From the IMG/VR virus record IMGVR_UViG_3300029258_004075: DNA of 64,000 bases; one strand, written 5' to 3'. The notes beneath the pieces are model-generated. The model had not been told where the DNA came from and did not search any database. It saw only the letters and a program-made list of their open reading frames with translations. Positions 1-64,000 of this stretch are shown piece after piece; positions within the stretch are counted from its first letter, which is position 1, and every line of letters starts with the position of its first letter. A program made the position numbers and the translations under genes. This DNA comes from an uncultured virus (IMG/VR IMGVR_UViG_3300029258_004075). Lineage: Duplodnaviria > Heunggongvirae > Uroviricota > Caudoviricetes.

Positions 1-22
1 CCAACTTCCAATTGCTGGTAGA

Positions 23-343
23 ATGGAATCAGTCTATCGAATAGTATCAAAAGAAACAGGTGAAGAAATTGCCGACTTCATGAAAACGCCAAACCACTCA
101 AACCTCTACACTACCATTAGTGGAGTCCGATGGGAAACCCTTGAACATGCCAAGCTAGCATATAGAAGAATTCTATCAAACCCAGCTTGCATAGAGAGAT
201 GGGACAAAGCAAGAAGAGACCTAAATAGAATAGAAATCTTTGAACGTAAAATTAACAAAAAAACATCAAGAAAAACAATCAGCAAATCCGAAATTCCAGA
301 ACCTTTCGTTATGGTTCGAGTACCAACAGTTTCATGGGGATAA
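23..343 (+). CDS. hypothetical protein
   Basis: ORF on the coding strand. Confidence 0.55.
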   Translation: MESVYRIVSKETGEEIADFMKTPNHSNLYTTISGVRWETLEHAKLAYRRILSNPACIERWDKARRDLNRIEIFERKINKKTSRKTISKSEIPEPFVMVRVPTVSWG

Positions 344-412
344 AGTATGTCAAGAAGAACAATGTTTAAAAATCAAAAGTATAAATTTGATGTTTATTAA
401 GAGGAGATAAAA

Positions 413-808
413 ATGAAAAAAGAAACATTCTTCTTTGAAGGAGACCCGGAGTTCCCTCTATGGAGAGGCGAACATAAATGTATACCAACGGAAGCTGGAA
501 TAGTATCATATATCAAAAAGAATACAGATGGTGGAATAAAAGTTAATAATGCTGAATCCAAAGCTTATGATATAGAAAAGATGTATTCGGGTAGTTTTCC
601 AATCTTCTGTGAGGTTTGGAAAGGAAAATTTACAGGACCAAAAGTCTTTGTTGTAAAAGGTTGTTTTGATGAACAAGAAGATATTTTCTACTTCAGCGTC
701 CATGAAGAAAGAAAACCTGAAAGATTAGCTTCAGATGGTTGGGCAATGACAAGATATCCAATGGGTTTCCGAGAACGAAGACCACGACCTGGAAGAGACA
801 GATGGTAA
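413..808 (+). CDS. hypothetical protein
   Basis: ORF with AGGAG RBS. Confidence 0.7.
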   Translation: MKKETFFFEGDPEFPLWRGEHKCIPTEAGIVSYIKKNTDGGIKVNNAESKAYDIEKMYSGSFPIFCEVWKGKFTGPKVFVVKGCFDEQEDIFYFSVHEERKPERLASDGWAMTRYPMGFRERRPRPGRDRW

Positions 809-1018
809 AAACAAAAATGAGTAAAAGGAGTGTACTAAAAAATGTTATATTATTTTTATGGATATTCAACTAAAGGAAGATTAGTATTTGTAGGAACAAA
901 TAAAGAAAAAATGGAACAAATGAGAAAAGAGTTCTTATCAGTACACCACAAACATAAAACATCAAACATTTTTCCATGTAATGATATTAAGATATTTGAA
1001 GTATAAAGGAGGACTAAA

Positions 1019-1105
1019 ATGCCAGATAGAGATGGAAAAGGACCAAGAAAAAGAAGCCGTTATCCAAGCAGACCGAAAGGTGGAAGAAAGAAAGGAAAAT
1101 GTTAA
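1019..1105 (+). CDS. small basic peptide MPDRDGKGPRKRSRYPSRPKGGRKKGKC
   Basis: AGGAGG RBS; 28 aa, translated by hand. Confidence 0.6.
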   Translation: MPDRDGKGPRKRSRYPSRPKGGRKKGKC

Positions 1106-1114
1106 GGTGATAAA

Positions 1115-1330
1115 ATGGGATATAGAAAAAAATATAATTCTGGAAGTCTAAAAGTTGTACAATTTGAAAACAGACATGGCAAAAAGAAATGGGGAGTAGT
1201 AAATGGTTCTAAATTAGTTAGTCATGTTGGAGGATATGACACAAAAAAACTTGCAAATGAAGTAAGGGATAGATTATACAAAGAAAAAATATATGTGTTT
1301 ACTCCAGGTAAAAAAAGGATAAAGAAATGA
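1115..1330 (+). CDS. hypothetical basic protein
   Basis: AGGTGA RBS. Confidence 0.7.
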   Translation: MGYRKKYNSGSLKVVQFENRHGKKKWGVVNGSKLVSHVGGYDTKKLANEVRDRLYKEKIYVFTPGKKRIKK

Positions 1331-1360
1331 TATGGATAGTTTTTGATAAAGGAGAAACCG

Positions 1361-2074
1361 ATGAAGAAAGTTCCAAACTTTTGGAAAGTAGAACCAATAC
1401 ATTTCAATCTTGACACAGACCGTGATAACGTATTAGATTATAAAGATTGTAGACCGTTTAATCCAAAAAAACAGCACGTAACAGGAAATATGAAAAGGAG
1501 AATCAGAGAATTAGATATTAATGTTTGTGATAACTATGAAGGTTTTATCTATCACATTTTATCAAATGAAGCAAAAAAATATGCTCCTATTTCAAGAGAA
1601 CATTTGCTTGCTGTATTTAATAAATATCCAGGTATCTTAAGTAAGATTGAAAAATTAGATAAAAAGAAACCAATTACGCTCATACATACAAAAGTAAAAC
1701 TAGAACCTTATGATTCAATCGGCTATTCAGAAAAAAGTGATAATGAACCATATAATAAAATTGTTACAACATCTCAACTTCCAAAAATGGTTGAAGAACT
1801 AATTAATGAATATGAAGAAGAAATTCAAAGGAGAATAAGAATAGATACGACTGCAAACACATTATATCATGAACTTCGTCATATTGAACAAAAACAATAT
1901 TATCTTTTTGATAAAATAGATAAGAAAACAACACCATATAAAGAAAGAATAAAAGAAATAGATGCAAGAGTTGGAGCAGAAGAAGAAATATCAAAGTATT
2001 ATAGAAGAAGTAAGACACCAATGAACGATTTAGTAAATTTCACGTTTAAAAGAAATAAAAATAGAAAGAGGTAA
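1361..2074 (+). CDS. putative zincin metallopeptidase with N-terminal DTDxD...DCxPF motif
   Basis: HELRH plus downstream EIDA; LDTDRDNVLDYKDCRPF; paralog of 7517. Confidence 0.6.
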   Translation: MKKVPNFWKVEPIHFNLDTDRDNVLDYKDCRPFNPKKQHVTGNMKRRIRELDINVCDNYEGFIYHILSNEAKKYAPISREHLLAVFNKYPGILSKIEKLDKKKPITLIHTKVKLEPYDSIGYSEKSDNEPYNKIVTTSQLPKMVEELINEYEEEIQRRIRIDTTANTLYHELRHIEQKQYYLFDKIDKKTTPYKERIKEIDARVGAEEEISKYYRRSKTPMNDLVNFTFKRNKNRKR

Positions 2075-2080
2075 TAAATC

Positions 2081-2485
2081 ATGCCGTTTGACCCACCAGA
2101 TATTTATGGAGTAGACAACCTTAACAGAAGAGATAATGAAGATGAAATAGCACGTTCAATCTTAAATAATGGCTTTCTTGCAATAGGTCACGATTGGCCT
2201 TCAAACTATAGACGCCAATTCATCAACTATTTCAACAGTCTTGGAGCAAGCAGAAAATTCATTAACGAACTGGAGAACATGTTTAACTATAAAGCTGATT
2301 ATGAGGACCCAAGAACGAATCCTATTTCTCGCTACGATGCATTTTACCCAGAAGAAGAAATCATGAGCGAAGAAGACATCAAAGAAGGTGCGTGGGATAA
2401 TATGCGCCATCAAGCAAAGGTCCTTGATAAAATTGCAAAAAGAGAGAATCTATATCAAAGAATGAAACAACAAATTATGTGGTGA
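2081..2485 (+). CDS. hypothetical protein (FxPPDIY N-terminus)
   Basis: GAGGT RBS; N-terminus shared with 5302. Confidence 0.7.
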   Translation: MPFDPPDIYGVDNLNRRDNEDEIARSILNNGFLAIGHDWPSNYRRQFINYFNSLGASRKFINELENMFNYKADYEDPRTNPISRYDAFYPEEEIMSEEDIKEGAWDNMRHQAKVLDKIAKRENLYQRMKQQIMW

Positions 2486-2515
2486 AGGAAAAATATAAAA
2501 GGAAGTGAGGTATGT

Positions 2516-2758
2516 ATGACAAAAGAAAAATGGTACACACATGGAAAAACAACCGGCTGGAACAAAGAAAACAAAGCAACAACTCGTAGACGTAAACTTC
2601 TTGCAACAACCGACAAGCGAAAAACGCTACACAACAGATACCTCGAAGCAGCTCGTAGAATACAAGCCCTCGCAAACGTAAATCAGGACCCTGAAACCCA
2701 GCGCAAAGCAAAAGCAGATGCTGACTATTTCTTCCGCATGGCAAGAAGACACAAGTGA
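2516..2758 (+). CDS. small basic protein
   Basis: GAGGT RBS; Arg/Lys-rich. Confidence 0.7.
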   Translation: MTKEKWYTHGKTTGWNKENKATTRRRKLLATTDKRKTLHNRYLEAARRIQALANVNQDPETQRKAKADADYFFRMARRHK

Positions 2759-2762
2759 TGTT

Positions 2763-3059
2763 ATGCCAATCAAAAGAACACCTATTATCCCAATCGAAGC
2801 AATAAATATGATAGCTGTTAAAATGAATCAAAAGAAATCAAAACAAGAAGCGTTCTTCTTCACTAAGGATGCTCGAGATGCTTTCGTATCAATGTTCAAA
2901 GACGATTGGATAAAATCAGGAGATGCGTATAGTATAGAAAAAGGAAGATTTAGAGGACCAGAAGGACAATGGATATATGACATAAAAGCAAAAATAAATC
3001 CTAAATACCTTATAGAGTTTTATAGAGAAGTAAATAGATATGAAGGAGTTACACCATGA
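2763..3059 (+). CDS. N-tag family protein (PIIPI variant)
   Basis: MPIKRTPIIPIE. Confidence 0.75.
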   Translation: MPIKRTPIIPIEAINMIAVKMNQKKSKQEAFFFTKDARDAFVSMFKDDWIKSGDAYSIEKGRFRGPEGQWIYDIKAKINPKYLIEFYREVNRYEGVTP

Positions 3060-3110
3060 TATTTGAATTAATGCTTAATCAATTCTTAGAATTAGAAGAA
3101 GAGGAAAGAC

Positions 3111-3722
3111 ATGCGAAAAAGTAAAAAAATAAAAATTAAACCAATACGCTTTCATTTAAATACAGACATCGACCGAGATGGAATCTACGACTGGAAAGAT
3201 TGCAAGCCGTTCAATCCACACAAACAAGACCTAGGACCTTCCGAATACAAACTAGAAAATGAAGAAGACTATCATAAACTTTACATTAAAGTCCAGAGCA
3301 ACGCGTACAAAGAATACGATAAGAACCTCAAAAAAGCACGGCAAGAAGTCAAAGAAATAGCATATTACATAACCCGTCTTAAGACTGAAAAGAGAAACTA
3401 TTCAGCCGTAGGACCTTGGAACAGAACAGAGCGCGGACTCCCGTCATTCCAATTCCAAACTGGCTATTACCCCCACCCAAACATCCCTGGTCAAATCCTT
3501 GAAATCTACGACGGCGGACACGACGTATATCTATACATAGACATCACCGGCTACATGGGTAAATATTCATCCATTTACCTCAACGAAAACTTTCAGCGTG
3601 GCTGGGGTAGTGGTTTGATGCAAAAACTCATCCTAATCATTACAGCACTTGACAAAGAAAAAATTGGACCGTATTTCCCTGAATTTATGAAATACGTATA
3701 TTATAATGAATATAAAAAGTGA
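3111..3722 (+). CDS. DTDxD...DCxPF motif protein
   Basis: TDIDRDGIYDWKDCKPFNPHKQ. Confidence 0.7.
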   Translation: MRKSKKIKIKPIRFHLNTDIDRDGIYDWKDCKPFNPHKQDLGPSEYKLENEEDYHKLYIKVQSNAYKEYDKNLKKARQEVKEIAYYITRLKTEKRNYSAVGPWNRTERGLPSFQFQTGYYPHPNIPGQILEIYDGGHDVYLYIDITGYMGKYSSIYLNENFQRGWGSGLMQKLILIITALDKEKIGPYFPEFMKYVYYNEYKK

Positions 3723-3726
3723 TACT

Positions 3727-4026
3727 ATGCCTGTAAGAAGAACACCAATTATTGATATCAACACTGGAGAAGTAATAAGAGGATTGAAGAGAAGAGAACG
3801 CAAACTAAAACTCAATCAAAAGAGATTCACTGAATATGAAGAAAATGAAGGCAATCAGTATGGTCCTATTGATGCGATTGAATTTACTGATGATGAAGCC
3901 AACATCATTATATATTGGTCAGATGCGACAGTTACAAGAAATAGAATAGACTTTGATGAGTTCCTCAATCTCCTTAGAAGAGGGGAAGAACAAATTATAG
4001 AAAGAGGATATTCATACAATAGGTGA
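3727..4026 (+). CDS. N-tag family protein
   Basis: MPVRRTPIIDINTGEVI. Confidence 0.8.
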   Translation: MPVRRTPIIDINTGEVIRGLKRRERKLKLNQKRFTEYEENEGNQYGPIDAIEFTDDEANIIIYWSDATVTRNRIDFDEFLNLLRRGEEQIIERGYSYNR

Positions 4027-4030
4027 TGCT

Positions 4031-4294
4031 TTGCCTATCAAAAAAATTCCTATCATAGATATCAATACCGGAAAGACCATCACACATCTAAAAGAGAAAA
4101 AGAAAGAATGGAAGAAACATGCACAAAAACTTCCAAAAGGACACGTCCTATTACACGACTGCGGAAAACGCTATCACGATTACTGCTGCGGTCACACAGA
4201 AATCGAGGTAGAAGACAGCCGATTTGGTATCGTCGAATACGAAACAATGCATTGGGACTGCGGTTGCATCTCCCACATGACAGGTGAAGAATAA
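4031..4294 (+). CDS. N-tag family protein, Cys/His-rich
   Basis: TTG start; MPIKKIPIIDINTGKTI. Confidence 0.8.
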   Translation: MPIKKIPIIDINTGKTITHLKEKKKEWKKHAQKLPKGHVLLHDCGKRYHDYCCGHTEIEVEDSRFGIVEYETMHWDCGCISHMTGEE

Positions 4295-4296
4295 AT

Positions 4297-4731
4297 ATGA
4301 GCATATTTGATGATTACTATAAAGTAAAGAAATACAAAAAGAAGATAATCACAAATCCAAATATGTTTGATGAGAAAGGACGTTTAATACCTATCAAGGA
4401 CCGCATCAAAACGGTCACAGTAGAAAAAAAAGTCAAACCTAATATTGTAGAAGAATACAAGAAAGCAAGAAAAAAACCATACTGCAAAAAAGGAAAAAAC
4501 TTCAAAGCAAAAGGAGACTTTAAAGCAGTTATTACCGTAATAACACAACCAAACCAATCATACACAGAATGGCTTGTCGATTATTATGAATACGGAAAGC
4601 TTGAGGAAAAGGTAAGATTTACAAATCAAACAGAACTCTTTAGATACCTATGGGAAGTAGGTGGACACGATTTCATAAATAACGACATGACAGATGTCAA
4701 CTATGATAACGTGTTCTTTGTAAAGAGATAA
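4297..4731 (+). CDS. hypothetical protein
   Basis: Tightly packed ORF. Confidence 0.7.
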   Translation: MSIFDDYYKVKKYKKKIITNPNMFDEKGRLIPIKDRIKTVTVEKKVKPNIVEEYKKARKKPYCKKGKNFKAKGDFKAVITVITQPNQSYTEWLVDYYEYGKLEEKVRFTNQTELFRYLWEVGGHDFINNDMTDVNYDNVFFVKR

Positions 4732-4779
4732 CATGAAACTAATATAGAAGCAATTAGATGAAGACAGTTGGTTATACGA

Positions 4780-5196
4780 ATGAGAAAAATACCAATAATT
4801 GATATAGATTTCGACCAATTCAAAAAACAGTGGAAGAAGAAATCCATAACCTATAAACACAACTCCTCTTTACTGGAGAGAATATACGGCATTGTGTTTG
4901 AATCTGTGAAAAAGAACCAAGAAATGATAAGCAGAACAGACAACCTGTACAAAGTTGAAAATATTCCGTTGACTGTCTTTGAACTTCGCTTTCCAGAAAT
5001 CACTAGAAGAAATGCATTTAAAAACTTAATAGAAGAATCAGACGACAATAAAGCATTCCTGGTCCAGCAATACAAAGTAAGAAGGGGAGACCCAGGAGAT
5101 ATTAGAAGACAATTAGACCTAAAACTCCTACACCGCTACGTCTTAGTATGGGGTTTAGGACCAGCAGAAAACATTTTATTATATGAGGTAAAATAA
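4780..5196 (+). CDS. N-tag family protein
   Basis: MRKIPIIDIDFDQFK. Confidence 0.75.
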   Translation: MRKIPIIDIDFDQFKKQWKKKSITYKHNSSLLERIYGIVFESVKKNQEMISRTDNLYKVENIPLTVFELRFPEITRRNAFKNLIEESDDNKAFLVQQYKVRRGDPGDIRRQLDLKLLHRYVLVWGLGPAENILLYEVK

Positions 5197-5297
5197 TGAA
5201 AAGAAAAGTACCAAGAACATCAAGAGCAAAAACAAAGATGACACTAAGAACAAAAGGAAAACCACGCCGAAAGCATAGAGCAAGACCAAGGCGATAA
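5196..5297 (+). CDS. protamine-like basic peptide
   Basis: MKRKVPRTSRAKTKMTLRTKGKPRRKHRARPRR; TAATG coupling; GAGGT RBS. Confidence 0.6.
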   Translation: MKRKVPRTSRAKTKMTLRTKGKPRRKHRARPRR

Positions 5298-5301
5298 ATA
5301 C

Positions 5302-5703
5302 ATGTTTAATCCACCCGACATCTACAACATCACTTGTCCTTCTGTTGAAGAAACATATACAAACATAGCAAGGGCATTAGGTAGAGGAAAAAGACCAGAT
5401 AAAAAAGACATTATCTGTTATCTTAGAGGGTGGAAAAACCTTGATACCTGTTCAAGACACAAGAGCAACTACTTCTATCAGCACTTTGGTCATATAGAGT
5501 GTATCGGTTCTGGTAAAGCAGAAAAGGTACTTGTTGTCGCTATCAAAGGCAACCCTAAAAATTTCGGTATTCATGTCCTTTGTGATGACTGTGCTGAAAG
5601 ATATATGCAAAGCGATAAACAGGAAGTTAAGACAGTATCAAAATATAAAAAAATAACACCTAGAAAAGAAATCTATATATACAATGTGGATGAGTTAGTA
5701 TGA
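5302..5703 (+). CDS. hypothetical Cys-containing protein (FxPPDIY N-terminus)
   Basis: MFNPPDIY; CDDC. Confidence 0.7.
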   Translation: MFNPPDIYNITCPSVEETYTNIARALGRGKRPDKKDIICYLRGWKNLDTCSRHKSNYFYQHFGHIECIGSGKAEKVLVVAIKGNPKNFGIHVLCDDCAERYMQSDKQEVKTVSKYKKITPRKEIYIYNVDELV

Positions 5704-6161
5704 AAGTGATAGACCCAGTACCAACTTTCACAGCACAAATGCGCTTAGACGACTATCAACATCCAACAGCAGTCGTTCGCGTGAAACCAAAGCGCTTCCT
5801 AGAATTAGCCCTACCGAAAGACAGCATCGACAACATTCTCGAACCGTCCGTCTACAATCAACAATCACTACAGAACCTCCATCATCGTCTACAAAGTTCT
5901 CTAGACATAGACCCTCCATCACTCGAGGTTGACAGCGACACAAACGAAGTAGTTAACCACAGCGGGCGACACCGAGCACTAACCGCGTATCGTATGGGTC
6001 TTAAAACAATTCCAGTACTACTCTACTATGTCCGTTACTGCAAGGACTACATGCACAACATCAAAAAATCCTTCATATCTCCTCCAAAAGAGATTCATAT
6101 CTCAAAATTAAAACCTGAAACATTTAGAAGACCACACGAGGTACAAAGATATTGTGATTAA
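5700..6161 (+). CDS. ParB/Srx-like domain protein
   Basis: SGRHRALTAYRMGLKTIPV resembles the ParB GxxR motif. Confidence 0.6.
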   Translation: MKVIDPVPTFTAQMRLDDYQHPTAVVRVKPKRFLELALPKDSIDNILEPSVYNQQSLQNLHHRLQSSLDIDPPSLEVDSDTNEVVNHSGRHRALTAYRMGLKTIPVLLYYVRYCKDYMHNIKKSFISPPKEIHISKLKPETFRRPHEVQRYCD

Positions 6162-6196
6162 TATGAAGAATCAACATCTAATATATATGTGATACT

Positions 6197-6499
6197 ATGC
6201 CAATTAAGAAAACCCCAATAATAGACATTAATCCAACGCAATTTAAGAACTCTTTCTCTTCTAACAGAAAACGTGAGAAGGCAAAAGAACCTGTTTGTCC
6301 TGAATGCGGAACAAATATTTATAGAAAATATGGATATGTAGAGTATTCTCAATCAATACAAGAGACAGGACAGTATACAAAAAATGAAGAATGGATAGAA
6401 GTTGAACGAGAACCTGGTGGTGAGGCGTATTTTTCATGCCCTGAATGCGGTACGGAATTATCACCAAGAGTTGTTGACGAGGTTCTACACTTAAGATAA
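6197..6499 (+). CDS. N-tag family protein with Zn ribbon
   Basis: MPIKKTPIIDIN; two CPECG motifs. Confidence 0.8.
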   Translation: MPIKKTPIIDINPTQFKNSFSSNRKREKAKEPVCPECGTNIYRKYGYVEYSQSIQETGQYTKNEEWIEVEREPGGEAYFSCPECGTELSPRVVDEVLHLR

Positions 6500-6511
6500 G
6501 GAGTTAATAAT

Positions 6512-6853
6512 ATGCCCAAAAAAAGACCAATCGTAGATATTCCAGATATATGGAACGTAAAGAATAAAATAAGGCAGATTTCCTCTACAAAACAATACGT
6601 AGTAGATATTGAGATAGAAGGAACACTTGGTGGCACCTTGATAAATGATATCGAAGCTAAAAGCAAAAAGGAAGCAGCACAATTAGCAAAGAAGAGAGTT
6701 AATGATAGCATTAACAGACCAGGATATGCCTTAGAAGACGCTATTATAGATGGAATACATGACGCTATGCAGAGGTACGGCTTGGGTGGTTCTATGCACT
6801 TTAATTTTACTTACATAGCAGAACCAACTGAAGATAATGTAATGGAAGATTAA
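6512..6853 (+). CDS. N-tag family protein (divergent)
   Basis: MPKKRPIVDIP. Confidence 0.7.
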   Translation: MPKKRPIVDIPDIWNVKNKIRQISSTKQYVVDIEIEGTLGGTLINDIEAKSKKEAAQLAKKRVNDSINRPGYALEDAIIDGIHDAMQRYGLGGSMHFNFTYIAEPTEDNVMED

Positions 6854-6864
6854 AAGGTGAAAAA

Positions 6865-7077
6865 ATGGGAAAAGTAGTTTATCCAAATAAGAAAACCTCC
6901 TCATCTCATAAGGTTAAGGTAATAGACCCAACCCCAATTTGGATTGGAACAACCAAAGACTCCAACATCAAACGGATGATGACAGCGGAAGAAGCGGAGC
7001 GTTGGGTGAAAGAGGACCCATACAATAGAAAATTAACTGCGTATACAATCGCAGGAAAACTACGAAAGGTGAATTAA
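6865..7077 (+). CDS. hypothetical protein
   Basis: AGGTGA RBS; KVIDPxP shared with 5700. Confidence 0.65.
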   Translation: MGKVVYPNKKTSSSHKVKVIDPTPIWIGTTKDSNIKRMMTAEEAERWVKEDPYNRKLTAYTIAGKLRKVN

Positions 7078-7512
7078 ATGAAATATTCTCAATGGAAAAA
7101 AAGAAAAATAGCAAAGGATAGAAAAGAATCGATTAAATATGATGATTCTATAAAAATGCAAGTTTCACACATATACAGTATAACACCCAAATTTAACAAA
7201 ACATCTGGACTTAAAATGTCAGGTTTGGGCTTTGGTGGATTTAAAATGAATGCAGGAAAATCATTTAAGCCAACATGGATGAATAAACAAGAAAAAGATA
7301 GCGAAGAGGCAATGGAGTATTTCAATAAGTTCATGACAGATGCAAAATGGAAACAATTATACAAAAAATTTCCAAATTGCGAAGACGAAGAACATGCTGA
7401 TTTTGGTCTTGCTATTGTATGGATTATTCAAGGAATGGGGAAAAAATATGGAAATAAAATTGATTATCTTCTTCCTGAAATAACAGAAATCATCACAAAT
7501 ACTTTAATGTGA
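7078..7512 (+). CDS. hypothetical protein
   Basis: AGGTGA RBS. Confidence 0.7.
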   Translation: MKYSQWKKRKIAKDRKESIKYDDSIKMQVSHIYSITPKFNKTSGLKMSGLGFGGFKMNAGKSFKPTWMNKQEKDSEEAMEYFNKFMTDAKWKQLYKKFPNCEDEEHADFGLAIVWIIQGMGKKYGNKIDYLLPEITEIITNTLM

Positions 7513-7516
7513 AAGA

Positions 7517-8293
7517 ATGAAAAGAAAAACGTTACCGATAACTATGAAACACATTAACCCTTTCAAACCAATACGTATAAGAAAAGTACACTTCAATTTA
7601 GACACTGACAAGGACGCAATCCCTGATTTCCTTGACTGTAGACCCTTCGACTATTGGAAACAGCACATTCACAAATCTACCCGTGAGCGTGTGAATCAGC
7701 TTGAAATATCTGTCGTTGGTGAAAAAGGAGAACTGAAAGGAGAAACAATCGAAATAACATCACCTCTTGCAAAAAAATATGCACCACAAGCGACAGCACA
7801 AATCTACAGCGTTATGCAAGAGTTCCCACATCTCCTTGGTGAAGTTGAGAGAGCGCAAGCGAAAAATCCAGACCTAGTCCTTATCCACACATATCAACCT
7901 TGGGAAATGATGAGTGGTCATCACTTTGGAACTCAATCAGGAGACGCCATCATAAGTCGTTCCAACTACCAGGGATATAAAGAACGTGGAGTAGAACATC
8001 CATATAAAAACGCAAGAGCTCTACTTGCCGAAACAATCTTCCATGAACTCGTACATGTCCGACAACAACAACGAGACCCGAAGTTCCGACAAAAATATGA
8101 TGCATTTGCAAGAAAGCATTCTCCACCAATGTCCATGTACAAAGACGAACCAGAAGAGAAGCAATATGCGCGGTATCGAATGAATCCGTATGAGGCGGAG
8201 GCATATCGAGAAGGTGAAGAAAAGACAAGAGAACGCTACACATGGCCTCCTGAAGAAGAAAGAAATGCTGGTTTTAGAAGAATTATCAAATAA
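7517..8293 (+). CDS. putative zincin metallopeptidase with DTDxD...DCxPF motif
   Basis: HELVH plus YEAEAY; paralog of 1361. Confidence 0.65.
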   Translation: MKRKTLPITMKHINPFKPIRIRKVHFNLDTDKDAIPDFLDCRPFDYWKQHIHKSTRERVNQLEISVVGEKGELKGETIEITSPLAKKYAPQATAQIYSVMQEFPHLLGEVERAQAKNPDLVLIHTYQPWEMMSGHHFGTQSGDAIISRSNYQGYKERGVEHPYKNARALLAETIFHELVHVRQQQRDPKFRQKYDAFARKHSPPMSMYKDEPEEKQYARYRMNPYEAEAYREGEEKTRERYTWPPEEERNAGFRRIIK

Positions 8294-8371
8294 TCAATAA
8301 TCATTAACTTGTAAGGATTCAATGGTAATGGATTTGGACCAAGTACAACTAATCAAAAAGAGGCGTTAACA

Positions 8372-8650
8372 ATGAAAAGAAAAAAACTAAATCTAGACAG
8401 GAAAAAAGACTTCAAACAGTTCAAATTCAACATCGACAATGTTTCAAAAATCATCAATAACAAAAAATATCAACTTATGGGAACATATCCAGACAATGAT
8501 GAACTCGTCAAAGACCTCAAACGACTCCACAAAAAGTGGGGATTTGAACTCCGCACTGAAAAAGCAAGCAAAAATACTGTCAAAGTATGGTCTAGAAAAG
8601 TAAAAACCATCAGAAATATTAAAATGAACCATAACTTTAAATATCCCTAA
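8372..8650 (+). CDS. hypothetical basic protein
   Basis: ORF with GAGG RBS. Confidence 0.65.
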   Translation: MKRKKLNLDRKKDFKQFKFNIDNVSKIINNKKYQLMGTYPDNDELVKDLKRLHKKWGFELRTEKASKNTVKVWSRKVKTIRNIKMNHNFKYP

Positions 8651-8684
8651 AACATTTATCTATTAAAATTAGGAGAAATATAAT

Positions 8685-9182
8685 ATGCCGATAAAAAAGA
8701 CCCCAATTATTGACATCAATACAGGAAGAATCATAAAAGAATTAAAGAGAAGAGAACGGGTAAAACCTGAGAGAACTTCTACTTCAGAACTTTATGACAA
8801 AGGTTATTTAGGCTGTGGTGGTGGAAGAGTCGGTTATTATCGAAAAACATATAGAGAAATGGTTCGCTTATTTGGAAAACCAGATACCGGCAGCGGTGAT
8901 GGAAAAGTATCAACAAGTTGGCTTTTTGTTTTTCCAGGAGAAGAAGTAGACCCACCTGTTCTTTCTGTAGAAGGATATAAGCCTTGCCCACTCACAATAG
9001 AATTTTATGATTACAAACAAACACATTTATATTCTCCTGAATTACCCACAGTTGAAGAATTTAGATATGAGTATAGAGATGTCCCATTTAATTGGCATGT
9101 TGGTTCTAATGGAACATTCAATCAAGTACAGAGAGTCTTGCAAGACTGGAAAGGAATAACCATTAAAAAAGAGAGATTCTGA
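8685..9182 (+). CDS. N-tag family protein
   Basis: MPIKKTPIIDINTGRII. Confidence 0.8.
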   Translation: MPIKKTPIIDINTGRIIKELKRRERVKPERTSTSELYDKGYLGCGGGRVGYYRKTYREMVRLFGKPDTGSGDGKVSTSWLFVFPGEEVDPPVLSVEGYKPCPLTIEFYDYKQTHLYSPELPTVEEFRYEYRDVPFNWHVGSNGTFNQVQRVLQDWKGITIKKERF

Positions 9183-9185
9183 AAT

Positions 9186-9611
9186 ATGATAAAGAAAACA
9201 CCCATAATAGACATCAACGTTTTTGATTTCATAAATAGTCGCAAAAACGCTACATTCCGACAGAACATAGATAGAGATACAATGTCAGGGCATGGTTGCA
9301 AGCACATGTCGAAACCTAATCCCAATAAAGGAATAGTACTAGTAAGGGTAAATTGGAAAGACAGCGAAATCAGATTTATTAAGAAGATAAAATTATATCA
9401 ATACAATGATGCGTTCTTTATAGCAATAAAACATAAAGCAAGAAATCCATACTACAATGAATTTGTATTTGAGACATTCAAAGAAGCTCTTAACTACCTA
9501 TATGATTTGATGATAGAAAGAAAGGAATGGGAAGGCAATACAGAATCATTTGAAACAAGATTTACTGAACAAGGAAAGAAAAGAGCAGAGAGTGAAGGAT
9601 TTATTATATGA
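9186..9611 (+). CDS. N-tag family protein
   Basis: MIKKTPIIDINV. Confidence 0.8.
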   Translation: MIKKTPIIDINVFDFINSRKNATFRQNIDRDTMSGHGCKHMSKPNPNKGIVLVRVNWKDSEIRFIKKIKLYQYNDAFFIAIKHKARNPYYNEFVFETFKEALNYLYDLMIERKEWEGNTESFETRFTEQGKKRAESEGFII

Positions 9612-9898
9612 TTAAGAAAATACCCATAATAGATGTTAACATAAAACAATTCAAATTAAATAATCGACGCACATCAAATTGGGTACTAATTAAAGACGTA
9701 CCAGGACATAAGAAATGGATAAACCGTATAAGCAATAGAATCGTATTTATAAACAATGAAATGAATGAAAATACCTTTTGGTATATCTACACAGGGATAG
9801 CTGACGACAGAGGAGGAGAATTAGAAGATGTTGGGAGGACAAAAACAAAGAGAGAAGCAGAAAATGCTGCAAAAGCGCTAATGGAGGGATTTGAATAA
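9608..9898 (+). CDS. N-tag family protein
   Basis: MIKKIPIIDVNI. Confidence 0.8.
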   Translation: MIKKIPIIDVNIKQFKLNNRRTSNWVLIKDVPGHKKWINRISNRIVFINNEMNENTFWYIYTGIADDRGGELEDVGRTKTKREAENAAKALMEGFE

Positions 9899-10344
9899 GA
9901 AAAACACCAATCATAACAGTCGATGGGAAACGTCTTGTAGAGAATTTGAAAGAAGCTAAAGCGAAAAGAGAAAATGACTACACCATCGATGACTTCACAA
10001 AAGCCCTTGAATCAACATCAAAAACAGGAATGCAGTGGAGATACAAACTTACGTATAATTTAAGTCAACTAGGAATGCCAAAATGGCACCCACATCACTT
10101 TGACGAATGTTATGTGCTGCACGCACCATATGAAGAGGCTTTCTACCTTGTCCATGAAGCAAGAAAGCAGTTATGGTATGTTTCCAATGACCTATATCTC
10201 GGTAAAGGAAACTATATAAGAATACACTCACCTAAAAACCTTCTCGATTTTATTCCGTTGCTCGAAGAAAGAACAAGAGGCAACATCACAACCAAAGACT
10301 TCCATTACAAATTGAACAGACTATCATTGGGAGAGAGAATATGA
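9895..10344 (+). CDS. N-tag family protein, probable ATA start
   Basis: In-frame (ATA)RKTPIITVDGKRLV upstream of the track start at 9946; GGAGG RBS. Confidence 0.7.
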   Translation: MRKTPIITVDGKRLVENLKEAKAKRENDYTIDDFTKALESTSKTGMQWRYKLTYNLSQLGMPKWHPHHFDECYVLHAPYEEAFYLVHEARKQLWYVSNDLYLGKGNYIRIHSPKNLLDFIPLLEERTRGNITTKDFHYKLNRLSLGERI

Positions 10345-10742
10345 TTAAAAGAACTCCAATCATAGACATTAGCACAGGACAGACAATTAAACATTTCCAA
10401 CAGCGGAGCAATTATACTGTATATCAAATTAGAATAAGAAGAGGAGATAGAATAGTAAAAGCAATAAAAAAAGACTTCAGTTATCCTACGAAGGAAGAGG
10501 CACTTAAGAGAGTAGAATACCTGTATGATAGAGATGCAAGCATTCCAGACCTGGGAGCAGCAATGGGTGCTCCTTCAGAGTGCTTTCAGCATTATGTAGA
10601 TTCTTATTACTTAATAAAGACAAAAGATGGAAGATGGTTAACAGTGTTATACGCATGTCCTGAGGACTGGGGCTCTTACATAGAAAAGGACAGGTGGATA
10701 GAGGTAGAAGAACCAAAAGTAGGAGAAAAGTGTTATTTATGA
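10341..10742 (+). CDS. N-tag family protein
   Basis: MIKRTPIIDISTG. Confidence 0.8.
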   Translation: MIKRTPIIDISTGQTIKHFQQRSNYTVYQIRIRRGDRIVKAIKKDFSYPTKEEALKRVEYLYDRDASIPDLGAAMGAPSECFQHYVDSYYLIKTKDGRWLTVLYACPEDWGSYIEKDRWIEVEEPKVGEKCYL

Positions 10743-11140
10743 TAAAGAAAACCCCTATTATTGATATCAATACCGGTGAAGTGATTGATGGTTTCAAAAG
10801 AAGAAAGAAAAGAGTAAAGAACTTCTTCAGATTAGTCAATCAAGACTTCCCTCCTTCGGAAGGAGGAATCAATCCGTTTCCACCGCAAGAAAGTAGTTGG
10901 AGAAGATTTGCAGAAGTATTTAATATAGGTGTATTGGATTTAGATTGTTTTGCGATGATGATGGGATATAATGATTTCCTTGACTTAGATATCAGCATAT
11001 CACCTCGTTCCTTGTTTAGGAGGGAAGTTTTGCAAAGAGAAGATTCAACCTTTTTTAATGCAATAAGGGAAGTATCACTAAAAGCGAGGGATAAAACAGG
11101 ATATGAAATTACACATATATTGGAAACAGAGGTATTCTAA
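10739..11140 (+). CDS. N-tag family protein
   Basis: MIKKTPIIDINTGEVI; ATGA overlap. Confidence 0.8.
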   Translation: MIKKTPIIDINTGEVIDGFKRRKKRVKNFFRLVNQDFPPSEGGINPFPPQESSWRRFAEVFNIGVLDLDCFAMMMGYNDFLDLDISISPRSLFRREVLQREDSTFFNAIREVSLKARDKTGYEITHILETEVF

Positions 11141-11547
11141 TGATTAAAAAAGTACCAATTATCGATATTAACGGTAAACGTCTCGTAGACCAGTACAAAA
11201 AAGGAAGAAAGCCGTTTCGCAAAAAAGTAAATAAGGCAAACTGGACTGGTGAAACAGTAGAAATACATGTCTATCCAAAAAAGAATAAAGTTATCATTGG
11301 AGGAAATGTAGAAGTAAAACTAGAAGAAGACAAGCAAAGTTATGAAGCTCTCCATATACCTGAATATAAACTATACTTCCATTATCTTCCCGTATCAAAA
11401 AAGGAGAAGGAAGAATGGGATTTCTTAGGAAGACTTTACAAAAGTGGAGCATATTGGACAGCAGTAGATGATTCTTATAATGGTCTTTCAAGAGAATCAA
11501 AAGATAAATGGGAAGCAATAGCCCAACTTGTGTGTAATGTGATATAG
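11140..11547 (+). CDS. N-tag family protein
   Basis: MIKKVPIIDINGKRLV. Confidence 0.8.
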   Translation: MIKKVPIIDINGKRLVDQYKKGRKPFRKKVNKANWTGETVEIHVYPKKNKVIIGGNVEVKLEEDKQSYEALHIPEYKLYFHYLPVSKKEKEEWDFLGRLYKSGAYWTAVDDSYNGLSRESKDKWEAIAQLVCNVI

Positions 11548-11548
11548 T

Positions 11549-11908
11549 ATGAAGAAAACACCTATTCTGCCGATTAAAGTAAAAGAATTTAAATTATCTT
11601 GGGAAAATAATAAACCAAGAACTTCACATTTGAGTACAGAAGAACTAATTAATTTCATATGGAATGTAACATGCGACCTATCAGATAGAAACTATATATT
11701 TTTACATAAATTATATCCTATCTTATACGATATTGGAGTGGCAAAAAAGAGAGTTAGAAACGGTATTAATTCTTGCGTCACAGATGAGCAACAAGAGATA
11801 TGGGAAGAATTACAAGCAATAGATAGAGAAGAACTAGAAGAATTATACAGGGTAGTATTTAGGAAATATTTAGAATATGGAAAAGCAGAATATGGTGATA
11901 TAATGTGA
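11549..11908 (+). CDS. N-tag family protein (PILPI variant)
   Basis: MKKTPILPIK. Confidence 0.75.
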   Translation: MKKTPILPIKVKEFKLSWENNKPRTSHLSTEELINFIWNVTCDLSDRNYIFLHKLYPILYDIGVAKKRVRNGINSCVTDEQQEIWEELQAIDREELEELYRVVFRKYLEYGKAEYGDIM

Positions 11909-12204
11909 TACATAAGGAAAGAATAGCAGAATATGAAAAACAAGACATTGTTCTATTTATTGTTTGGATACTCAGAAACATAGGTATAGATGCAGAAGCA
12001 CAACCTCTCATAGGGCAAGATTACTCGGATATGGGGTATAATTATAAACCTTCATGGGCTGTTGTTGTACCTAAGAAAGATGTAGAATACGCAGACCAAG
12101 CAATTGAAATATTATCTGAGTTTAATTGGACAGGAAAAGAAAGCGATAAAAAGATATTGCCAGTATACATTAAAGAAGTAGAAAGGAGGTTAGGAAAAAT
12201 ATGA
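11905..12204 (+). CDS. hypothetical protein
   Basis: GTGA overlap with previous gene. Confidence 0.65.
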   Translation: MIHKERIAEYEKQDIVLFIVWILRNIGIDAEAQPLIGQDYSDMGYNYKPSWAVVVPKKDVEYADQAIEILSEFNWTGKESDKKILPVYIKEVERRLGKI

Positions 12205-12782
12205 ATTGGAAGGACGATTTTTGGAATGTAAAGAAAAACGCTCCTACATTAGGATTAGGTGGAAGAGAAGCAATAGACTTATACAGGAAAGGAAGAGAAA
12301 AAGGAAGCGATTGCGTAATGACATATGAGAAATGGTCCAAAAGAGCAAAGAGGCTTGCAGATAAATTGCGTTCTTTTGGTTATCCACCTCATGAAATAAC
12401 AATTAGAAACGCTTGCTGGGGTGGAGGAGATGTTGAAGAGTTCATTAGAAGGCACACGGAAAGAGATAGTCCTTCTTACTACAAAAGCATGTATATCATA
12501 GATATTTATTGTGGTATTCCTCAAGACACACCTATTGGAAGACAACTTATTGAACGTGATGAACTACCACAGAATTATTGGTTGAGAATGGACTATAATA
12601 AACCCATCGAAGGCTGTAAAGTAAAAGGTCAACCATCATATACGTTCGAGGTATTGAATTACGGCTCAAAGACTTTCTCCGATTCTGATTACAGCGGATA
12701 CATTATTGGAGAAGCGTACGGAAATATAAGCTTTCAACCCCTCAATTATCCAACACTAACGGATTATAATGACGCGTGGTAA
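12201..12782 (+). CDS. hypothetical protein
   Basis: ATGA overlap. Confidence 0.7.
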   Translation: MNWKDDFWNVKKNAPTLGLGGREAIDLYRKGREKGSDCVMTYEKWSKRAKRLADKLRSFGYPPHEITIRNACWGGGDVEEFIRRHTERDSPSYYKSMYIIDIYCGIPQDTPIGRQLIERDELPQNYWLRMDYNKPIEGCKVKGQPSYTFEVLNYGSKTFSDSDYSGYIIGEAYGNISFQPLNYPTLTDYNDAW

Positions 12783-12783
12783 A

Positions 12784-13917
12784 ATGAAACTCTATTATTC
12801 ATACGGCTGGAAAAAACCATACTGCTTTACCGTCAAAGACAACTACTCCTATGCAAATAAAGAATGCATTGTAGATGGAGGTTTCTACCATTACAATATT
12901 AGTAGCCCCTGGCAACACATCAAATGGCTCTCTCAGTATGATTTTAAATTCATCATGGGCTTTGATTACTGTCCAAAAGATAAAGCAACCAGATACCTCA
13001 AAACACTCAAAGAAAAAGGTAAAGAGGTAGCGCCTATTGTACACGACATAAACAGTCTCTACGAAGTACCCGTCGAAACAGATTACATTGCAACCGACTG
13101 TTTAGATGTCCTCAAAGACAAAAACGGATATCAAGTACACTGGCTCGGCTCTTTACCATCACACCTCTACGGCAAAATTGACACAGCAGACATCAATCCA
13201 TACGAGAACTCCAAAGACTTTCTGCTTGAAAACATACGCAAAGCGAAAGACTACCCAATCAATCTTCCCGAAAAGACAAAGCGTCTCGGTGAATTCATGC
13301 TCTACGGCTCCTCCCTTTTCATTAACAATCCACAAGACTACGACCTACTCTACTATGGAAATTACACAGAAGAAGAAATAAAAGAAACGCTCCCTTCCAA
13401 CAAAAAATTTAGCATCTGCAAAGTAACAGAAGAAGAAATAGAGAAACCTGGTATAACCCATATCCTCTTCGGCTTTGAAAACGGAGTGGAGATAACACCT
13501 TGCCCACACATCCGTTCAATCTATAAAAAAGCAAAAGAAAACCTTCCAAACATTAAACATAAAGTAATAGGAAACAAAAACTTCATAGCATTCCGATACA
13601 TGAGAAACCTAGACCCTATCAAAGAATTCAAAACACTCCTCGTAGCCAACCACTACATCAACCAAAGTGAGCTCACACTATTCCTCTATAACCGTTTGCA
13701 CCTACTCTACCGTTATCTCCAAACGGCAGATAGAAAAGCACACTTATTACTCGACCGAGAACTACACTCTCGCTTTGGTATAGCACTCCAGCCAAACTTA
13801 ACTATGAAGCATGAAATTTATAAAAAGAAAGACATTCAAACTGCATATCAATCTTTCTTTAGACCCACATCAAATATCCTTATCGACGAAGAGCAAATAC
13901 AAATAAAGTTAGCGTGA
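12784..13917 (+). CDS. putative TGT/DpdA-like domain fused to Pol-beta-type nucleotidyltransferase
   Basis: VDGGF, FDYCP, PIVH, VHWLG, DTAD; then YGSS...DYDL. Confidence 0.45.
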   Translation: MKLYYSYGWKKPYCFTVKDNYSYANKECIVDGGFYHYNISSPWQHIKWLSQYDFKFIMGFDYCPKDKATRYLKTLKEKGKEVAPIVHDINSLYEVPVETDYIATDCLDVLKDKNGYQVHWLGSLPSHLYGKIDTADINPYENSKDFLLENIRKAKDYPINLPEKTKRLGEFMLYGSSLFINNPQDYDLLYYGNYTEEEIKETLPSNKKFSICKVTEEEIEKPGITHILFGFENGVEITPCPHIRSIYKKAKENLPNIKHKVIGNKNFIAFRYMRNLDPIKEFKTLLVANHYINQSELTLFLYNRLHLLYRYLQTADRKAHLLLDRELHSRFGIALQPNLTMKHEIYKKKDIQTAYQSFFRPTSNILIDEEQIQIKLA

Positions 13918-13921
13918 TAAT

Positions 13922-14488
13922 GTGAAAAGAATACCAATAGTACCCATCAAATTGTCCGATTGGAAGCAAAGAAAAGAACTCTTAAGAGACTTTCCAAAAG
14001 GTACTAGACTTCTCGTTAGAAAGGATATTTGGTTAAAAATGAATGATGAGACGGATAAAGGAGAATGGATTGTTTCTAAGGAAGAACCCGAGTTACACAA
14101 CGGAGGCTTACAGAGAGGAACAGTACTCCTTTATGACCATGATTATTTCCCTCCAATTATTGGTCAAAAAGGTCTCAATTTCATTATAGAATCAACAGGA
14201 CAACAAGCAGAATTTGTGAAAGAAGATATTGTACGATTAAGAAGACAAAGAGCATTGGTAATAATTGAAGAAATGGAACACAATCATTTCGAAGAGCTAA
14301 AAGAAGAAGTAGAAAGAAAAATTGAAGGTATGATTATTTATCACTATGGTGAAAGAAATTGGTACAGACTCTCAAAGAAGCAACGATATCAAATAATAGA
14401 AAATATAGTAAGAGATACTGCTCCATCAAGTGCTACTGAAGAAGAAATTAACAAAATCATCAAAATAGAACAATCAGAAGAAGGTTGA
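13922..14488 (+). CDS. N-tag family protein (PIVPI variant)
   Basis: GTG start; MKRIPIVPIK. Confidence 0.75.
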   Translation: MKRIPIVPIKLSDWKQRKELLRDFPKGTRLLVRKDIWLKMNDETDKGEWIVSKEEPELHNGGLQRGTVLLYDHDYFPPIIGQKGLNFIIESTGQQAEFVKEDIVRLRRQRALVIIEEMEHNHFEELKEEVERKIEGMIIYHYGERNWYRLSKKQRYQIIENIVRDTAPSSATEEEINKIIKIEQSEEG

Positions 14489-14495
14489 AATAAAA

Positions 14496-14741
14496 ATGTG
14501 GAATATCGATTTAAGAAAGACTCCCTTCAGAGAGATGAGAGAGACAGGACAAATACTAACGTTTCCAAAAAGAAAAGGATTCACAAAAAAGAAAGTAGAT
14601 AATTTCCGTAAAAAAGAGTTGAATTATCCTTTAGCATGGGAGATAAAAGAAACAAAAACATCATATTTGCTTGTGTACAGCAAGCATCTATTTAGGAAAC
14701 ATTACACTAATTACTATGATGTCCAATCACCTTATGTGTAG
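14496..14741 (+). CDS. hypothetical protein
   Basis: Tightly packed ORF. Confidence 0.65.
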   Translation: MWNIDLRKTPFREMRETGQILTFPKRKGFTKKKVDNFRKKELNYPLAWEIKETKTSYLLVYSKHLFRKHYTNYYDVQSPYV

Positions 14742-14752
14742 GAGATAAAAAT

Positions 14753-14869
14753 ATGGTAAGAGCAGGATATGGAAAAAAAGATGGAAGCCGACGTGGCAGA
14801 AAAGCAGGCGGAAGAGGTCGTAATCGAACATCAACTTGCAGACACCCGAGAACAAAGCGTAGACGATAA
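14753..14869 (+). CDS. Arg/Gly-rich basic peptide, homologous to part of the 22718 protein
   Basis: MVRAGYGKKDGSRRGRKAGGRGRNRTSTCRHPRTKRRR; AGGAG RBS. Confidence 0.7.
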   Translation: MVRAGYGKKDGSRRGRKAGGRGRNRTSTCRHPRTKRRR

Positions 14870-14870
14870 T

Positions 14871-15215
14871 ATGATAAAAAAAGTTCCAATAATACCTATA
14901 GATATCACTAAAACAATCTATTATTACGACAAATGGTATAATATTCCTGGTTGGTCTTTTAACAGAATAGCCTCTTGCAAGGGACAAGAATACTCAGAGT
15001 ACCTTTGGCACACAAATAAACTTGTAAGAAAGGATGTTAATATGTTTTTTTATCACGGGCCTGCTTGCACAGTACAGGTTTTATATTTCGATGATGAATG
15101 GAGGGTTAGTGCTCATGAAGGACCAAAGATTGTTCTTAAACAGAAAAAATTTAAAAGTAAAGAAAAGGCATTTGAGTACGCATATAATTTCATGATTAAC
15201 AATAGGTATGATTGA
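14871..15215 (+). CDS. N-tag family protein
   Basis: MIKKVPIIPIDI. Confidence 0.75.
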   Translation: MIKKVPIIPIDITKTIYYYDKWYNIPGWSFNRIASCKGQEYSEYLWHTNKLVRKDVNMFFYHGPACTVQVLYFDDEWRVSAHEGPKIVLKQKKFKSKEKAFEYAYNFMINNRYD

Positions 15216-15216
15216 T

Positions 15217-15597
15217 ATGAAAAAGACACCTATCATAGAAATAAAACCGACAGCTTTCAATAAGATTAAAGAAAACATCAAAAAGATGTTACCGGAAAAG
15301 AAAGAAACAATAATTAAGCATATAAACGAAACACTATACAACGCACGCAAAGTTTGGCCTTACGGTGATATAGAGTTGTTTCTTCTAAATGAGAAACTGT
15401 ATGCTTTAGTGTGCGGTGAAGGAAAGCGAGGAGCCGGAAAATATGTACTTGTTTATGATGCTAGCAAAAAATATCTTGACAATAAATGGCGAATAGTGTC
15501 AAGCGAATCACTTTATGGAACTAGATTCGGAAGCATGGTAGATAAATTAACAGGTTGTGGTTCACACGCAAAACATATAGGATGGATAAAGTGTTAA
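15217..15597 (+). CDS. N-tag family protein
   Basis: MKKTPIIEIK (alternative start 15208). Confidence 0.75.
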   Translation: MKKTPIIEIKPTAFNKIKENIKKMLPEKKETIIKHINETLYNARKVWPYGDIELFLLNEKLYALVCGEGKRGAGKYVLVYDASKKYLDNKWRIVSSESLYGTRFGSMVDKLTGCGSHAKHIGWIKC

Positions 15598-15598
15598 C

Positions 15599-15922
15599 AT
15601 GATAAAAAAGACACCTATCATTGACATAAGCGGAAAAGACCTCATTGACCTCTGGAACAAGCGAGACCGTTGGCGTTTAGTCATGAATGCACCACACGCC
15701 ATCAAATGGGAATACGAAAACCATGACGAGGCAATTCAGGTGTGGAAAGACGTTAAAGAAAACCGGTGGTTAGTAACCCTTATCAACAAAAACAAAGAAA
15801 CGGGAACCTGGGGTAAAATTGACAAAGGCAGAAAAGGCCTTTGGTCAAAGGAAGAGGCAATGGAAAAAGCAAGAACGTACATGAAAGAGCGTGTAATGTA
15901 CGAGGAGCGAGACAATGATTAA
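15599..15922 (+). CDS. N-tag family protein
   Basis: MIKKTPIIDISGK. Confidence 0.8.
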   Translation: MIKKTPIIDISGKDLIDLWNKRDRWRLVMNAPHAIKWEYENHDEAIQVWKDVKENRWLVTLINKNKETGTWGKIDKGRKGLWSKEEAMEKARTYMKERVMYEERDND

Positions 15923-16334
15923 GCGTGTACCTATAATTGATGTCAATACTGGTGAAGTGATTAGAAAATGGTCTTCAGGTAAGATGCAAGAGATTAATGG
16001 ACTGACGCAAGAAAACTTAGAAAAATTCTTTAGAAAGAGAGAAGGATGGAACGTAATAAGAACAAGGAAAGGATTTACAAAAACACACGGTATTTTTGTA
16101 TGCGCAAGATATAAAAATGATATAGAGATATCAGTTATGGCAGGAGAAGGTCTTTATTCTAGTCCAAGAAAAAAGGCAGAAAAATACCAAACTGTAGAAG
16201 TAGCAATTTTTGATAAAAATGATGAATGGATTACAAAGAGGTCAAGGCATTCGGATTCAGAAGCGCCAGTGATAGGATATGTAGGTGAACCTGAATTAAT
16301 TAGAATCGTTAGTGAAATAGAAAGGATGAGATAA
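15915..16334 (+). CDS. N-tag family protein
   Basis: MIKRVPIIDVNTGEVI. Confidence 0.8.
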   Translation: MIKRVPIIDVNTGEVIRKWSSGKMQEINGLTQENLEKFFRKREGWNVIRTRKGFTKTHGIFVCARYKNDIEISVMAGEGLYSSPRKKAEKYQTVEVAIFDKNDEWITKRSRHSDSEAPVIGYVGEPELIRIVSEIERMR

Positions 16335-16339
16335 TTAAT

Positions 16340-16681
16340 ATGATAAAGAAAATACCCGTTATAGACGTTAACTCCGGTCACATTATACGAGAAAGGAAGA
16401 AGATTAAGATATTACCTCTAGGATGGAAAATGATAAAAAGAAAGAAAAATAATATTTCCTTTCAAGCAGATGACGGAACAACAATCATTTGTTGGACGAG
16501 ACCGAAATATAAGGGTTGGTATGTTGCTATAAGTAGAGATAATCCATATTATACAGGAGAAGAAGACGAAGAGGAAATGGATATTGATATTTACGAATTT
16601 GTAAAGACCAAAAAACAAGCCCTTGATTATGCATATAAATACATGAAAGAAAATAATGAAGAAAATACTCCTTTCTGGTGA
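16340..16681 (+). CDS. N-tag family protein
   Basis: MIKKIPVIDVNSG. Confidence 0.8.
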   Translation: MIKKIPVIDVNSGHIIRERKKIKILPLGWKMIKRKKNNISFQADDGTTIICWTRPKYKGWYVAISRDNPYYTGEEDEEEMDIDIYEFVKTKKQALDYAYKYMKENNEENTPFW

Positions 16682-16685
16682 TGTA

Positions 16686-17066
16686 ATGATTAAAAGAATC
16701 CCAATTATAGATATTAACACCGGTAAAGTAATTAGAGAGCGTCAAAGAAATAAACCCGTGTTTTATTCAGATGCAGGAACAAGGTTCTTAGAATTACATC
16801 ATCATTCGACAAAGAACAAATTGGATGTGAAAGACGCTCCTGAAAGAGTACAGGAAGATTATTATCATCATCTCTTAATACTCGCTGTAGATACTTTTCA
16901 AAATAGAACAGGAGAAGATATTTTTCTCCTCGGTCGTTCAGGAAGGCACGTTTGCGTTAGGGACACAGAAGCAAATAGAAGAAGATATGGTTATCTAAAG
17001 AGATTAGCGGAAACATTAGAAAGAGAATTAATCACGGAATTCAATCAAGCAGAATTTGATGAATAG
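16686..17066 (+). CDS. N-tag family protein
   Basis: MIKRIPIIDINTGKVI. Confidence 0.8.
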   Translation: MIKRIPIIDINTGKVIRERQRNKPVFYSDAGTRFLELHHHSTKNKLDVKDAPERVQEDYYHHLLILAVDTFQNRTGEDIFLLGRSGRHVCVRDTEANRRRYGYLKRLAETLERELITEFNQAEFDE

Positions 17067-17108
17067 GTGTTTTAAGTATGATAAATATGAAACACAGGAT
17101 ATGATAGC

Positions 17109-17519
17109 GTGAAAAAAGAGCCAATAATTCCAATTAAAGTTGATGATTTTATACAAAGATATGAAGAACGAAAAGAAATGAAGCCTTTTCAGCTATTAGA
17201 GAAAAAATATATTTCTTTCTTAAAGGAAGGATGTAAAGATGGGATTTATTCTGAACCCAACGAACAGAAAAGAATAAAGAATGTTATGTATGATGTCCGC
17301 TCAAGATTTTATGAATTGTTTGGACATACATATCCAGATAAAGTATATGTTGGTTATATAAATGAAGGTCGTAGATATATAAAAGAACTTGTTCTTTTTA
17401 AACCAAACACACCTTGGGGTATACATTGGCTTATTTTTGATAAAGTGAAAGAAAAGGGATATGTTGTGTTTGATGATAAAGAGCACTATAGAAATATAGA
17501 AGTAAGGAGGTTACTATAA
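17109..17519 (+). CDS. N-tag family protein (PIIPI variant)
   Basis: GTG start; MKKEPIIPIK. Confidence 0.75.
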   Translation: MKKEPIIPIKVDDFIQRYEERKEMKPFQLLEKKYISFLKEGCKDGIYSEPNEQKRIKNVMYDVRSRFYELFGHTYPDKVYVGYINEGRRYIKELVLFKPNTPWGIHWLIFDKVKEKGYVVFDDKEHYRNIEVRRLL

Positions 17520-17809
17520 TGAAGAGAACACCAATCATCGACATTAACACAGGAAAGGTAATTACGTCTTGGGAAAAAAGAAGAAAGAACAACACAACCA
17601 TTCCTTCAAAAACCAAAATCTTTACACATGCTAAATACGTGAACTCAAGCGGTGATACCATTAGGGAGATAATCATTGAAAGGTATAATAAACAAGGAGT
17701 ACCAGTTAGAATAGAAACCGCCGTCATGGAAGGAAACAGCATCATAGAGGCCAGTAATCTAACTCCAAATGAAAGAAATATAATTAAAAGAAGATATGGA
17801 AGAAAATAA
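17519..17809 (+). CDS. N-tag family protein
   Basis: MKRTPIIDINTGKVI. Confidence 0.8.
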   Translation: MKRTPIIDINTGKVITSWEKRRKNNTTIPSKTKIFTHAKYVNSSGDTIREIIIERYNKQGVPVRIETAVMEGNSIIEASNLTPNERNIIKRRYGRK

Positions 17810-17811
17810 GT

Positions 17812-18201
17812 ATGAAAAAGACACCAATCATAGATATAAATACAGGCGAAATTATCAAAGAAATGAAAGAGAACCGTCCGCAGCGAATATTAGAGTACAT
17901 AGAGGAACAGTTACCGCATGGCTCTGGGATAGATTACGCGTGGAATATTGAGGACAAAGGAAACTATATCAAATGTGAGAATGCATATCACACAATGAAC
18001 GAAGATGGGTTCTACGATGCAATCGTCGACTTCTCGCTCATCATACCGAAAGACAAACCAGAAAAGTTCCGCTTACACTTTCATGGAAAAGTGCATTACA
18101 TTGTCGAAAAGTATATGTTGAGAAACTATTTAGAAGACCTATTTGCTCTATTTATCTATGATATACTTGAAAAGCATGGAAACATATTTAAGAGGGTTTG
18201 A
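17812..18201 (+). CDS. N-tag family protein
   Basis: MKKTPIIDINTGEII; body contains LPHGSGID. Confidence 0.8.
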   Translation: MKKTPIIDINTGEIIKEMKENRPQRILEYIEEQLPHGSGIDYAWNIEDKGNYIKCENAYHTMNEDGFYDAIVDFSLIIPKDKPEKFRLHFHGKVHYIVEKYMLRNYLEDLFALFIYDILEKHGNIFKRV

Positions 18202-18203
18202 AC

Positions 18204-18506
18204 ATGATTAAGAAAGTTCCTATTATTGATATTTCAGGGCGCAAAGGAGTGGAATTGTGGAAAGGAAGGAATGACGTACGTTCTTGCTGGAGCCTGGTAA
18301 AAGATACACAACTGTCTAAAGTTTGGAGACATAAAGAAAAAGAAATAGAAATTATTGTTCGCGAGACATCACAAGAAACGATACATCCTTTTGAAGTTTA
18401 TTATTGCAATTATGAAGAACATATATGCAGAAGAATTGGTGGATATGATACAATGAAAGAAGGAATCAAAGAGGCAAAGGAATATATGGGGAGATTCATT
18501 AAATGA
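18204..18506 (+). CDS. N-tag family protein
   Basis: MIKKVPIIDISGR. Confidence 0.8.
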   Translation: MIKKVPIIDISGRKGVELWKGRNDVRSCWSLVKDTQLSKVWRHKEKEIEIIVRETSQETIHPFEVYYCNYEEHICRRIGGYDTMKEGIKEAKEYMGRFIK

Positions 18507-18793
18507 TAAAGCGCGTTCCGATTATTGATATCAACACGGGAGAAGTCATTAGAAATTGGAAGCATAAAAAAAGACATCCACTAATCACACCAATAGCGTA
18601 TGAGTATTTCGCTGTCAATGAGTTACTTGAAATGGGCTTAAAACCAAAAGAAATCAATAAACTTGTTTATGTTAGAGAAAACCCGGAAGAATTTCTCACA
18701 ATCGATGATGTTAGAGAATTTGTTGGTGTTAACTTAGATGCAGCTTTGATAAGAGATACATTTTTAGAGGATGTGTGGTCTGTAAATGATTAA
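18503..18793 (+). CDS. N-tag family protein
   Basis: MIKRVPIIDINTGEVI. Confidence 0.8.
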   Translation: MIKRVPIIDINTGEVIRNWKHKKRHPLITPIAYEYFAVNELLEMGLKPKEINKLVYVRENPEEFLTIDDVREFVGVNLDAALIRDTFLEDVWSVND

Positions 18794-18814
18794 GAAAGCA
18801 AAAGGAGACATGAA

Positions 18815-19204
18815 ATGATAAAGCGCATACCCATTATAGACATCAATACGGGTAAAACCATTAGAGCATTTGAGAGAAATAAAGCAATGCCTTCTTGGGC
18901 TGTAGTTGTGAGACCGACAGAAGAGCAAATGCATGATATAAAACATCACCTTGAAATGCATAATACACAAGACCTCTCTCTTACGCTTGAAGTATTAAAA
19001 CAGATTATAGAAGTTTATTATGTAAGAGCACCTACAGCAGAGGAAGCAGAAAAAGAAATTGTTGGTGTTTATACACCTCCCGAGAATATGAGGGAAGACC
19101 CTTCTAATGGCTTTGTAATTGATGTTTATAGATTAAAAAATAATCCTTATAGGAGCAAGGTGCACATTGCAGAATTTCAAGAAAAAATAAAATGGATAAG
19201 GTGA
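18815..19204 (+). CDS. N-tag family protein
   Basis: MIKRIPIIDINTGKTI. Confidence 0.8.
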   Translation: MIKRIPIIDINTGKTIRAFERNKAMPSWAVVVRPTEEQMHDIKHHLEMHNTQDLSLTLEVLKQIIEVYYVRAPTAEEAEKEIVGVYTPPENMREDPSNGFVIDVYRLKNNPYRSKVHIAEFQEKIKWIR

Positions 19205-19210
19205 ATAGAA

Positions 19211-19528
19211 ATGGTATTATATGTAGGAATAGCAGACGCATACGGCTTAGACGCCTTTGCTAAGGAAGGAGAAGCACCAGTAGGAATGCTTGCCTTAAGA
19301 GCACAACAAAACCGTCATCGGCATGCTATGGTGTTTAGAATAAATGTCTCAAAAGAAGACGGAAAGATGCTGGAAGACCTTTTCAAGAAAGACTATAAAA
19401 AAGCACTACTCAAAATCAAAGAACTGGAAAAACAAGGTAAGTGCGATGTAGCATTACATCAAGCAGGGCCTCGGAAACAAGCAGAAAAACGCTGGAGCAA
19501 AATTCCAAATGAGGATTTAGTATGGTGA
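19211..19528 (+). CDS. hypothetical protein
   Basis: AGGTGA RBS. Confidence 0.7.
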   Translation: MVLYVGIADAYGLDAFAKEGEAPVGMLALRAQQNRHRHAMVFRINVSKEDGKMLEDLFKKDYKKALLKIKELEKQGKCDVALHQAGPRKQAEKRWSKIPNEDLVW

Positions 19529-19887
19529 AGAGAGTTCCAATAATTGATATCAACACAGGAAAAGTAATAAAGAACTTTGAGACATTTAGAAGAAAGGAAA
19601 AAGAAAGAGTTAACCGGGTTCTTCAATACCTATCTGAACCTGAGAAAAATAAGTTCAAAGACATAACAAAAAATTGCAGATTATTAACAAGAGAAGAGAA
19701 GGAAAAATTATATGAAAAGCATCATAATCTTTCCTCTCCATATTATCCTACACAACGTATCGCAGAGCTTGATTCTATTGAAGGAATACTTGTTGTCTTA
19801 CGAGTAGGTAACAAAGGATACATTGTACTTTCTACACCCCTTCCTGACATAACTTTAGAAGACTTATGGTTCGAGATGAAAGCATGA
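19522..19887 (+). CDS. N-tag family protein
   Basis: MVKRVPIIDINTGKVI. Confidence 0.8.
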   Translation: MVKRVPIIDINTGKVIKNFETFRRKEKERVNRVLQYLSEPEKNKFKDITKNCRLLTREEKEKLYEKHHNLSSPYYPTQRIAELDSIEGILVVLRVGNKGYIVLSTPLPDITLEDLWFEMKA

Positions 19888-20159
19888 AAAAAATACCAAT
19901 ACTTCCAATCAAAACAGTAGACTTTATTTCACACTGGAAGGACCTAAATAAAGAAAGAACATATGAACCCAATCAATGGATTGAATACTTTGAACCAGGT
20001 CAACAACGTTGGATAGAAGTTCTTGTCAAAAGAGACCTTGGTAAGGAAGTACTTATTATTCACCCCGCGGAAGACCTTGGTCCATCTGGATATGCGAAAG
20101 ACGCAACAGTCATAAAAGTAGATAAAGAAGATACGAGACCTAAGAAGGTGTGGAAGTGA
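19884..20159 (+). CDS. N-tag family protein (PILPI variant)
   Basis: MKKIPILPIK; ATGA overlap. Confidence 0.75.
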   Translation: MKKIPILPIKTVDFISHWKDLNKERTYEPNQWIEYFEPGQQRWIEVLVKRDLGKEVLIIHPAEDLGPSGYAKDATVIKVDKEDTRPKKVWK

Positions 20160-20163
20160 GAAT

Positions 20164-20499
20164 ATGAAAATCAAGAAAACACCAATCATTGATATTAATA
20201 TAGGTCGACTAATAAAAACTTTTGAAAAAAGAAAAAATAACTCTTTAAGATGGGTTGATTCGGAAATTACAGGAAAAAGAGAGGTTCTTAGCAAAGTTCT
20301 TATATTGGAAGACGGACAATTTTATACTTTATCCTTGCAGTATTCACCATCTCTTAAATATAATCTTACTTTAACACTTAGGTCTCCTTTTAAAGAAGAC
20401 ATAATACTTTATGATAAGTTGTTTCAAAGTGGTGAAAGGGCACATATGAAAGCACAAGAACTCATGGAGAAGGTAACAAGGGGTGAAATAAATTATTAA
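20164..20499 (+). CDS. N-tag family protein
   Basis: MKIKKTPIIDINIG. Confidence 0.8.
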   Translation: MKIKKTPIIDINIGRLIKTFEKRKNNSLRWVDSEITGKREVLSKVLILEDGQFYTLSLQYSPSLKYNLTLTLRSPFKEDIILYDKLFQSGERAHMKAQELMEKVTRGEINY

Positions 20500-20902
20500 A
20501 CGAACTCCCATTATCGACATAAACACTGGAAAAGTAATAAAGAATTTTCAAAAAAGAAAAACATTAAAAATTGTCTACAAAGAAGCTTTAACATTCTTTG
20601 AATATGAAGCTCTCGTTTATATTATAGAAAAATACACAAAAGCGAAGAAGATAGATACACTGACATGCTATTCAACAAGAGCTCAAGGCGAAACATATCA
20701 ATGGAAGGATGTTAACATATCACTTGAGGGCAATTCCATGTTTCTTGGAGGATATATAGAAGTAAAAGCTCCTTCTAAAAAAGAATGGAATGAATTTCTT
20801 GCTAAACACCGTGTATTTAGACAGAAATTAGAAGAAATTGAGCAAAAAGGAACATTAGAATACGACGAAGACCTAGAGGAGTGGCGTAGGGAAGATGACT
20901 AA
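20492..20902 (+). CDS. N-tag family protein, probable ATT start (absent from the ORF track)
   Basis: (ATT)IKRTPIIDINTGKVI; 136 open codons; GGGGTGA RBS. Confidence 0.75.
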   Translation: MIKRTPIIDINTGKVIKNFQKRKTLKIVYKEALTFFEYEALVYIIEKYTKAKKIDTLTCYSTRAQGETYQWKDVNISLEGNSMFLGGYIEVKAPSKKEWNEFLAKHRVFRQKLEEIEQKGTLEYDEDLEEWRREDD

Positions 20903-21191
20903 AATTAAAAAGACTCCTATCATTAATATAAATACAGGAGAAGTAATCAGAGAAAGGAGAATCAATCAAGCACATAGAATAGCATTGAAAGCAAGAGCGA
21001 GAAAGTACCTTAATGAACTTCGTTGGATAAGCATGAGAGACAACGACCCACAGCACCTATCACTTTTCCTACAAGAGTATGGATACAGCAAAAAGTACAT
21101 GGACTATGACTGGAAGAACCTCCCATCAAGAATGCAGGCGCGTTTCGTGAAATGGTATAGAGAAGAAGAAGGAGGTCAAGAGCATTATTAA
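20895..21191 (+). CDS. N-tag family protein
   Basis: MTKIKKTPIININTGEVI. Confidence 0.8.
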   Translation: MTKIKKTPIININTGEVIRERRINQAHRIALKARARKYLNELRWISMRDNDPQHLSLFLQEYGYSKKYMDYDWKNLPSRMQARFVKWYREEEGGQEHY

Positions 21192-21537
21192 GAAAACACC
21201 GATAATTGATGTCAACACCGGCGATATCATACGAGAGTATGAGAAGATGAAGACATGGGAAATAGACACAAACACAGAAAAACGTGTAAGATGGAAGAAT
21301 GCAAATGGGCATATCCTTGTTGAAATAGAAAAATATAAACCTTACTCTTTCACCAATCAAAAAGAGGACGAATGGACTGTTAAGATAGGATATAGAGACT
21401 GGACAGCATATACATTCTTTACAGTGAATATTGTAAGCACAAAAAAGGAAGCATACGACTTAGCAAAGAATTTGATGAAAAAGTATAAACACTTGAGAAC
21501 AAAAGAAGAATTAGAAGAACTATTTGGTGGTCTATAA
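21184..21537 (+). CDS. N-tag family protein, probable ATT start
   Basis: (ATT)IKKTPIIDVNTGDII in frame with 21247; GGAGGT 7 nt upstream. Confidence 0.75.
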   Translation: MIKKTPIIDVNTGDIIREYEKMKTWEIDTNTEKRVRWKNANGHILVEIEKYKPYSFTNQKEDEWTVKIGYRDWTAYTFFTVNIVSTKKEAYDLAKNLMKKYKHLRTKEELEELFGGL

Positions 21538-22244
21538 TGCGTAAGGAGTTCAAAAGAAAACGTGGTGATATTGATATTTTTAGAGGCTTCTATTTTGAAG
21601 ACAATAATTCAGTTTTTCTTGGACCACGGTACTCAACTGGAAGAGATGCCAATTCGGATGTATCATTCTTGCTACAACCAATGTATATGAATTGGTTTAC
21701 CTTAAATCCAAAAGTAGCAACCATTTTTGCTATTGACCCAAAGAATCAAAGGCTACACGATAACAGAGTATCTCGTGTATTGTGGGACCATCAAAATGAG
21801 AGTATTGATACCTATATTTATATGCATTTTAGGGATGCACATGCAAAAATGCCATCTAACGATTTTGGTTTAATCATACGTGCTTCATTGCCACAGGAAG
21901 CACAACTAGAAACGTACGAACACTTATTAGAGCAAGAAGTAAATTCAAAATCAAGTGTAAAACCAACTCATATTGGTGTTATCAAAAAAGAAACAATGCA
22001 TGTAAGATGGATGCCAGTTGGCTGGATACCAAAGCGGTACTTTTCCAAAGCAAAAGCACTAGCAGAGTATATTTATTCTAAAGGAAAAAGAAGAAAATGG
22101 AAAGGGTCTAAGACTCCAAAATTTCTCGTTTGGGCAATTGAAGATGTAGGCAATTATGAGCCTGATTCTCCATATAGAGAGATAATTGATAGAAGAGATG
22201 ATATCAGAACTTTACTTTCAATATTTGATTACTACGAAAAGTGA
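21537..22244 (+). CDS. putative ADP-ribosyltransferase-fold protein
   Basis: IFRG ... WFTLNPKVATIFA ... EQEV, in the order of the R-S/T-E ART motifs. Confidence 0.4.
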   Translation: MRKEFKRKRGDIDIFRGFYFEDNNSVFLGPRYSTGRDANSDVSFLLQPMYMNWFTLNPKVATIFAIDPKNQRLHDNRVSRVLWDHQNESIDTYIYMHFRDAHAKMPSNDFGLIIRASLPQEAQLETYEHLLEQEVNSKSSVKPTHIGVIKKETMHVRWMPVGWIPKRYFSKAKALAEYIYSKGKRRKWKGSKTPKFLVWAIEDVGNYEPDSPYREIIDRRDDIRTLLSIFDYYEK

Positions 22245-22294
22245 TAAAGGAGAAGATAAAAATAAAACGGATAGTAGTAAATTGAGGCAAAAAC

Positions 22295-22690
22295 ATGTTG
22301 AAGATAATAGTTGCAATAATAAGTGATGATAAAAGAAAAACAGGAACAGAAAGGAAAATTATACAGTTCGAATTTAACGCAAGAGTGAAGGAGGATTTAT
22401 TTGGTCAGTTTCATTCACATATTTGGTATTACGAACCTATACCTCTTACAAAAGAAAACATAAAAATAATTGAAGATAATTTTACTGAAATACTTGAAGG
22501 AACAAGAATAACATCTTCAACTCCAAAACCATCTATACAAAGAATGTTTTCTGATATAGATTATAAACCAGTTTCTCCTTATGGCAATAAAGAATATTCA
22601 AGAGAAGAGATTAAAAATATGGATAAATTAATAAAAGAAGCTAAAAAACACAAAGGGAAAGCATCATTATGGTTTTCTGAGATGTATTAA
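22295..22690 (+). CDS. hypothetical protein
   Basis: GAGG RBS. Confidence 0.65.
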   Translation: MLKIIVAIISDDKRKTGTERKIIQFEFNARVKEDLFGQFHSHIWYYEPIPLTKENIKIIEDNFTEILEGTRITSSTPKPSIQRMFSDIDYKPVSPYGNKEYSREEIKNMDKLIKEAKKHKGKASLWFSEMY

Positions 22691-22717
22691 ATCAAAAATT
22701 AAAAGAGAGATGAAAAT

Positions 22718-23005
22718 ATGACAGATATAGGAAAAATAGGAAGCTCCGTCTTAGGAATAGCAGGCATGGGCATCGGGTTAGGTTTACTAGCCCACACAGC
22801 AAACAACATAACACGCATGAACGACCGTTTATACGACGACCGGAGAAGAGGATATGGTCGTATGGATGGAAGTCAGCGTGGTTATAGAACTGGTGGTAGA
22901 GGAAGAAATAGAACCAGCAGTTGCAGACATCCAAGCATAAGAGACACTAGGTCTAGAGCCATGTCTCGTACCTACAAACCAAGATTCTACAATCCTTGGC
23001 GATAA
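22718..23005 (+). CDS. hydrophobic N-terminus plus Arg-rich tail (possible virion core protein)
   Basis: GIAGMGIGLGLLA helix; GGRGRNRTSSCRHP. Confidence 0.65.
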   Translation: MTDIGKIGSSVLGIAGMGIGLGLLAHTANNITRMNDRLYDDRRRGYGRMDGSQRGYRTGGRGRNRTSSCRHPSIRDTRSRAMSRTYKPRFYNPWR

Positions 23006-23006
23006 T

Positions 23007-23549
23007 ATGAAGAGAACCCCAATTATAGATATCAACACAGGCGAAATAATAAGGAGCAGAGAAGAAGATAAAAAGAAATTAAAAGATACACCTATGCATC
23101 AAATTGCAAAAATTATTGGAAGAAAACTCGGTTATAGCCTCAGAAAGACAGTAAAAGTTGCACAAGAGTTAGAGAGTGGTTGGAGAGGACTCGATTATTT
23201 CTTTATGGACTTCCTTTCTACAGGACAAATCACGCATAACATTGATGCAAGGGAAATCGTATTATTACTCCAGAAACATGTACAGAATGATTGGGAAGTC
23301 AAAGACAAGAGAGTTGCACAAGGTGTATACTGCAGTGTATTCGACACAGGTGAAACAGTAGATGTAATGATTTATACAAAAAATGACTTTCTTTTTTACG
23401 GTCATGCAGTAGTAGATAGATTAGCTATAGGAGAAGATACTTTTATAAATGGGATACAAGGACATATGCTGATTGGACAAGAAGGAGGAGGAGCAGTGTT
23501 TTTCAAAATAAATGGACAGGAAAAAGTTGTAAGGTGGGGTGTAATGTGA
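23007..23549 (+). CDS. N-tag family protein
   Basis: MKRTPIIDINTGEII. Confidence 0.8.
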   Translation: MKRTPIIDINTGEIIRSREEDKKKLKDTPMHQIAKIIGRKLGYSLRKTVKVAQELESGWRGLDYFFMDFLSTGQITHNIDAREIVLLLQKHVQNDWEVKDKRVAQGVYCSVFDTGETVDVMIYTKNDFLFYGHAVVDRLAIGEDTFINGIQGHMLIGQEGGGAVFFKINGQEKVVRWGVM

Positions 23550-23995
23550 TTAAGGATATACCAGTTATTGATATCAATACAGGTAAAATCATACGAAAAA
23601 GGAAGCGTATAAACAAACCTGATAAAGACTTACACATAGACCTGCGTGAGTTTCCAAAACATTATATAGAATTAGAGTTCAACTTTGACTACTGTTTCTA
23701 CGATAGAGAAGGATACTTTGGAGCAGAAGGAGAAGGAGAGATTAAAGTATTTGTGCCAGAAGTCGTCAGATACGTAGTTGTAGCATCTTTTCAATGTGAA
23801 TTGTCGGCTGAACACGGAACAGTAGATATATTTAAGATTAAGAAGAAGATACCAAAAGTGACGGGATTACAGTGGCTACAGAAAGAGTGGAACGACAATA
23901 ACGAAGTAGAAGTATTAGGCAGAGAATGCGACTTTTTTGTATCACAAGGATATTGGAATACAGCATCAGATTTAGAAGGGAAATATGTTGGTTAA
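23546..23995 (+). CDS. N-tag family protein
   Basis: GTG start; MIKDIPVIDINTGKII. Confidence 0.8.
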   Translation: MIKDIPVIDINTGKIIRKRKRINKPDKDLHIDLREFPKHYIELEFNFDYCFYDREGYFGAEGEGEIKVFVPEVVRYVVVASFQCELSAEHGTVDIFKIKKKIPKVTGLQWLQKEWNDNNEVEVLGRECDFFVSQGYWNTASDLEGKYVG

Positions 23996-23997
23996 AT

Positions 23998-24306
23998 ATG
24001 ATAAAAAGAACACCTATTATAGACATCAACACAGGCAAAGTGATTGAGAATTTAAAGAAGAAAGCCTTTATCAAAGCAGGAGACTACGTTGAGGGTAATC
24101 TATTACCAAAACCTTGCAAAGTACTAGCCGTTGGAATTTATGCATATGTAGAAGATTATGATGATTCTGGTGCTATGCAAGATTCAATAAACGAAGGGCA
24201 TAGTAGTCCATTTGAGACTTGCGTAGCCGTGGAGCTTCCAGGAGAGAACGGTGGAACTGGTGTTTATCCTATACGAGAAGTATACAGGGTGAAAAAGCAT
24301 GATTAA
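23998..24306 (+). CDS. N-tag family protein
   Basis: MIKRTPIIDINTGKVI. Confidence 0.8.
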   Translation: MIKRTPIIDINTGKVIENLKKKAFIKAGDYVEGNLLPKPCKVLAVGIYAYVEDYDDSGAMQDSINEGHSSPFETCVAVELPGENGGTGVYPIREVYRVKKHD

Positions 24307-24598
24307 GAAAGTACCCATTATCGACATCAATACTGGAAAAATTATAGAACGTTGGTCCAAAAATAAAAAGGAAAAGAACACAAAAAGAGAGGAAGCGTAT
24401 AAGTATGCCTTCAATTTTGTTAAATCTTTCTTAGTAAATAGATACGGTTATACAAGATATGAGAATTTAAATAATAGTGAGAAGTATGAGATTGTTGGAG
24501 AAATCATACTGAGTGATGAAGAGTATATCAAAAAAAGGTTTAATCTAAAAAATAAAGATATAGATATAATTATAGATGAAGTGGCTTCTATGGTTTGA
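24299..24598 (+). CDS. N-tag family protein (last of the array)
   Basis: MIKKVPIIDINTGKII. Confidence 0.8.
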   Translation: MIKKVPIIDINTGKIIERWSKNKKEKNTKREEAYKYAFNFVKSFLVNRYGYTRYENLNNSEKYEIVGEIILSDEEYIKKRFNLKNKDIDIIIDEVASMV

Positions 24599-24654
24599 TA
24601 TGAAGAAAACCATAACCTTTATTAATCTATACCATATTTATATGTAGTGATAAT

Positions 24655-24846
24655 ATGGCATTTGAACATAATGGATACGTGTTGCATACACGGTCAGTCA
24701 AATTGAAGGGCGGCAAGACAACGGATATTTATTTCTTTTGTAAAAAAGGAAATATGCCAAAAAGCGGTACTCCTTGTGATAAACCTGAAGACCGCGTTGT
24801 CGGTGTCAATAAAAGAACAGGACTCCCCTATCTTAAGAAGGCATAG
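24655..24846 (+). CDS. small basic protein
   Basis: IYFF...NKRTGLPYLKK; own TATA-like element upstream and T-tract downstream. Confidence 0.75.
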   Translation: MAFEHNGYVLHTRSVKLKGGKTTDIYFFCKKGNMPKSGTPCDKPEDRVVGVNKRTGLPYLKKA

Positions 24847-24850
24847 ACCT

Positions 24851-24869
24851 TCATCTTTTTTTCTTTATC
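24851..24869 (+). terminator. archaeal-type oligo-T terminator
   Basis: TCATCTTTTTTTCTTT just after the stop at 24846. Confidence 0.45.
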
Positions 24870-24894
24870 TATTAAATAAACCAAAAATTTAATA
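24870..24894 (+). promoter_or_regulatory. TATTAAA-N11-TTTAATA promoter/operator
   Basis: Same palindrome and spacing at 33932 and 37614; BRE-TATA-like. Confidence 0.55.
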
Positions 24895-24928
24895 AAGCAG
24901 TTTTTACATATTCTATTGTTGTGTTATT

Positions 24929-25297
24929 ATGGACAGGAAAGCAAGAAGAGAAAAAATACAAAAGCTTCTTAACGATAGCAGTATCACGGAAGACATAAAA
25001 AAGTTTATGGAAGAAGCATCAAAGGAAACAGGAAGAAGTGTTGAGGAAATCGCGGAAGTTGGTCGTGTTGTTTCTTTAGTTGCCTTCATCAAACGAGAGA
25101 ACCTAGAAGGCGTTCCAATACCTAGTATATATGAAAAGTTTTGTGATTATATAGTACGTGATATTCCGCTCTCTGAATTTATAGATATCTTAACGAAAGC
25201 AGTAAATGATGAGCTCCTCAAACTAGAGAAGAACCGTCGACTGTCTCTCACCAAAGAAGGAGAAATGGTTGCATCATTACATGAGTCATTAGCGTAA
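24929..25297 (+). CDS. putative winged-helix protein
   Basis: C-terminal LSLTKEG typical of wHTH. Confidence 0.5.
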   Translation: MDRKARREKIQKLLNDSSITEDIKKFMEEASKETGRSVEEIAEVGRVVSLVAFIKRENLEGVPIPSIYEKFCDYIVRDIPLSEFIDILTKAVNDELLKLEKNRRLSLTKEGEMVASLHESLA

Positions 25298-25397
25298 TAG
25301 GTTTGTAAATACTATAGATACACCTTTTAAAATCTAATACAATACTTATATATACACCCTCTCCCTATATTATTTATGTGGTTGAAATATCAACTAC

Positions 25398-25751
25398 TTG
25401 TGTGAGTGTGGTGACTTGAACAGCGAAGAAAGGAAGAAACCGGATAAAGTAATCACTATCAACATCCCAATGGAGATGTATAAGTGGTTATGTAATCATA
25501 AGGAAATCAATAGAAGTAAACTTTTTAGAGACGCTGTCCGCTTCAAACAAAAAAACATTGAGAGAAAGGTAAATCCACTCGTTTTTCTTGCATCTATCAT
25601 GGGTATCTGTTTCTCAGTTGTTTTAATCGGAATATCATTAACTCCTTCTCCAGTCAATGAACCGTTAAGAGCAGTTCTTGGTTTACTCGGTGGTGTGTTA
25701 GCCGTATCAACCATGGTTGTTTACATCAAAGAGAGGAAAGGTGTTAAATAA
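25398..25751 (+). CDS. RHH-like N-terminus plus 2 TM helices
   Basis: ITINIPMEMYKWL...INRSKLFRDAV; two hydrophobic segments. Confidence 0.55.
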   Translation: MCECGDLNSEERKKPDKVITINIPMEMYKWLCNHKEINRSKLFRDAVRFKQKNIERKVNPLVFLASIMGICFSVVLIGISLTPSPVNEPLRAVLGLLGGVLAVSTMVVYIKERKGVK

Positions 25752-26209
25752 TGCCAGGATATTCAGCACCTAGATATACAGATTTTGATAACGACTCAGC
25801 GTTGACAGCAGCCCAGTATATGCTATCACCTGACATTCCTCCTGAGGAGCGAATGCACTTTGAAAAGTTCTATCTTATGTTTTCCAAAATTATGGCACTC
25901 GGTAACATAGAACGAGAAGACGTGTTCGGACTTATCTTAGCGTTTGAGGAGATATGCATTTTACTTGAAATGGGGTTATACGATGAAGCCCGTCAAATGA
26001 TGGGTAAAGAACTAATGAAGGTTCAATGTTCTCGTAGTATTGGTGGTTTCTATACCTTGTACGGACAACAAGGTGTTCAAAGAACAGAACAAATTGACAA
26101 GATATATCAAAGGAAAGCAAGAAACTCACTCACTCAGCGCCTTGCCGGAATGTTTGGAGGCGGAGGAAAACAATCACGAGGACAAGAATCATGGGAAAGG
26201 GTTAGATAA
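25751..26209 (+). CDS. hypothetical protein
   Basis: TAATG coupling. Confidence 0.7.
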   Translation: MPGYSAPRYTDFDNDSALTAAQYMLSPDIPPEERMHFEKFYLMFSKIMALGNIEREDVFGLILAFEEICILLEMGLYDEARQMMGKELMKVQCSRSIGGFYTLYGQQGVQRTEQIDKIYQRKARNSLTQRLAGMFGGGGKQSRGQESWERVR

Positions 26210-26211
26210 AT

Positions 26212-26760
26212 ATGATGTTTGCAATATCTTATATGCTCGTTATGCTTGGACTTTTTTTAGCTGGCTTTATGGGCTTAATGCCTCTTAATATTCAATTAAT
26301 AATACCTACATTTCTGCGTTTAGCACTCTTTGCTGTAGGAATGGTTCTCGCCTTTTTCGGTGTGTTCCTACCACATTCTAGAGCAAAGAAGACAGGAGCA
26401 GAGCACCTAATTGACCCAGGAAGACCTGGAACAATCATTTGGTTTTATGTGCACCGAGATGGAACAGTTAAAATTACACCAGCAATACGGGAAGTTGAAA
26501 ATGCTCTTTATTCACCTGAACTCGATGCTCTCGTTCATGAAATGAAGTCATACCGTTTATTCGACCATTCAATACGCTTCGTTCCAGAAGGGATTGGTCA
26601 CGCCGTCGACCTCGACATGTGTCTTTATGTAACGCTTCTTAAAAACAAATACGGATATCAAAATCTACGCGAGGCAAGAAAACTAGGACGGCTTGAAAGG
26701 TTTAAACCTCCAAAAGAAAAACTTAGCGAAGAACAATTTGTAGGAGAGGATGACTTATAA
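26212..26760 (+). CDS. membrane protein (2 N-terminal TM)
   Basis: Hydrophobic segments. Confidence 0.7.
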   Translation: MMFAISYMLVMLGLFLAGFMGLMPLNIQLIIPTFLRLALFAVGMVLAFFGVFLPHSRAKKTGAEHLIDPGRPGTIIWFYVHRDGTVKITPAIREVENALYSPELDALVHEMKSYRLFDHSIRFVPEGIGHAVDLDMCLYVTLLKNKYGYQNLREARKLGRLERFKPPKEKLSEEQFVGEDDL

Positions 26761-26777
26761 CAAAATTTAAAGAAAGA

Positions 26778-27380
26778 ATGAGGAGAAAGAATATCATATC
26801 TCCTTTACCCCAAAAAAGAACACCTTTTATACAATATCCAGAAGCACCACCAATACATGAACAACAGCCAGAACCAGAAGAGTACTACGAAGAACCGGAA
26901 GAACAACCAACAGAAATACCTTTCCCTAATATTCCAAGACCACAAGTTCAACAGCCTCAGCAACCAGAGCTCCCTCCAGAACAATATCCACCACAGCAAT
27001 ATCTTCCTCAACAGGAACAATATGAACCAGAGCCTCATCAACCAGAATCAGCATCACCGTTATCAATACTTGACGAAATCGAGGAAGACCCATCACCTAA
27101 GGGAACAGCACCAATCAAACTGGGTGGTAGACCCATTGACCTCCACGTGCTAGAAGACTACGTAGTCAAGATTAGTCCCTATTCGCTAAAAACCATTCTC
27201 CGTTATCATAATGCCCGTACAATAGAGGAGATGAAAGGATACTCAAAAGGTGTCGGTCTTAAGATGAGCGGAGGAACAATCATCCTTATCATTGTTGCTA
27301 TTGCAATGGTTGTTCTCGGTATTCTAATGTTTACTGTTATGCCTGATTTACTTGGGGCTTTCTCGGGCGGTATGCCATGA
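26778..27380 (+). CDS. P/Q/E-rich protein with C-terminal TM
   Basis: Low-complexity N-terminal half; TM IILIIVAIAMVVLGILMF. Confidence 0.7.
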   Translation: MRRKNIISPLPQKRTPFIQYPEAPPIHEQQPEPEEYYEEPEEQPTEIPFPNIPRPQVQQPQQPELPPEQYPPQQYLPQQEQYEPEPHQPESASPLSILDEIEEDPSPKGTAPIKLGGRPIDLHVLEDYVVKISPYSLKTILRYHNARTIEEMKGYSKGVGLKMSGGTIILIIVAIAMVVLGILMFTVMPDLLGAFSGGMP

Positions 27381-27571
27381 ACTTGAAAGAAAAATTTAAG
27401 AAAAAATGGAAAAAAGCCAAAGAAGACCTGGCTTCTCAAAAAGAACAATCGAAAGTAATCCTGAAAACTAAATGGGACATTGGTGCAGAAGCAGGTAAAA
27501 AAATGAAAAAGGACCATAAAGAAAAAATCAAAAAAGTGGTGAAGAAAGTTGGAAACGAAAGGAAAAGGTAG
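27377..27571 (+). CDS. Lys-rich small protein
   Basis: ATGA overlap. Confidence 0.55.
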   Translation: MNLKEKFKKKWKKAKEDLASQKEQSKVILKTKWDIGAEAGKKMKKDHKEKIKKVVKKVGNERKR

Positions 27572-28115
27572 TTTCTTTTTATTGATTATTGCTCTTACTG
27601 TAATAAGCATCGGCTACCTCACTATTGGGGTTACCGTTAATTCCATAGATGGAACCTCAGCACCTAATAACCTGACAGCAAACAATGTAGATACATTCTA
27701 CAGCGTAACAGGACCAATAGCAGTTCTTATCCCTGTCATACTTTTTGTCTCAATGTTTCTCTGGTACATATCAACCCCCGAAAGATTTCAAGTTACCAAT
27801 AAAAAACTCGAAAAGATTTTAAACTTTCTCGACTTAACAACCTATTATTTTGCATTTGGATTAATGTGCTACGCTATCATTGGAACCATATCTGTTGCTT
27901 TGTATGTCCTTTTCAGGATATCAATGTATGCGGGTGAAACTGGTGTCAGCAGTGAGATAGGAAAATGGATACTTATCCTTATCGTCTTTTACTTTGGTAC
28001 AGCAGGAGTAGGATATCTTTTCAAGAAATATGTTTGGGATAAATACAAGAAAAGAAAACAAGAAAAAGAATACGTAAATAATATAGAATCATTACCAGGT
28101 GTTACAAATGACTGA
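27549..28115 (+). CDS. multi-pass membrane protein
   Basis: Four hydrophobic segments. Confidence 0.7.
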   Translation: METKGKGSFFLLIIALTVISIGYLTIGVTVNSIDGTSAPNNLTANNVDTFYSVTGPIAVLIPVILFVSMFLWYISTPERFQVTNKKLEKILNFLDLTTYYFAFGLMCYAIIGTISVALYVLFRISMYAGETGVSSEIGKWILILIVFYFGTAGVGYLFKKYVWDKYKKRKQEKEYVNNIESLPGVTND

Positions 28116-28287
28116 TTGGGACGAAATTAAATGTTATGAATGCACAGGACACTGTAACAAAAAAGGATACCCGTCCGTTACGAAAGGTAGTCCTCATTGT
28201 AAATCTGAGCGCGGTATGTTTAGTAAGAAAAAACAAGAAGAGCATACTGCATTCATAAAACGTGTAAAAGCATGGTTAGGAAGATGA
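28108..28287 (+). CDS. small Cys-containing protein
   Basis: CYECTGHC. Confidence 0.6.
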   Translation: MTDWDEIKCYECTGHCNKKGYPSVTKGSPHCKSERGMFSKKKQEEHTAFIKRVKAWLGR

Positions 28288-28293
28288 TTAAGC

Positions 28294-28752
28294 ATGAAAA
28301 CAATAAATGACCTTGACCAGGAAGAGGGGCAGAAGTTACTTCTTTACAACATATATAGAAACAGATATGTAGGGCAAGCACAAGGAATACAAGCCATTGG
28401 TTTATTAATGATATTTCTTGGCGTTATTTTCTTTATCATAGGTTGCCTTATATTAGCATCTACTGAATATGTAGTAGCAACTGGATTAGATATGTTCAGC
28501 GGTCAATACGTTACCGTTGGTGGACTCGTCTTTAGTATGGTAGGAACACTACTTGTACTTAAAGCGAGAGATGTTATAGAGAAGAGAAAGAAAAAACTTC
28601 AAGTTGCGTTTCAAATGGAAGGAGAAGGAACATTTGAAGAAACATTTGATGTGTCCGACACGGAGATAGAACATGTTCATAAGAAATGGGTTTTTGGTGA
28701 AGAAAAATGCGAAAATTCGAAGACCTCTCGAAAGAAGAACAACAGAAACTAA
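28294..28752 (+). CDS. 2-TM membrane protein, paralog of 28707
   Basis: DLDQEEGQKL...AF...TFEETFDV vs DLSKEEQQKL...AF...TFSDIFDI. Confidence 0.7.
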   Translation: MKTINDLDQEEGQKLLLYNIYRNRYVGQAQGIQAIGLLMIFLGVIFFIIGCLILASTEYVVATGLDMFSGQYVTVGGLVFSMVGTLLVLKARDVIEKRKKKLQVAFQMEGEGTFEETFDVSDTEIEHVHKKWVFGEEKCENSKTSRKKNNRN

Positions 28753-29057
28753 AAATATACTGGCTTATTAAGGGCAATCTGCGCCTGCGCTGTCTTGTCC
28801 TTTCTATTCCTGCGTTCCTTGCTTGGATACTTGCCATTCCTCTTGCTATGACAATGTATCTTCCAATGGTAGTAGCAGCAGGAGCACTTGTTGTCCTCGG
28901 CATCATAACAGAACTCGTTATATTTATCCAATTAGAACAAGACCAAAAATATCTTGTTCTTGCATTTGACGTAGATGATACATTTAGTGACATATTTGAC
29001 ATACAAAAGACAGATACACTTAATATGAAAAAAACTTGGAAAAAGGTGAAAAAATAA
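28707..29057 (+). CDS. 2-TM membrane protein, paralog of 28294
   Basis: Shared N- and C-terminal motifs; GGTGA RBS. Confidence 0.7.
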   Translation: MRKFEDLSKEEQQKLKIYWLIKGNLRLRCLVLSIPAFLAWILAIPLAMTMYLPMVVAAGALVVLGIITELVIFIQLEQDQKYLVLAFDVDDTFSDIFDIQKTDTLNMKKTWKKVKK

Positions 29058-29058
29058 T

Positions 29059-29613
29059 ATGGTAAGACCAATAGAAAGAGAAAAAAATCCGACTCATATG
29101 TTGGAAGACCGTTTAGCACAGAAGTTCGACGACCTTCAAATCGCTCGAGAGGAAGGAGCAGCCGGTCTATTTGACGAGATAGCCAAAAGCATTGAAGTAT
29201 TGCTACGAGCAGTCCCGACAGCATATAACGAACTCCAACAGCAGAAACAGGAACTTGACCAAGAAATAGAACAAGTGTTCTATCAAATACAACTAGACGC
29301 ACGGTCGGCGCAAGACAAAATATATCGTGACGCAATTATCAACAGAAAAACAGACCAAGCAGAATGGGAATACCGAGAAGTATATGAAGAAATCATCATT
29401 GACATCTTGCAAAAACACGGACTCATATCAATTCTTAGAAACAGTCGTTCACAACTATCAAACATGGAAGAGCAACAACATCAACCCAAGATGCAGGCTC
29501 TTCAACAAGAAGAAGAAGAAGAAGAGCCTGAACCCGAACCAGAACAACAAAAGAAACCACATCTTATTAGCAAAAAAGCGAAGAAAGGAAAGATGGGCAA
29601 ATTTAAAGTATAA
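29059..29613 (+). CDS. coiled-coil protein
   Basis: Q/E-rich helical sequence. Confidence 0.7.
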   Translation: MVRPIEREKNPTHMLEDRLAQKFDDLQIAREEGAAGLFDEIAKSIEVLLRAVPTAYNELQQQKQELDQEIEQVFYQIQLDARSAQDKIYRDAIINRKTDQAEWEYREVYEEIIIDILQKHGLISILRNSRSQLSNMEEQQHQPKMQALQQEEEEEEPEPEPEQQKKPHLISKKAKKGKMGKFKV

Positions 29614-29626
29614 ACTGTGATGCACA

Positions 29627-30514
29627 ATGACATCAAGACCACAGATTGAAGCACAAAACATCATACGCAGAATGCACGCTCAGGACATGGATTCTGGAGG
29701 TGTCTTTACTCAGGTGACCGGAGGACAAGGCACTGGTAAAACCAGCATCATGCTATCCTTTGTCAAATTTACAATGCAAAACTATCCTGAACAGAAAATA
29801 TTTTGGTCTGACTGTTACAAAGCGCCACTCCAATCTCTAAAAGCCGGTCTTGAAAACTGTCACTTTATGGTTAAGAAAGGAAGCGGTGTTACCTTCCATG
29901 ACCGAAACAATAAATTAGAAGAAGTGACAGAATACATCAAACCAACGTACTTTACCGTCGGAAAAAATGCAGTAGGAGAACCTGACTACTCGGATGTTTA
30001 CGAAAAAGCAAAAACAGGAAAAATTAATGTTGTATTTTTCGGCAACCGTCATAGATGGATGGACTTCATTGGATGGCTTCGTGATTGTGGTGAATGGGTC
30101 CATGTCTACATCGAAGAGTTTGCAGAGATAGCACCGACTAATCCTGGAGGTGAAATGTATCAAAAAATGCTCCAATTTGCCGATACACTTAAAGATGTGC
30201 GTAAGTGTATGATTAACGTATACACCAACACCCAAACGCCAGCGGAAGTTGATTGGCGTATTAGAAAGAAATACATGATAAGAATCTACTTGCCTGGTTC
30301 AAAGGTAGAAGGGCATGGTTATACTCGCGTCACTCAAAAAGCCGTGGATAATCTGCTCCGTCACCCAGAAGGAAACGAAGCGTATATTGACCATGCTGGA
30401 ACCTTCGGTAAGACACGCTTTACTGATATCTTTAATCCAGACCATAATCTCCATTTAGATGCCCGTATAACCAGTTTGCCGGAAGAGGAAGAAGATGGGA
30501 AGAATAGTTCCTAA
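29627..30514 (+). CDS. P-loop ATPase (Zot/A32/FtsK-like packaging or extrusion type)
   Basis: Walker A GGQGTGKTS; Walker B VYIEE; TQ...VDWRIRK. Confidence 0.6.
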   Translation: MTSRPQIEAQNIIRRMHAQDMDSGGVFTQVTGGQGTGKTSIMLSFVKFTMQNYPEQKIFWSDCYKAPLQSLKAGLENCHFMVKKGSGVTFHDRNNKLEEVTEYIKPTYFTVGKNAVGEPDYSDVYEKAKTGKINVVFFGNRHRWMDFIGWLRDCGEWVHVYIEEFAEIAPTNPGGEMYQKMLQFADTLKDVRKCMINVYTNTQTPAEVDWRIRKKYMIRIYLPGSKVEGHGYTRVTQKAVDNLLRHPEGNEAYIDHAGTFGKTRFTDIFNPDHNLHLDARITSLPEEEEDGKNSS

Positions 30515-30956
30515 GCAAAAACAAACCCGTCTTACATTCCTCGATACTATAGCATCACAGAAGGAATTGCTAAACCTTGTAGTTCGTAAAAAAGAGAGAA
30601 ATCGCGGACTCAACCGCAAAGAAGAAGAAGAGTTCCCTGAACTGGTTGCCCTTGCAACATTATCTCACGCATCAACACCATGCACTTTTGTTAACAATGA
30701 TGGGAGAGCAACAACATGGAACATTTACGAACTTGCTCTTCAAATAAAGAGCCTTCGCGGTCAACAAGTAAACCTTATAGATGGAACCACAAACCAAAAG
30801 TATACAGTATCTATGAGAGACCTTTGGGCATTCCTTGAGAGGGAACTTAAGCACATCTTTCCATATGCATTAGAAGAAGCAATACATATGAGCAAAGAAT
30901 TACCTGCCCGTCAAAAAGCAACAAGTTATACCTTCTCTTCAGACACAAAACTTTAA
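30495..30956 (+). CDS. hypothetical protein
   Basis: ORF with GAGG RBS. Confidence 0.7.
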   Translation: MGRIVPKQKQTRLTFLDTIASQKELLNLVVRKKERNRGLNRKEEEEFPELVALATLSHASTPCTFVNNDGRATTWNIYELALQIKSLRGQQVNLIDGTTNQKYTVSMRDLWAFLERELKHIFPYALEEAIHMSKELPARQKATSYTFSSDTKL

Positions 30957-30974
30957 TTTCTATTAATTTTTTCT

Positions 30975-30987
30975 AAACCTTTAAATA
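30975..30987 (+). promoter_or_regulatory. BRE/TATA-like promoter heading the TAGCATAA array (probably leaderless)
   Basis: AAACCTTTAAATA ~24 nt upstream of ATG 31011. Confidence 0.5.
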
Positions 30988-31010
30988 TTTCCTTTTACAT
31001 AACATAATAC

Positions 31011-31139
31011 ATGGTAAAAGAAAGGTTGAACCTTAATGAAGCGTTCGACGACCCAGAAACAATCAAACGCTCTTTTGACCTTTTCAAAAAAGCGGGAACT
31101 CTAAAACCAGAAGATTACTATCAGAGATTCACAATCTAG
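31011..31139 (+). CDS. small protein, 42 aa
   Basis: Translated by hand; stop is the TAG of TAGCATAA. Confidence 0.55.
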   Translation: MVKERLNLNEAFDDPETIKRSFDLFKKAGTLKPEDYYQRFTI

Positions 31140-31166
31140 CATAATTTGAAAAGGAGATAATTAGAA

Positions 31167-31358
31167 ATGACAAAAACAAAAAAATGGAAATTAGAAGCAA
31201 CTGATGATTGGAATTTTGGAAAACCTATGTATTTTTCAACTTTAAAAGAAGCAAAAAGTAGAGCAAGAGGTATAGATGAAAGGTTGAAACTAAAAAGATA
31301 CAAAGCAGGAGATTATGGAGATGCCAGAATAGGTATATTTATTAAAAGGATAGCATAA
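31167..31358 (+). CDS. cassette protein
   Basis: AGGAG RBS; ends ATA-GCA-TAA. Confidence 0.7.
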   Translation: MTKTKKWKLEATDDWNFGKPMYFSTLKEAKSRARGIDERLKLKRYKAGDYGDARIGIFIKRIA

Positions 31359-31371
31359 AAGAGGTATATAA

Positions 31372-31680
31372 ATGACAGTTACACCTGAAGAAGTAAAATC
31401 AAATTTGCAAAATCTAATTAAAGAGTATGTTAAAGAAATCGATGAAAAACTGAAGAAAAAGAAAACACATGATTATGGTGCTGATGGTTTTTTTATTGAA
31501 TTTAATAACAAAAGTCTTGACAGTCGAGTGGTTGACCTTATAAAAACCGAATATAAAAAAGCAGGTTGGGGTGAAGTTAGATATTCAAAGGGAAATAGAG
31601 GTTGGCCAACTGGATTTGTATTCAGGGAAAAACCATATTCAAAAGAAGTAAAAGAAATGCTCGATAAGAATAAGTTATAG
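31372..31680 (+). CDS. cassette protein
   Basis: GAGGT RBS; ends at the motif TAG. Confidence 0.7.
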   Translation: MTVTPEEVKSNLQNLIKEYVKEIDEKLKKKKTHDYGADGFFIEFNNKSLDSRVVDLIKTEYKKAGWGEVRYSKGNRGWPTGFVFREKPYSKEVKEMLDKNKL

Positions 31681-31707
31681 CATAAAATTGAAATGAGGTA
31701 GATAAAA

Positions 31708-31830
31708 ATGGTAAAACTCAGCAGAAGGGCATATAAAAATTATTGTATGAATTGTAAATACAAGCATACAGCACTTGGTGATGAACCTTGTTTATCTTGT
31801 GTACCTTCCAAATGGAAAAAATTGAAATGA
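31708..31830 (+). CDS. small CxxC/CxxC Zn-binding cassette protein
   Basis: CMNC...CLSC; GAGGT RBS. Confidence 0.6.
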   Translation: MVKLSRRAYKNYCMNCKYKHTALGDEPCLSCVPSKWKKLK

Positions 31831-31841
31831 TAGCATAAGAT

Positions 31842-31954
31842 ATCAATCGGGATAGAGGTATCTCTTCCTGCCACTCAAAAGGTTACTACTGTCGGAGTGG
31901 ATATATGATTAGGAAGGATAATCAGGTAGCTCCTGAACCTCCCCGACAATTGAT
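31842..31954. ncRNA. candidate multi-stem structured RNA
   Basis: Nested complementary arms (see findings). Confidence 0.4.
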
Positions 31955-32064
31955 TAAGTAGGTAGAATTGAAAGATGAATCTAGTTAAACTACATAACGT
32001 GTGGTTTCCACCAAAAAAGGAAGTTCGTTTTGAATGGAAATCACATCCTAAGGAGAAGTAGAGT

Positions 32065-32271
32065 ATGAGATTTTATGAAACAGTTGAGATTGATAAGGAT
32101 GCTGAGGATTTGATGGATTTAATCTTTAAAGAGAACCCTGGAATTGTCATTCATTGGATTCGTGAGAATACAGATAAAATTATTGAATGGAAGCAATGGA
32201 ATGAAAACCATATGAATGATTTTTTAAAGGAGATTCATAAAATTCGTGTTGGTATTGAAGAGGAGAAATGA
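32065..32271 (+). CDS. cassette protein
   Basis: ORF track. Confidence 0.65.
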   Translation: MRFYETVEIDKDAEDLMDLIFKENPGIVIHWIRENTDKIIEWKQWNENHMNDFLKEIHKIRVGIEEEK

Positions 32272-32272
32272 A

Positions 32273-32425
32273 ATGAATGTAAAGACAGTTTATGTATTTA
32301 AAAATGGTAATGTTGCTGTATTTAATGAAAAAGGTGAACAGATACCAGAACTACAAATTAATTTATTCTCTTGGATGAAAAAGAAGGGTTTTAATGTTAT
32401 TTGTAAAGAACTAAATCAAGAATAG
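32273..32425 (+). CDS. cassette protein, 50 aa
   Basis: AGGAG RBS; ends at the motif TAG. Confidence 0.6.
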   Translation: MNVKTVYVFKNGNVAVFNEKGEQIPELQINLFSWMKKKGFNVICKELNQE

Positions 32426-32525
32426 CATAAAGGAGAAATGAAAGCATGAATGAAAAAACAAAGTTAAATTTTCTGTTAGGCAGTTTATTGCTTTTAGGTA
32501 TAGGAATTGGTTTTATTCTTGGTGT

Positions 32526-32711
32526 GTGTTATTAATGGGTGGTATTGAGTATATGGCATCTTCAGCGATGCCTAAAAGAAAATGTGTGTTGTGCCATAAG
32601 AAGAAATATGCTGATAATTTTGTTTCTATTGGTGTTGAGATTCAAGGGATACAGAATTTTGATATTTGTAAGTCTTGTTTGAAACAGTTGAAGATAATGT
32701 TAGATAAATAG
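32526..32711 (+). CDS. small Zn-finger cassette protein
   Basis: CVLC...CKSC; ends at TAGCATAG; start uncertain. Confidence 0.6.
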   Translation: MLLMGGIEYMASSAMPKRKCVLCHKKKYADNFVSIGVEIQGIQNFDICKSCLKQLKIMLDK

Positions 32712-32725
32712 CATAGTGATGAAAG

Positions 32726-32875
32726 ATGATAATTAGGAAACATGCAGATATAGTAATTGATTTGGAAAACATTCCGGATTATGTATTGAGGCAACTTGAA
32801 AGAAAATTGAATGCTGTGATTAAATTGGATGACCATTTTAATAAATATTTGGTCCAGATAGAAACACACTATTAG
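32726..32875 (+). CDS. cassette protein, 49 aa
   Basis: Translated by hand; ends at the motif TAG. Confidence 0.55.
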   Translation: MIIRKHADIVIDLENIPDYVLRQLERKLNAVIKLDDHFNKYLVQIETHY

Positions 32876-32894
32876 CATAAAGGAAAATAAGAGT

Positions 32895-33383
32895 ATGATA
32901 GAAAATAAAAAATCAATGTATGGTTTGAGTCTTGTTGTTTTAATTGTTGCTGCTGTTTCTTATTCAATGGAAAGTGTTCAAGAAAAAAATGTTATTTTTC
33001 CTCAGCATTGGGTTGGAGTAGACGATTTAAATGAATTTAGTAATTTGACTTATTCAAAATACATATTAAGAAATCTGAAAGAGCCTTATAAAAACGAAGA
33101 ATATATTTTATTGCAGTCTGCAGGGAGTACTTCAATGGCTCCTGCATATGGTGGAAATTGTTCATATATTATTAAACAAGATGTAACAATCAAAGATATT
33201 AAAGTTGGTGATGTTGTCGCATATCACTCAAACGAAGGAAGTATTTTACATCGTGTTATTAAAAAATATGACACGCATTTGATTACTAAAGGGGATAACA
33301 ATGATTCTGATGATTTAAGCCTTTTTGGTTTTTCTGTGACTAATGAAAATATTATTGGTGTACTTGTGGGAGTGATATATTGA
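32895..33383 (+). CDS. signal peptidase I-like (S26, Sec11/SipW type)
   Basis: N-terminal TM; STSMAP; GDVV; ILHRV; TKGDNN..DD. Confidence 0.8.
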   Translation: MIENKKSMYGLSLVVLIVAAVSYSMESVQEKNVIFPQHWVGVDDLNEFSNLTYSKYILRNLKEPYKNEEYILLQSAGSTSMAPAYGGNCSYIIKQDVTIKDIKVGDVVAYHSNEGSILHRVIKKYDTHLITKGDNNDSDDLSLFGFSVTNENIIGVLVGVIY

Positions 33384-33479
33384 AAAAAACCACGTTGTTT
33401 CTGGTGTTCCGACTATTTGTGTTGGTGAGGGACGATTATATTCATAATGTTTATGTTTTAGCATAAAACATAAGGAGAA

Positions 33480-33656
33480 ATGAAAATGAATGATAAAGAG
33501 AAAGTTTATGAGTTTAGTATTCGTAAAACAAATATTTTGGTGACTTGCCCACATTGTAAAAAACAGCATCGTCTTGGTATTGCATTGTATGAAAAGGAGA
33601 AGGGTATTCATCGTGGTGGTAACCAAAAACCTTATGAGAAATTAGTTGAAAAATAG
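33480..33656 (+). CDS. cassette protein with CPHC
   Basis: AGGAG RBS; ends at the motif TAG. Confidence 0.6.
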   Translation: MKMNDKEKVYEFSIRKTNILVTCPHCKKQHRLGIALYEKEKGIHRGGNQKPYEKLVEK

Positions 33657-33673
33657 CATAAGAGGTAAGGTTT

Positions 33674-33838
33674 ATGTGTAAACATGATTTGAAATTATTA
33701 TATTCTGGTTTGATGGATTCAAATTCAAAAAATGGAGTATCATATAATTTTCCACCATTGTTCAAATGTGTGAAATGTCATAAAGTATTTAAATATAATT
33801 GTAAAAAGGAAAAATTAACAGAGGTAGTTATAGCATAA
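33674..33838 (+). CDS. small Cys-rich cassette protein
   Basis: MCKH...CVKC; ends ATA-GCA-TAA. Confidence 0.6.
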   Translation: MCKHDLKLLYSGLMDSNSKNGVSYNFPPLFKCVKCHKVFKYNCKKEKLTEVVIA

Positions 33839-33931
33839 AACATATGGAGCATAAAAGTTGTAAACATATATAAATAAATAAAAAATCAATATTAAATCTT
33901 TACCTTTTATTATAACTTAAACCAACTAAAC

Positions 33932-33956
33932 TATTAAAAATACCAAAAATTTAATA
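33932..33956 (+). promoter_or_regulatory. TATTAAA-N11-TTTAATA promoter/operator
   Basis: Second copy, upstream of the DUF932-like gene. Confidence 0.55.
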
Positions 33957-33992
33957 TACCACCTTTAATATATTGAATATTAGAGGCATATC

Positions 33993-35066
33993 ATGACAGG
34001 AAATGGTAGCGAGTTAGTAGAACTCGCAGAAAAACTCAAAAATCAGAGGCAGAATCGCTACGATGTAGTAGTACCAGGAAAGGACCTTCACGTTACATAC
34101 GACGTAGGAACCAAACAAATTTTTATGGAAGTCCCACAACCAGGAGACAAACCACCAAAGCAACACAATATAACTGATTGGGCACATCATCAAATAGCAG
34201 AGAAGACCGACATACCAATGCGTTACTATCGGAAAATGCAAGAAAAAGGCAAACTTGACCTTCTTGCAACCAACATCAATGAGTGGCTTCCTTCTAAGGA
34301 GAAGCGGTTAGTACGTGTCCTTAACGACAGCGTAAGAGCACTTCTATCCGACCGGTACAGATGCATTGACAATTATGATATTTTTTATGCGACCTTAGAC
34401 CAATTCAATAAAATACAAGAGCAAAAGGAATTCACCATAGACGTACAATCAGCCCGACTAACCGACACCAACATGTACATCAAGGCAACATCACCGCAAC
34501 TTGACGCAGAAATCAAGCATTACAAAGGACATGGCGAACCAGTACACGGTGGAGTTATTATCACTAACAGCGAAGTGGGCAACGGAGCATTCACCGTAAA
34601 ACCTTTTATCAATGTTCTCGTATGCTCTAATGGTCTTGTTTCAGACCAAATATTCAAGCGAGTACACATGGGACGTTCACATGACATTGGATATATTGAA
34701 TGGTCAGACAAAACTAAAGAACTCGAGGATACAGCACTCTGGTCAAAAATCAATGATATGATTTGGAACACATTCGACCTTAACATTTTCGCGAAGTGGA
34801 TAGACGAACTTAATGAAACAGCATCTACTGAAATCGAGAAACCAGAAGAGGCAATCGACAACGTGATTAAGAAATACGAAATTCCAAAATCACGTAAAGA
34901 ATCACTACTTAACCAATTCACCCGAGAAGGTAGTCCAACCCAATGGGGTTTATCAATGGCTATCACTCGGTGCGCTCAAGACGAAGAGAACTACAACGAA
35001 CAAGTAAAAATGGAAGAAATCGGAGCCAAACTACTCAAACCGGAAGCAACAATTCAGGAGGCCTAA
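33993..35066 (+). CDS. DUF932-like protein
   Basis: RALLSDRY; NSEVG...VCSNGL. Confidence 0.65.
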   Translation: MTGNGSELVELAEKLKNQRQNRYDVVVPGKDLHVTYDVGTKQIFMEVPQPGDKPPKQHNITDWAHHQIAEKTDIPMRYYRKMQEKGKLDLLATNINEWLPSKEKRLVRVLNDSVRALLSDRYRCIDNYDIFYATLDQFNKIQEQKEFTIDVQSARLTDTNMYIKATSPQLDAEIKHYKGHGEPVHGGVIITNSEVGNGAFTVKPFINVLVCSNGLVSDQIFKRVHMGRSHDIGYIEWSDKTKELEDTALWSKINDMIWNTFDLNIFAKWIDELNETASTEIEKPEEAIDNVIKKYEIPKSRKESLLNQFTREGSPTQWGLSMAITRCAQDEENYNEQVKMEEIGAKLLKPEATIQEA

Positions 35067-35168
35067 ATCAGAGTAGATTGTGGGTTGAAGGAGCGTTTTC
35101 AAAAAGGCTCACCACCTCACACCTCCTTTACCCACCTTCTACACCTTTTTACCTTTGAGGTGAATATA

Positions 35169-35324
35169 TTGAAAAATAAAAGCAACTATTATAAGAGACA
35201 TACAATGATTAGCGTTTCTCTCAAGAATCGAGACAGGCTTAGAAAACTTGGTACTTTCGGTGAATCTTATGATGATGTTCTAACAAGGATTATTGATTTA
35301 GTAGAAGAGAATCTTAAAGAATAG
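35169..35324 (+). CDS. small RHH/antitoxin-like DNA-binding protein
   Basis: ISVS...RLRKLG..GESYDDVLTRII; GAGGTGA RBS with TTG start. Confidence 0.6.
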   Translation: MKNKSNYYKRHTMISVSLKNRDRLRKLGTFGESYDDVLTRIIDLVEENLKE

Positions 35325-35336
35325 GAGAGATAAGAA

Positions 35337-36755
35337 ATGGCAAAAACATGGTTTAACGTAGACAAAGAAGGGCTACGAGCATTACAGGCAGGTAAATCAA
35401 AGACATTCATTATCAACGAGCTCACGCAAAATGCGTGGGATGAAGACATCACTGTATGCGACGTAAAAATAAAAATCAATAAAAATAAAAACGAGATTTG
35501 CGTACAAGTAACGGACGACAATCCAATCGGATTTCGTGATATAGGACACGCCTATACATTGTTCGCTGACACATATAAGCGAGAGGACCCGACGAAAAGA
35601 GGCAGATTTAATCTGGGCGAGAAACAAGTTCTTTCCGTCTGTAACCGAGCAGAAGTATCAACGACTAAAGGAACAGTCATTTTTAACGATGAGGGGAGAA
35701 AGCAATACAAACGCAAAAGAGAAAAGGGCAGTTGTATTGCCGTTTGGTTCAATGGAACACAAAAGGAAATGGAAGAACTAATCGACCATGCAAAGAAACT
35801 ATTAGTTCCTCCTCACATCCAGTACATCGTAAACGAAGAACACATCCCTTCACACCCAATACTTAAGTCCTTTAAAGTATCACTTGATACCCAGATACTA
35901 CGAGACGAGGCGATGGTGACAACATCCCGAATTACCCGTGTTGACTTGATAGAGACAGAAGGTAAATCATATATTTACGAGATGGGTATACCTATCGTTG
36001 AAACCGACTGTCAATGGTCGATTGATGTTCAGCAGAAAGTACCATTAGCCGTTGACCGAGAAACTATACAACCATATTACCTTAAGGACCTTTTCGCAGA
36101 AATCATTAATCACGCACATGAATTAATCACAGAAGAACATAGTTCCGACTTGTGGGTTAGAACTGGAATGAAAGATGAACGATGCAAAAAGGCAGCAATC
36201 AAACAAGTAATTGAGAAGCGATTCGGCGATAAATTTGTCAGTGCGAATCCATTTGACCCAAACGCAAACGATGATGCTCTCTCAAATGGATACAACGTTA
36301 TCCACGGAAGTGAAATGTCAAAGGAAGAATGGAAGAGAATTAAGGAACTTGGGCTTATTTCTTCTTCAACAGAAAAGTTTGGCTCTAAAGGAATACAAGG
36401 TGCAAAACCCATCACTCCAACTGAGGCGCAAGAGAACTACGCATACCTAGCGAGAAGGGTTGCAAAGGAGATGCTTGGGCTTGACATCATAGTTATGTTT
36501 GTAAACGAGAGAAGTCCTGTACGTGCCTGTTACAACGACACAATCAACCGACTTACCTTCAATATAGGACATCCAACAGTAGGACCAAACTTCTTTGATG
36601 AAATCACATGGGAGAACCTGCGTCTACTTATACATGAGTTAGGACACAGTAAAGGAAACCACACAGAAAAAGGATATCATTATTGCCTAACCGAACTCGG
36701 TGGAAAAATGATAATGAAAGCACTTAAAGACCCATCATTCTTTGAGGTGAACTAA
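35337..36755 (+). CDS. GHKL (HATPase_c) ATPase with C-terminal HExxH
   Basis: ELTQNAWD; DDNPIG; GRFNLGEK; LIHELGH. Confidence 0.7.
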   Translation: MAKTWFNVDKEGLRALQAGKSKTFIINELTQNAWDEDITVCDVKIKINKNKNEICVQVTDDNPIGFRDIGHAYTLFADTYKREDPTKRGRFNLGEKQVLSVCNRAEVSTTKGTVIFNDEGRKQYKRKREKGSCIAVWFNGTQKEMEELIDHAKKLLVPPHIQYIVNEEHIPSHPILKSFKVSLDTQILRDEAMVTTSRITRVDLIETEGKSYIYEMGIPIVETDCQWSIDVQQKVPLAVDRETIQPYYLKDLFAEIINHAHELITEEHSSDLWVRTGMKDERCKKAAIKQVIEKRFGDKFVSANPFDPNANDDALSNGYNVIHGSEMSKEEWKRIKELGLISSSTEKFGSKGIQGAKPITPTEAQENYAYLARRVAKEMLGLDIIVMFVNERSPVRACYNDTINRLTFNIGHPTVGPNFFDEITWENLRLLIHELGHSKGNHTEKGYHYCLTELGGKMIMKALKDPSFFEVN

Positions 36756-37099
36756 TGAGAAAAGAATACGACCACAATAAAAGATATGTACCAGAAGCAG
36801 TTGGTTTTTCTAAAAAAGAACACGAAGAACTCACAGACCAAGTACAAGAAATACTAAAGGCATTAGCAAATTCAGACGGAAAAAAGTCTAAGGCAGTTGA
36901 AGGTGTTGAAAAAGTCGTCAAAGACAACACTTCAAGAGAAAATGCCTACATTATAACACTAGCAATAGAATTCTTTGACCATCAGTTAAAAGAAGCAGTG
37001 ACAAAATCAATCATCGGCTCTTCCTTCTTATCGGAAGACGAGCAACAGAAAACCAAAAAGCAAGACCTTCCTGATGATGTGAAGAAGGGATATATATGA
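36755..37099 (+). CDS. hypothetical protein
   Basis: GAGGTGA RBS; TAATG coupling. Confidence 0.7.
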   Translation: MRKEYDHNKRYVPEAVGFSKKEHEELTDQVQEILKALANSDGKKSKAVEGVEKVVKDNTSRENAYIITLAIEFFDHQLKEAVTKSIIGSSFLSEDEQQKTKKQDLPDDVKKGYI

Positions 37100-37509
37100 A
37101 AATAGCAGACCCAGAACGAGGTTTTAGGAAGTTTAGAGAAGACATCAAACGCCAGAGAGAAGAAAGAGAACAAAGAAGAACACAACCCCAACAACAACCT
37201 ACCCAACAACCTGTCCAACAACAGCAACCATCAACTCCTCCTTCTCCTCCTTCTTATCAACCTATGCCAATGTATACACCTGTTCAACCACAACAACAAT
37301 CAGCACCACCAAACGTAACCTATAATGTTCAACCACCACAACAAGTGACAACCAAGCAAAAATCACTCGCCGGAAAAGTGATACTCATCATTACGGCAAC
37401 GGTGTGTTTAGTTTCAGCATATTACCTCATCACTAACCCAACTGGTTTTATGCATGCACTCGAGACTGGTTTTCAATCTTTCAAGAGCGTACTACAAACA
37501 GTTTTTTAA
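37096..37509 (+). CDS. P/Q-rich protein with C-terminal TM
   Basis: Low-complexity region plus hydrophobic helix. Confidence 0.7.
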   Translation: MKIADPERGFRKFREDIKRQREEREQRRTQPQQQPTQQPVQQQQPSTPPSPPSYQPMPMYTPVQPQQQSAPPNVTYNVQPPQQVTTKQKSLAGKVILIITATVCLVSAYYLITNPTGFMHALETGFQSFKSVLQTVF

Positions 37510-37613
37510 TATGCGGATAGGATATTAGATTCATTTCCTGTCCATGATATTAATACACCGTGACCATTTCCGGTCTCTCCTATATCCTGGTCTTGTCTAA
37601 TATCTCCGTATAA

Positions 37614-37638
37614 TATTAAAAAACCAAAAGATTTAATA
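37614..37638 (+). promoter_or_regulatory. TATTAAA-N11-TTTAATA promoter/operator
   Basis: Third copy. Confidence 0.55.
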
Positions 37639-37757
37639 ATATATCAAACATTATAATTAGTGAAGCAATATGATAATATGCTCAAAATGTAAAAAGAATA
37701 TCACGAAACAAAACTTTTGGACGCACAAACACAATGAATACGAATTTGTTGATTAAT

Positions 37758-38237
37758 ATGAAACTGAAATGCCCAAAATGTGGAAAGGAAACATACAAAG
37801 TACGCAAATCAAAAGAAGGACATATATGGAAATGCTCTTCTTGCAACTACAGAAAGGTAAACAAAACAGCAGAGCTCCTTCTTAAAGAAGACCCAATAAC
37901 AGGAAAGCTTAAAAGAGAAATAGATAAGATTGAAAAGAAGTATGAAGAAGAGCAAGAAAGAATCAAAGGAAAGAATAAAAACAAAAACATTATAAAGACA
38001 AATACTATAATTAATAGAATACAGAAAGAATTTAAAGGAATAACATCATATTACAACAACTACGAGCATGTAATTAAGCATAAGAAAAAGAATATTTGCT
38101 ACATTGCTCAGAGGAAATACGGTGTTGCCGTAACGCTGTGGAAGACTGGGATGAAGAACTATTGGACTGAACGAGTGGTGAGCGAAAAAGACATCGAACA
38201 CGTCCTATCTTTATTGGAGGAAAGAATAAATGGCTAA
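37758..38237 (+). CDS. Zn-ribbon protein
   Basis: CPKCG...CSSC. Confidence 0.65.
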   Translation: MKLKCPKCGKETYKVRKSKEGHIWKCSSCNYRKVNKTAELLLKEDPITGKLKREIDKIEKKYEEEQERIKGKNKNKNIIKTNTIINRIQKEFKGITSYYNNYEHVIKHKKKNICYIAQRKYGVAVTLWKTGMKNYWTERVVSEKDIEHVLSLLEERING

Positions 38238-38787
38238 AAAATATCAAACAGGCATACAGGAAACTGTCCTTACCGTGATACAAGAAAGCGCTAAAGCGCA
38301 ACTTCCTTTTATCAAAAAGAAGGATATTCTAACCCGCGTTTCCGAGTTACGTGAAGATATATCAGAAGATGAGCTTGAACCAAAGGTCAGTCAAGCCCTT
38401 TATCAATTAAACAAGAACAAGAAATACCGAAAAAAGAAAATTAGAAAATTTGTTGATAAAGACAATAATTCTTTAGGTTGGACCATAGCATCAGAAGAAA
38501 AGCGCTATATGCTTGACCAACTTCCTGATGCATTTGATAAACTCAATAGAAGAATATCATACAAAAAGAGACAGGACATGCGTTGTCCTGAATGTGGTGG
38601 AAGAATTATTAGAAAAAAGGCTCCCTACATTTACAAGGACATACATCTTGGTTGGCACATGGCAGAATACTGCATGAACTGCGGAACAATCTACTTCCCA
38701 TATGAAGCAATTAAGCAAGTTTTTGAAAGAGCAAAGAAAATGGGTGTTTTAGATGAAGATAAAGAACTGCAAGACGTTACTTATTGA
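38230..38787 (+). CDS. putative DNA-binding protein with C-terminal Zn finger
   Basis: CPECGG...CMNCG. Confidence 0.6.
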   Translation: MAKKYQTGIQETVLTVIQESAKAQLPFIKKKDILTRVSELREDISEDELEPKVSQALYQLNKNKKYRKKKIRKFVDKDNNSLGWTIASEEKRYMLDQLPDAFDKLNRRISYKKRQDMRCPECGGRIIRKKAPYIYKDIHLGWHMAEYCMNCGTIYFPYEAIKQVFERAKKMGVLDEDKELQDVTY

Positions 38788-39592
38788 CGGTCCTTTCATA
38801 GCGCATCGCTCATACGGAGGAAAGTACCGCTTAACGACATCAACAGGATTAGACTCAACGCTAATAAGTGGATTTTTACAATCTCTACGAAAGGCAAAAG
38901 AAGAATTTAATCCAGAGAAGACAATCATTGCATGGGAATCAAAAGGATATGGTTCTTGGCGTAGCAACCTCTACAAAAGTTACAAAGCAAACAGAATTTA
39001 TCATCATCCAGATTATCTAGACCAGCAAGAAGACATAAAATCAATCCTCAATCATCTTAATTATCCACAATATACAACTAAAGACTCAGAAGCAGATGAC
39101 ATTTTAGCACGCTGCGCTAAAGAAGAAACAAAACCCGTCATTATATACACCAATGACAAAGACATGATGCAATTGGTGCAAGAAGGAGTTTATGTATGGA
39201 CTGGTAAACAATTATTCGATACAGAAAAAGTCATTGAGAAATACCGTGTACACCCCAATCAAATACCAGACCTTCTTGCTGTTGGTGGTGACAGCGCTGA
39301 CAACATCGACGGAATTAAGAATTATGGACCAGTCAAAGCGTCCAGACTACTCAAGAAGTTCGAGCACATAGAGGATATTCCAGATGATAACATTCTTTCC
39401 AAATACAAACAGCGCTTAGCACTGTTTAAATCTATAACCAAACTCAAAAGTGACTGCACTCTCATTCCCGTTGAAAACAGTGACGATAATGACCTATCAC
39501 ATTTCCTTAATAAATACGAATTAAAGAAAATAAGTCAAAACATAAATGACTATAAAAATAAACAAACAATATCACTTAGTAAATGGATATAA
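38753..39592 (+). CDS. 5'-3' exonuclease / flap endonuclease (PolA N-terminal type)
   Basis: LLIDG; YKANR; EADD; DKD; GDSADNIDG. Confidence 0.85.
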   Translation: MKIKNCKTLLIDGPFIAHRSYGGKYRLTTSTGLDSTLISGFLQSLRKAKEEFNPEKTIIAWESKGYGSWRSNLYKSYKANRIYHHPDYLDQQEDIKSILNHLNYPQYTTKDSEADDILARCAKEETKPVIIYTNDKDMMQLVQEGVYVWTGKQLFDTEKVIEKYRVHPNQIPDLLAVGGDSADNIDGIKNYGPVKASRLLKKFEHIEDIPDDNILSKYKQRLALFKSITKLKSDCTLIPVENSDDNDLSHFLNKYELKKISQNINDYKNKQTISLSKWI

Positions 39593-39779
39593 TATTAAGC
39601 GTTGTGAGGTGGTAAACAATGTTAGAAAAAATAAAAGAAAAGAAATTGCTTATTCTCGGTTCATCAATTACAGCAGGAGGAGTAATAACTGTATTTTTTA
39701 GTCTTTTGCATATCCTTATTGCAACAGCAATCACACTAACTGGATTAACAATCTTATCAGCATACGGAGAAGAGAAAAA

Positions 39780-40280
39780 ATGAAAGAAGAAAAATCACTA
39801 GGTTTAGAAAAGAAACTCGAGAATATGGACCCAAAGAAAAAGAAACTCTTCAATAATATCCTTAGTGTAGGAATCATATTTTCTTGTATTTACGGTTTAT
39901 TATCGTTTATCATGACATACACAAGAACAAACAGTCTCATGAAATACTTCAGCACTGGCGATTTCATCACAGTCGTTATCCTTCTCGTATTTTGCGGTCT
40001 CGGCTACAAAATACTAAACGGAGGAACATTTCATGTTCCGGACGAATTTAGTAAGAAAAAACAGACCCAAAAACAGCAGTTCAACATGCCTAATGTTTGG
40101 GGTGTTCAATCTATGAGTAAAAAAGAAAGAACATCCAAAACAAAACCGGAAAGCGTTGCAAAAAGGAAAAGAATCAAAGTGAAAAGAAAGAGGCCTCAGC
40201 AACAAGGAGCATGGAAATGTCCAAATTGTGGAGAATTCACCGTTGGAAATCAATGTAGGAGTTGTGGTTATAGTAGATGA
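39780..40280 (+). CDS. membrane protein with C-terminal Zn ribbon
   Basis: 2 TM; WKCPNCG...CRSCG. Confidence 0.65.
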   Translation: MKEEKSLGLEKKLENMDPKKKKLFNNILSVGIIFSCIYGLLSFIMTYTRTNSLMKYFSTGDFITVVILLVFCGLGYKILNGGTFHVPDEFSKKKQTQKQQFNMPNVWGVQSMSKKERTSKTKPESVAKRKRIKVKRKRPQQQGAWKCPNCGEFTVGNQCRSCGYSR

Positions 40281-40516
40281 GACAATGTCCTCATTGTGGT
40301 GGACCAGCAAAATTTATTCGTTATGAGCATGAGCATACAGGTTTGATATTTGGAAAAACATGTAAAGTCTATAAATGCGAAAATTGTGAAGCGGAATGGA
40401 AAGTAAAGAGAACGGAATAATATGCCTATAATTAGAGTTAAACTATTAAAAAAACAAAAAGGTTTATATATCAACTAATACATTTACAATTAAAACGAAT
40501 AAGAAAGGGAATTAAA

Positions 40517-41392
40517 ATGATAGAAGTCGGAAAAGCATACATTTGGGAACTGAAACAAGGAATACCAACGAAACTCCTTATCAAGCAAGGAGACTCTACG
40601 TTACTCGTCGATATAGAAGATATTAGGTACATAGACCATAAGGACCTAACAAAGCATAAACCAAATGTAACAACCAAATCAAAAAAGACGCAGAAGAAAG
40701 CACAATCAACGGAAAAAGGACCAGTTGTCGACTACGTAAAAAGCGGTAATAAAAAATATCCAATTTTTAAGAATGTTTTAGAAGCATATGAGCAGGTTAG
40801 AAACGAAGACTATAAGAAGATACTTACAACCCTCCATCAGTTTTTTCCACAAAGCAAAATCAGTTCTATGACCGTTCAAAAATCATTTTACGAACGATAC
40901 ATCAAACAGCGCGGTCTAAAACCAGGTAAAACAATTATGACTATTAATGGCAATCCAATTCAACAAAACATCGTTAAAGAAATTAGAAAGCAGGGCGTTA
41001 ACATAAAAACAGATACAATTAAACCAATCATACGCAAGTTTAGACCCAATTTAGCAGAGGCAACATTAAAAACATATGCATCAGCATACAGAACCTATTT
41101 CAGCAAAAACAAAAGAAAGCTTAAACTGAAATCAAAAAGACAAAGACCAAAAGATGCTGCAGGTTACTCTAGCACATATCGTACATGGGTAAGCCAAGAC
41201 GAACTTTCCCTTGTGAAAAGAGAACTACACAAATTTGGATTTAAAGCAACAACAAAATCAATAGCCGAAGACACTCGGTTGCCAGAACAAAGAGTAAGAG
41301 CAACGCTTCGGTTTATGATAGACCAGGACATGGCATATTCCGAACTAGACGATAACCTTGTCCCAGTTTATCATCCAGCAAAAAGTAAATAA
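40517..41392 (+). CDS. basic protein, possible C-terminal HTH
   Basis: TTKSIAEDTRLPEQRVRATL. Confidence 0.6.
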   Translation: MIEVGKAYIWELKQGIPTKLLIKQGDSTLLVDIEDIRYIDHKDLTKHKPNVTTKSKKTQKKAQSTEKGPVVDYVKSGNKKYPIFKNVLEAYEQVRNEDYKKILTTLHQFFPQSKISSMTVQKSFYERYIKQRGLKPGKTIMTINGNPIQQNIVKEIRKQGVNIKTDTIKPIIRKFRPNLAEATLKTYASAYRTYFSKNKRKLKLKSKRQRPKDAAGYSSTYRTWVSQDELSLVKRELHKFGFKATTKSIAEDTRLPEQRVRATLRFMIDQDMAYSELDDNLVPVYHPAKSK

Positions 41393-41453
41393 AACAAGCA
41401 AGTGAGAGAAAGAATAAGACCCTTTCTTATTCCTTTCTTTCTAACTAAGTGAG

Positions 41454-41882
41454 GTGGTGAGCATGAAATACAAGATAGTGGTTAATGGGAAACCCCAAAC
41501 AAAACAGAGACCTGAGTTTTCCAGAAGAGGAGGAAAATTCAGAACGTACACACCAGCAAAGACAATGAAGTATGAAAAGAAAGTCAAAGAAGCGGTGAGG
41601 AAAGTAATGAAAAAGCCGTTAGAAGGACCGGTATCACTAACGCTACACTTTTATTTGCATAGACCCCAGCGATTAATCTGGAACGACAAACCAATGCCAC
41701 CTTGTTACACGGACAAACGTCCAGACATTGACAACCTTATCAAAGGAGTTGTTGATGGAATGAATGGTGTTGCCTTTAAGGACGACAATCAAATTGCAAA
41801 ACTTGTCGCCCATAAGCAATATCATAGCGCAGAAACAAACATGCGTGTTGAAATAAACATAGAATGCATTCGAGATGAATAA
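41454..41882 (+). CDS. rusA: RusA-family Holliday junction resolvase
   Basis: PDIDNLIKGVVDGMNG..FKDDNQI. Confidence 0.85.
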   Translation: MVSMKYKIVVNGKPQTKQRPEFSRRGGKFRTYTPAKTMKYEKKVKEAVRKVMKKPLEGPVSLTLHFYLHRPQRLIWNDKPMPPCYTDKRPDIDNLIKGVVDGMNGVAFKDDNQIAKLVAHKQYHSAETNMRVEINIECIRDE

Positions 41883-41960
41883 AGGTAGGAGACATTTTTA
41901 AGAAAGTTTGTTATCCCATCTTTCCCATCCATCCACCCTTTCTACCTTTCATTAAATCGG

Positions 41961-42305
41961 ATGTGTTCTATCACCGGAGGAACACAAACAATGTATTTGA
42001 AACCGCTTGATTATTGCCTGAAAAACAAAATAATGCAGATAGAGACGGAAAACCTTAAAAAATATGATAAGGAAGGAGCAGTTCTTCACGTTTTTGGAAA
42101 AGAGAAAATTGTAGATACGCTATATCAAAACCTTCAAAAAGAAATGGAAGTATCAACCTGTGAGGAAGTATCACACCGTTGTAGGAAAGAAATGTGGATA
42201 CCACTTGACGGACCGTTAGAAAAGATAAAACATGTAGCAGAATACGTTAATACATTCAACGGTGATAGAAAAAATAAACTGCTATGCGAAGTATATTCAG
42301 TGTGA
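41961..42305 (+). CDS. hypothetical protein
   Basis: ORF; probable start at 41991 after GGAGG. Confidence 0.6.
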   Translation: MCSITGGTQTMYLKPLDYCLKNKIMQIETENLKKYDKEGAVLHVFGKEKIVDTLYQNLQKEMEVSTCEEVSHRCRKEMWIPLDGPLEKIKHVAEYVNTFNGDRKNKLLCEVYSV

Positions 42306-42309
42306 GAAC

Positions 42310-42684
42310 ATGTCCAACAAAATAAAGATTATCAAACGGGGAAAACAGTGTTTCGTACACTACAAATACGACAACACATTCATAGAAATCATGCGAGAGA
42401 ACGGTGGATGGTGGAGACGCAAAGAGAAGGCATGGACGTTTCCTGTTGGACAAGCAAGTGATATCTATAATCAGTTAAAAGAAGAAGGGTTCAAAGTAGA
42501 CCTACTCAAAGAAAAAACGAAGAGCAAAACCAAGAAAAAGAAGCAAGAAGTATCTTCAGAAAACCTTTCTTTTGAAGACCGTTTTAAGGACCCAGACGTG
42601 ATTATGGTATATGATAATTGTAAATCATGTAAACAGAAGAAATTCGTAAACGAAGATAAACTCTGCTCAGAATGCAACATCTAA
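42310..42684 (+). CDS. hypothetical protein (HARP-like N-terminus, Zn finger)
   Basis: GWWRRKEKAWTFP; CKSC...CSEC. Confidence 0.55.
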   Translation: MSNKIKIIKRGKQCFVHYKYDNTFIEIMRENGGWWRRKEKAWTFPVGQASDIYNQLKEEGFKVDLLKEKTKSKTKKKKQEVSSENLSFEDRFKDPDVIMVYDNCKSCKQKKFVNEDKLCSECNI

Positions 42685-42852
42685 TTTTTTTAAGAATATT
42701 TATTCCTTCAATAATATACATGTGATAAAAATTAAAAAGGTTTTTATTGGCATTTGATATATTGTAATTACGCTTAACTTGTGTTGATGGTGAGACACAA
42801 TCACTTTTTCTCAGCACAGCCTGGCGTGTCCTCTTTATGAGGTGGTGAGCAC

Positions 42853-44223
42853 ATAACGAAGAAGTATTTAGACAGAAAGGAATATGGAACCAAACTCATA
42901 AAAGACTATATACATTATTTTAGCCAATCATCAATTAAGAACGAACTTTACGGCAAAATATCATTACATGTTATTCTAGGACAAGCACTCAAAAACGTAC
43001 ACTATAAAATGGGAAACCGAAAGATTGATATTAGACTTCACCTTTTACTCATTAAACCGCAAGGCACAGGTAAAGGAGCGGGGTTTGGTGTAGCCAAAGA
43101 CTTTGCCCAATCACTTGGTCTTGATTTTCAAACATTAACAGAATCTACTGACGCTGGTCTAGTAGGAACACTTGATTACGATGAAGCAGAACGCGAACAA
43201 GTCATTGTTCCTGGTTTGTTGCAAACAGCAGACATCGTTGCTATGGAGGAAGCGTCAGTTCTTTTTGATTTAGCATCGGACTTTTCTAAGAAGAACATGA
43301 CATTAATGCAAATTACAATGAACAACCTTGCTGATGAATCCTGTCATATCGACAAGAAACTCGGTTCAGAACTTATTTCTTTTAAACCCCACGCTTCCTT
43401 CCTATTAACAACGTATCCTCCAGACCAATTGGCAGATAAGGTTGTGAAAACCGGATTCCTTGACCGTATGATAGCAGTGTTCGAAGATGTCACCCTTGAG
43501 GACCGTTTAGATGTCATTAAGCAACTTGCCGAAAAAATCAATTCTATATCTAGTGAGGAAAGCGCTCAAGAATTTGACAACATCAACAAACGACTCCAAC
43601 GCGTAACCGAGTTTGCTAACAAGCATGTCCCTAATCAATGCATGACTATCCCAGACGACGTACAAAAACTACTCATACAAGTGATTGAAGAACTGGCGGT
43701 CAAAATCCTAGACGCTTCTCCAAAAGCCCGTGAAAAACTCGAACACTTTATTAGCCGTTTATATGAAACACTACTCAAATTAGCAATACATCATGCCCTC
43801 CTTTCCTTAAGAAATACTGTTTCTATTCAAGACGTCCTATATGCCCGTCTAACCTTTTTACCAATTTGGACAAACCTAATCATTAGTATGGAATCCCTTC
43901 TCATCATTTCCAGCAAAGAAAGAGCCCGTCGCCATCAAGTCATCCGACAAGCACTTAAAGAGTATGACCAACAAATCAAAGAAGGGACATTCGTCAGAAA
44001 AAGCATTTGGGTTCGTCGTATGTCTATGCTCGATAACCTTCGTGTCCTTTGGGATAACTGTTCCATTGAGACAGCAGACAAGTTATTAAATCGCATTGAA
44101 AAAGTTCCTAAGACATCATACGAAAAATTCCTAAAGACTAAAGCATACACCCAAGACAAGTTCTTTGAGAGAAGAACATTTGGTGGTGTAGCATACGTTA
44201 GAAAGATACGCAAAATAAAGTGA
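42853..44223 (+). CDS. MCM-like AAA+ helicase (short), probable ATA start
   Basis: RLHLLL..PQGTGKG; TDAGLVG; PGLL..ADIVAMEE; LDR; frame open back to the ATA after GAGGTGGTGA. Confidence 0.65.
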   Translation: MTKKYLDRKEYGTKLIKDYIHYFSQSSIKNELYGKISLHVILGQALKNVHYKMGNRKIDIRLHLLLIKPQGTGKGAGFGVAKDFAQSLGLDFQTLTESTDAGLVGTLDYDEAEREQVIVPGLLQTADIVAMEEASVLFDLASDFSKKNMTLMQITMNNLADESCHIDKKLGSELISFKPHASFLLTTYPPDQLADKVVKTGFLDRMIAVFEDVTLEDRLDVIKQLAEKINSISSEESAQEFDNINKRLQRVTEFANKHVPNQCMTIPDDVQKLLIQVIEELAVKILDASPKAREKLEHFISRLYETLLKLAIHHALLSLRNTVSIQDVLYARLTFLPIWTNLIISMESLLIISSKERARRHQVIRQALKEYDQQIKEGTFVRKSIWVRRMSMLDNLRVLWDNCSIETADKLLNRIEKVPKTSYEKFLKTKAYTQDKFFERRTFGGVAYVRKIRKIK

Positions 44224-44232
44224 GGAAAGTAT

Positions 44233-44622
44233 ATGAAGAAAGAAGAAATTATACCAAAATGGATGTTTAATCATCTACAGAAACAAAGTCAAAGAGCAAG
44301 AGACCAAGCAATTTCACAATTAAAGAGAAAAGTCAATGACATCAAACAGGAAGTAAGAAACGAAGTAGCATGGGATTTCGTCATGAACAAAACAGTTAGT
44401 GAATGCTTCAATTATAACGATGAAACGTGGAATTATCCAAGCTTCTCTTTACAAACTCGAACCAAGAAACAAATCAAAGAAATGCAAGACGCAGCAACAG
44501 AAGAAACTGTTGAACCGCTTATAAAGAAGATTAATGACATTAAACGCAGATATAATCAATGGGAGAATGATATTCTCTCTGGAAAAATAAAAAGGCAAAA
44601 CGCTAAAAAATTTGAACCATAA
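44233..44622 (+). CDS. hypothetical helical protein
   Basis: GAGG RBS. Confidence 0.65.
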   Translation: MKKEEIIPKWMFNHLQKQSQRARDQAISQLKRKVNDIKQEVRNEVAWDFVMNKTVSECFNYNDETWNYPSFSLQTRTKKQIKEMQDAATEETVEPLIKKINDIKRRYNQWENDILSGKIKRQNAKKFEP

Positions 44623-44633
44623 AAGGTGAAAGA

Positions 44634-45668
44634 ATGGCACAAGTACCAAAAGACATACAAGAAAACATAATAGAATTAGCAAAGGCAGTTGAAATCGAAC
44701 CAAAAGAACTCATGAATCGCTTGAAGGAAATCATGGAAGAAGATGAAAACATTCAAGCAATGGGTGAAGGTGAAACTAAAGAGCAAAAGGAAAAGATTAA
44801 ATTATTCAAAGTCCGCTTTGCATGGTCAGTCCTATACCGTGAATACACAACATCTGGAGCGACGAGTGACTTCTACTTTATGCCTATCAAACATGCAAAC
44901 CCACGTGAAATAACGGTAAAAGGAAAACCATCATACGTCGGTGATATTGCAGGATTAGTACAAAAGATTGAGAATGAAGGAGATGACCTTGTTGCAGGAG
45001 ACATCCAGTACGCAGCAGGAACATTCTGGAGAAAAGGTGCAAAGAACCTCAAAGACCTTGAACCTGGAAAAGTTTATCGCACATCACTTATTGCAAACGA
45101 GCAGGATTGGGGGTTAGAAATCACATCTGACAAAGCAAACTTTGTTCCAGTCGATTACAAGATGCCAAAAACCTTCGAAGAATTCTATGAAGAAGAAATT
45201 AATCCTCGTGGTGTCGAAATACCACTCAAAGATATGGATATTAGCGAAAGCGAGTTTCCAACCGACATCCGTGTCATCGAAGCAACGGTAACTGATGTTA
45301 TTAAAGGGGAAAAGAACGGCAGAGAATATGCATTCTATACTGTCATGGACCCAACCATTATTGGTGGAAACAGGACTGTCTTTATGGACCCACGAGATGT
45401 TACCTATGCGCAAGGTTCAATCTTAAAGTTCGGAGGAACTATCACTATTGACGAGAACTCCGAAGAACCACGCTGGACACCTCACTTCCAACTTCCGACT
45501 GATATGGCAATGGAACAAGAGATAGTCATTAAACCGGTAGATGAAGAAGAGGCAGTGTCTCCTGAGGAAAACACCGTGGACATTTCAGAAGAAGAAGAGG
45601 AACCTAAAAAAGAAAAAGAAGAAAAGAAAGACGATTCCGACGAAGACGAAAACTTATTTGAAATCTAA
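44634..45668 (+). CDS. putative ssDNA-binding (OB-fold/RPA-like) protein
   Basis: Acidic C-terminal tail ending NLFEI; replication context; YTVMDPT. Confidence 0.4.
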   Translation: MAQVPKDIQENIIELAKAVEIEPKELMNRLKEIMEEDENIQAMGEGETKEQKEKIKLFKVRFAWSVLYREYTTSGATSDFYFMPIKHANPREITVKGKPSYVGDIAGLVQKIENEGDDLVAGDIQYAAGTFWRKGAKNLKDLEPGKVYRTSLIANEQDWGLEITSDKANFVPVDYKMPKTFEEFYEEEINPRGVEIPLKDMDISESEFPTDIRVIEATVTDVIKGEKNGREYAFYTVMDPTIIGGNRTVFMDPRDVTYAQGSILKFGGTITIDENSEEPRWTPHFQLPTDMAMEQEIVIKPVDEEEAVSPEENTVDISEEEEEPKKEKEEKKDDSDEDENLFEI

Positions 45669-45691
45669 GGACAAAAAAACCTGGTGTTGTT

Positions 45692-46621
45692 ATGACGAAA
45701 GAGGTAACAGAAACAAAACCACAGACATGGTGTGCTTGCGGTTGCGGACAATTAACAATGCCAGGAAATATTTTTATCAAATATCATCACGTTAGAGTAA
45801 ATAATCCAATGAATAATCCTAAGAGTGTAGAAAAACTTAAAGGAGAAAATAATCCATCCAAGCGACCAGAGGTGAGGAAAAAGATTTCCAAAGCGCTAAC
45901 AGGATATAAGCATACTAAACAAGCAAAAAAGAATATGAAAAAAGCGCAATTGCAGAGAAAAAACAAGAACCAAAAAGCTTGGAAGGATATGTCAAGAAAA
46001 GGTGCTATTAATAACCGAAAAAAGCATCCAGAATTATTCGAGAAAACACTGCAAAAATATTATCAGGAAAATCCTGAAAAGAGAAAAGAAAATGCAGCTT
46101 TCTTTCAAAAGAGATGGAAGGAGCAACAACCAGAACAATTTAAGAGAACGAAAAGAAAGTGTGTTAGAGCGATGCTCGAGAGAAGAAAACAAATGAAAAA
46201 AGAAAACCCAAAAAAATATCACATGATATATTCAAAAGCAGCACAAAAGAGATTAGAGAAGATAAGAAAAGACAGTCCTTTTAAATGGAAGAATGTCGGT
46301 TTCTTGTCTAAAATGGAAAGAGAGTGTGCTAAGCTTTTACTTTCTTCTCCTAAAGAAGGGATAAATTGTCACGTGAAAGTAGGAAGAAAAATAATAGATT
46401 TTTTTCCAACTGATAATGATTTATTCTTTCAGAACAGTTTTGTCGAGTTTCATCCTTGGGATTGGGAAGGACTTACTACACAGCAGTATTATGAAAACAG
46501 GAAGAAGGTAATCGATTCTTCTTCTTATAAAGGAACACAACTTATTGTTATTGATGATTTAAAGCAACTAAAAGAGATGGTGAAAAATGGTAAAACAGAA
46601 AAAGAATGTGAAAAAAACTGA
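45692..46621 (+). CDS. free-standing homing-endonuclease-like protein (NUMOD3-like plus PD-(D/E)xK-like)
   Basis: CACGCG; GENNPSKRPEVRKKIS; KHTKQAK; IDFF...FVEF. Confidence 0.6.
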   Translation: MTKEVTETKPQTWCACGCGQLTMPGNIFIKYHHVRVNNPMNNPKSVEKLKGENNPSKRPEVRKKISKALTGYKHTKQAKKNMKKAQLQRKNKNQKAWKDMSRKGAINNRKKHPELFEKTLQKYYQENPEKRKENAAFFQKRWKEQQPEQFKRTKRKCVRAMLERRKQMKKENPKKYHMIYSKAAQKRLEKIRKDSPFKWKNVGFLSKMERECAKLLLSSPKEGINCHVKVGRKIIDFFPTDNDLFFQNSFVEFHPWDWEGLTTQQYYENRKKVIDSSSYKGTQLIVIDDLKQLKEMVKNGKTEKECEKN

Positions 46622-47663
46622 AGCAGATAGTTTATGGAATCAGTCTTCGACACCTATTAAATTAAAGGACTATTCTAAGAACACAGTAGACACAGAAAAG
46701 CTCCTTATTTTTAGTGAAACAGGAGCCGGAAAGACTACATTTTATCTAGATATCATAAAATATCTAAAAAAGAAAGGTCTTAAGCCGGAAAAATTCAAGA
46801 TGATGATTTGTTATCCTGATAGACCTTCAGGAATATCAAAACTTTTCCCTTCAATACCGGAGGAGTTTAAGGATAGACTGGACATTTTTCCTGTAAGTAA
46901 CTATGAGGAAACAATTAGAGCAACAGCAACAATTACACAAGAGTTAGATAAACACTTCAAGGAAACAGGAGTGCATGGATGGGCTGTCTTTGAGCTAATG
47001 GAAAATTATTGGACATTTTCTCAAGATTACTATTGCAGAAAGGCATATGGGGAAACAATGGCAGATTACTTCACGGAAATGCAATCACTTATCGGTAAAG
47101 GAAAAGCAGAGAAGAAGACTGCATATGAAGCATTCGCTGGTCCATTCGGAGGTCCATGGCCTGCCATAAAGTTCCATCATAACTTTAATTGGATAGACAA
47201 ACTCAAAAGAATGCCTTTTAATATTGTATTTACATCCGAAATCAAACAAGAAGATAATAAGGATTCCGTTTTTTCTACGTTAGGTTATCGACCAGCAGGT
47301 GAAAAACACAATCAACACAAAATGGATACAATTCTTTATCTCGGTCATAAAAAGGTTGGAAGCAATTATAGATTCACAATGAAACCTTTTAAACTTACAG
47401 GATATAGAGCATTCTACTCAAAGGTTGATATAACAGACAAGATTGGTTATGAGGAGCACAAAAAAGCGTGCAAAAAACTTGAAGAAAAAGGGTACAAAGT
47501 AACCAAGATGAAAGACCTAGAGGAACAAGCCGAAATTAATCCACCAAAACGGAAAGAGGAGAAAAAAGAGAAGAAGGAAGAAAAACCTAAAGAAAAGAAA
47601 GAAGAAAAACCTGAACCTAAAAAAGAGGAAAAGAAAGAAAACGATGATATGTGGAGTATCTAA
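46587..47663 (+). CDS. P-loop ATPase (AAA_24/Sak4-like)
   Basis: SETGAGKTT; next to the SSB-like gene; charged tail. Confidence 0.55.
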   Translation: MVKQKKNVKKTEADSLWNQSSTPIKLKDYSKNTVDTEKLLIFSETGAGKTTFYLDIIKYLKKKGLKPEKFKMMICYPDRPSGISKLFPSIPEEFKDRLDIFPVSNYEETIRATATITQELDKHFKETGVHGWAVFELMENYWTFSQDYYCRKAYGETMADYFTEMQSLIGKGKAEKKTAYEAFAGPFGGPWPAIKFHHNFNWIDKLKRMPFNIVFTSEIKQEDNKDSVFSTLGYRPAGEKHNQHKMDTILYLGHKKVGSNYRFTMKPFKLTGYRAFYSKVDITDKIGYEEHKKACKKLEEKGYKVTKMKDLEEQAEINPPKRKEEKKEKKEEKPKEKKEEKPEPKKEEKKENDDMWSI

Positions 47664-47677
47664 AGGAGTTGAAAAAC

Positions 47678-48469
47678 ATGAAATTTACTTTAAAACAAGA
47701 AAAACTACAAGAAATGTTAGAGAAACTTATGCTCAAAAACGTGTTTCCTTCCTGCGTTTTGACTACGCGACCATATGGACTATTATCCATCCAGAAGGAC
47801 CCACATGCAAGAGCATTACGTCTTCTCAAATGTCAAAAAGGATATTTTGAAACCTTTGAAGGAGAAGAAGAGGAAACTATAGAGATAGCAGACATGGAGC
47901 AATTGCTTGGCTTAGTAAAGCGCTACACGCCAGGACAAACAATCAAATGCTACACCGAAGGAAACATGATGCACCTGGAAATGAAAAAAGAAGATGGTCG
48001 TAAAAGGAAATCAAAAGTTCCTCTACAAGAACCAGAAGAAGTCATCAAAGAAGTACCATTCAATAAAAACGAAGATGGTGACCCGCAAATTGGTAAAGAA
48101 GAAGAAGCAATGGTTGTTCTTGATAAAAAGATAGACATCAATTTGCAAGACTTCAGAGACATCATTGACTTTACTAATCCTCTTAAAACTGAATTCTACA
48201 AATTCATTACGGAAGATGGAAAAATGAATATTCGTGTTGGTGACCTGACAGAAAATAGCGCCGACACTGTTGAAGAAATGAATTGTAAAATGTTGAAAGG
48301 AGATTTCCTTGAAGTCATCTTTGCTTTTGGAATTACACAAATAGCAGAATCATTTACACAGGAAAACTTCCGTGTTAGAACAAACACTCATTCACCTGGT
48401 TGGTTCTTTGAAGGAGACAAAACATATACGCTCGGAGTATTACTGCCACCATTCACCTCAGAGGAATAG
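47678..48469 (+). CDS. PCNA-like sliding clamp
   Basis: ~263 aa, acidic; GLLSIQKDP..RAL..L...YFETF pattern; RFC present in the window. Confidence 0.55.
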   Translation: MKFTLKQEKLQEMLEKLMLKNVFPSCVLTTRPYGLLSIQKDPHARALRLLKCQKGYFETFEGEEEETIEIADMEQLLGLVKRYTPGQTIKCYTEGNMMHLEMKKEDGRKRKSKVPLQEPEEVIKEVPFNKNEDGDPQIGKEEEAMVVLDKKIDINLQDFRDIIDFTNPLKTEFYKFITEDGKMNIRVGDLTENSADTVEEMNCKMLKGDFLEVIFAFGITQIAESFTQENFRVRTNTHSPGWFFEGDKTYTLGVLLPPFTSEE

Positions 48470-48478
48470 GTGATATGA

Positions 48479-48739
48479 ATGCACAAACTCCGAATAAAGA
48501 AAAGGAATAAGCCACTTCAAGGATACGAAGACTTGGAAGAGGAGAAACAAACGAGAGACATACAAACGTACATTGTACGCTTCCAATCAAACGCAGGTGA
48601 AGAGTATTACCGAGAAATTGTTGTATTAGCAGAGAATCCAGTACAAGCCATACACAAATCAACAAAACAATTGCAACAGGAAGAAATAACAATCAATAAT
48701 GTCTCAGCTCAAGCAAAAGAAATCGACGTTCTGCAATAG
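48479..48739 (+). CDS. hypothetical protein
   Basis: AGGTGA RBS. Confidence 0.6.
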   Translation: MHKLRIKKRNKPLQGYEDLEEEKQTRDIQTYIVRFQSNAGEEYYREIVVLAENPVQAIHKSTKQLQQEEITINNVSAQAKEIDVLQ

Positions 48740-48744
48740 GTACA

Positions 48745-49749
48745 ATGTTTACAACGTTTCCCCGCTACATCGGTTTCCCTTATCAACGATGGTGCGAAAG
48801 CAAATTTGCATTCCGCAGTTTCGACCGCATGTTCAAAGGACAGGTTCCTTTCTTTATATCAACCTTTCCTTTCAAAGATTACAAAACACCTATCATAAAT
48901 AATCTGTTCTTTGACATAGACTCATACTTCTCTATTAGAATGCCCTATCGAAACGTTCGTAAATTAAAAAACTTTAGTGAGCAATACAATATCCCTTACA
49001 TCATAAATTTTTCTGGTGGAAAAGGCTTTCACTTCTTCATGATATTTAAGAAGAAAGCACCTATTTCTCCTCTAGCGAAAGCAAAAATGGCAAAACTCAT
49101 GTATTCATTGCAAGTATACATAGCAGAAGAACAAAAGTTAGAAGCATACGACGAACCAACATTTGGTCGTCTCCGCTTCCTAGTCCGTTACCCAACATCA
49201 CTTTATATCCGACGTAACGAAGAAACTGGTGCTTTTGAAAGCAATGGATTCTATTGTAGAAACCTAACACCAGAACAGTTTGATGAAGGACCGAAGCACA
49301 TAGCGAAATATGTTGAGAAACCAGGAACTGTTCCTAAAGAACCAAAACCCACAATGTCCATGAGCGACCTAGCGAAGGAACTTAAGAACTTTGAATTGAA
49401 AGAAAGAGCAACCAAAAAAACAAACGGAAGAAATATAGACATCAATGTAAAGAGAAAAGGAACTACAATCCCATCAATAGCAGCACTAGGCGTTCCCTGC
49501 TTACAAGAAATAGCATCGCATGCACACCCAACACATTACGAGCGCATAGAATTAGTATCATTCCTCAAATGGCTGGGATACACAGACACAGCAATTATTT
49601 CCTTCATACGCAACCGTCATTGGACGCGTTTCAACTACACCATTACATCCTATCAAGTTCGCACCATTATGCCCAGATACCCAAAGTGCTCTATGCTACG
49701 CAAATCATATGGTCACTTATGCAAAGATTGTTCGCTAAATAATATATGA
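48745..49749 (+). CDS. archaeo-eukaryotic primase fused to a PriL-CTD-like Cys domain
   Basis: FFDID; FSGGKGFH; PCL...HYER...YQV...C..C..C. Confidence 0.75.
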   Translation: MFTTFPRYIGFPYQRWCESKFAFRSFDRMFKGQVPFFISTFPFKDYKTPIINNLFFDIDSYFSIRMPYRNVRKLKNFSEQYNIPYIINFSGGKGFHFFMIFKKKAPISPLAKAKMAKLMYSLQVYIAEEQKLEAYDEPTFGRLRFLVRYPTSLYIRRNEETGAFESNGFYCRNLTPEQFDEGPKHIAKYVEKPGTVPKEPKPTMSMSDLAKELKNFELKERATKKTNGRNIDINVKRKGTTIPSIAALGVPCLQEIASHAHPTHYERIELVSFLKWLGYTDTAIISFIRNRHWTRFNYTITSYQVRTIMPRYPKCSMLRKSYGHLCKDCSLNNI

Positions 49750-49878
49750 AGAGGCTAATATGATGTGTATATGGATACATCCGGCAGTCCGACTTTTAAG
49801 ACCCATTCTTTCCTCACCATCCCAAATGAATGCGCTGTCGGAGTCCAAAATATACACATCAAACAGGAGCACTGCAAC

Positions 49879-50073
49879 ATGAATTGGATTAGCAAAACAT
49901 TCCTATTTATAGGAATCATCTTATTTATTCTTGGAACAACCATGTCCTTATTTCTAGAACAACAAGACTTCATAATTGTTGGTAGTGCCCTTTTCTTCGT
50001 TTTTCTTGTAATAACATTAACCACTCACTTTGTACATTTCCTGGAGGAAAAAGAAGATGAAGATATGCATTGA
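49879..50073 (+). CDS. small 2-TM membrane protein
   Basis: AGGAG RBS; hydrophobic. Confidence 0.6.
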   Translation: MNWISKTFLFIGIILFILGTTMSLFLEQQDFIIVGSALFFVFLVITLTTHFVHFLEEKEDEDMH

Positions 50074-50746
50074 TTCTAGAGAAAGAGATATGATAACACC
50101 TTTCCACAAATTCATAAAAAGCAAAAAGTCCGACATCATCACCGACTATACTGTCGGAACCTACGATTCGGGAGATGTTCATTCAGGTGACGGACTTGTT
50201 GGGATAGAGCGCAAAGCAGGAGACTTCGTCACATCAATGGAGAATGGTCGGCTCGAACAGCAACTCACTGAACTCAAAGAAAACTTCGTTTTCCCTTTCC
50301 TTTTTATAGAGTATGACAGTTTTATAGCAATGATACAGGACAATCTCGGTTACAATCCAAAAGCACTGGTCGGTCAACTTACTTCCATCGCTGCACGCTT
50401 TCAAATAACCATACATTGGACAGGAAACTATCGCACCATTAAGCCTCCATTAGAACCGCATCCTTATTTTGTCCCTTACACCGTAAGAACCATAGAAAAG
50501 TTCTATGATGGGCGCACTGACCAGAAGAAAAGAAATTATACTCCAATCCGTCGCACAGCATCACCGCAAGAGATTAAACTAGATATCGCATCACGCTTCC
50601 CGCGTGTCGGTAGAAAGAAGGGGCTACGCTTATTAGAACACTTTGGAAGCATCAAAAACATAACAAACGCATCAAAAGAGCAACTTAAAGAAGTAAAAGG
50701 AATTGGGGAAGGGTTAGCAACAGAAATATATGAAGCATCAAACTAA
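50057..50746 (+). CDS. ERCC4/XPF-family nuclease with HhH motifs
   Basis: IDSRE; GD; IERK..DF..S...GRL..Q; VKGIG. Confidence 0.85.
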   Translation: MKICIDSRERDMITPFHKFIKSKKSDIITDYTVGTYDSGDVHSGDGLVGIERKAGDFVTSMENGRLEQQLTELKENFVFPFLFIEYDSFIAMIQDNLGYNPKALVGQLTSIAARFQITIHWTGNYRTIKPPLEPHPYFVPYTVRTIEKFYDGRTDQKKRNYTPIRRTASPQEIKLDIASRFPRVGRKKGLRLLEHFGSIKNITNASKEQLKEVKGIGEGLATEIYEASN

Positions 50747-50933
50747 GTGATATTATGGAAGAAGTACAAAGAGCATTGGCAAAACTCCTAACGCTAGAAA
50801 ACATGATACGATATGGAGCAATGTCAAACAAAGAAATTTGTCAAAAGATAAAAGAAGTAAGAACCATTCTCCAAAAGAAGAAAAACTAAAATTATTTAAG
50901 CGAAAAGACAATTAATATTATGTGAGGTGGTGA

Positions 50934-53051
50934 ATCACGAAACAGAGATACGTAGCACTTGCTTTACTCGTTTCCATGTGCTCTATTCTGTTTTTCGCTA
51001 CCTTTTTCAACTTGCAATCAGGTCTCTTTACATCCGAAAGCGAATTCTTTTTAATCGGTCCTGACTCTTACTATAATCTTCGTTTGTGCGAACAAACGAT
51101 GGAAACAGGAGTATTCCCATTCGTCGACCAAAACGACCCTTTACTTAATTACCCTTTAACAGACGACGCTGGAAGACCTCCTGTTTACACCATGGTAGCG
51201 GTTGGAGCAACAGCACTGGTACAGTCATGTACAGGGTTGGATACCTCGTCAGCCCTGGGGTGGTGTATGTTGTTCCTCCCTGCTATTTATGGAGTCCTCC
51301 TTGTTCTCCCAGTCTACTTCCTCGCTAAAGAGCTCTTTAATAAAAAAATTGCACTTATCTCTGCGTTTATATTACCTATCATTCCTTTACTTATCCTACC
51401 AGCCCATGGTTGCACTCTTGGTCTCTTTGACCACGACTCTTTTATCCTTCTCCTCACAATCACATTCCTTTACTTCCTTGTAAAAACATTTAAGCAACAC
51501 CCTAATCATAGAAAATATCACACAGCATTATCTGGAATCACGTTAGGTCTTCTCTACCTTACGTGGGTGTCAGGATACATATTCGGCTTTATCCTAATCA
51601 TCATTTCGTTCATCCTCTTTCTATTTTTCCTTATACGAGACGCAAATACAAGTTATGACCAGCGAACACTAACATACATCACCATCATCGGCTACACCAT
51701 ATACTATCCCTACGGAGTTGCTAGTTCTCAAGTGATAAATCATGCTATCCCTTTAATAGCAACAACGGCTATTATTCTCTTAACATTAGCACTCAAAATC
51801 CTTCCTATCAAAAAAATGACACAAATAACGTTAGCATTAGGTCTTTTAGTTTCATCTTCTCTTTTTATCTTTCTTTTCAAGCCATATCCTTTTAACGGTA
51901 TCATAAAAACACTTTCAACTGGTATATACGGTTCTTCCGTCTTTCAAACGATAGCAGAAGGACAAATCCTTTCCCTTTCAAGCATGATGCTATACCTTGG
52001 TCCTGTCCTTTACATTACAGCACTCATTGGTATTGTATTATATCTCCTTAACCTTTACCACGACGGCATTAAAACACATCACATCGTATTCTTAACATTC
52101 CTTGCATTCGTTTTCTGGACGACAACGCAAGCAGGTCGCTTCCTCAACGACCTTGTTCCTTACATTGCGTTATTTTCAGCATTTACACTTTTCTTTATCG
52201 GTCAAAAAGTCTTTCAAACACCTAACAAGAGAAAAATCAAACGATATGCTTTTATTTCCTTCGTCTTTATCCTAGTAGCATCAAATACCTTTTTAACAGT
52301 CCATGCCGCACTACCGTATAACATCACTCAAGAAAACTTTGGAACGCAAGGTCTTTGGAGTCTTTCTATGACCCAAGAACAGCATTGGACAGATGCCATG
52401 AATTACCTATCAAACCAAGATAACCATATCGAAGAACCAGAACAAAGACCTGGTGTAATATCTTGGTGGGATTATGGTTTCTTTATTATATCATTAGGTT
52501 CTCATCCTTCTGTAGCGGACAATTTCCAAAACGGAATTATCTCTTCAGCATCTTTCTTGACATCACAAAGCGATGAAGAAGCTTTAGCAATATTAACAGC
52601 AAGAATTACTCAGGAAGAAGAGCAGTCTATTGCTTCATACCAAGAAGCATTTGAGGACATTCCAAAAAGAATAGAAGAAACAACTCTAACACTAAAAGAA
52701 TATTATAAATCTACCTCCATCTTCTATGATAGACACATCAAGTACGCAATTGTAACAGAGCGAGACCTAAACGAAATATATCGTGTATTTCCAGCAATGT
52801 GCGATAAGCCACTTGAAACATTTATCCAAACCATCTATCAAGACACAAAAACCGGAACAAACTATACACTTTCACAACTTGAGAACATGACATATCAACA
52901 AAGATTACCACTTAATCTAAAAATGATAGAGCAGTATCAACCTGCGTATTACAATTCCACAGCATATAGAATCTATCATGATAAAAGTCCCTTATGGAAT
53001 CAAATATACAATAAAAATGGAATAGTGATTAGTGAAATCAGTGAAGAGTGA
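50934..53051 (+). CDS. aglB: oligosaccharyltransferase AglB/STT3 (first ATG 50976)
   Basis: DSYY; DHD; TIAE; WWDYG; multi-TM. Confidence 0.85.
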   Translation: MTKQRYVALALLVSMCSILFFATFFNLQSGLFTSESEFFLIGPDSYYNLRLCEQTMETGVFPFVDQNDPLLNYPLTDDAGRPPVYTMVAVGATALVQSCTGLDTSSALGWCMLFLPAIYGVLLVLPVYFLAKELFNKKIALISAFILPIIPLLILPAHGCTLGLFDHDSFILLLTITFLYFLVKTFKQHPNHRKYHTALSGITLGLLYLTWVSGYIFGFILIIISFILFLFFLIRDANTSYDQRTLTYITIIGYTIYYPYGVASSQVINHAIPLIATTAIILLTLALKILPIKKMTQITLALGLLVSSSLFIFLFKPYPFNGIIKTLSTGIYGSSVFQTIAEGQILSLSSMMLYLGPVLYITALIGIVLYLLNLYHDGIKTHHIVFLTFLAFVFWTTTQAGRFLNDLVPYIALFSAFTLFFIGQKVFQTPNKRKIKRYAFISFVFILVASNTFLTVHAALPYNITQENFGTQGLWSLSMTQEQHWTDAMNYLSNQDNHIEEPEQRPGVISWWDYGFFIISLGSHPSVADNFQNGIISSASFLTSQSDEEALAILTARITQEEEQSIASYQEAFEDIPKRIEETTLTLKEYYKSTSIFYDRHIKYAIVTERDLNEIYRVFPAMCDKPLETFIQTIYQDTKTGTNYTLSQLENMTYQQRLPLNLKMIEQYQPAYYNSTAYRIYHDKSPLWNQIYNKNGIVISEISEE

Positions 53052-53055
53052 TAAT

Positions 53056-53811
53056 ATGAAACACATCATAATAGGAACTGGAACAATAGGAAAGGCAACA
53101 GGTGAACTTCTCGAAGCACATAATCAGTCAGTTGCCTATAACGACAAGAATGCAGACCTAATGGTTAATTTGAAGGATAAAGGAAAGCACGTTGAAATGC
53201 ATGTCCGTAACTCTTACGACCTCTATTGGATATGCACAGCAGAATGGCACGTCGATGACGTACTTAACACCCTCAAGGATAAAACACGCAATGTTATTAT
53301 CCGAAGCACCATCAAACCACACGAATTTGATTTATATCAAAAGAAATATCCAAAACTTCGCCTTGCCCATATCCCTGAATTCCTTCGTCAGAAAACAGCC
53401 ATAGATGACATTTTCAAAGCACGGCACTTCGTTGTTGGTGTTGTAAACACTTCTTTGAAAGAAACACTTTCTTCTTTCTTTGACTCTCTTGGTCTTCGCT
53501 ATACAACTTGTTCCCCTCAAGAATCTTCTCTTATCAAACTCATTGCCAACAATTGGCTTGCCCTTCAAATTTCCTTTTGGAACGAAATGAAGAATATATG
53601 TGAATATTACGAATGCAATTCACAACTTGTTTCAAATACTGTAACAAAAGATTCTCGAATCTCCGAATACGGTTCAAATATGCTTGGTTCTCCGTTTTCA
53701 GGTTTTTGTTTCCCAAAGGATACAAAGTCACTTAAAAAAGTATTCAAGGAAGCAAACATTAATGAAAACATCATTACAGCACTTATAGAAACAAATGAAA
53801 ACATAGCGTGA
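53056..53811 (+). CDS. UDP-glucose/GDP-mannose dehydrogenase family (short)
   Basis: GTGTIG; RST; PEFLR; GFCFPKD. Confidence 0.85.
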   Translation: MKHIIIGTGTIGKATGELLEAHNQSVAYNDKNADLMVNLKDKGKHVEMHVRNSYDLYWICTAEWHVDDVLNTLKDKTRNVIIRSTIKPHEFDLYQKKYPKLRLAHIPEFLRQKTAIDDIFKARHFVVGVVNTSLKETLSSFFDSLGLRYTTCSPQESSLIKLIANNWLALQISFWNEMKNICEYYECNSQLVSNTVTKDSRISEYGSNMLGSPFSGFCFPKDTKSLKKVFKEANINENIITALIETNENIA

Positions 53812-53933
53812 TACCGTGGAGGAAAAAGAAATACAACAGATAATTAATGCGCTTGAGAAAATAAACGAAACACTTTCAAGTATAGATGACAGTTTAAGGA
53901 GAATAGCAAACTACAGAAAGAGAGGATGGTGAT

Positions 53934-54569
53934 ATCGTAGCAGAAATTAGAGAAATAGGAATAGAAAAGGAAATGTTCCTTGTAAAAGAAGAAACGTTAA
54001 AAGAACCAAAGAACTACGGTTTTCCTCGAGATGAATTCGAGTTCCTTGTAGAACTCCGTTCACTTCCTTCCGACCGTCTTTATCCTGTTTACACAACACT
54101 CCAAGCAGAAGAATTGCAATACTCATTAAGAGCAAACAAATTTGGAATGAAACTTGATGATGTGCCTACGAAATTCTACAACAAGAAATGGGTTGATGAC
54201 CTGTGGGAAAGACACAATCTTGACCGCTTCAAAGATTGCGATTATACCAAAAATGTATATCCTGAACTCAAAAATAAACAATCACATCATCTTGGTCGTT
54301 TGGACTTCTCGAAAGACCAATATAAACTTACAGCAGGAATACACGTTCACTTTAGCAGTCGAGATGCCGACACTGGAGAAGTAATTGAATTACCGGTGGA
54401 AAGAATCGTAAAAGAAATGGATTTCAAATTTTATGAAGAAATCAATGCATCAGGTCGTAATAGAGGAGAATGGGAACCAAAGATTCATGGCTTTGAGTAT
54501 CGTAGTCTTCCTTCTAACACAGATATATATAAAGTTCTTAAATGTGCATTCGAGGTGTTGAGAAAGTGA
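53934..54569 (+). CDS. COOH-NH2 ligase / amidoligase (GCS fold); start uncertain
   Basis: GIEKE upstream of ATG 53973; ELRS; GIHVHF; GFEYRSL. Confidence 0.55.
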   Translation: MVAEIREIGIEKEMFLVKEETLKEPKNYGFPRDEFEFLVELRSLPSDRLYPVYTTLQAEELQYSLRANKFGMKLDDVPTKFYNKKWVDDLWERHNLDRFKDCDYTKNVYPELKNKQSHHLGRLDFSKDQYKLTAGIHVHFSSRDADTGEVIELPVERIVKEMDFKFYEEINASGRNRGEWEPKIHGFEYRSLPSNTDIYKVLKCAFEVLRK

Positions 54570-54895
54570 TGAAGTGTGAAAAGAAAAACTGTATATACAA
54601 TCGCAATTCAACATGTATCAAGAGCTTACCTCAGTTCAAGGTAACGTCGGAATTGGTATTTACATGTGCAGACTTTTCTCCTCAAGAAACTAAAGAGAAA
54701 GGGGATACAATGAGTCTTCTATCTGGTGGAAAACAATCAGTATTCAAAGACATTTATTGGTTAATTCGACACGCCTTATCAAAGGATAAAACAACATGTC
54801 CACGCTGTGGAAACAAAGCATTCCAACACGGCTTTATCCCAAATGAACGATACTACTGCACAGAATGTAATCTATGGAATGATATAAATGAATAA
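54569..54895 (+). CDS. Cys-rich Zn-finger protein
   Basis: C..C..N...C; CPRCG...CTEC. Confidence 0.6.
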   Translation: MKCEKKNCIYNRNSTCIKSLPQFKVTSELVFTCADFSPQETKEKGDTMSLLSGGKQSVFKDIYWLIRHALSKDKTTCPRCGNKAFQHGFIPNERYYCTECNLWNDINE

Positions 54896-55142
54896 AAAAC
54901 AACAGAAGGAAATGATAGAGAATATCATTAAAGAACGAGAAATGTTGACCGAGCAGTTACAAGCAATAGCACACAAGATTGATAATACAAGACCTTGGAA
55001 AGTAGTGCTACGCACAGAACTTAATGTAGTGATATAGAATGCCTGTAATACGATGTCCTGATGGTAAACTTCGTGATTATGCAGAATATGAAGATATCAT
55101 AAAACCACTATGGAAAGAAAAAATGAGAAAAGGTGAACATAA

Positions 55143-55379
55143 ATGAAAGATTCAAAAAAAATTGCAATTCTATTTGCGGTATTAATGATAATCCCAATGA
55201 TATCCATTGGATTGCAAAATGGAAATACATACACAAAAAAAGAAAAAATAGAAGGTGTTGAAGTAGTCACAGAAGAACAAATCACAACATCTGATGTAAT
55301 ACAATCATATATTGTTTACATAATTGGTATCATATCAATCTATTTCTTTGTAAGAATATCTGAAAAGGAGAAAAAATGA
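55143..55379 (+). CDS. small membrane protein
   Basis: AGGTGA RBS; two hydrophobic segments. Confidence 0.65.
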   Translation: MKDSKKIAILFAVLMIIPMISIGLQNGNTYTKKEKIEGVEVVTEEQITTSDVIQSYIVYIIGIISIYFFVRISEKEKK

Positions 55380-56125
55380 ACAAACCACTTGTTTCAGTAG
55401 TGATACCAACACTACCTTCAAGAAAAAAACTACTTGAGCGTGCTATCAAATCTGTCAAGGCACAAACATATCAAAACATCGAAATCCTACCTATTACTGA
55501 AGGTAACAATGCTTGTGAAGCACGAAACATAGGCATATCAAAAGCAAAAGGAGAATTCATAGCATTCCTCGATGATGATGATACTTGGTTTCCTACAAAG
55601 ATTGAAAAACAGATAGATGAAATGATGAAACATCCTTGGACACCTCTTTGCATCACCTATTCCCATGACCTTCGATTCAACCATGACCGCATTAACAAAC
55701 CACCACGAGTTGTAACACATAAAGAACTCATTAAATCATTCAATCTCTCGTCAACATCATCCTATCTTGTCAGAAAATATGCTCTTGACATTACCAGAAA
55801 AATAGATGGATATTACTTCGATGAAACCCTGAAATCAGGTCAAGAATATGACCTTGCTATCCGAATCACAAAGAATGAGCATGATGTCATTACCATCGAA
55901 GAACCTCTCATCACCCAATACTCATCAGATTCTCAGATATCAGAGAACTGGTCCAGAAAAATCACTGGTATTATGCAACTCTACAAGAAACACCACCAAG
56001 AGTATTCCTTCATTGACCACATCAAAACCATTGGACTCCTTGCTCTCTTCGCTTCTGCATTCATACTTGGCAATCGTATCTATTCCCTAATTATCCCTAT
56101 CAAGGAGGTCTATGAGAATGTGTGA
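55376..56125 (+). CDS. glycosyltransferase family 2
   Basis: VSVVIPT; ARNIG; FLDDDD. Confidence 0.9.
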   Translation: MNKPLVSVVIPTLPSRKKLLERAIKSVKAQTYQNIEILPITEGNNACEARNIGISKAKGEFIAFLDDDDTWFPTKIEKQIDEMMKHPWTPLCITYSHDLRFNHDRINKPPRVVTHKELIKSFNLSSTSSYLVRKYALDITRKIDGYYFDETLKSGQEYDLAIRITKNEHDVITIEEPLITQYSSDSQISENWSRKITGIMQLYKKHHQEYSFIDHIKTIGLLALFASAFILGNRIYSLIIPIKEVYENV

Positions 56126-56846
56126 ACTCTACCTCCACATCGGACTCCATAAAACAGGAACGACGTTCCTTCAAGATTATATCTTTCCTAACTTGAAAGG
56201 TATTGAATATTACTACAAACCAACAAACGTAATAGGTAATCTTGACACTCTATCACTCACTATCAACGGTAAAACCCTTGTTTCTGATGAAGAAATATCG
56301 TTCTCAATGCCAGATAGAGACCATACCACACGTCTTGATTTCATCCAAGTATTACATAAGAACTTTCCAAACGCTAAAATAATTCTTGGTCTTCGTCAAT
56401 ATGAAAGATGGCTCAAGTCTTGTTATTCTCAATATATCAAAGCTGGAGGATACCTAAAATTCAATGACTACAAACAGAAATATCCTCATCTAAAACCATC
56501 GGAATACCGAAGAATCATCTACACACTCTGGGGTGAAGAAAATGTATTCGTGTATTGGCAAGAAAACCTTCGGAAAACCCCACAAATAATCCTCAAAGAA
56601 CTTTGTGACTTTATAGATGTAAAAGTACCAACATATCCAAAAACATCCTCAAATGTCTCTCTAAAAGGATGGAAACTTTCACTCCTTCGATATATCAACA
56701 TCTTACTTCGAGGTGAATTCCTCCGTCGAAAAATCGAATCACCATATTGGCTCATCACCTATATCCCACGTCACTTAAAAAAAGATACTCGTTCAGAACT
56801 TCGCAAACAAATGGATAAACGTCGGTTGGGAGGTCGTCACCATTAA
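56112..56846 (+). CDS. sulfotransferase
   Basis: HIGLHKTGTTFLQ (PAPS loop); R....L.S.Y. Confidence 0.8.
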   Translation: MRMCELYLHIGLHKTGTTFLQDYIFPNLKGIEYYYKPTNVIGNLDTLSLTINGKTLVSDEEISFSMPDRDHTTRLDFIQVLHKNFPNAKIILGLRQYERWLKSCYSQYIKAGGYLKFNDYKQKYPHLKPSEYRRIIYTLWGEENVFVYWQENLRKTPQIILKELCDFIDVKVPTYPKTSSNVSLKGWKLSLLRYINILLRGEFLRRKIESPYWLITYIPRHLKKDTRSELRKQMDKRRLGGRHH

Positions 56847-57591
56847 CTATATCATCAAAACACTCCCAGATGTAATAGAAAAGAAACGACCATTCAAGTA
56901 CAAAGATGGAGTCATCATCGAGAAAATCCCATACAAGAATGAATGGGTCTACAATCCAACAATGATAGCTTCTCATGTCATACGATATAAAGACGAAGCA
57001 AACATCAACTGGTTACTAGAAAACCAACATGAAGATGGCTCAATCCCACACAATTACCAATCGGAATTCTCACCACCTGCTGGATGGATAGGTGGTCTCT
57101 CTCAGTCACTCATCGCTTCAGCACTCCTTCGAACTAATCATAAAAAAGAAGCTCAACTTGCCATCGATTCTCTACTAACTCATTGTTATGAAGATGGCAT
57201 CATCTATGAACGACCTGACCACTTCATCCTCAATGGATGGATTTACGGAATATTTGGACTCATCGAAACTGGAAGAGAAGAAGTTGAAGAATCTATCGAA
57301 AAACTAAGAAAATATCTTCCTACCTTCGATGCTAATTATTGGAGCATCTACGACTCAACAGGTCTCCTTGCAACACCCTTCTATCACAAAATCCACATTG
57401 AACAACTCACTGAACTATACCATATCACTCAATCACCAATCTTCCTATCAACTGCTACTGATTGGAAGAACGGAAACCAACGAAAAGCGATGATTCACCG
57501 AAACATCCAACTCATCAAGAAACACAAACTCGGTATCATTAGCCAATGGTGGAGGAGAAAGAAATGGCAAGAACAGAGGTCATCTCGATGA
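56842..57591 (+). CDS. D-glucuronyl C5-epimerase-like protein, probable ATT start
   Basis: YNPTMIA; ILNGWIYGIFGL; WSIYD; YHKIHIEQL. Confidence 0.75.
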   Translation: MNYIIKTLPDVIEKKRPFKYKDGVIIEKIPYKNEWVYNPTMIASHVIRYKDEANINWLLENQHEDGSIPHNYQSEFSPPAGWIGGLSQSLIASALLRTNHKKEAQLAIDSLLTHCYEDGIIYERPDHFILNGWIYGIFGLIETGREEVEESIEKLRKYLPTFDANYWSIYDSTGLLATPFYHKIHIEQLTELYHITQSPIFLSTATDWKNGNQRKAMIHRNIQLIKKHKLGIISQWWRRKKWQEQRSSR

Positions 57592-58070
57592 AATTAAATC
57601 TTGGTTGTGGAGAAAAACTCCTTGAAGGTTACATTAATTGTGACTTCTATCAAAAGAATGCAGACAAAAAAGTAGACTTAAACAAATTACCACTTCCATT
57701 TGAATCAAATTCAATAGATGAAATAATACTTAGACATGTTCTCGAACATACTGAACATCAATATGAGTTAATACTAGAGTGTCACAGAATACTAAAACCA
57801 AAAGGAAAACTAATAGTTGCTTTACCACCACACCTCACTAATTTACAACATAAGACATTCTATCATAACATTCAATATTTTGAAGATGTCGTAAAGAAAA
57901 AGAAAACTAATAGAGATTCAGAAAAACAACTTTTCAATTTAATATCTTTTAAACGTAATCGTTCAATATTACATCCATACGTTTTTATTAAAAAAATAAA
58001 AAGGTTTTATTCCTACATAAATAGTTTACTATTCAATGAATATGAATGGGTAATGGAGAAAAGAAAATAA
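57588..58070 (+). CDS. class I SAM methyltransferase-like
   Basis: LNLGCG; HVLEH; RILKPKG. Confidence 0.8.
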   Translation: MKLNLGCGEKLLEGYINCDFYQKNADKKVDLNKLPLPFESNSIDEIILRHVLEHTEHQYELILECHRILKPKGKLIVALPPHLTNLQHKTFYHNIQYFEDVVKKKKTNRDSEKQLFNLISFKRNRSILHPYVFIKKIKRFYSYINSLLFNEYEWVMEKRK

Positions 58071-58087
58071 ATTATGAGGTTTTGATT

Positions 58088-58987
58088 ATGAATTCTAAAA
58101 TAGGATTTGCTATTACAACCTATAACAAATTCGAAGAAGCAAAAATCCTCATTGACATCATCCGAGAATGTTTTGAAGAAGAATATCCGATTGCTCTTTG
58201 TAGTAATCATTATTATGGAAAAGATTTTGCTGTAAAAAATGACATCAAATATTACATCCAAGGAAGAGATATCCCACTTGATTCAGGTGATACGAACAAG
58301 AAACGTAAAGGTGTTATGAAGGAACGAATTAGAAATCGTTCACTTGATACTGTTCAAAAGTCTTGTCAGAAATCACTTGAGATGCCAGTTGACTACATAC
58401 TTCACACCCACTCAGATGGATGGGTTCTTGATGAACATCGACTTGAAGATTTAGTTCAATTTTTAAAGAAAAAGAGAAAATTCCTTGCAATCCGAGGATG
58501 CGGTAAAACATACAATGATTGTGATGAAACACCCTATGGTCACATTGATGACCACTTCTTCGTATTCAATCGAAAACAAGCAATAGTAAACAATCTCTTT
58601 GACTTCACTCCTGAAGACTTCAATCTCCATCGACATAGTGTTCATGATGTATGGGCGACCATATTCCTTGCAAAACTCGGATTCAAGAATATATGGTATT
58701 ATGGAAACACTAAAGATATGATAGGGTGGGATGGAAAACCATTAGGTCGTCGAGGAGTCAAACCATCAATCTATGACCCTGTATTCAAAACACTTCATGT
58801 TCACCGTTCATCATTCAAGAACTATACAGGAAAAACACTCCAAGCAAGAATGCTTGCTCAACATCATCTCATCAACTCACCTTATCTCCAAGACTTCATC
58901 AGACTCAATAACAATCATAAGAAACTCAAAATCAAATGGACAACACAGGAGGTCAAAAACATTGCTAAACGGATACTCAGGATTTGA
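58088..58987 (+). CDS. putative GT-A glycosyltransferase
   Basis: FAITTYN; HSD; glycan cluster context. Confidence 0.5.
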   Translation: MNSKIGFAITTYNKFEEAKILIDIIRECFEEEYPIALCSNHYYGKDFAVKNDIKYYIQGRDIPLDSGDTNKKRKGVMKERIRNRSLDTVQKSCQKSLEMPVDYILHTHSDGWVLDEHRLEDLVQFLKKKRKFLAIRGCGKTYNDCDETPYGHIDDHFFVFNRKQAIVNNLFDFTPEDFNLHRHSVHDVWATIFLAKLGFKNIWYYGNTKDMIGWDGKPLGRRGVKPSIYDPVFKTLHVHRSSFKNYTGKTLQARMLAQHHLINSPYLQDFIRLNNNHKKLKIKWTTQEVKNIAKRILRI

Positions 58988-59801
58988 ACTTAAACCACAT
59001 CAAGTGAACAACCGAATGCTCTTCACCAAATCAACAACTAATAATCCTAAACGCCTTCAAGAACAATGCACTAAACAGCAACAATTCAGAGAACGAATCC
59101 AATCAACACCGCTCCACTATATCTTTGATGTACCAAAAGTCTATGATATTCACCAAACTCAATCATCTTTCTCATTTGATATGCAATACATCAATGCTCA
59201 TTCAATCATATCAATCCTTGAAAAAAGGAGCATCACCAAAATCCAATCAATCACAAATAATATTTTTCATTTCCTTGACTACTTATTCAAAATTAGTGAA
59301 ACTCGACCATTCAATCCACAGCAAATCCAAAAGAAAATCGGTGAAATAAATAAGAAGACAAACCACGAATATCACTATTTGACAGAACCAACATATACCC
59401 TATCTCAATCACTAAAAGGAGAACTCTATCACCAAGGTCTCTGTCATGGTGACCTCACTCTATCAAATATGCTCTTCTCTGATAAAATCTACCTCATTGA
59501 CCTAGATATTCCATTCATTGAAACACCACTCCAAGATATCGGAAAACTCTACCAAGAAATATCACTGAAATGGTCATATTTGATGTCACCAGGAATCCGA
59601 GACCAAACGAAAGTCTTCATTGGTTATGATTATCTTTCAACACTGATGGATAAGATAATTGAGAAACTCATTTTTAGATACAATATCAACCGTAGAATAC
59701 TCCATCTCTTCAAAGCAATGACACTTGTTAGATTATTACCTTATACAAAAGATGAACACATGAAAGAAATAATATCATCAAAAATAGAGGAAATCATATG
59801 A
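58962..59801 (+). CDS. APH/choline-kinase-like phosphotransferase
   Basis: GYSG; HGDLTLSN; LID; TTG start after AGGAGGT. Confidence 0.75.
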   Translation: MLNGYSGFELKPHQVNNRMLFTKSTTNNPKRLQEQCTKQQQFRERIQSTPLHYIFDVPKVYDIHQTQSSFSFDMQYINAHSIISILEKRSITKIQSITNNIFHFLDYLFKISETRPFNPQQIQKKIGEINKKTNHEYHYLTEPTYTLSQSLKGELYHQGLCHGDLTLSNMLFSDKIYLIDLDIPFIETPLQDIGKLYQEISLKWSYLMSPGIRDQTKVFIGYDYLSTLMDKIIEKLIFRYNINRRILHLFKAMTLVRLLPYTKDEHMKEIISSKIEEII

Positions 59802-60889
59802 AAAAACATCTAATACTCCCAATCGCAGGTCAATCAACTAGATACCCTCAAGATATACCAAAATATTTCCTCAAACATCCTAAAGGAACATATATGCTCA
59901 CTGAAGCAATCCGAGGTGTCAATCCATCAAGATTCAATTCAATTGTACTCATCGGTCTAAAAGAACACGAACAAAAATATCAATCAATAACTAAATGTGC
60001 AGAAGAAATCTATAATGAATATCATCTCAGAAAAGGTCAAGTGCTCCGAGCTGAACTCTGTGAACCTACCAAATCACAACCAGAAACCATCTATAAAGGA
60101 ATCAACCTTGTAAAGATACCAAACCCTGACGGTATCTTCATTAAAGATTGTGATGGTTATTTTACCCTTGATGATATCAATTGGAATCAGAACTTTGTTA
60201 CTGTTGCCGACCTCAACACCATTGAAACTATCAATGCAGGGAACAAATCATACATTGAACTCAATGAAAACAACACCATTGGTAACATCGTTGAAAAACA
60301 GGTCATCTCCAACCTATTCTCAGTAGGTGGATACTACTTTAGAAGAACTGAAGACTTCAAGAAAACCTACACCTATCTCAGTGGTCACAAATCACTCTAC
60401 GTTTCTCATATCATCTATCAGATGCTCACAGAAAATAAAACCTTCTTCTCCATCAAAACACCAATCTACAATGATTGGGGAACTATCAATGATTGGACTC
60501 AATACAAAACTCAACTCTCAGAACAGAAATCCATAGTCATTGATGTTGACAATACTCTATGTGTAACAGATTCTTCAATTCCATACAGTCAAAGAGAACC
60601 AAAACAAAAGGTAATCAAAAAACTCCAAGAATATCAAAAAAAGGGATACTATATCATTATTGAAACAGGTCGGCAGATGAGGACACATAAGAAGAATATT
60701 GGAGTCATCAATGCTCAAACCCTACCAACACTCATCAACTGGCTCAACAAACACAATGTTCCCTATGATGAAATTCATATTGGCAAACCTTGGCAGGGAA
60801 AAGAAGGATTCCGAGTTGATGATAAAACCATCCGACCTAATGAGTTCATCACTCTATCTGAAAAAGAAATCAAGGAGTTGATATCATAA
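59798..60889 (+). CDS. sugar nucleotidyltransferase fused to HAD capsule-biosynthesis phosphatase
   Basis: PIAGQSTRY..PK; DWGT; DVDNTL; GKPW...DDK. Confidence 0.8.
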   Translation: MKKHLILPIAGQSTRYPQDIPKYFLKHPKGTYMLTEAIRGVNPSRFNSIVLIGLKEHEQKYQSITKCAEEIYNEYHLRKGQVLRAELCEPTKSQPETIYKGINLVKIPNPDGIFIKDCDGYFTLDDINWNQNFVTVADLNTIETINAGNKSYIELNENNTIGNIVEKQVISNLFSVGGYYFRRTEDFKKTYTYLSGHKSLYVSHIIYQMLTENKTFFSIKTPIYNDWGTINDWTQYKTQLSEQKSIVIDVDNTLCVTDSSIPYSQREPKQKVIKKLQEYQKKGYYIIIETGRQMRTHKKNIGVINAQTLPTLINWLNKHNVPYDEIHIGKPWQGKEGFRVDDKTIRPNEFITLSEKEIKELIS

Positions 60890-60915
60890 TATCAAAATGG
60901 CTTGGAAAAGTAAAG

Positions 60916-61179
60916 GTGTGGCAACAACGTCTCTCAACCTATGTTGCAATGATTAACTTTGTCATGGTATTCTATCTTTACATCATAGAATCACCATTAG
61001 GTCTTGAATGGTATCATTGGTTAATAATGATATCAGTTGGTGTATCACTAATTGTTTTTATTGATACTCTTTACATTATGCCTCACTCTTATAGTTATAC
61101 ATTTGAAAAGAACCCTGAATTCCAAGAACTCAAACAAGATGTGAAAGAAATAAAGAAAATAATTGAGGAAAAACAATGA
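60916..61179 (+). CDS. small 2-TM membrane protein
   Basis: Hydrophobic segments; start may lie further upstream. Confidence 0.6.
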   Translation: MWQQRLSTYVAMINFVMVFYLYIIESPLGLEWYHWLIMISVGVSLIVFIDTLYIMPHSYSYTFEKNPEFQELKQDVKEIKKIIEEKQ

Positions 61180-61354
61180 ATATAAAATGTCCATACTGTA
61201 AAAAGAAATTCCACTATTTTGTTAATGGGGACGCACATAGAATCCTTGCAGAACAGCGACTGAAAAAGCACATACATAAACATCATTCAGAGGAGAAATA
61301 GTACAAACAAAAACCTTTATAACCTACAAATATCATATAATTAGTTGATATCTT

Positions 61355-61591
61355 ATGAAAAGAATGACATTTTTTAATGAACTACGAAATATGAACAAAA
61401 AAATAACGAAAATGAACAATGACCTTAGCCAGAAACCTGATAGCAAACTAATTAAAGGATATCAAAAAGCAATGAAAGACTACAATGAAACAGGCGAAGA
61501 GCAGATAAAGATAGCAGCGGAAATAATCAAGAAAGAACTAGACAGAAGAAAGATTGATGTTGATGATAGTGATGTCAGCAAGAAGGAGTAA
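61355..61591 (+). CDS. hypothetical protein
   Basis: TATA-like element upstream. Confidence 0.6.
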   Translation: MKRMTFFNELRNMNKKITKMNNDLSQKPDSKLIKGYQKAMKDYNETGEEQIKIAAEIIKKELDRRKIDVDDSDVSKKE

Positions 61592-61760
61592 GCCGTCAAG
61601 GAGAAGGAGAACAAAACAAGGTCTTTCTTCTAGAAGAGCATTAGTAAGAGGTCGTATAAATACAAGGAAACCAGCGCAGAGTAAATCTCTTGTTCCATCT
61701 AATAAGAACAAAAAATCACTTTACAGAAAGGCATTGGAAAAAGAGAAGAGAAGGAAATAA
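61572..61760 (+). CDS. Arg/Lys-rich basic protein
   Basis: MSARRSKPSRRRR. Confidence 0.5.
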   Translation: MSARRSKPSRRRRTKQGLSSRRALVRGRINTRKPAQSKSLVPSNKNKKSLYRKALEKEKRRK

Positions 61761-61938
61761 GAATTTCTTCAAATGATATTATGGAAGAGAGAAAGCCGAA
61801 TTTAGGAAAGAAGTTGTGTCAAATATGCCGACACTTCAAACCCCGCTCTGAACTAAAAGCAAGTCCTCATGGGTTAATATGCAAGGAGTGTAGAGAAAAA
61901 AGAAAACAAGAACACGACTCTTTGTGAAGGAATGAAAG

Positions 61939-62976
61939 ATGAATATAGCACTCTTTTCCACAAAATCAAACAATCATTCTTTCTTCGTTAAAAACATCAC
62001 AGAGCACTTACAACCAGAACATAACATACACATTATTACACCAGATGAATTTAATGTCCCTGATTGTAGCATTGTGGATAATACGAACCTTATGTCTCTT
62101 ATTCATCGTTTTTTTGGTAATACTATATCGTTAGAACAGCTTATATACAATATTAAACTTGACAGTGAATATAAGAAATTTAAAAAGTATGATGTGTTGT
62201 GGAATACAGGAGGGGTGTTTTCTGCTTTATTCTGCGGAAAGCTCTCTAAAAAGTATAATATCCCATACATTGTTACCTATTATCGACCAACAACCCCATC
62301 AATGCTATTAACAGCCAGCACACAGCCTAATGCTTTTATAACATCAAACCAACGACAACAATTTTATGTTGAATTGCATAACCCATCACTCTCAGTACAC
62401 ACCATTCCTCCTGGTATTGAGTTAAATCACTTTTCGGTTACAAAAACACACCCATCACTTAAGCATGTTAAACACCCTATCTTTTTAACTCGAGACCCAC
62501 TATACAAACATAATAAAACAGAAAACATCATACAAGCAATCTCCAGGTTAGATAAAGGAACACTCGTCGTTGCATCAGAAGGTCCTGAATCACGGTACAT
62601 CAAAGCACTTGGTGAATGGCTTTTAGGCGAAGAGCGCTTTGTGTTTCTTGAACCGCAACTTTACAATCATAGTTCGCCTCTTTATAGTAGTGCAGATATT
62701 TACATTACGACTTTAGAAAGCGAAGATTATCCAAGATATGCTCTTGAAGCGTTAGCATCAAACATTCCTGTTATATACAATCAGAACGACAATCACTCTT
62801 GGTTTATAGATGATGGGGGAATACCCGTGGATACAAACGATGAAGAAACCTTTGCCAAAAGAATTAATACAGCACTCTATATGGAATGGAAAGATAAGCC
62901 AAAAAAACGGGTAGAGAAGTTTAGTGTTGATAGGGCGGTAGAGCAATATAACAAGCTTTTGGATGGTTTTGCATGA
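61939..62976 (+). CDS. glycosyltransferase family 4 (GT-B)
   Basis: IPPGIE; EDYPRYALEALAS. Confidence 0.75.
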   Translation: MNIALFSTKSNNHSFFVKNITEHLQPEHNIHIITPDEFNVPDCSIVDNTNLMSLIHRFFGNTISLEQLIYNIKLDSEYKKFKKYDVLWNTGGVFSALFCGKLSKKYNIPYIVTYYRPTTPSMLLTASTQPNAFITSNQRQQFYVELHNPSLSVHTIPPGIELNHFSVTKTHPSLKHVKHPIFLTRDPLYKHNKTENIIQAISRLDKGTLVVASEGPESRYIKALGEWLLGEERFVFLEPQLYNHSSPLYSSADIYITTLESEDYPRYALEALASNIPVIYNQNDNHSWFIDDGGIPVDTNDEETFAKRINTALYMEWKDKPKKRVEKFSVDRAVEQYNKLLDGFA

Positions 62977-63251
62977 ACACAGGAAAAATATTAGAGTTTA
63001 GTGGCGGTACATGTATAGCAATTGTCCTTATACTTATAGGCTTTCATACGGCAAATGTTGTGTGGTTGTTTGCCGGTATCATTATTGGTATCTTTAGTTT
63101 ATGCTTGATAGGTACTCCTGCACACCCAATCGAAAGAGAATTAGTAGCAGAATGCCCTTCATGTCACGCTTTGTATGAGTTTCAGGAAGAACATTTTGAT
63201 AGACCAATCAATTGTCCAAACTGCAATGCAAAACAGATTATAGAAAGATAG
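62973..63251 (+). CDS. membrane protein with Zn ribbon
   Basis: 2 TM; CPSC...CPNC. Confidence 0.65.
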   Translation: MNTGKILEFSGGTCIAIVLILIGFHTANVVWLFAGIIIGIFSLCLIGTPAHPIERELVAECPSCHALYEFQEEHFDRPINCPNCNAKQIIER

Positions 63252-63307
63252 AAGAAAATCTAAAACATTAAATATTGAGGACACATTATTTAGTTTTGGT
63301 GAGCGTG

Positions 63308-64000
63308 GTGAAAACAATATTCGCGGAAAAATATCGACCTCAAACATTAGAAGACGTTGCTGGGCAAGAAGAGGCAGTAAAAAGCTTAAAAGGATTTATT
63401 GAGCATGATAAAATCCCTCATATGCTCTTTACAGGACCTGCTGGTGTCGGCAAGACAACCGCTGCGATAGCACTTGCGAAGGATTTGTTTGGGAAAGAAT
63501 GGAAAAAATACTTTTTAGAAATGAATGCTAGTGATGATAACGGTATCAAAACGATTAGAGAAAAGGTAAAGAATTACGCAAGAATTAAAGTTGTTGAGCG
63601 TGATTATAAACTCATCTTTATGGATGAAGCGGACAACATGTGCTTAACAGAAGACACAGAAATCATTACTGGTTCTCTAAAGAATAAAAAAATTAGAAAG
63701 CTTGGTGATATGATTGTTGGTCGTTCTATTATGATTCCTTCTGTCAATCCAGAAACATTACGGCTGGAAGATGATAGAGGAAAATTAATAGACTCAGGCT
63801 ATACAGATTTTTATAGAGTAACATTTGAAGATGGGTCTATTGTACAAGCATCTGCTAATCACCCATTCTTTAAAATAAAAAATGATGCGCTATCACAAAT
63901 AAAATTAGAAGATTTATCTATTGGTGATTCAATAGTTGAAGTGGATGAAAAAGTGTTTAGAAGATGTCCTATTTGTGGAAAAAGAACATTCAATAAAAAT
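63308..64000 (+). CDS. rfcS: replication factor C small subunit (partial, intein-containing)
   Basis: EKYRPQTL; GPAGVGKTT; EMNASD; DEAD; runs off the window end. Confidence 0.9.
   Translation, partial: MKTIFAEKYRPQTLEDVAGQEEAVKSLKGFIEHDKIPHMLFTGPAGVGKTTAAIALAKDLFGKEWKKYFLEMNASDDNGIKTIREKVKNYARIKVVERDYKLIFMDEADNMCLTEDTEIITGSLKNKKIRKLGDMIVGRSIMIPSVNPETLRLEDDRGKLIDSGYTDFYRVTFEDGSIVQASANHPFFKIKNDALSQIKLEDLSIGDSIVEVDEKVFRRCPICGKRTFNKN
63641..64000 (+). mobile_element. intein in RFC (partial)
   Basis: CLTEDTEI (block A) directly after DEADNM; ASANHPFF (block B). Confidence 0.85.

Follow-up and report, generated by a model that had tools for sequence, protein, structure and literature searches.

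Rows of tiny accessory genes hold the fastest-changing host-interaction and counter-defence functions of viruses. To our knowledge, the swapping of such genes without damage is understood in detail only for a small number of systems from bacteria, namely integrons and the PeSL repeats (promoter-early stem-loops) of T4-type phages. The parts of an integron are IntI, attI, Pc and attC. PeSLs of T4-type phages are reportedly also the subject of a further paper, by Comeau et al. in 2014. In these phages, PeSL repeats mediate gene shuffling (Arbiol et al. 2010, PMC2839356). Each repeat, as that account describes it, joins a strong sigma-70-like promoter to a stem-loop terminator, making every ORF its own transcription unit (PMC2839356). 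A conserved PeSL-like motif also precedes most ORFs of one genome arm in HGTV-1, a haloarchaeal myovirus (Sencilo et al. 2013, via PMC3950731), and is described as having been proposed to serve regulation and genome shuffling in the manner of PeSLs (PMC3950731).

Here we describe a block of 14 small ORFs punctuated by the 8-mer TAGCATAA (hereafter, the word) within a 64-kb stretch of DNA; "the window" denotes that whole stretch. As described for T4-type phages, PeSLs resemble this locus in being short intergenic repeats that span the upstream stop, Shine-Dalgarno and start, in lying in hyperplastic regions rich in small non-essential ORFans, and in that recombination between repeats would explain whole-gene gain, loss and replacement among close relatives. 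Unlike PeSLs, the repeat here has a core of only 8 nt, with no promoter excess and no stem-loop; the stop codon, in either of two frames, is part of the word itself, and an archaeal host is probable. HGTV-1 offers a likeness as an archaeal tailed virus with one recurring conserved motif beside its ORFs, but that motif, in the description given, combines a TATA-box-like part with an inverted repeat, and TAGCATAA has neither. The likeness to integrons would lie in a single, putative head promoter followed by promoterless, co-oriented, unrelated cassettes, and in a short conserved core at the junctions, often overlapping the stop, with content that varies among close relatives. In contrast to integrons, no IntI was found in the window, no attC with an inverse core and folded bottom strand is present, the cassettes encode much shorter products (28-162 aa), and they reside in a virus-like element.

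Our best reading is that the array may be a minimal variant of PeSL-type repeat-mediated shuffling. If this is true, eight bases would serve as both stop codon and junction, no smaller natural plug-in connector would have been described to date, and the word would provide a simple search key for a mobile pool of micro-genes in uncultured archaeal viruses. It would also raise the question of whether the eight bases are kept exact by recombination itself or by a reader of RNA or DNA.

Statistics and layout of the array

The original prediction listed nine exact copies of the word, and an exact count recovered all nine where it had placed them, each on the + strand and inside 31137-33838. The rest of the 64-kb window holds none on either strand. 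Under a first-order Markov model restricted to the block (30957-33992), 0.085 copies are expected, close to the earlier estimate of about 0.1. Whole-window shuffles gave a mean count of 2.59, with at least nine copies in 0/100, and no 8-mer with at least three different letters reached nine copies in 2000 simulations, the maximum being 8. The word is also the most clustered 8-mer in the window. Both predicted variants are present: TAGCATAG, with one mismatch, at 32709, and GAGCATAA at 33847. Another one-mismatch form, TAACATAA, lies at 31000, 3 nt 5' of the first ATG. One-mismatch forms as a class are not enriched, with 3 of the 42 + strand matches in the block and about 2 expected.

Ten of the 14 small ORFs end at the word or its 32709 variant, in two reading frames. 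A TAG within the word is the stop codon six times (31137, 31678, 32423, 32709, 32873 and 33654) and its GCA-TAA three times (31351, 33459 and 33831), so that the stop overlaps the word at nine of these ten ends; at the tenth, 31831, a TGA directly abuts it. This is the mixture of frames that had been claimed. The four remaining ORFs, ending at 32061, 32271, 32535 and 33383, close without the word. All ORFs of the block lie on the + strand, and most junction spacers measure 1-27 nt. A ribosome-binding site had been suggested after most copies; judged by eye, a Shine-Dalgarno-like GGAG, GAGG or AGGA lies 3' of eight of the nine exact copies, beginning 0-9 nt from the word and standing between it and the next start, at a word-to-start distance that varies from 20 to 30 nt. 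Conservation around the word ends at about 10 nt.

The block also differs in composition from its surroundings. Its GC content is 29.8%, versus 39.9% and 41.4% in the kilobases next to it (36-41% around), its GC skew is high, and TAG closes 6 of its 14 ORFs versus 9 of the 107 backbone genes of at least 60 aa. Together, composition and TAG usage give the block what appears to be a foreign look.

A single promoter had been placed at the head of the block. The AT-rich spacer there (30957..31010, +) does carry a promoter-like element, TTTAAATA (30980-30987), 24 nt 5' of the ATG at 31011, followed by TAACATAA (31000-31007), and we regard it as a putative promoter. In the sigma-70 scan the match at the head scores only 9/12, and such sites are not in excess in the block (15 found, 17.4 expected). 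A word like 'tattaaaaa..ccaaaa..tttatata' also heads the corresponding gap in four related loci (L003, L004, L008 and L010). A promoter-like 26-mer occurs twice in the window (24869 and 33931; 0 expected), and words resembling it are found in relatives too. Within the block, the TATA-like family word occurs only at head and tail; TAGCATAA is not TATA-like.

The cassettes and their junctions

All features of the row are on the + strand. The row begins with a 42-aa ORF (31011..31139), which is closed by the TAG of copy 1 (31137..31144) and whose product has an identical entry in the public collection. The 63-aa ORF that follows (31167..31358) ends ..ATA GCA TAA in copy 2 (31351..31358), and a 102-aa ORF (31372..31680), with a variant, P0012, that is 96% identical, stops at the TAG of copy 3 (31678..31685). 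The fourth ORF (31708..31830; 40 aa) has two CxxC pairs, and its TGA abuts copy 4 (31831..31838). In place of a protein cassette, the next slot (31839..31974) is non-coding and GC-richer and may hold a structured RNA: the stretch 31831-31980 folds as RNA at -41.6 kcal/mol (z -2.38), with 4 of 200 shuffles as stable. The slot has no match among Rfam families.

A doubtful 28-aa ORF (31975..32061), absent from the public protein collection and with no word at its end, precedes a 68-aa cassette (32065..32271) whose TGA lies 1 nt 5' of the next ATG, a junction without the word; four variants of this cassette are 81-94% identical. Next come a 50-aa cassette (32273..32425), stopped by the TAG of copy 5 (32423..32430), and a 29-aa hydrophobic ORF (32446..32535), which has a TAA stop, no word and an exact protein in the collection. 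An ORF with two CxxC pairs (32553..32711; 52 aa from the ATG at 32553) takes its stop from the TAG of TAGCATAG (32709..32716); its start is uncertain because both tested starts are absent from the collection. A 49-aa cassette (32726..32875) ends with the TAG of copy 6 (32873..32880).

The longest cassette (32895..33383; 162 aa) encodes an archaeal-type signal peptidase I (NCBIfam TIGR02228; E 2.9e-14; 53.2 bits, the cut-off being 51.85), and its TGA lies 76 nt 5' of copy 7. Its Atlas look-alikes are mostly from DPANN archaea, which we note as a lead only. The stretch 33380..33466 is either a 28-aa ORF with a TTG start or mere spacer, and is doubtful as a gene because it is absent from the collection; it ends ..TTA GCA TAA in copy 7 (33459..33466), the centre of a perfect inverted repeat of 10+10 nt. 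Copy 8 (33654..33661) provides the TAG stop of a 58-aa ORF (33480..33656; 56 aa from 33486) with one CxxC. The last cassette (33674..33838; 54 aa), which is Cys-rich, ends ..ATA GCA TAA in copy 9 (33831..33838), where the array ends, and GAGCATAA follows at 33847-33854. The AT-rich spacer beyond (33839..33992) contains a family-type promoter-like word, the 26-mer at 33931-33956, with TTTAATATA about 22 nt 5' of the ATG at 33993.

The variable spot in related contigs

The block is framed by conserved genes. On its left, a 153-aa gene (30495..30956, +) is the last backbone gene 5' of the variable spot; tblastn found homologues in L001/L018, L003, L004, L005, L006, L007, L008 and L010, always directly 3' of the homologue of a 295-aa gene, and strain variants are 92-99% identical. 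On its right lies a DUF932 gene (33993..35066, +; 357 aa; Pfam PF06067, phrog_1362), whose homologues, with 54-78% identity, lie 3' of the gap in eight related contigs. These eight contigs keep the order 295-aa gene, 153-aa gene, gap, DUF932, with gaps of about 0.1, 0.6, 0.6, 0.8, 1.0, 1.2, 1.9 and 3.7 kb versus 3.0 kb here. The differences between relatives thus map to the hyperplastic region that carries the repeats, where the gap is variable and breaks fall near the word.

None of the 14 cassette ORFs has a tblastn match in the relatives (18 loci searched). Forward copies of TAGCATAA are likewise absent from the loci L001 and L003-L012 and from the whole 44.7-kb record of L001. Because the word is missing from the relatives' loci, from that record and from the remaining 61 kb of the window, we take it to belong to the cassettes and not to the virus lineage.

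Probable exchange at the word in other contigs

We compared the block with assembled contigs, not reads, of four public DNA runs that belong to three studies. The tally of breaks covers nine listed places, with 40 further loose ends outside it, and takes in 30 letters of every continuation. A comparison of breakpoints had been proposed for this array, and it bore the idea out: single cassettes occur beside other neighbours in contigs of all four runs, and likeness stops 0-14 nt from the word at six of the nine listed places, such zones making up about 13% of the block. A joint from the last base of copy 1, 31144->32271, appears in contigs of all four runs. The segment 31104-31158, comprising the last 33 nt of the first ORF, the word and 14 nt more, recurs elsewhere with unlike DNA on both sides. 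Loose ends among those listed include 31158, 32423, 32431, 32701 and 33456, the last of these 3 nt 5' of copy 7. The contig that matches the window up to 32701 continues with an exact TAGCATAA and then with unlike DNA. Words from three unlike continuations are absent from the window.

Other breaks lie away from the word, at 31104 (33 nt 5' of copy 1) and at 32271 (the junction without a word). Replaced gene ends tell of the same: P0014, a variant of the 40-aa cassette with another C-terminal tail, P0018, a 68-aa cassette with a replaced tail, and P0022 and P0023, signal peptidase I variants with another N-terminus, have mosaic protein ends with breaks off the word. A loose end at 33931 reflects nothing but the repeated promoter-like word of the window itself. 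No record of back-joining into a mini-circle was present among those listed, which are assembled contigs only.

The 50-aa cassette has seven family members, on contigs of 1-133 kb, and their C-termini read ..NQE (3/7), ..NQK (1/7) or ..NQKIA (3/7). Judged by these protein ends, ..NQE and ..NQKIA fit ATAGCATAA read in another frame, which points to a signal at the nucleotide level. That one cassette family appears to close at the word in two frames, as unrelated ORFs do, agrees with the original prediction of a nucleic-acid signal. The genome extends past the window: proteins identical to those of the window are encoded on contigs as long as 133 kb. Some of the contigs could therefore stem from another array of this genome. 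Overall, the other contigs support what looks like gene exchange at the word, with putative re-ordering read from the joints of assembled contigs.

Integron test and competing explanations

The array had been called integron-like, and in the strict sense this did not hold. A Pfam scan of 126 window ORFs found no integrase, recombinase, transposase, serine recombinase or HUH family, as had been noted for the integrase, and a PDB sequence search found no relative among solved structures for five large unannotated ORFs. There is no inverse core, as the block has no minus-strand copy of TAGCATAA, exact or with one mismatch. Folding 98-nt stretches as DNA gave no attC-like fold at ten sites (MFE -1.2 to -10 kcal/mol; z +1.6 to -2.0, mean about -0.3), and the sole perfect 10-bp hairpin at a word is that at copy 7. 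Since neither a recombinase family (126 ORFs) nor an attC-like fold turned up, we reject integron identity.

We give an about even chance to the explanation that this is a promoterless cassette row behind one family-type promoter, in which TAGCATAA is a portable stop-and-join linker and shuffling is the work of general or virus-encoded recombination. Under this explanation, a single transcript, begun at the family-type promoter-like element in front of it, would most likely cover the row 31011-33838, and a cassette would run from ribosome-binding site and start codon through to TAGCATAA, which can end an ORF in two of the three frames, by TAG or by ..GCA TAA. Break-and-rejoin, annealing or template switching would occur at or beside the word. 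If all cassettes of the pool end with the word, exchange there gives in-register products; these would be retained by selection, and whole genes could be gained, lost and re-ordered with no fusion and no cutting. The agents would be general or virus-encoded functions and not a dedicated integrase; the window encodes a 5'-3' exonuclease, RusA, an ERCC4-HhH nuclease and a weak AAA_24/Sak4-like ATPase. We know of no homologous recombination or annealing system whose minimum is as low as 8 bases. Common junction stretches of 20-55 nt would probably carry most exchanges, with the 8-mer as their conserved core. Passive homology nevertheless accounts less well for nine exact copies amid unrelated flanks than would sequence-specific recognition, whether by a protein or by an RNA.

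One such reader could act on RNA. The word would then be an endoribonuclease cleavage site or the site of a translational regulator, co-regulating the micro-genes with shuffling as a by-product, much as RegB or RegA of T4 acts on early mRNAs. We consider this possible, if well short of probable. Every copy is on the coding strand, between stop and Shine-Dalgarno and 20-30 nt 5' of the next start, and the word stays exact though the frame across it changes, with no DNA-level symmetry or hairpin of its own. An upstream signal, however, need not overlap the previous stop, as the word does at 9/10 ends with a TGA abutting the tenth, and four junctions of the row function without it. The window outside the block (61 kb) and the related 44.7-kb record also lack the word, which argues that no virus-wide regulon uses it. 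Unlikely, in our estimation, is a dedicated site-specific system of cassette capture with the word as its crossover core, as the original prediction favoured; it would be functionally analogous to integrons, with its recombinase outside the window in the remainder of the genome, the host or a helper element. The exact core at nine junctions, the near-copies at both block ends (TAACATAA at 31000 and GAGCATAA at 33847), breaks right at the margins of the word (31144, 32423 and 32431) and the promoterless, co-oriented cassettes behind one promoter-like head (a layout read from sequence) would all suit such a system. It is countered by the missing integrase, serine recombinase, transposase and HUH families and the five large ORFs with no structural relative, by a core that is non-palindromic and has no flanking inverted binding sites, inverse core or attC-like fold, by conservation of at most about 10 nt, by one-mismatch forms at the chance level (3/42), and by the breaks away from the word. 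Its broader form, in which TAGCATAA is the recognition and crossover core of a new gene-capture system without an attC hairpin, common to archaeal viruses and further mobile elements with the same host group and served by an enzyme encoded elsewhere that would insert, excise and re-order the cassettes, seems to us similarly doubtful; a dedicated enzyme reading the word would explain the exactness of the 8-mer in unrelated contexts. Finally, the row could be a tandemly duplicated family whose interiors have diverged while gene ends and start regions stay alike, which we find very improbable. Junction sub-families (D1, D4, D6, D8 and D10) do have stretches of 14-39 nt in common around the word, which also suits the linker reading, three starts share GGAGAAATGAAA..ATGAATG, and several proteins are small, Cys-rich and zinc-ribbon-like. 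Yet an all-against-all blastp of the 14 proteins found no alike pair (best E-value 0.034), upholding the view that the ORFs are unrelated; they range from 28 to 162 aa, the row includes a signal peptidase I, a 29-aa hydrophobic peptide and a non-coding slot, and single cassettes occur elsewhere with other neighbours. A paralogue family whose members have no detectable similarity is thus disfavoured.

Host and nature of the element

The carrier is an uncultured virus-like element with a probably archaeal host. Among the window ORFs, none was recognisable as a capsid or terminase gene. Archaeal-type matches include AglB/STT3 (TIGR04154, E 1.3e-58, below cut-off), the RFC small subunit (E 4.2e-49; its gene is cut by the window end), a weak PriL-like match, ERCC4-HhH and the archaeal signal peptidase I, which is above cut-off. 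Atlas look-alikes are archaeal and BRE/TATA-like family words are present. The related record L001 is filed as a viral contig.

A short word closes most small genes of a low-GC block

There are nine exact copies of the 8-mer TAGCATAA in the 64-kb window, all of them on the + strand within 31137-33838; elsewhere in the window there is no copy on either strand. It is the window's most clustered 8-mer. Shuffling the whole window gave a mean of 2.59 copies and never nine (0 of 100 shuffles), under a Markov model restricted to the block the expectation is 0.085, and 8-mers with at least three different letters reached nine copies in 0 of 2000 simulations. Near-copies are found at 32709 (TAGCATAG), at 33847 (GAGCATAA) and at 31000 (TAACATAA), the last of these three bases 5' of the first start codon. 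Single-mismatch forms of the word show no enrichment as a class, with 3 of 42 +-strand matches falling in the block.

Of the block's 14 small ORFs, ten are closed by the word, through its own TAG in six, through ..GCA TAA in three and through a TGA directly before it in one, and the four other ORF ends, at 32061, 32271, 32535 and 33383, are without it. TAG is a rare stop among backbone genes of at least 60 aa (9/107). Eight of the nine exact copies have a Shine-Dalgarno-like GGAG, GAGG or AGGA 0-9 nt behind them; measured from the start of the word, the next start codon is 20-30 nt away. Inside the array the junctions form sub-families with 14-39 nt in common around the word. The genes so joined are not a paralogue family, the best pairwise E-value among the 14 proteins being 0.034. 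The original prediction had listed the same nine copies and the near-copies at 32709 and 33847, put the chance expectation at about 0.1, and claimed ORF ends at the word in different frames, ribosome-binding sites after most copies and unrelated tiny ORFs; all the countable points of that description hold.

The GC content of the block is 29.8%, against 39.9% and 41.4% in the adjoining kilobases, and its GC skew is high; all genes of the window are on the + strand. One cassette slot, at 31839-31974, has no ORF. It is GC-richer, 135 nt long and predicted to fold as a multi-stem RNA (-41.6 kcal/mol, z -2.38; matched by 4 of 200 shuffles). Rfam returned 0 families for the block, this slot included, and our searches found no tRNAs and no Borg-like tandem repeats.

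The array occupies a spot that varies among related contigs

Related contigs were found by a scan with the DUF932 gene that flanks the block on the right (33993-35066), which also recovered the window's own contig. Eight relatives keep the order of a 295-aa gene, a 153-aa gene, a gap and DUF932. The gap measures about 0.1 kb in L001/L018, 0.6 kb in L006 and in L007, 0.8 kb in L003, 1.0 kb in L008, 1.2 kb in L010, 1.9 kb in L004 and 3.7 kb in L005, and 3.0 kb in the window. The 14 cassette ORFs had 0 tblastn matches in the 18 loci searched. The relatives' gaps hold neither a forward copy of TAGCATAA nor any other 8-mer in at least four copies, and there are 0 forward copies in the whole L001 record (44.7 kb). 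With the word absent from that record and from the rest of the window, we rejected a lineage-wide regulatory word.

Small genes of the relatives use another junction, in which the Shine-Dalgarno lies inside the end of the upstream gene and is followed by TAA and ATG. This dialect, GGAGGAnTAAA(A)ATG, is seen in L004 (8243-9965), L010 (8839-9972) and L008 (5591-6449); L004 and L010 have two small genes in common, with different neighbours. In L005 a single 1103-aa ORF (6524-9835) fills the same spot instead of micro-genes.

In several relatives the gap opens with a BRE/TATA-like word, which in the window stands 5' of DUF932 and again at 24869. The 26-nt word CTATTAAAWAWACCAAAAATTTAATA occurs twice in the window (24869-24894 and 33931-33956), where 0 copies are expected, and words like attaaaaacaccaaaa..tttatata head the variable gap in L003, L004, L008 and L010. 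From its sequence the 26-nt word looks like a family-type archaeal BRE/TATA promoter, and it could itself be a repeat for module exchange. Variable gaps together with the common BRE/TATA-like word thus mark the spot as a putative family-wide hyperplastic site under a family-type promoter-like word. The TAGCATAA-linked row is specific to the window's lineage and looks imported.

Likeness to other contigs often breaks at or near the word

Four public DNA runs (X1-X4) from three studies contain the block, and we compared their assembled contigs over 29000-36000. The main contigs of X1 and X2 agree base for base with the window across 29000-32347 and 32895-36000, and all four runs have additional contigs whose likeness is limited to parts of the block. 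One of these runs from 31144, where copy 1 ends, straight to 32271, one base before the ATG of the 50-aa gene, leaving out 1126 nt; before 31104 its DNA is unlike the window. In other contigs likeness ends behind 31158, behind 32431 (one base after copy 5) and behind 32701, where an exact TAGCATAA then stands in the place of the near-copy at 32709. It begins at 32423, where copy 5 starts (in X3 and X4 only), and at 33456, three bases 5' of copy 7. Words from three unlike continuations are absent from the window. Break places were read from assembled contigs with 30 letters per continuation, and six of the nine distinct places listed, besides which there are 40 more loose ends, lie within 14 nt of the word, in zones that make up about 13% of the block. 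The expectation of breakpoints at the motif was right, at or next to the word, for these six, and the remaining places lie off the word. We rejected a loose end at 33931 as a cassette break, since it is the window's own second copy of the promoter-like word. A mixture of strains is hinted at by contig depth and by breaks of contigs inside the block in X3 and X4, a claim that contig depth cannot carry. Strain variants were also seen in protein clusters, as flank proteins with 98-99% identity on a 4,957-nt contig, which does not prove a re-ordering of cassettes.

The partly matching contigs may instead derive from a second array elsewhere in the same genome. Contigs of up to 133 kb encode exact copies of the window's proteins, and the genome therefore exceeds the window. 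A blastn search of 30500-34500 against the phage collection gave no match, nor did searches of viral_contigs with the 102-aa cassette, a 68-aa family alignment and a 19-nt junction pattern. Stretches that fit the triple pattern TAGCATAA-N150-180-TAGCATAA-N150-180-TAGCATAA, which covers this spacing only, numbered 99 in viral_contigs and 64 in genome_contigs (there with R after the word). These were screened by spacing, segment likeness and open frames, and no micro-gene arrays were found among them; each of the 14 loci examined in context proved repetitive, being a tandem DNA repeat, a non-coding repeat or a protein domain that recurs on the other strand.

Among the pattern matches L020-L181, from viral and genome contigs, are many unrelated phage, giant-virus and bacterial contigs where repeated protein domains or non-coding tandem repeats contain TAGCATAA, or its complement TTATGCTA, at a fixed period of between 30 and 190 nt. 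The L024 type is a conserved four-copy non-coding repeat present in many viral contigs of 31% GC. Such periodic copies are false positives for searches keyed on the word alone.

Public protein variants of the cassettes, P0002-P0008, P0012, P0014, P0016-P0019, P0022 and P0023, are encoded on contigs of 0.7, 1.1, 1.2, 1.2, 1.3, 2.1, 2.4, 5.0, 10.3, 25, 64, 111 and 133 kb, and some of them differ at their ends. Seven sequences, from contigs of 1-133 kb, make up the 90% cluster of the 50-aa cassette, with C-termini ..NQE in three, ..NQK in one and ..NQKIA in three. The extra Ile-Ala is encoded by ATA GCA TAA, so that the gene would there read into the word in its other frame; judging from the protein, the 50-aa gene appears to meet the word in two frames in different members. 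Tails are replaced in P0014 and P0018 and heads in P0022 and P0023, and exchange therefore also falls a few codons inside gene ends.

Possible roles of the word

We give an even chance to a reading of the word as a linker. Each cassette would run from a ribosome-binding site to TAGCATAA, and the word would terminate translation in two frames and position the next ribosome-binding site. Because the whole pool would have the word in common, plus a 20-55 nt junction in sub-families, recombination at or beside it, carried out by general or virus-encoded functions, could give viable whole-gene swaps. To our knowledge, eight bases are too few for known homology-driven routes, and eight exact bases are too exact for drift; together these are the main weakness of the linker reading, and they keep two rivals alive. 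One, in which the word is the target of an RNA-level reader, we consider unlikely. The other, that it is the site of a dedicated recombinase encoded elsewhere, is more improbable still. As the original prediction had said of integrases, none is visible: the 126 ORFs of the window include 0 integrase, recombinase or transposase families, and none of five large unannotated ORFs has a solved structure related to it. What probability remains goes to mixtures and unknowns.

The label 'integron-like' did not survive. Besides the missing recombinase families, the block has no inverse core, and ten 98-nt stretches around the word show no attC-like fold, folding no better than shuffles (MFE -1.2 to -10 kcal/mol, z +1.6 to -2.0). 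Nor is the array a strict case of the promoter-early stem-loop (PeSL), since a promoter excess and a stem-loop are both absent. Among published systems, the modular shuffling that PeSLs mediate in T4-type phages (PMC2839356) comes nearest, and a PeSL-like pre-ORF motif is described in the archaeal myovirus HGTV-1 (PMC3950731). Compared with these, the core here is 8 nt, has neither promoter nor hairpin, donates a stop codon and apparently lies inside a single transcription unit. In full-text literature searches TAGCATAA appeared only in primers and unrelated sequences, and apart from the HGTV-1 remark they gave no paper that describes a linker of this kind in archaeal viruses.

A role of the word as a gene-end signal of the host was examined in archaeal genomes. 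It has 39 copies in the 0.7 Mb of one DPANN genome and 54 in the 0.9 Mb of another, where the reversed control has 18 and 14, and in 401 genomes of that DPANN phylum a pair pattern had 21 matches in 20 genomes against 13 control matches. The word is thus near chance or control there and forms no arrays, a weak test, as the host may belong to another group.

The carrier element

Recognisable genes of the window include a 5'-3' exonuclease, RusA, an ERCC4-HhH nuclease, an AAA_24/Sak4-like ATPase (weak), a PriL-like protein and an RFC small subunit, the clamp loader, whose gene is split by an intein directly behind the Walker region (63275-64000, cut by the window end). One cassette encodes an archaeal-type signal peptidase I, its match to TIGR02228 exceeding the curated cut-off, and the Atlas look-alikes of AglB and of the signal peptidase, which are leads only, are archaeal. 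Because of these archaeal-type genes, of one relative that is filed as a viral contig, and of the window having no recognised capsid or terminase gene, we describe the carrier as an uncultured virus-like element, probably archaeal.

The window also holds a virus-borne glycan cluster (50976-62976) with an archaeal AglB/STT3 oligosaccharyltransferase, a UDP-glucose dehydrogenase, GT2 and GT1 glycosyltransferases, a sulfotransferase, a methyltransferase, a kinase-like protein, a HAD phosphatase and a D-glucuronyl C5-epimerase-like protein (E 6.8e-19). This content suggests that the element makes a sulfated, epimerised uronic-acid glycan.
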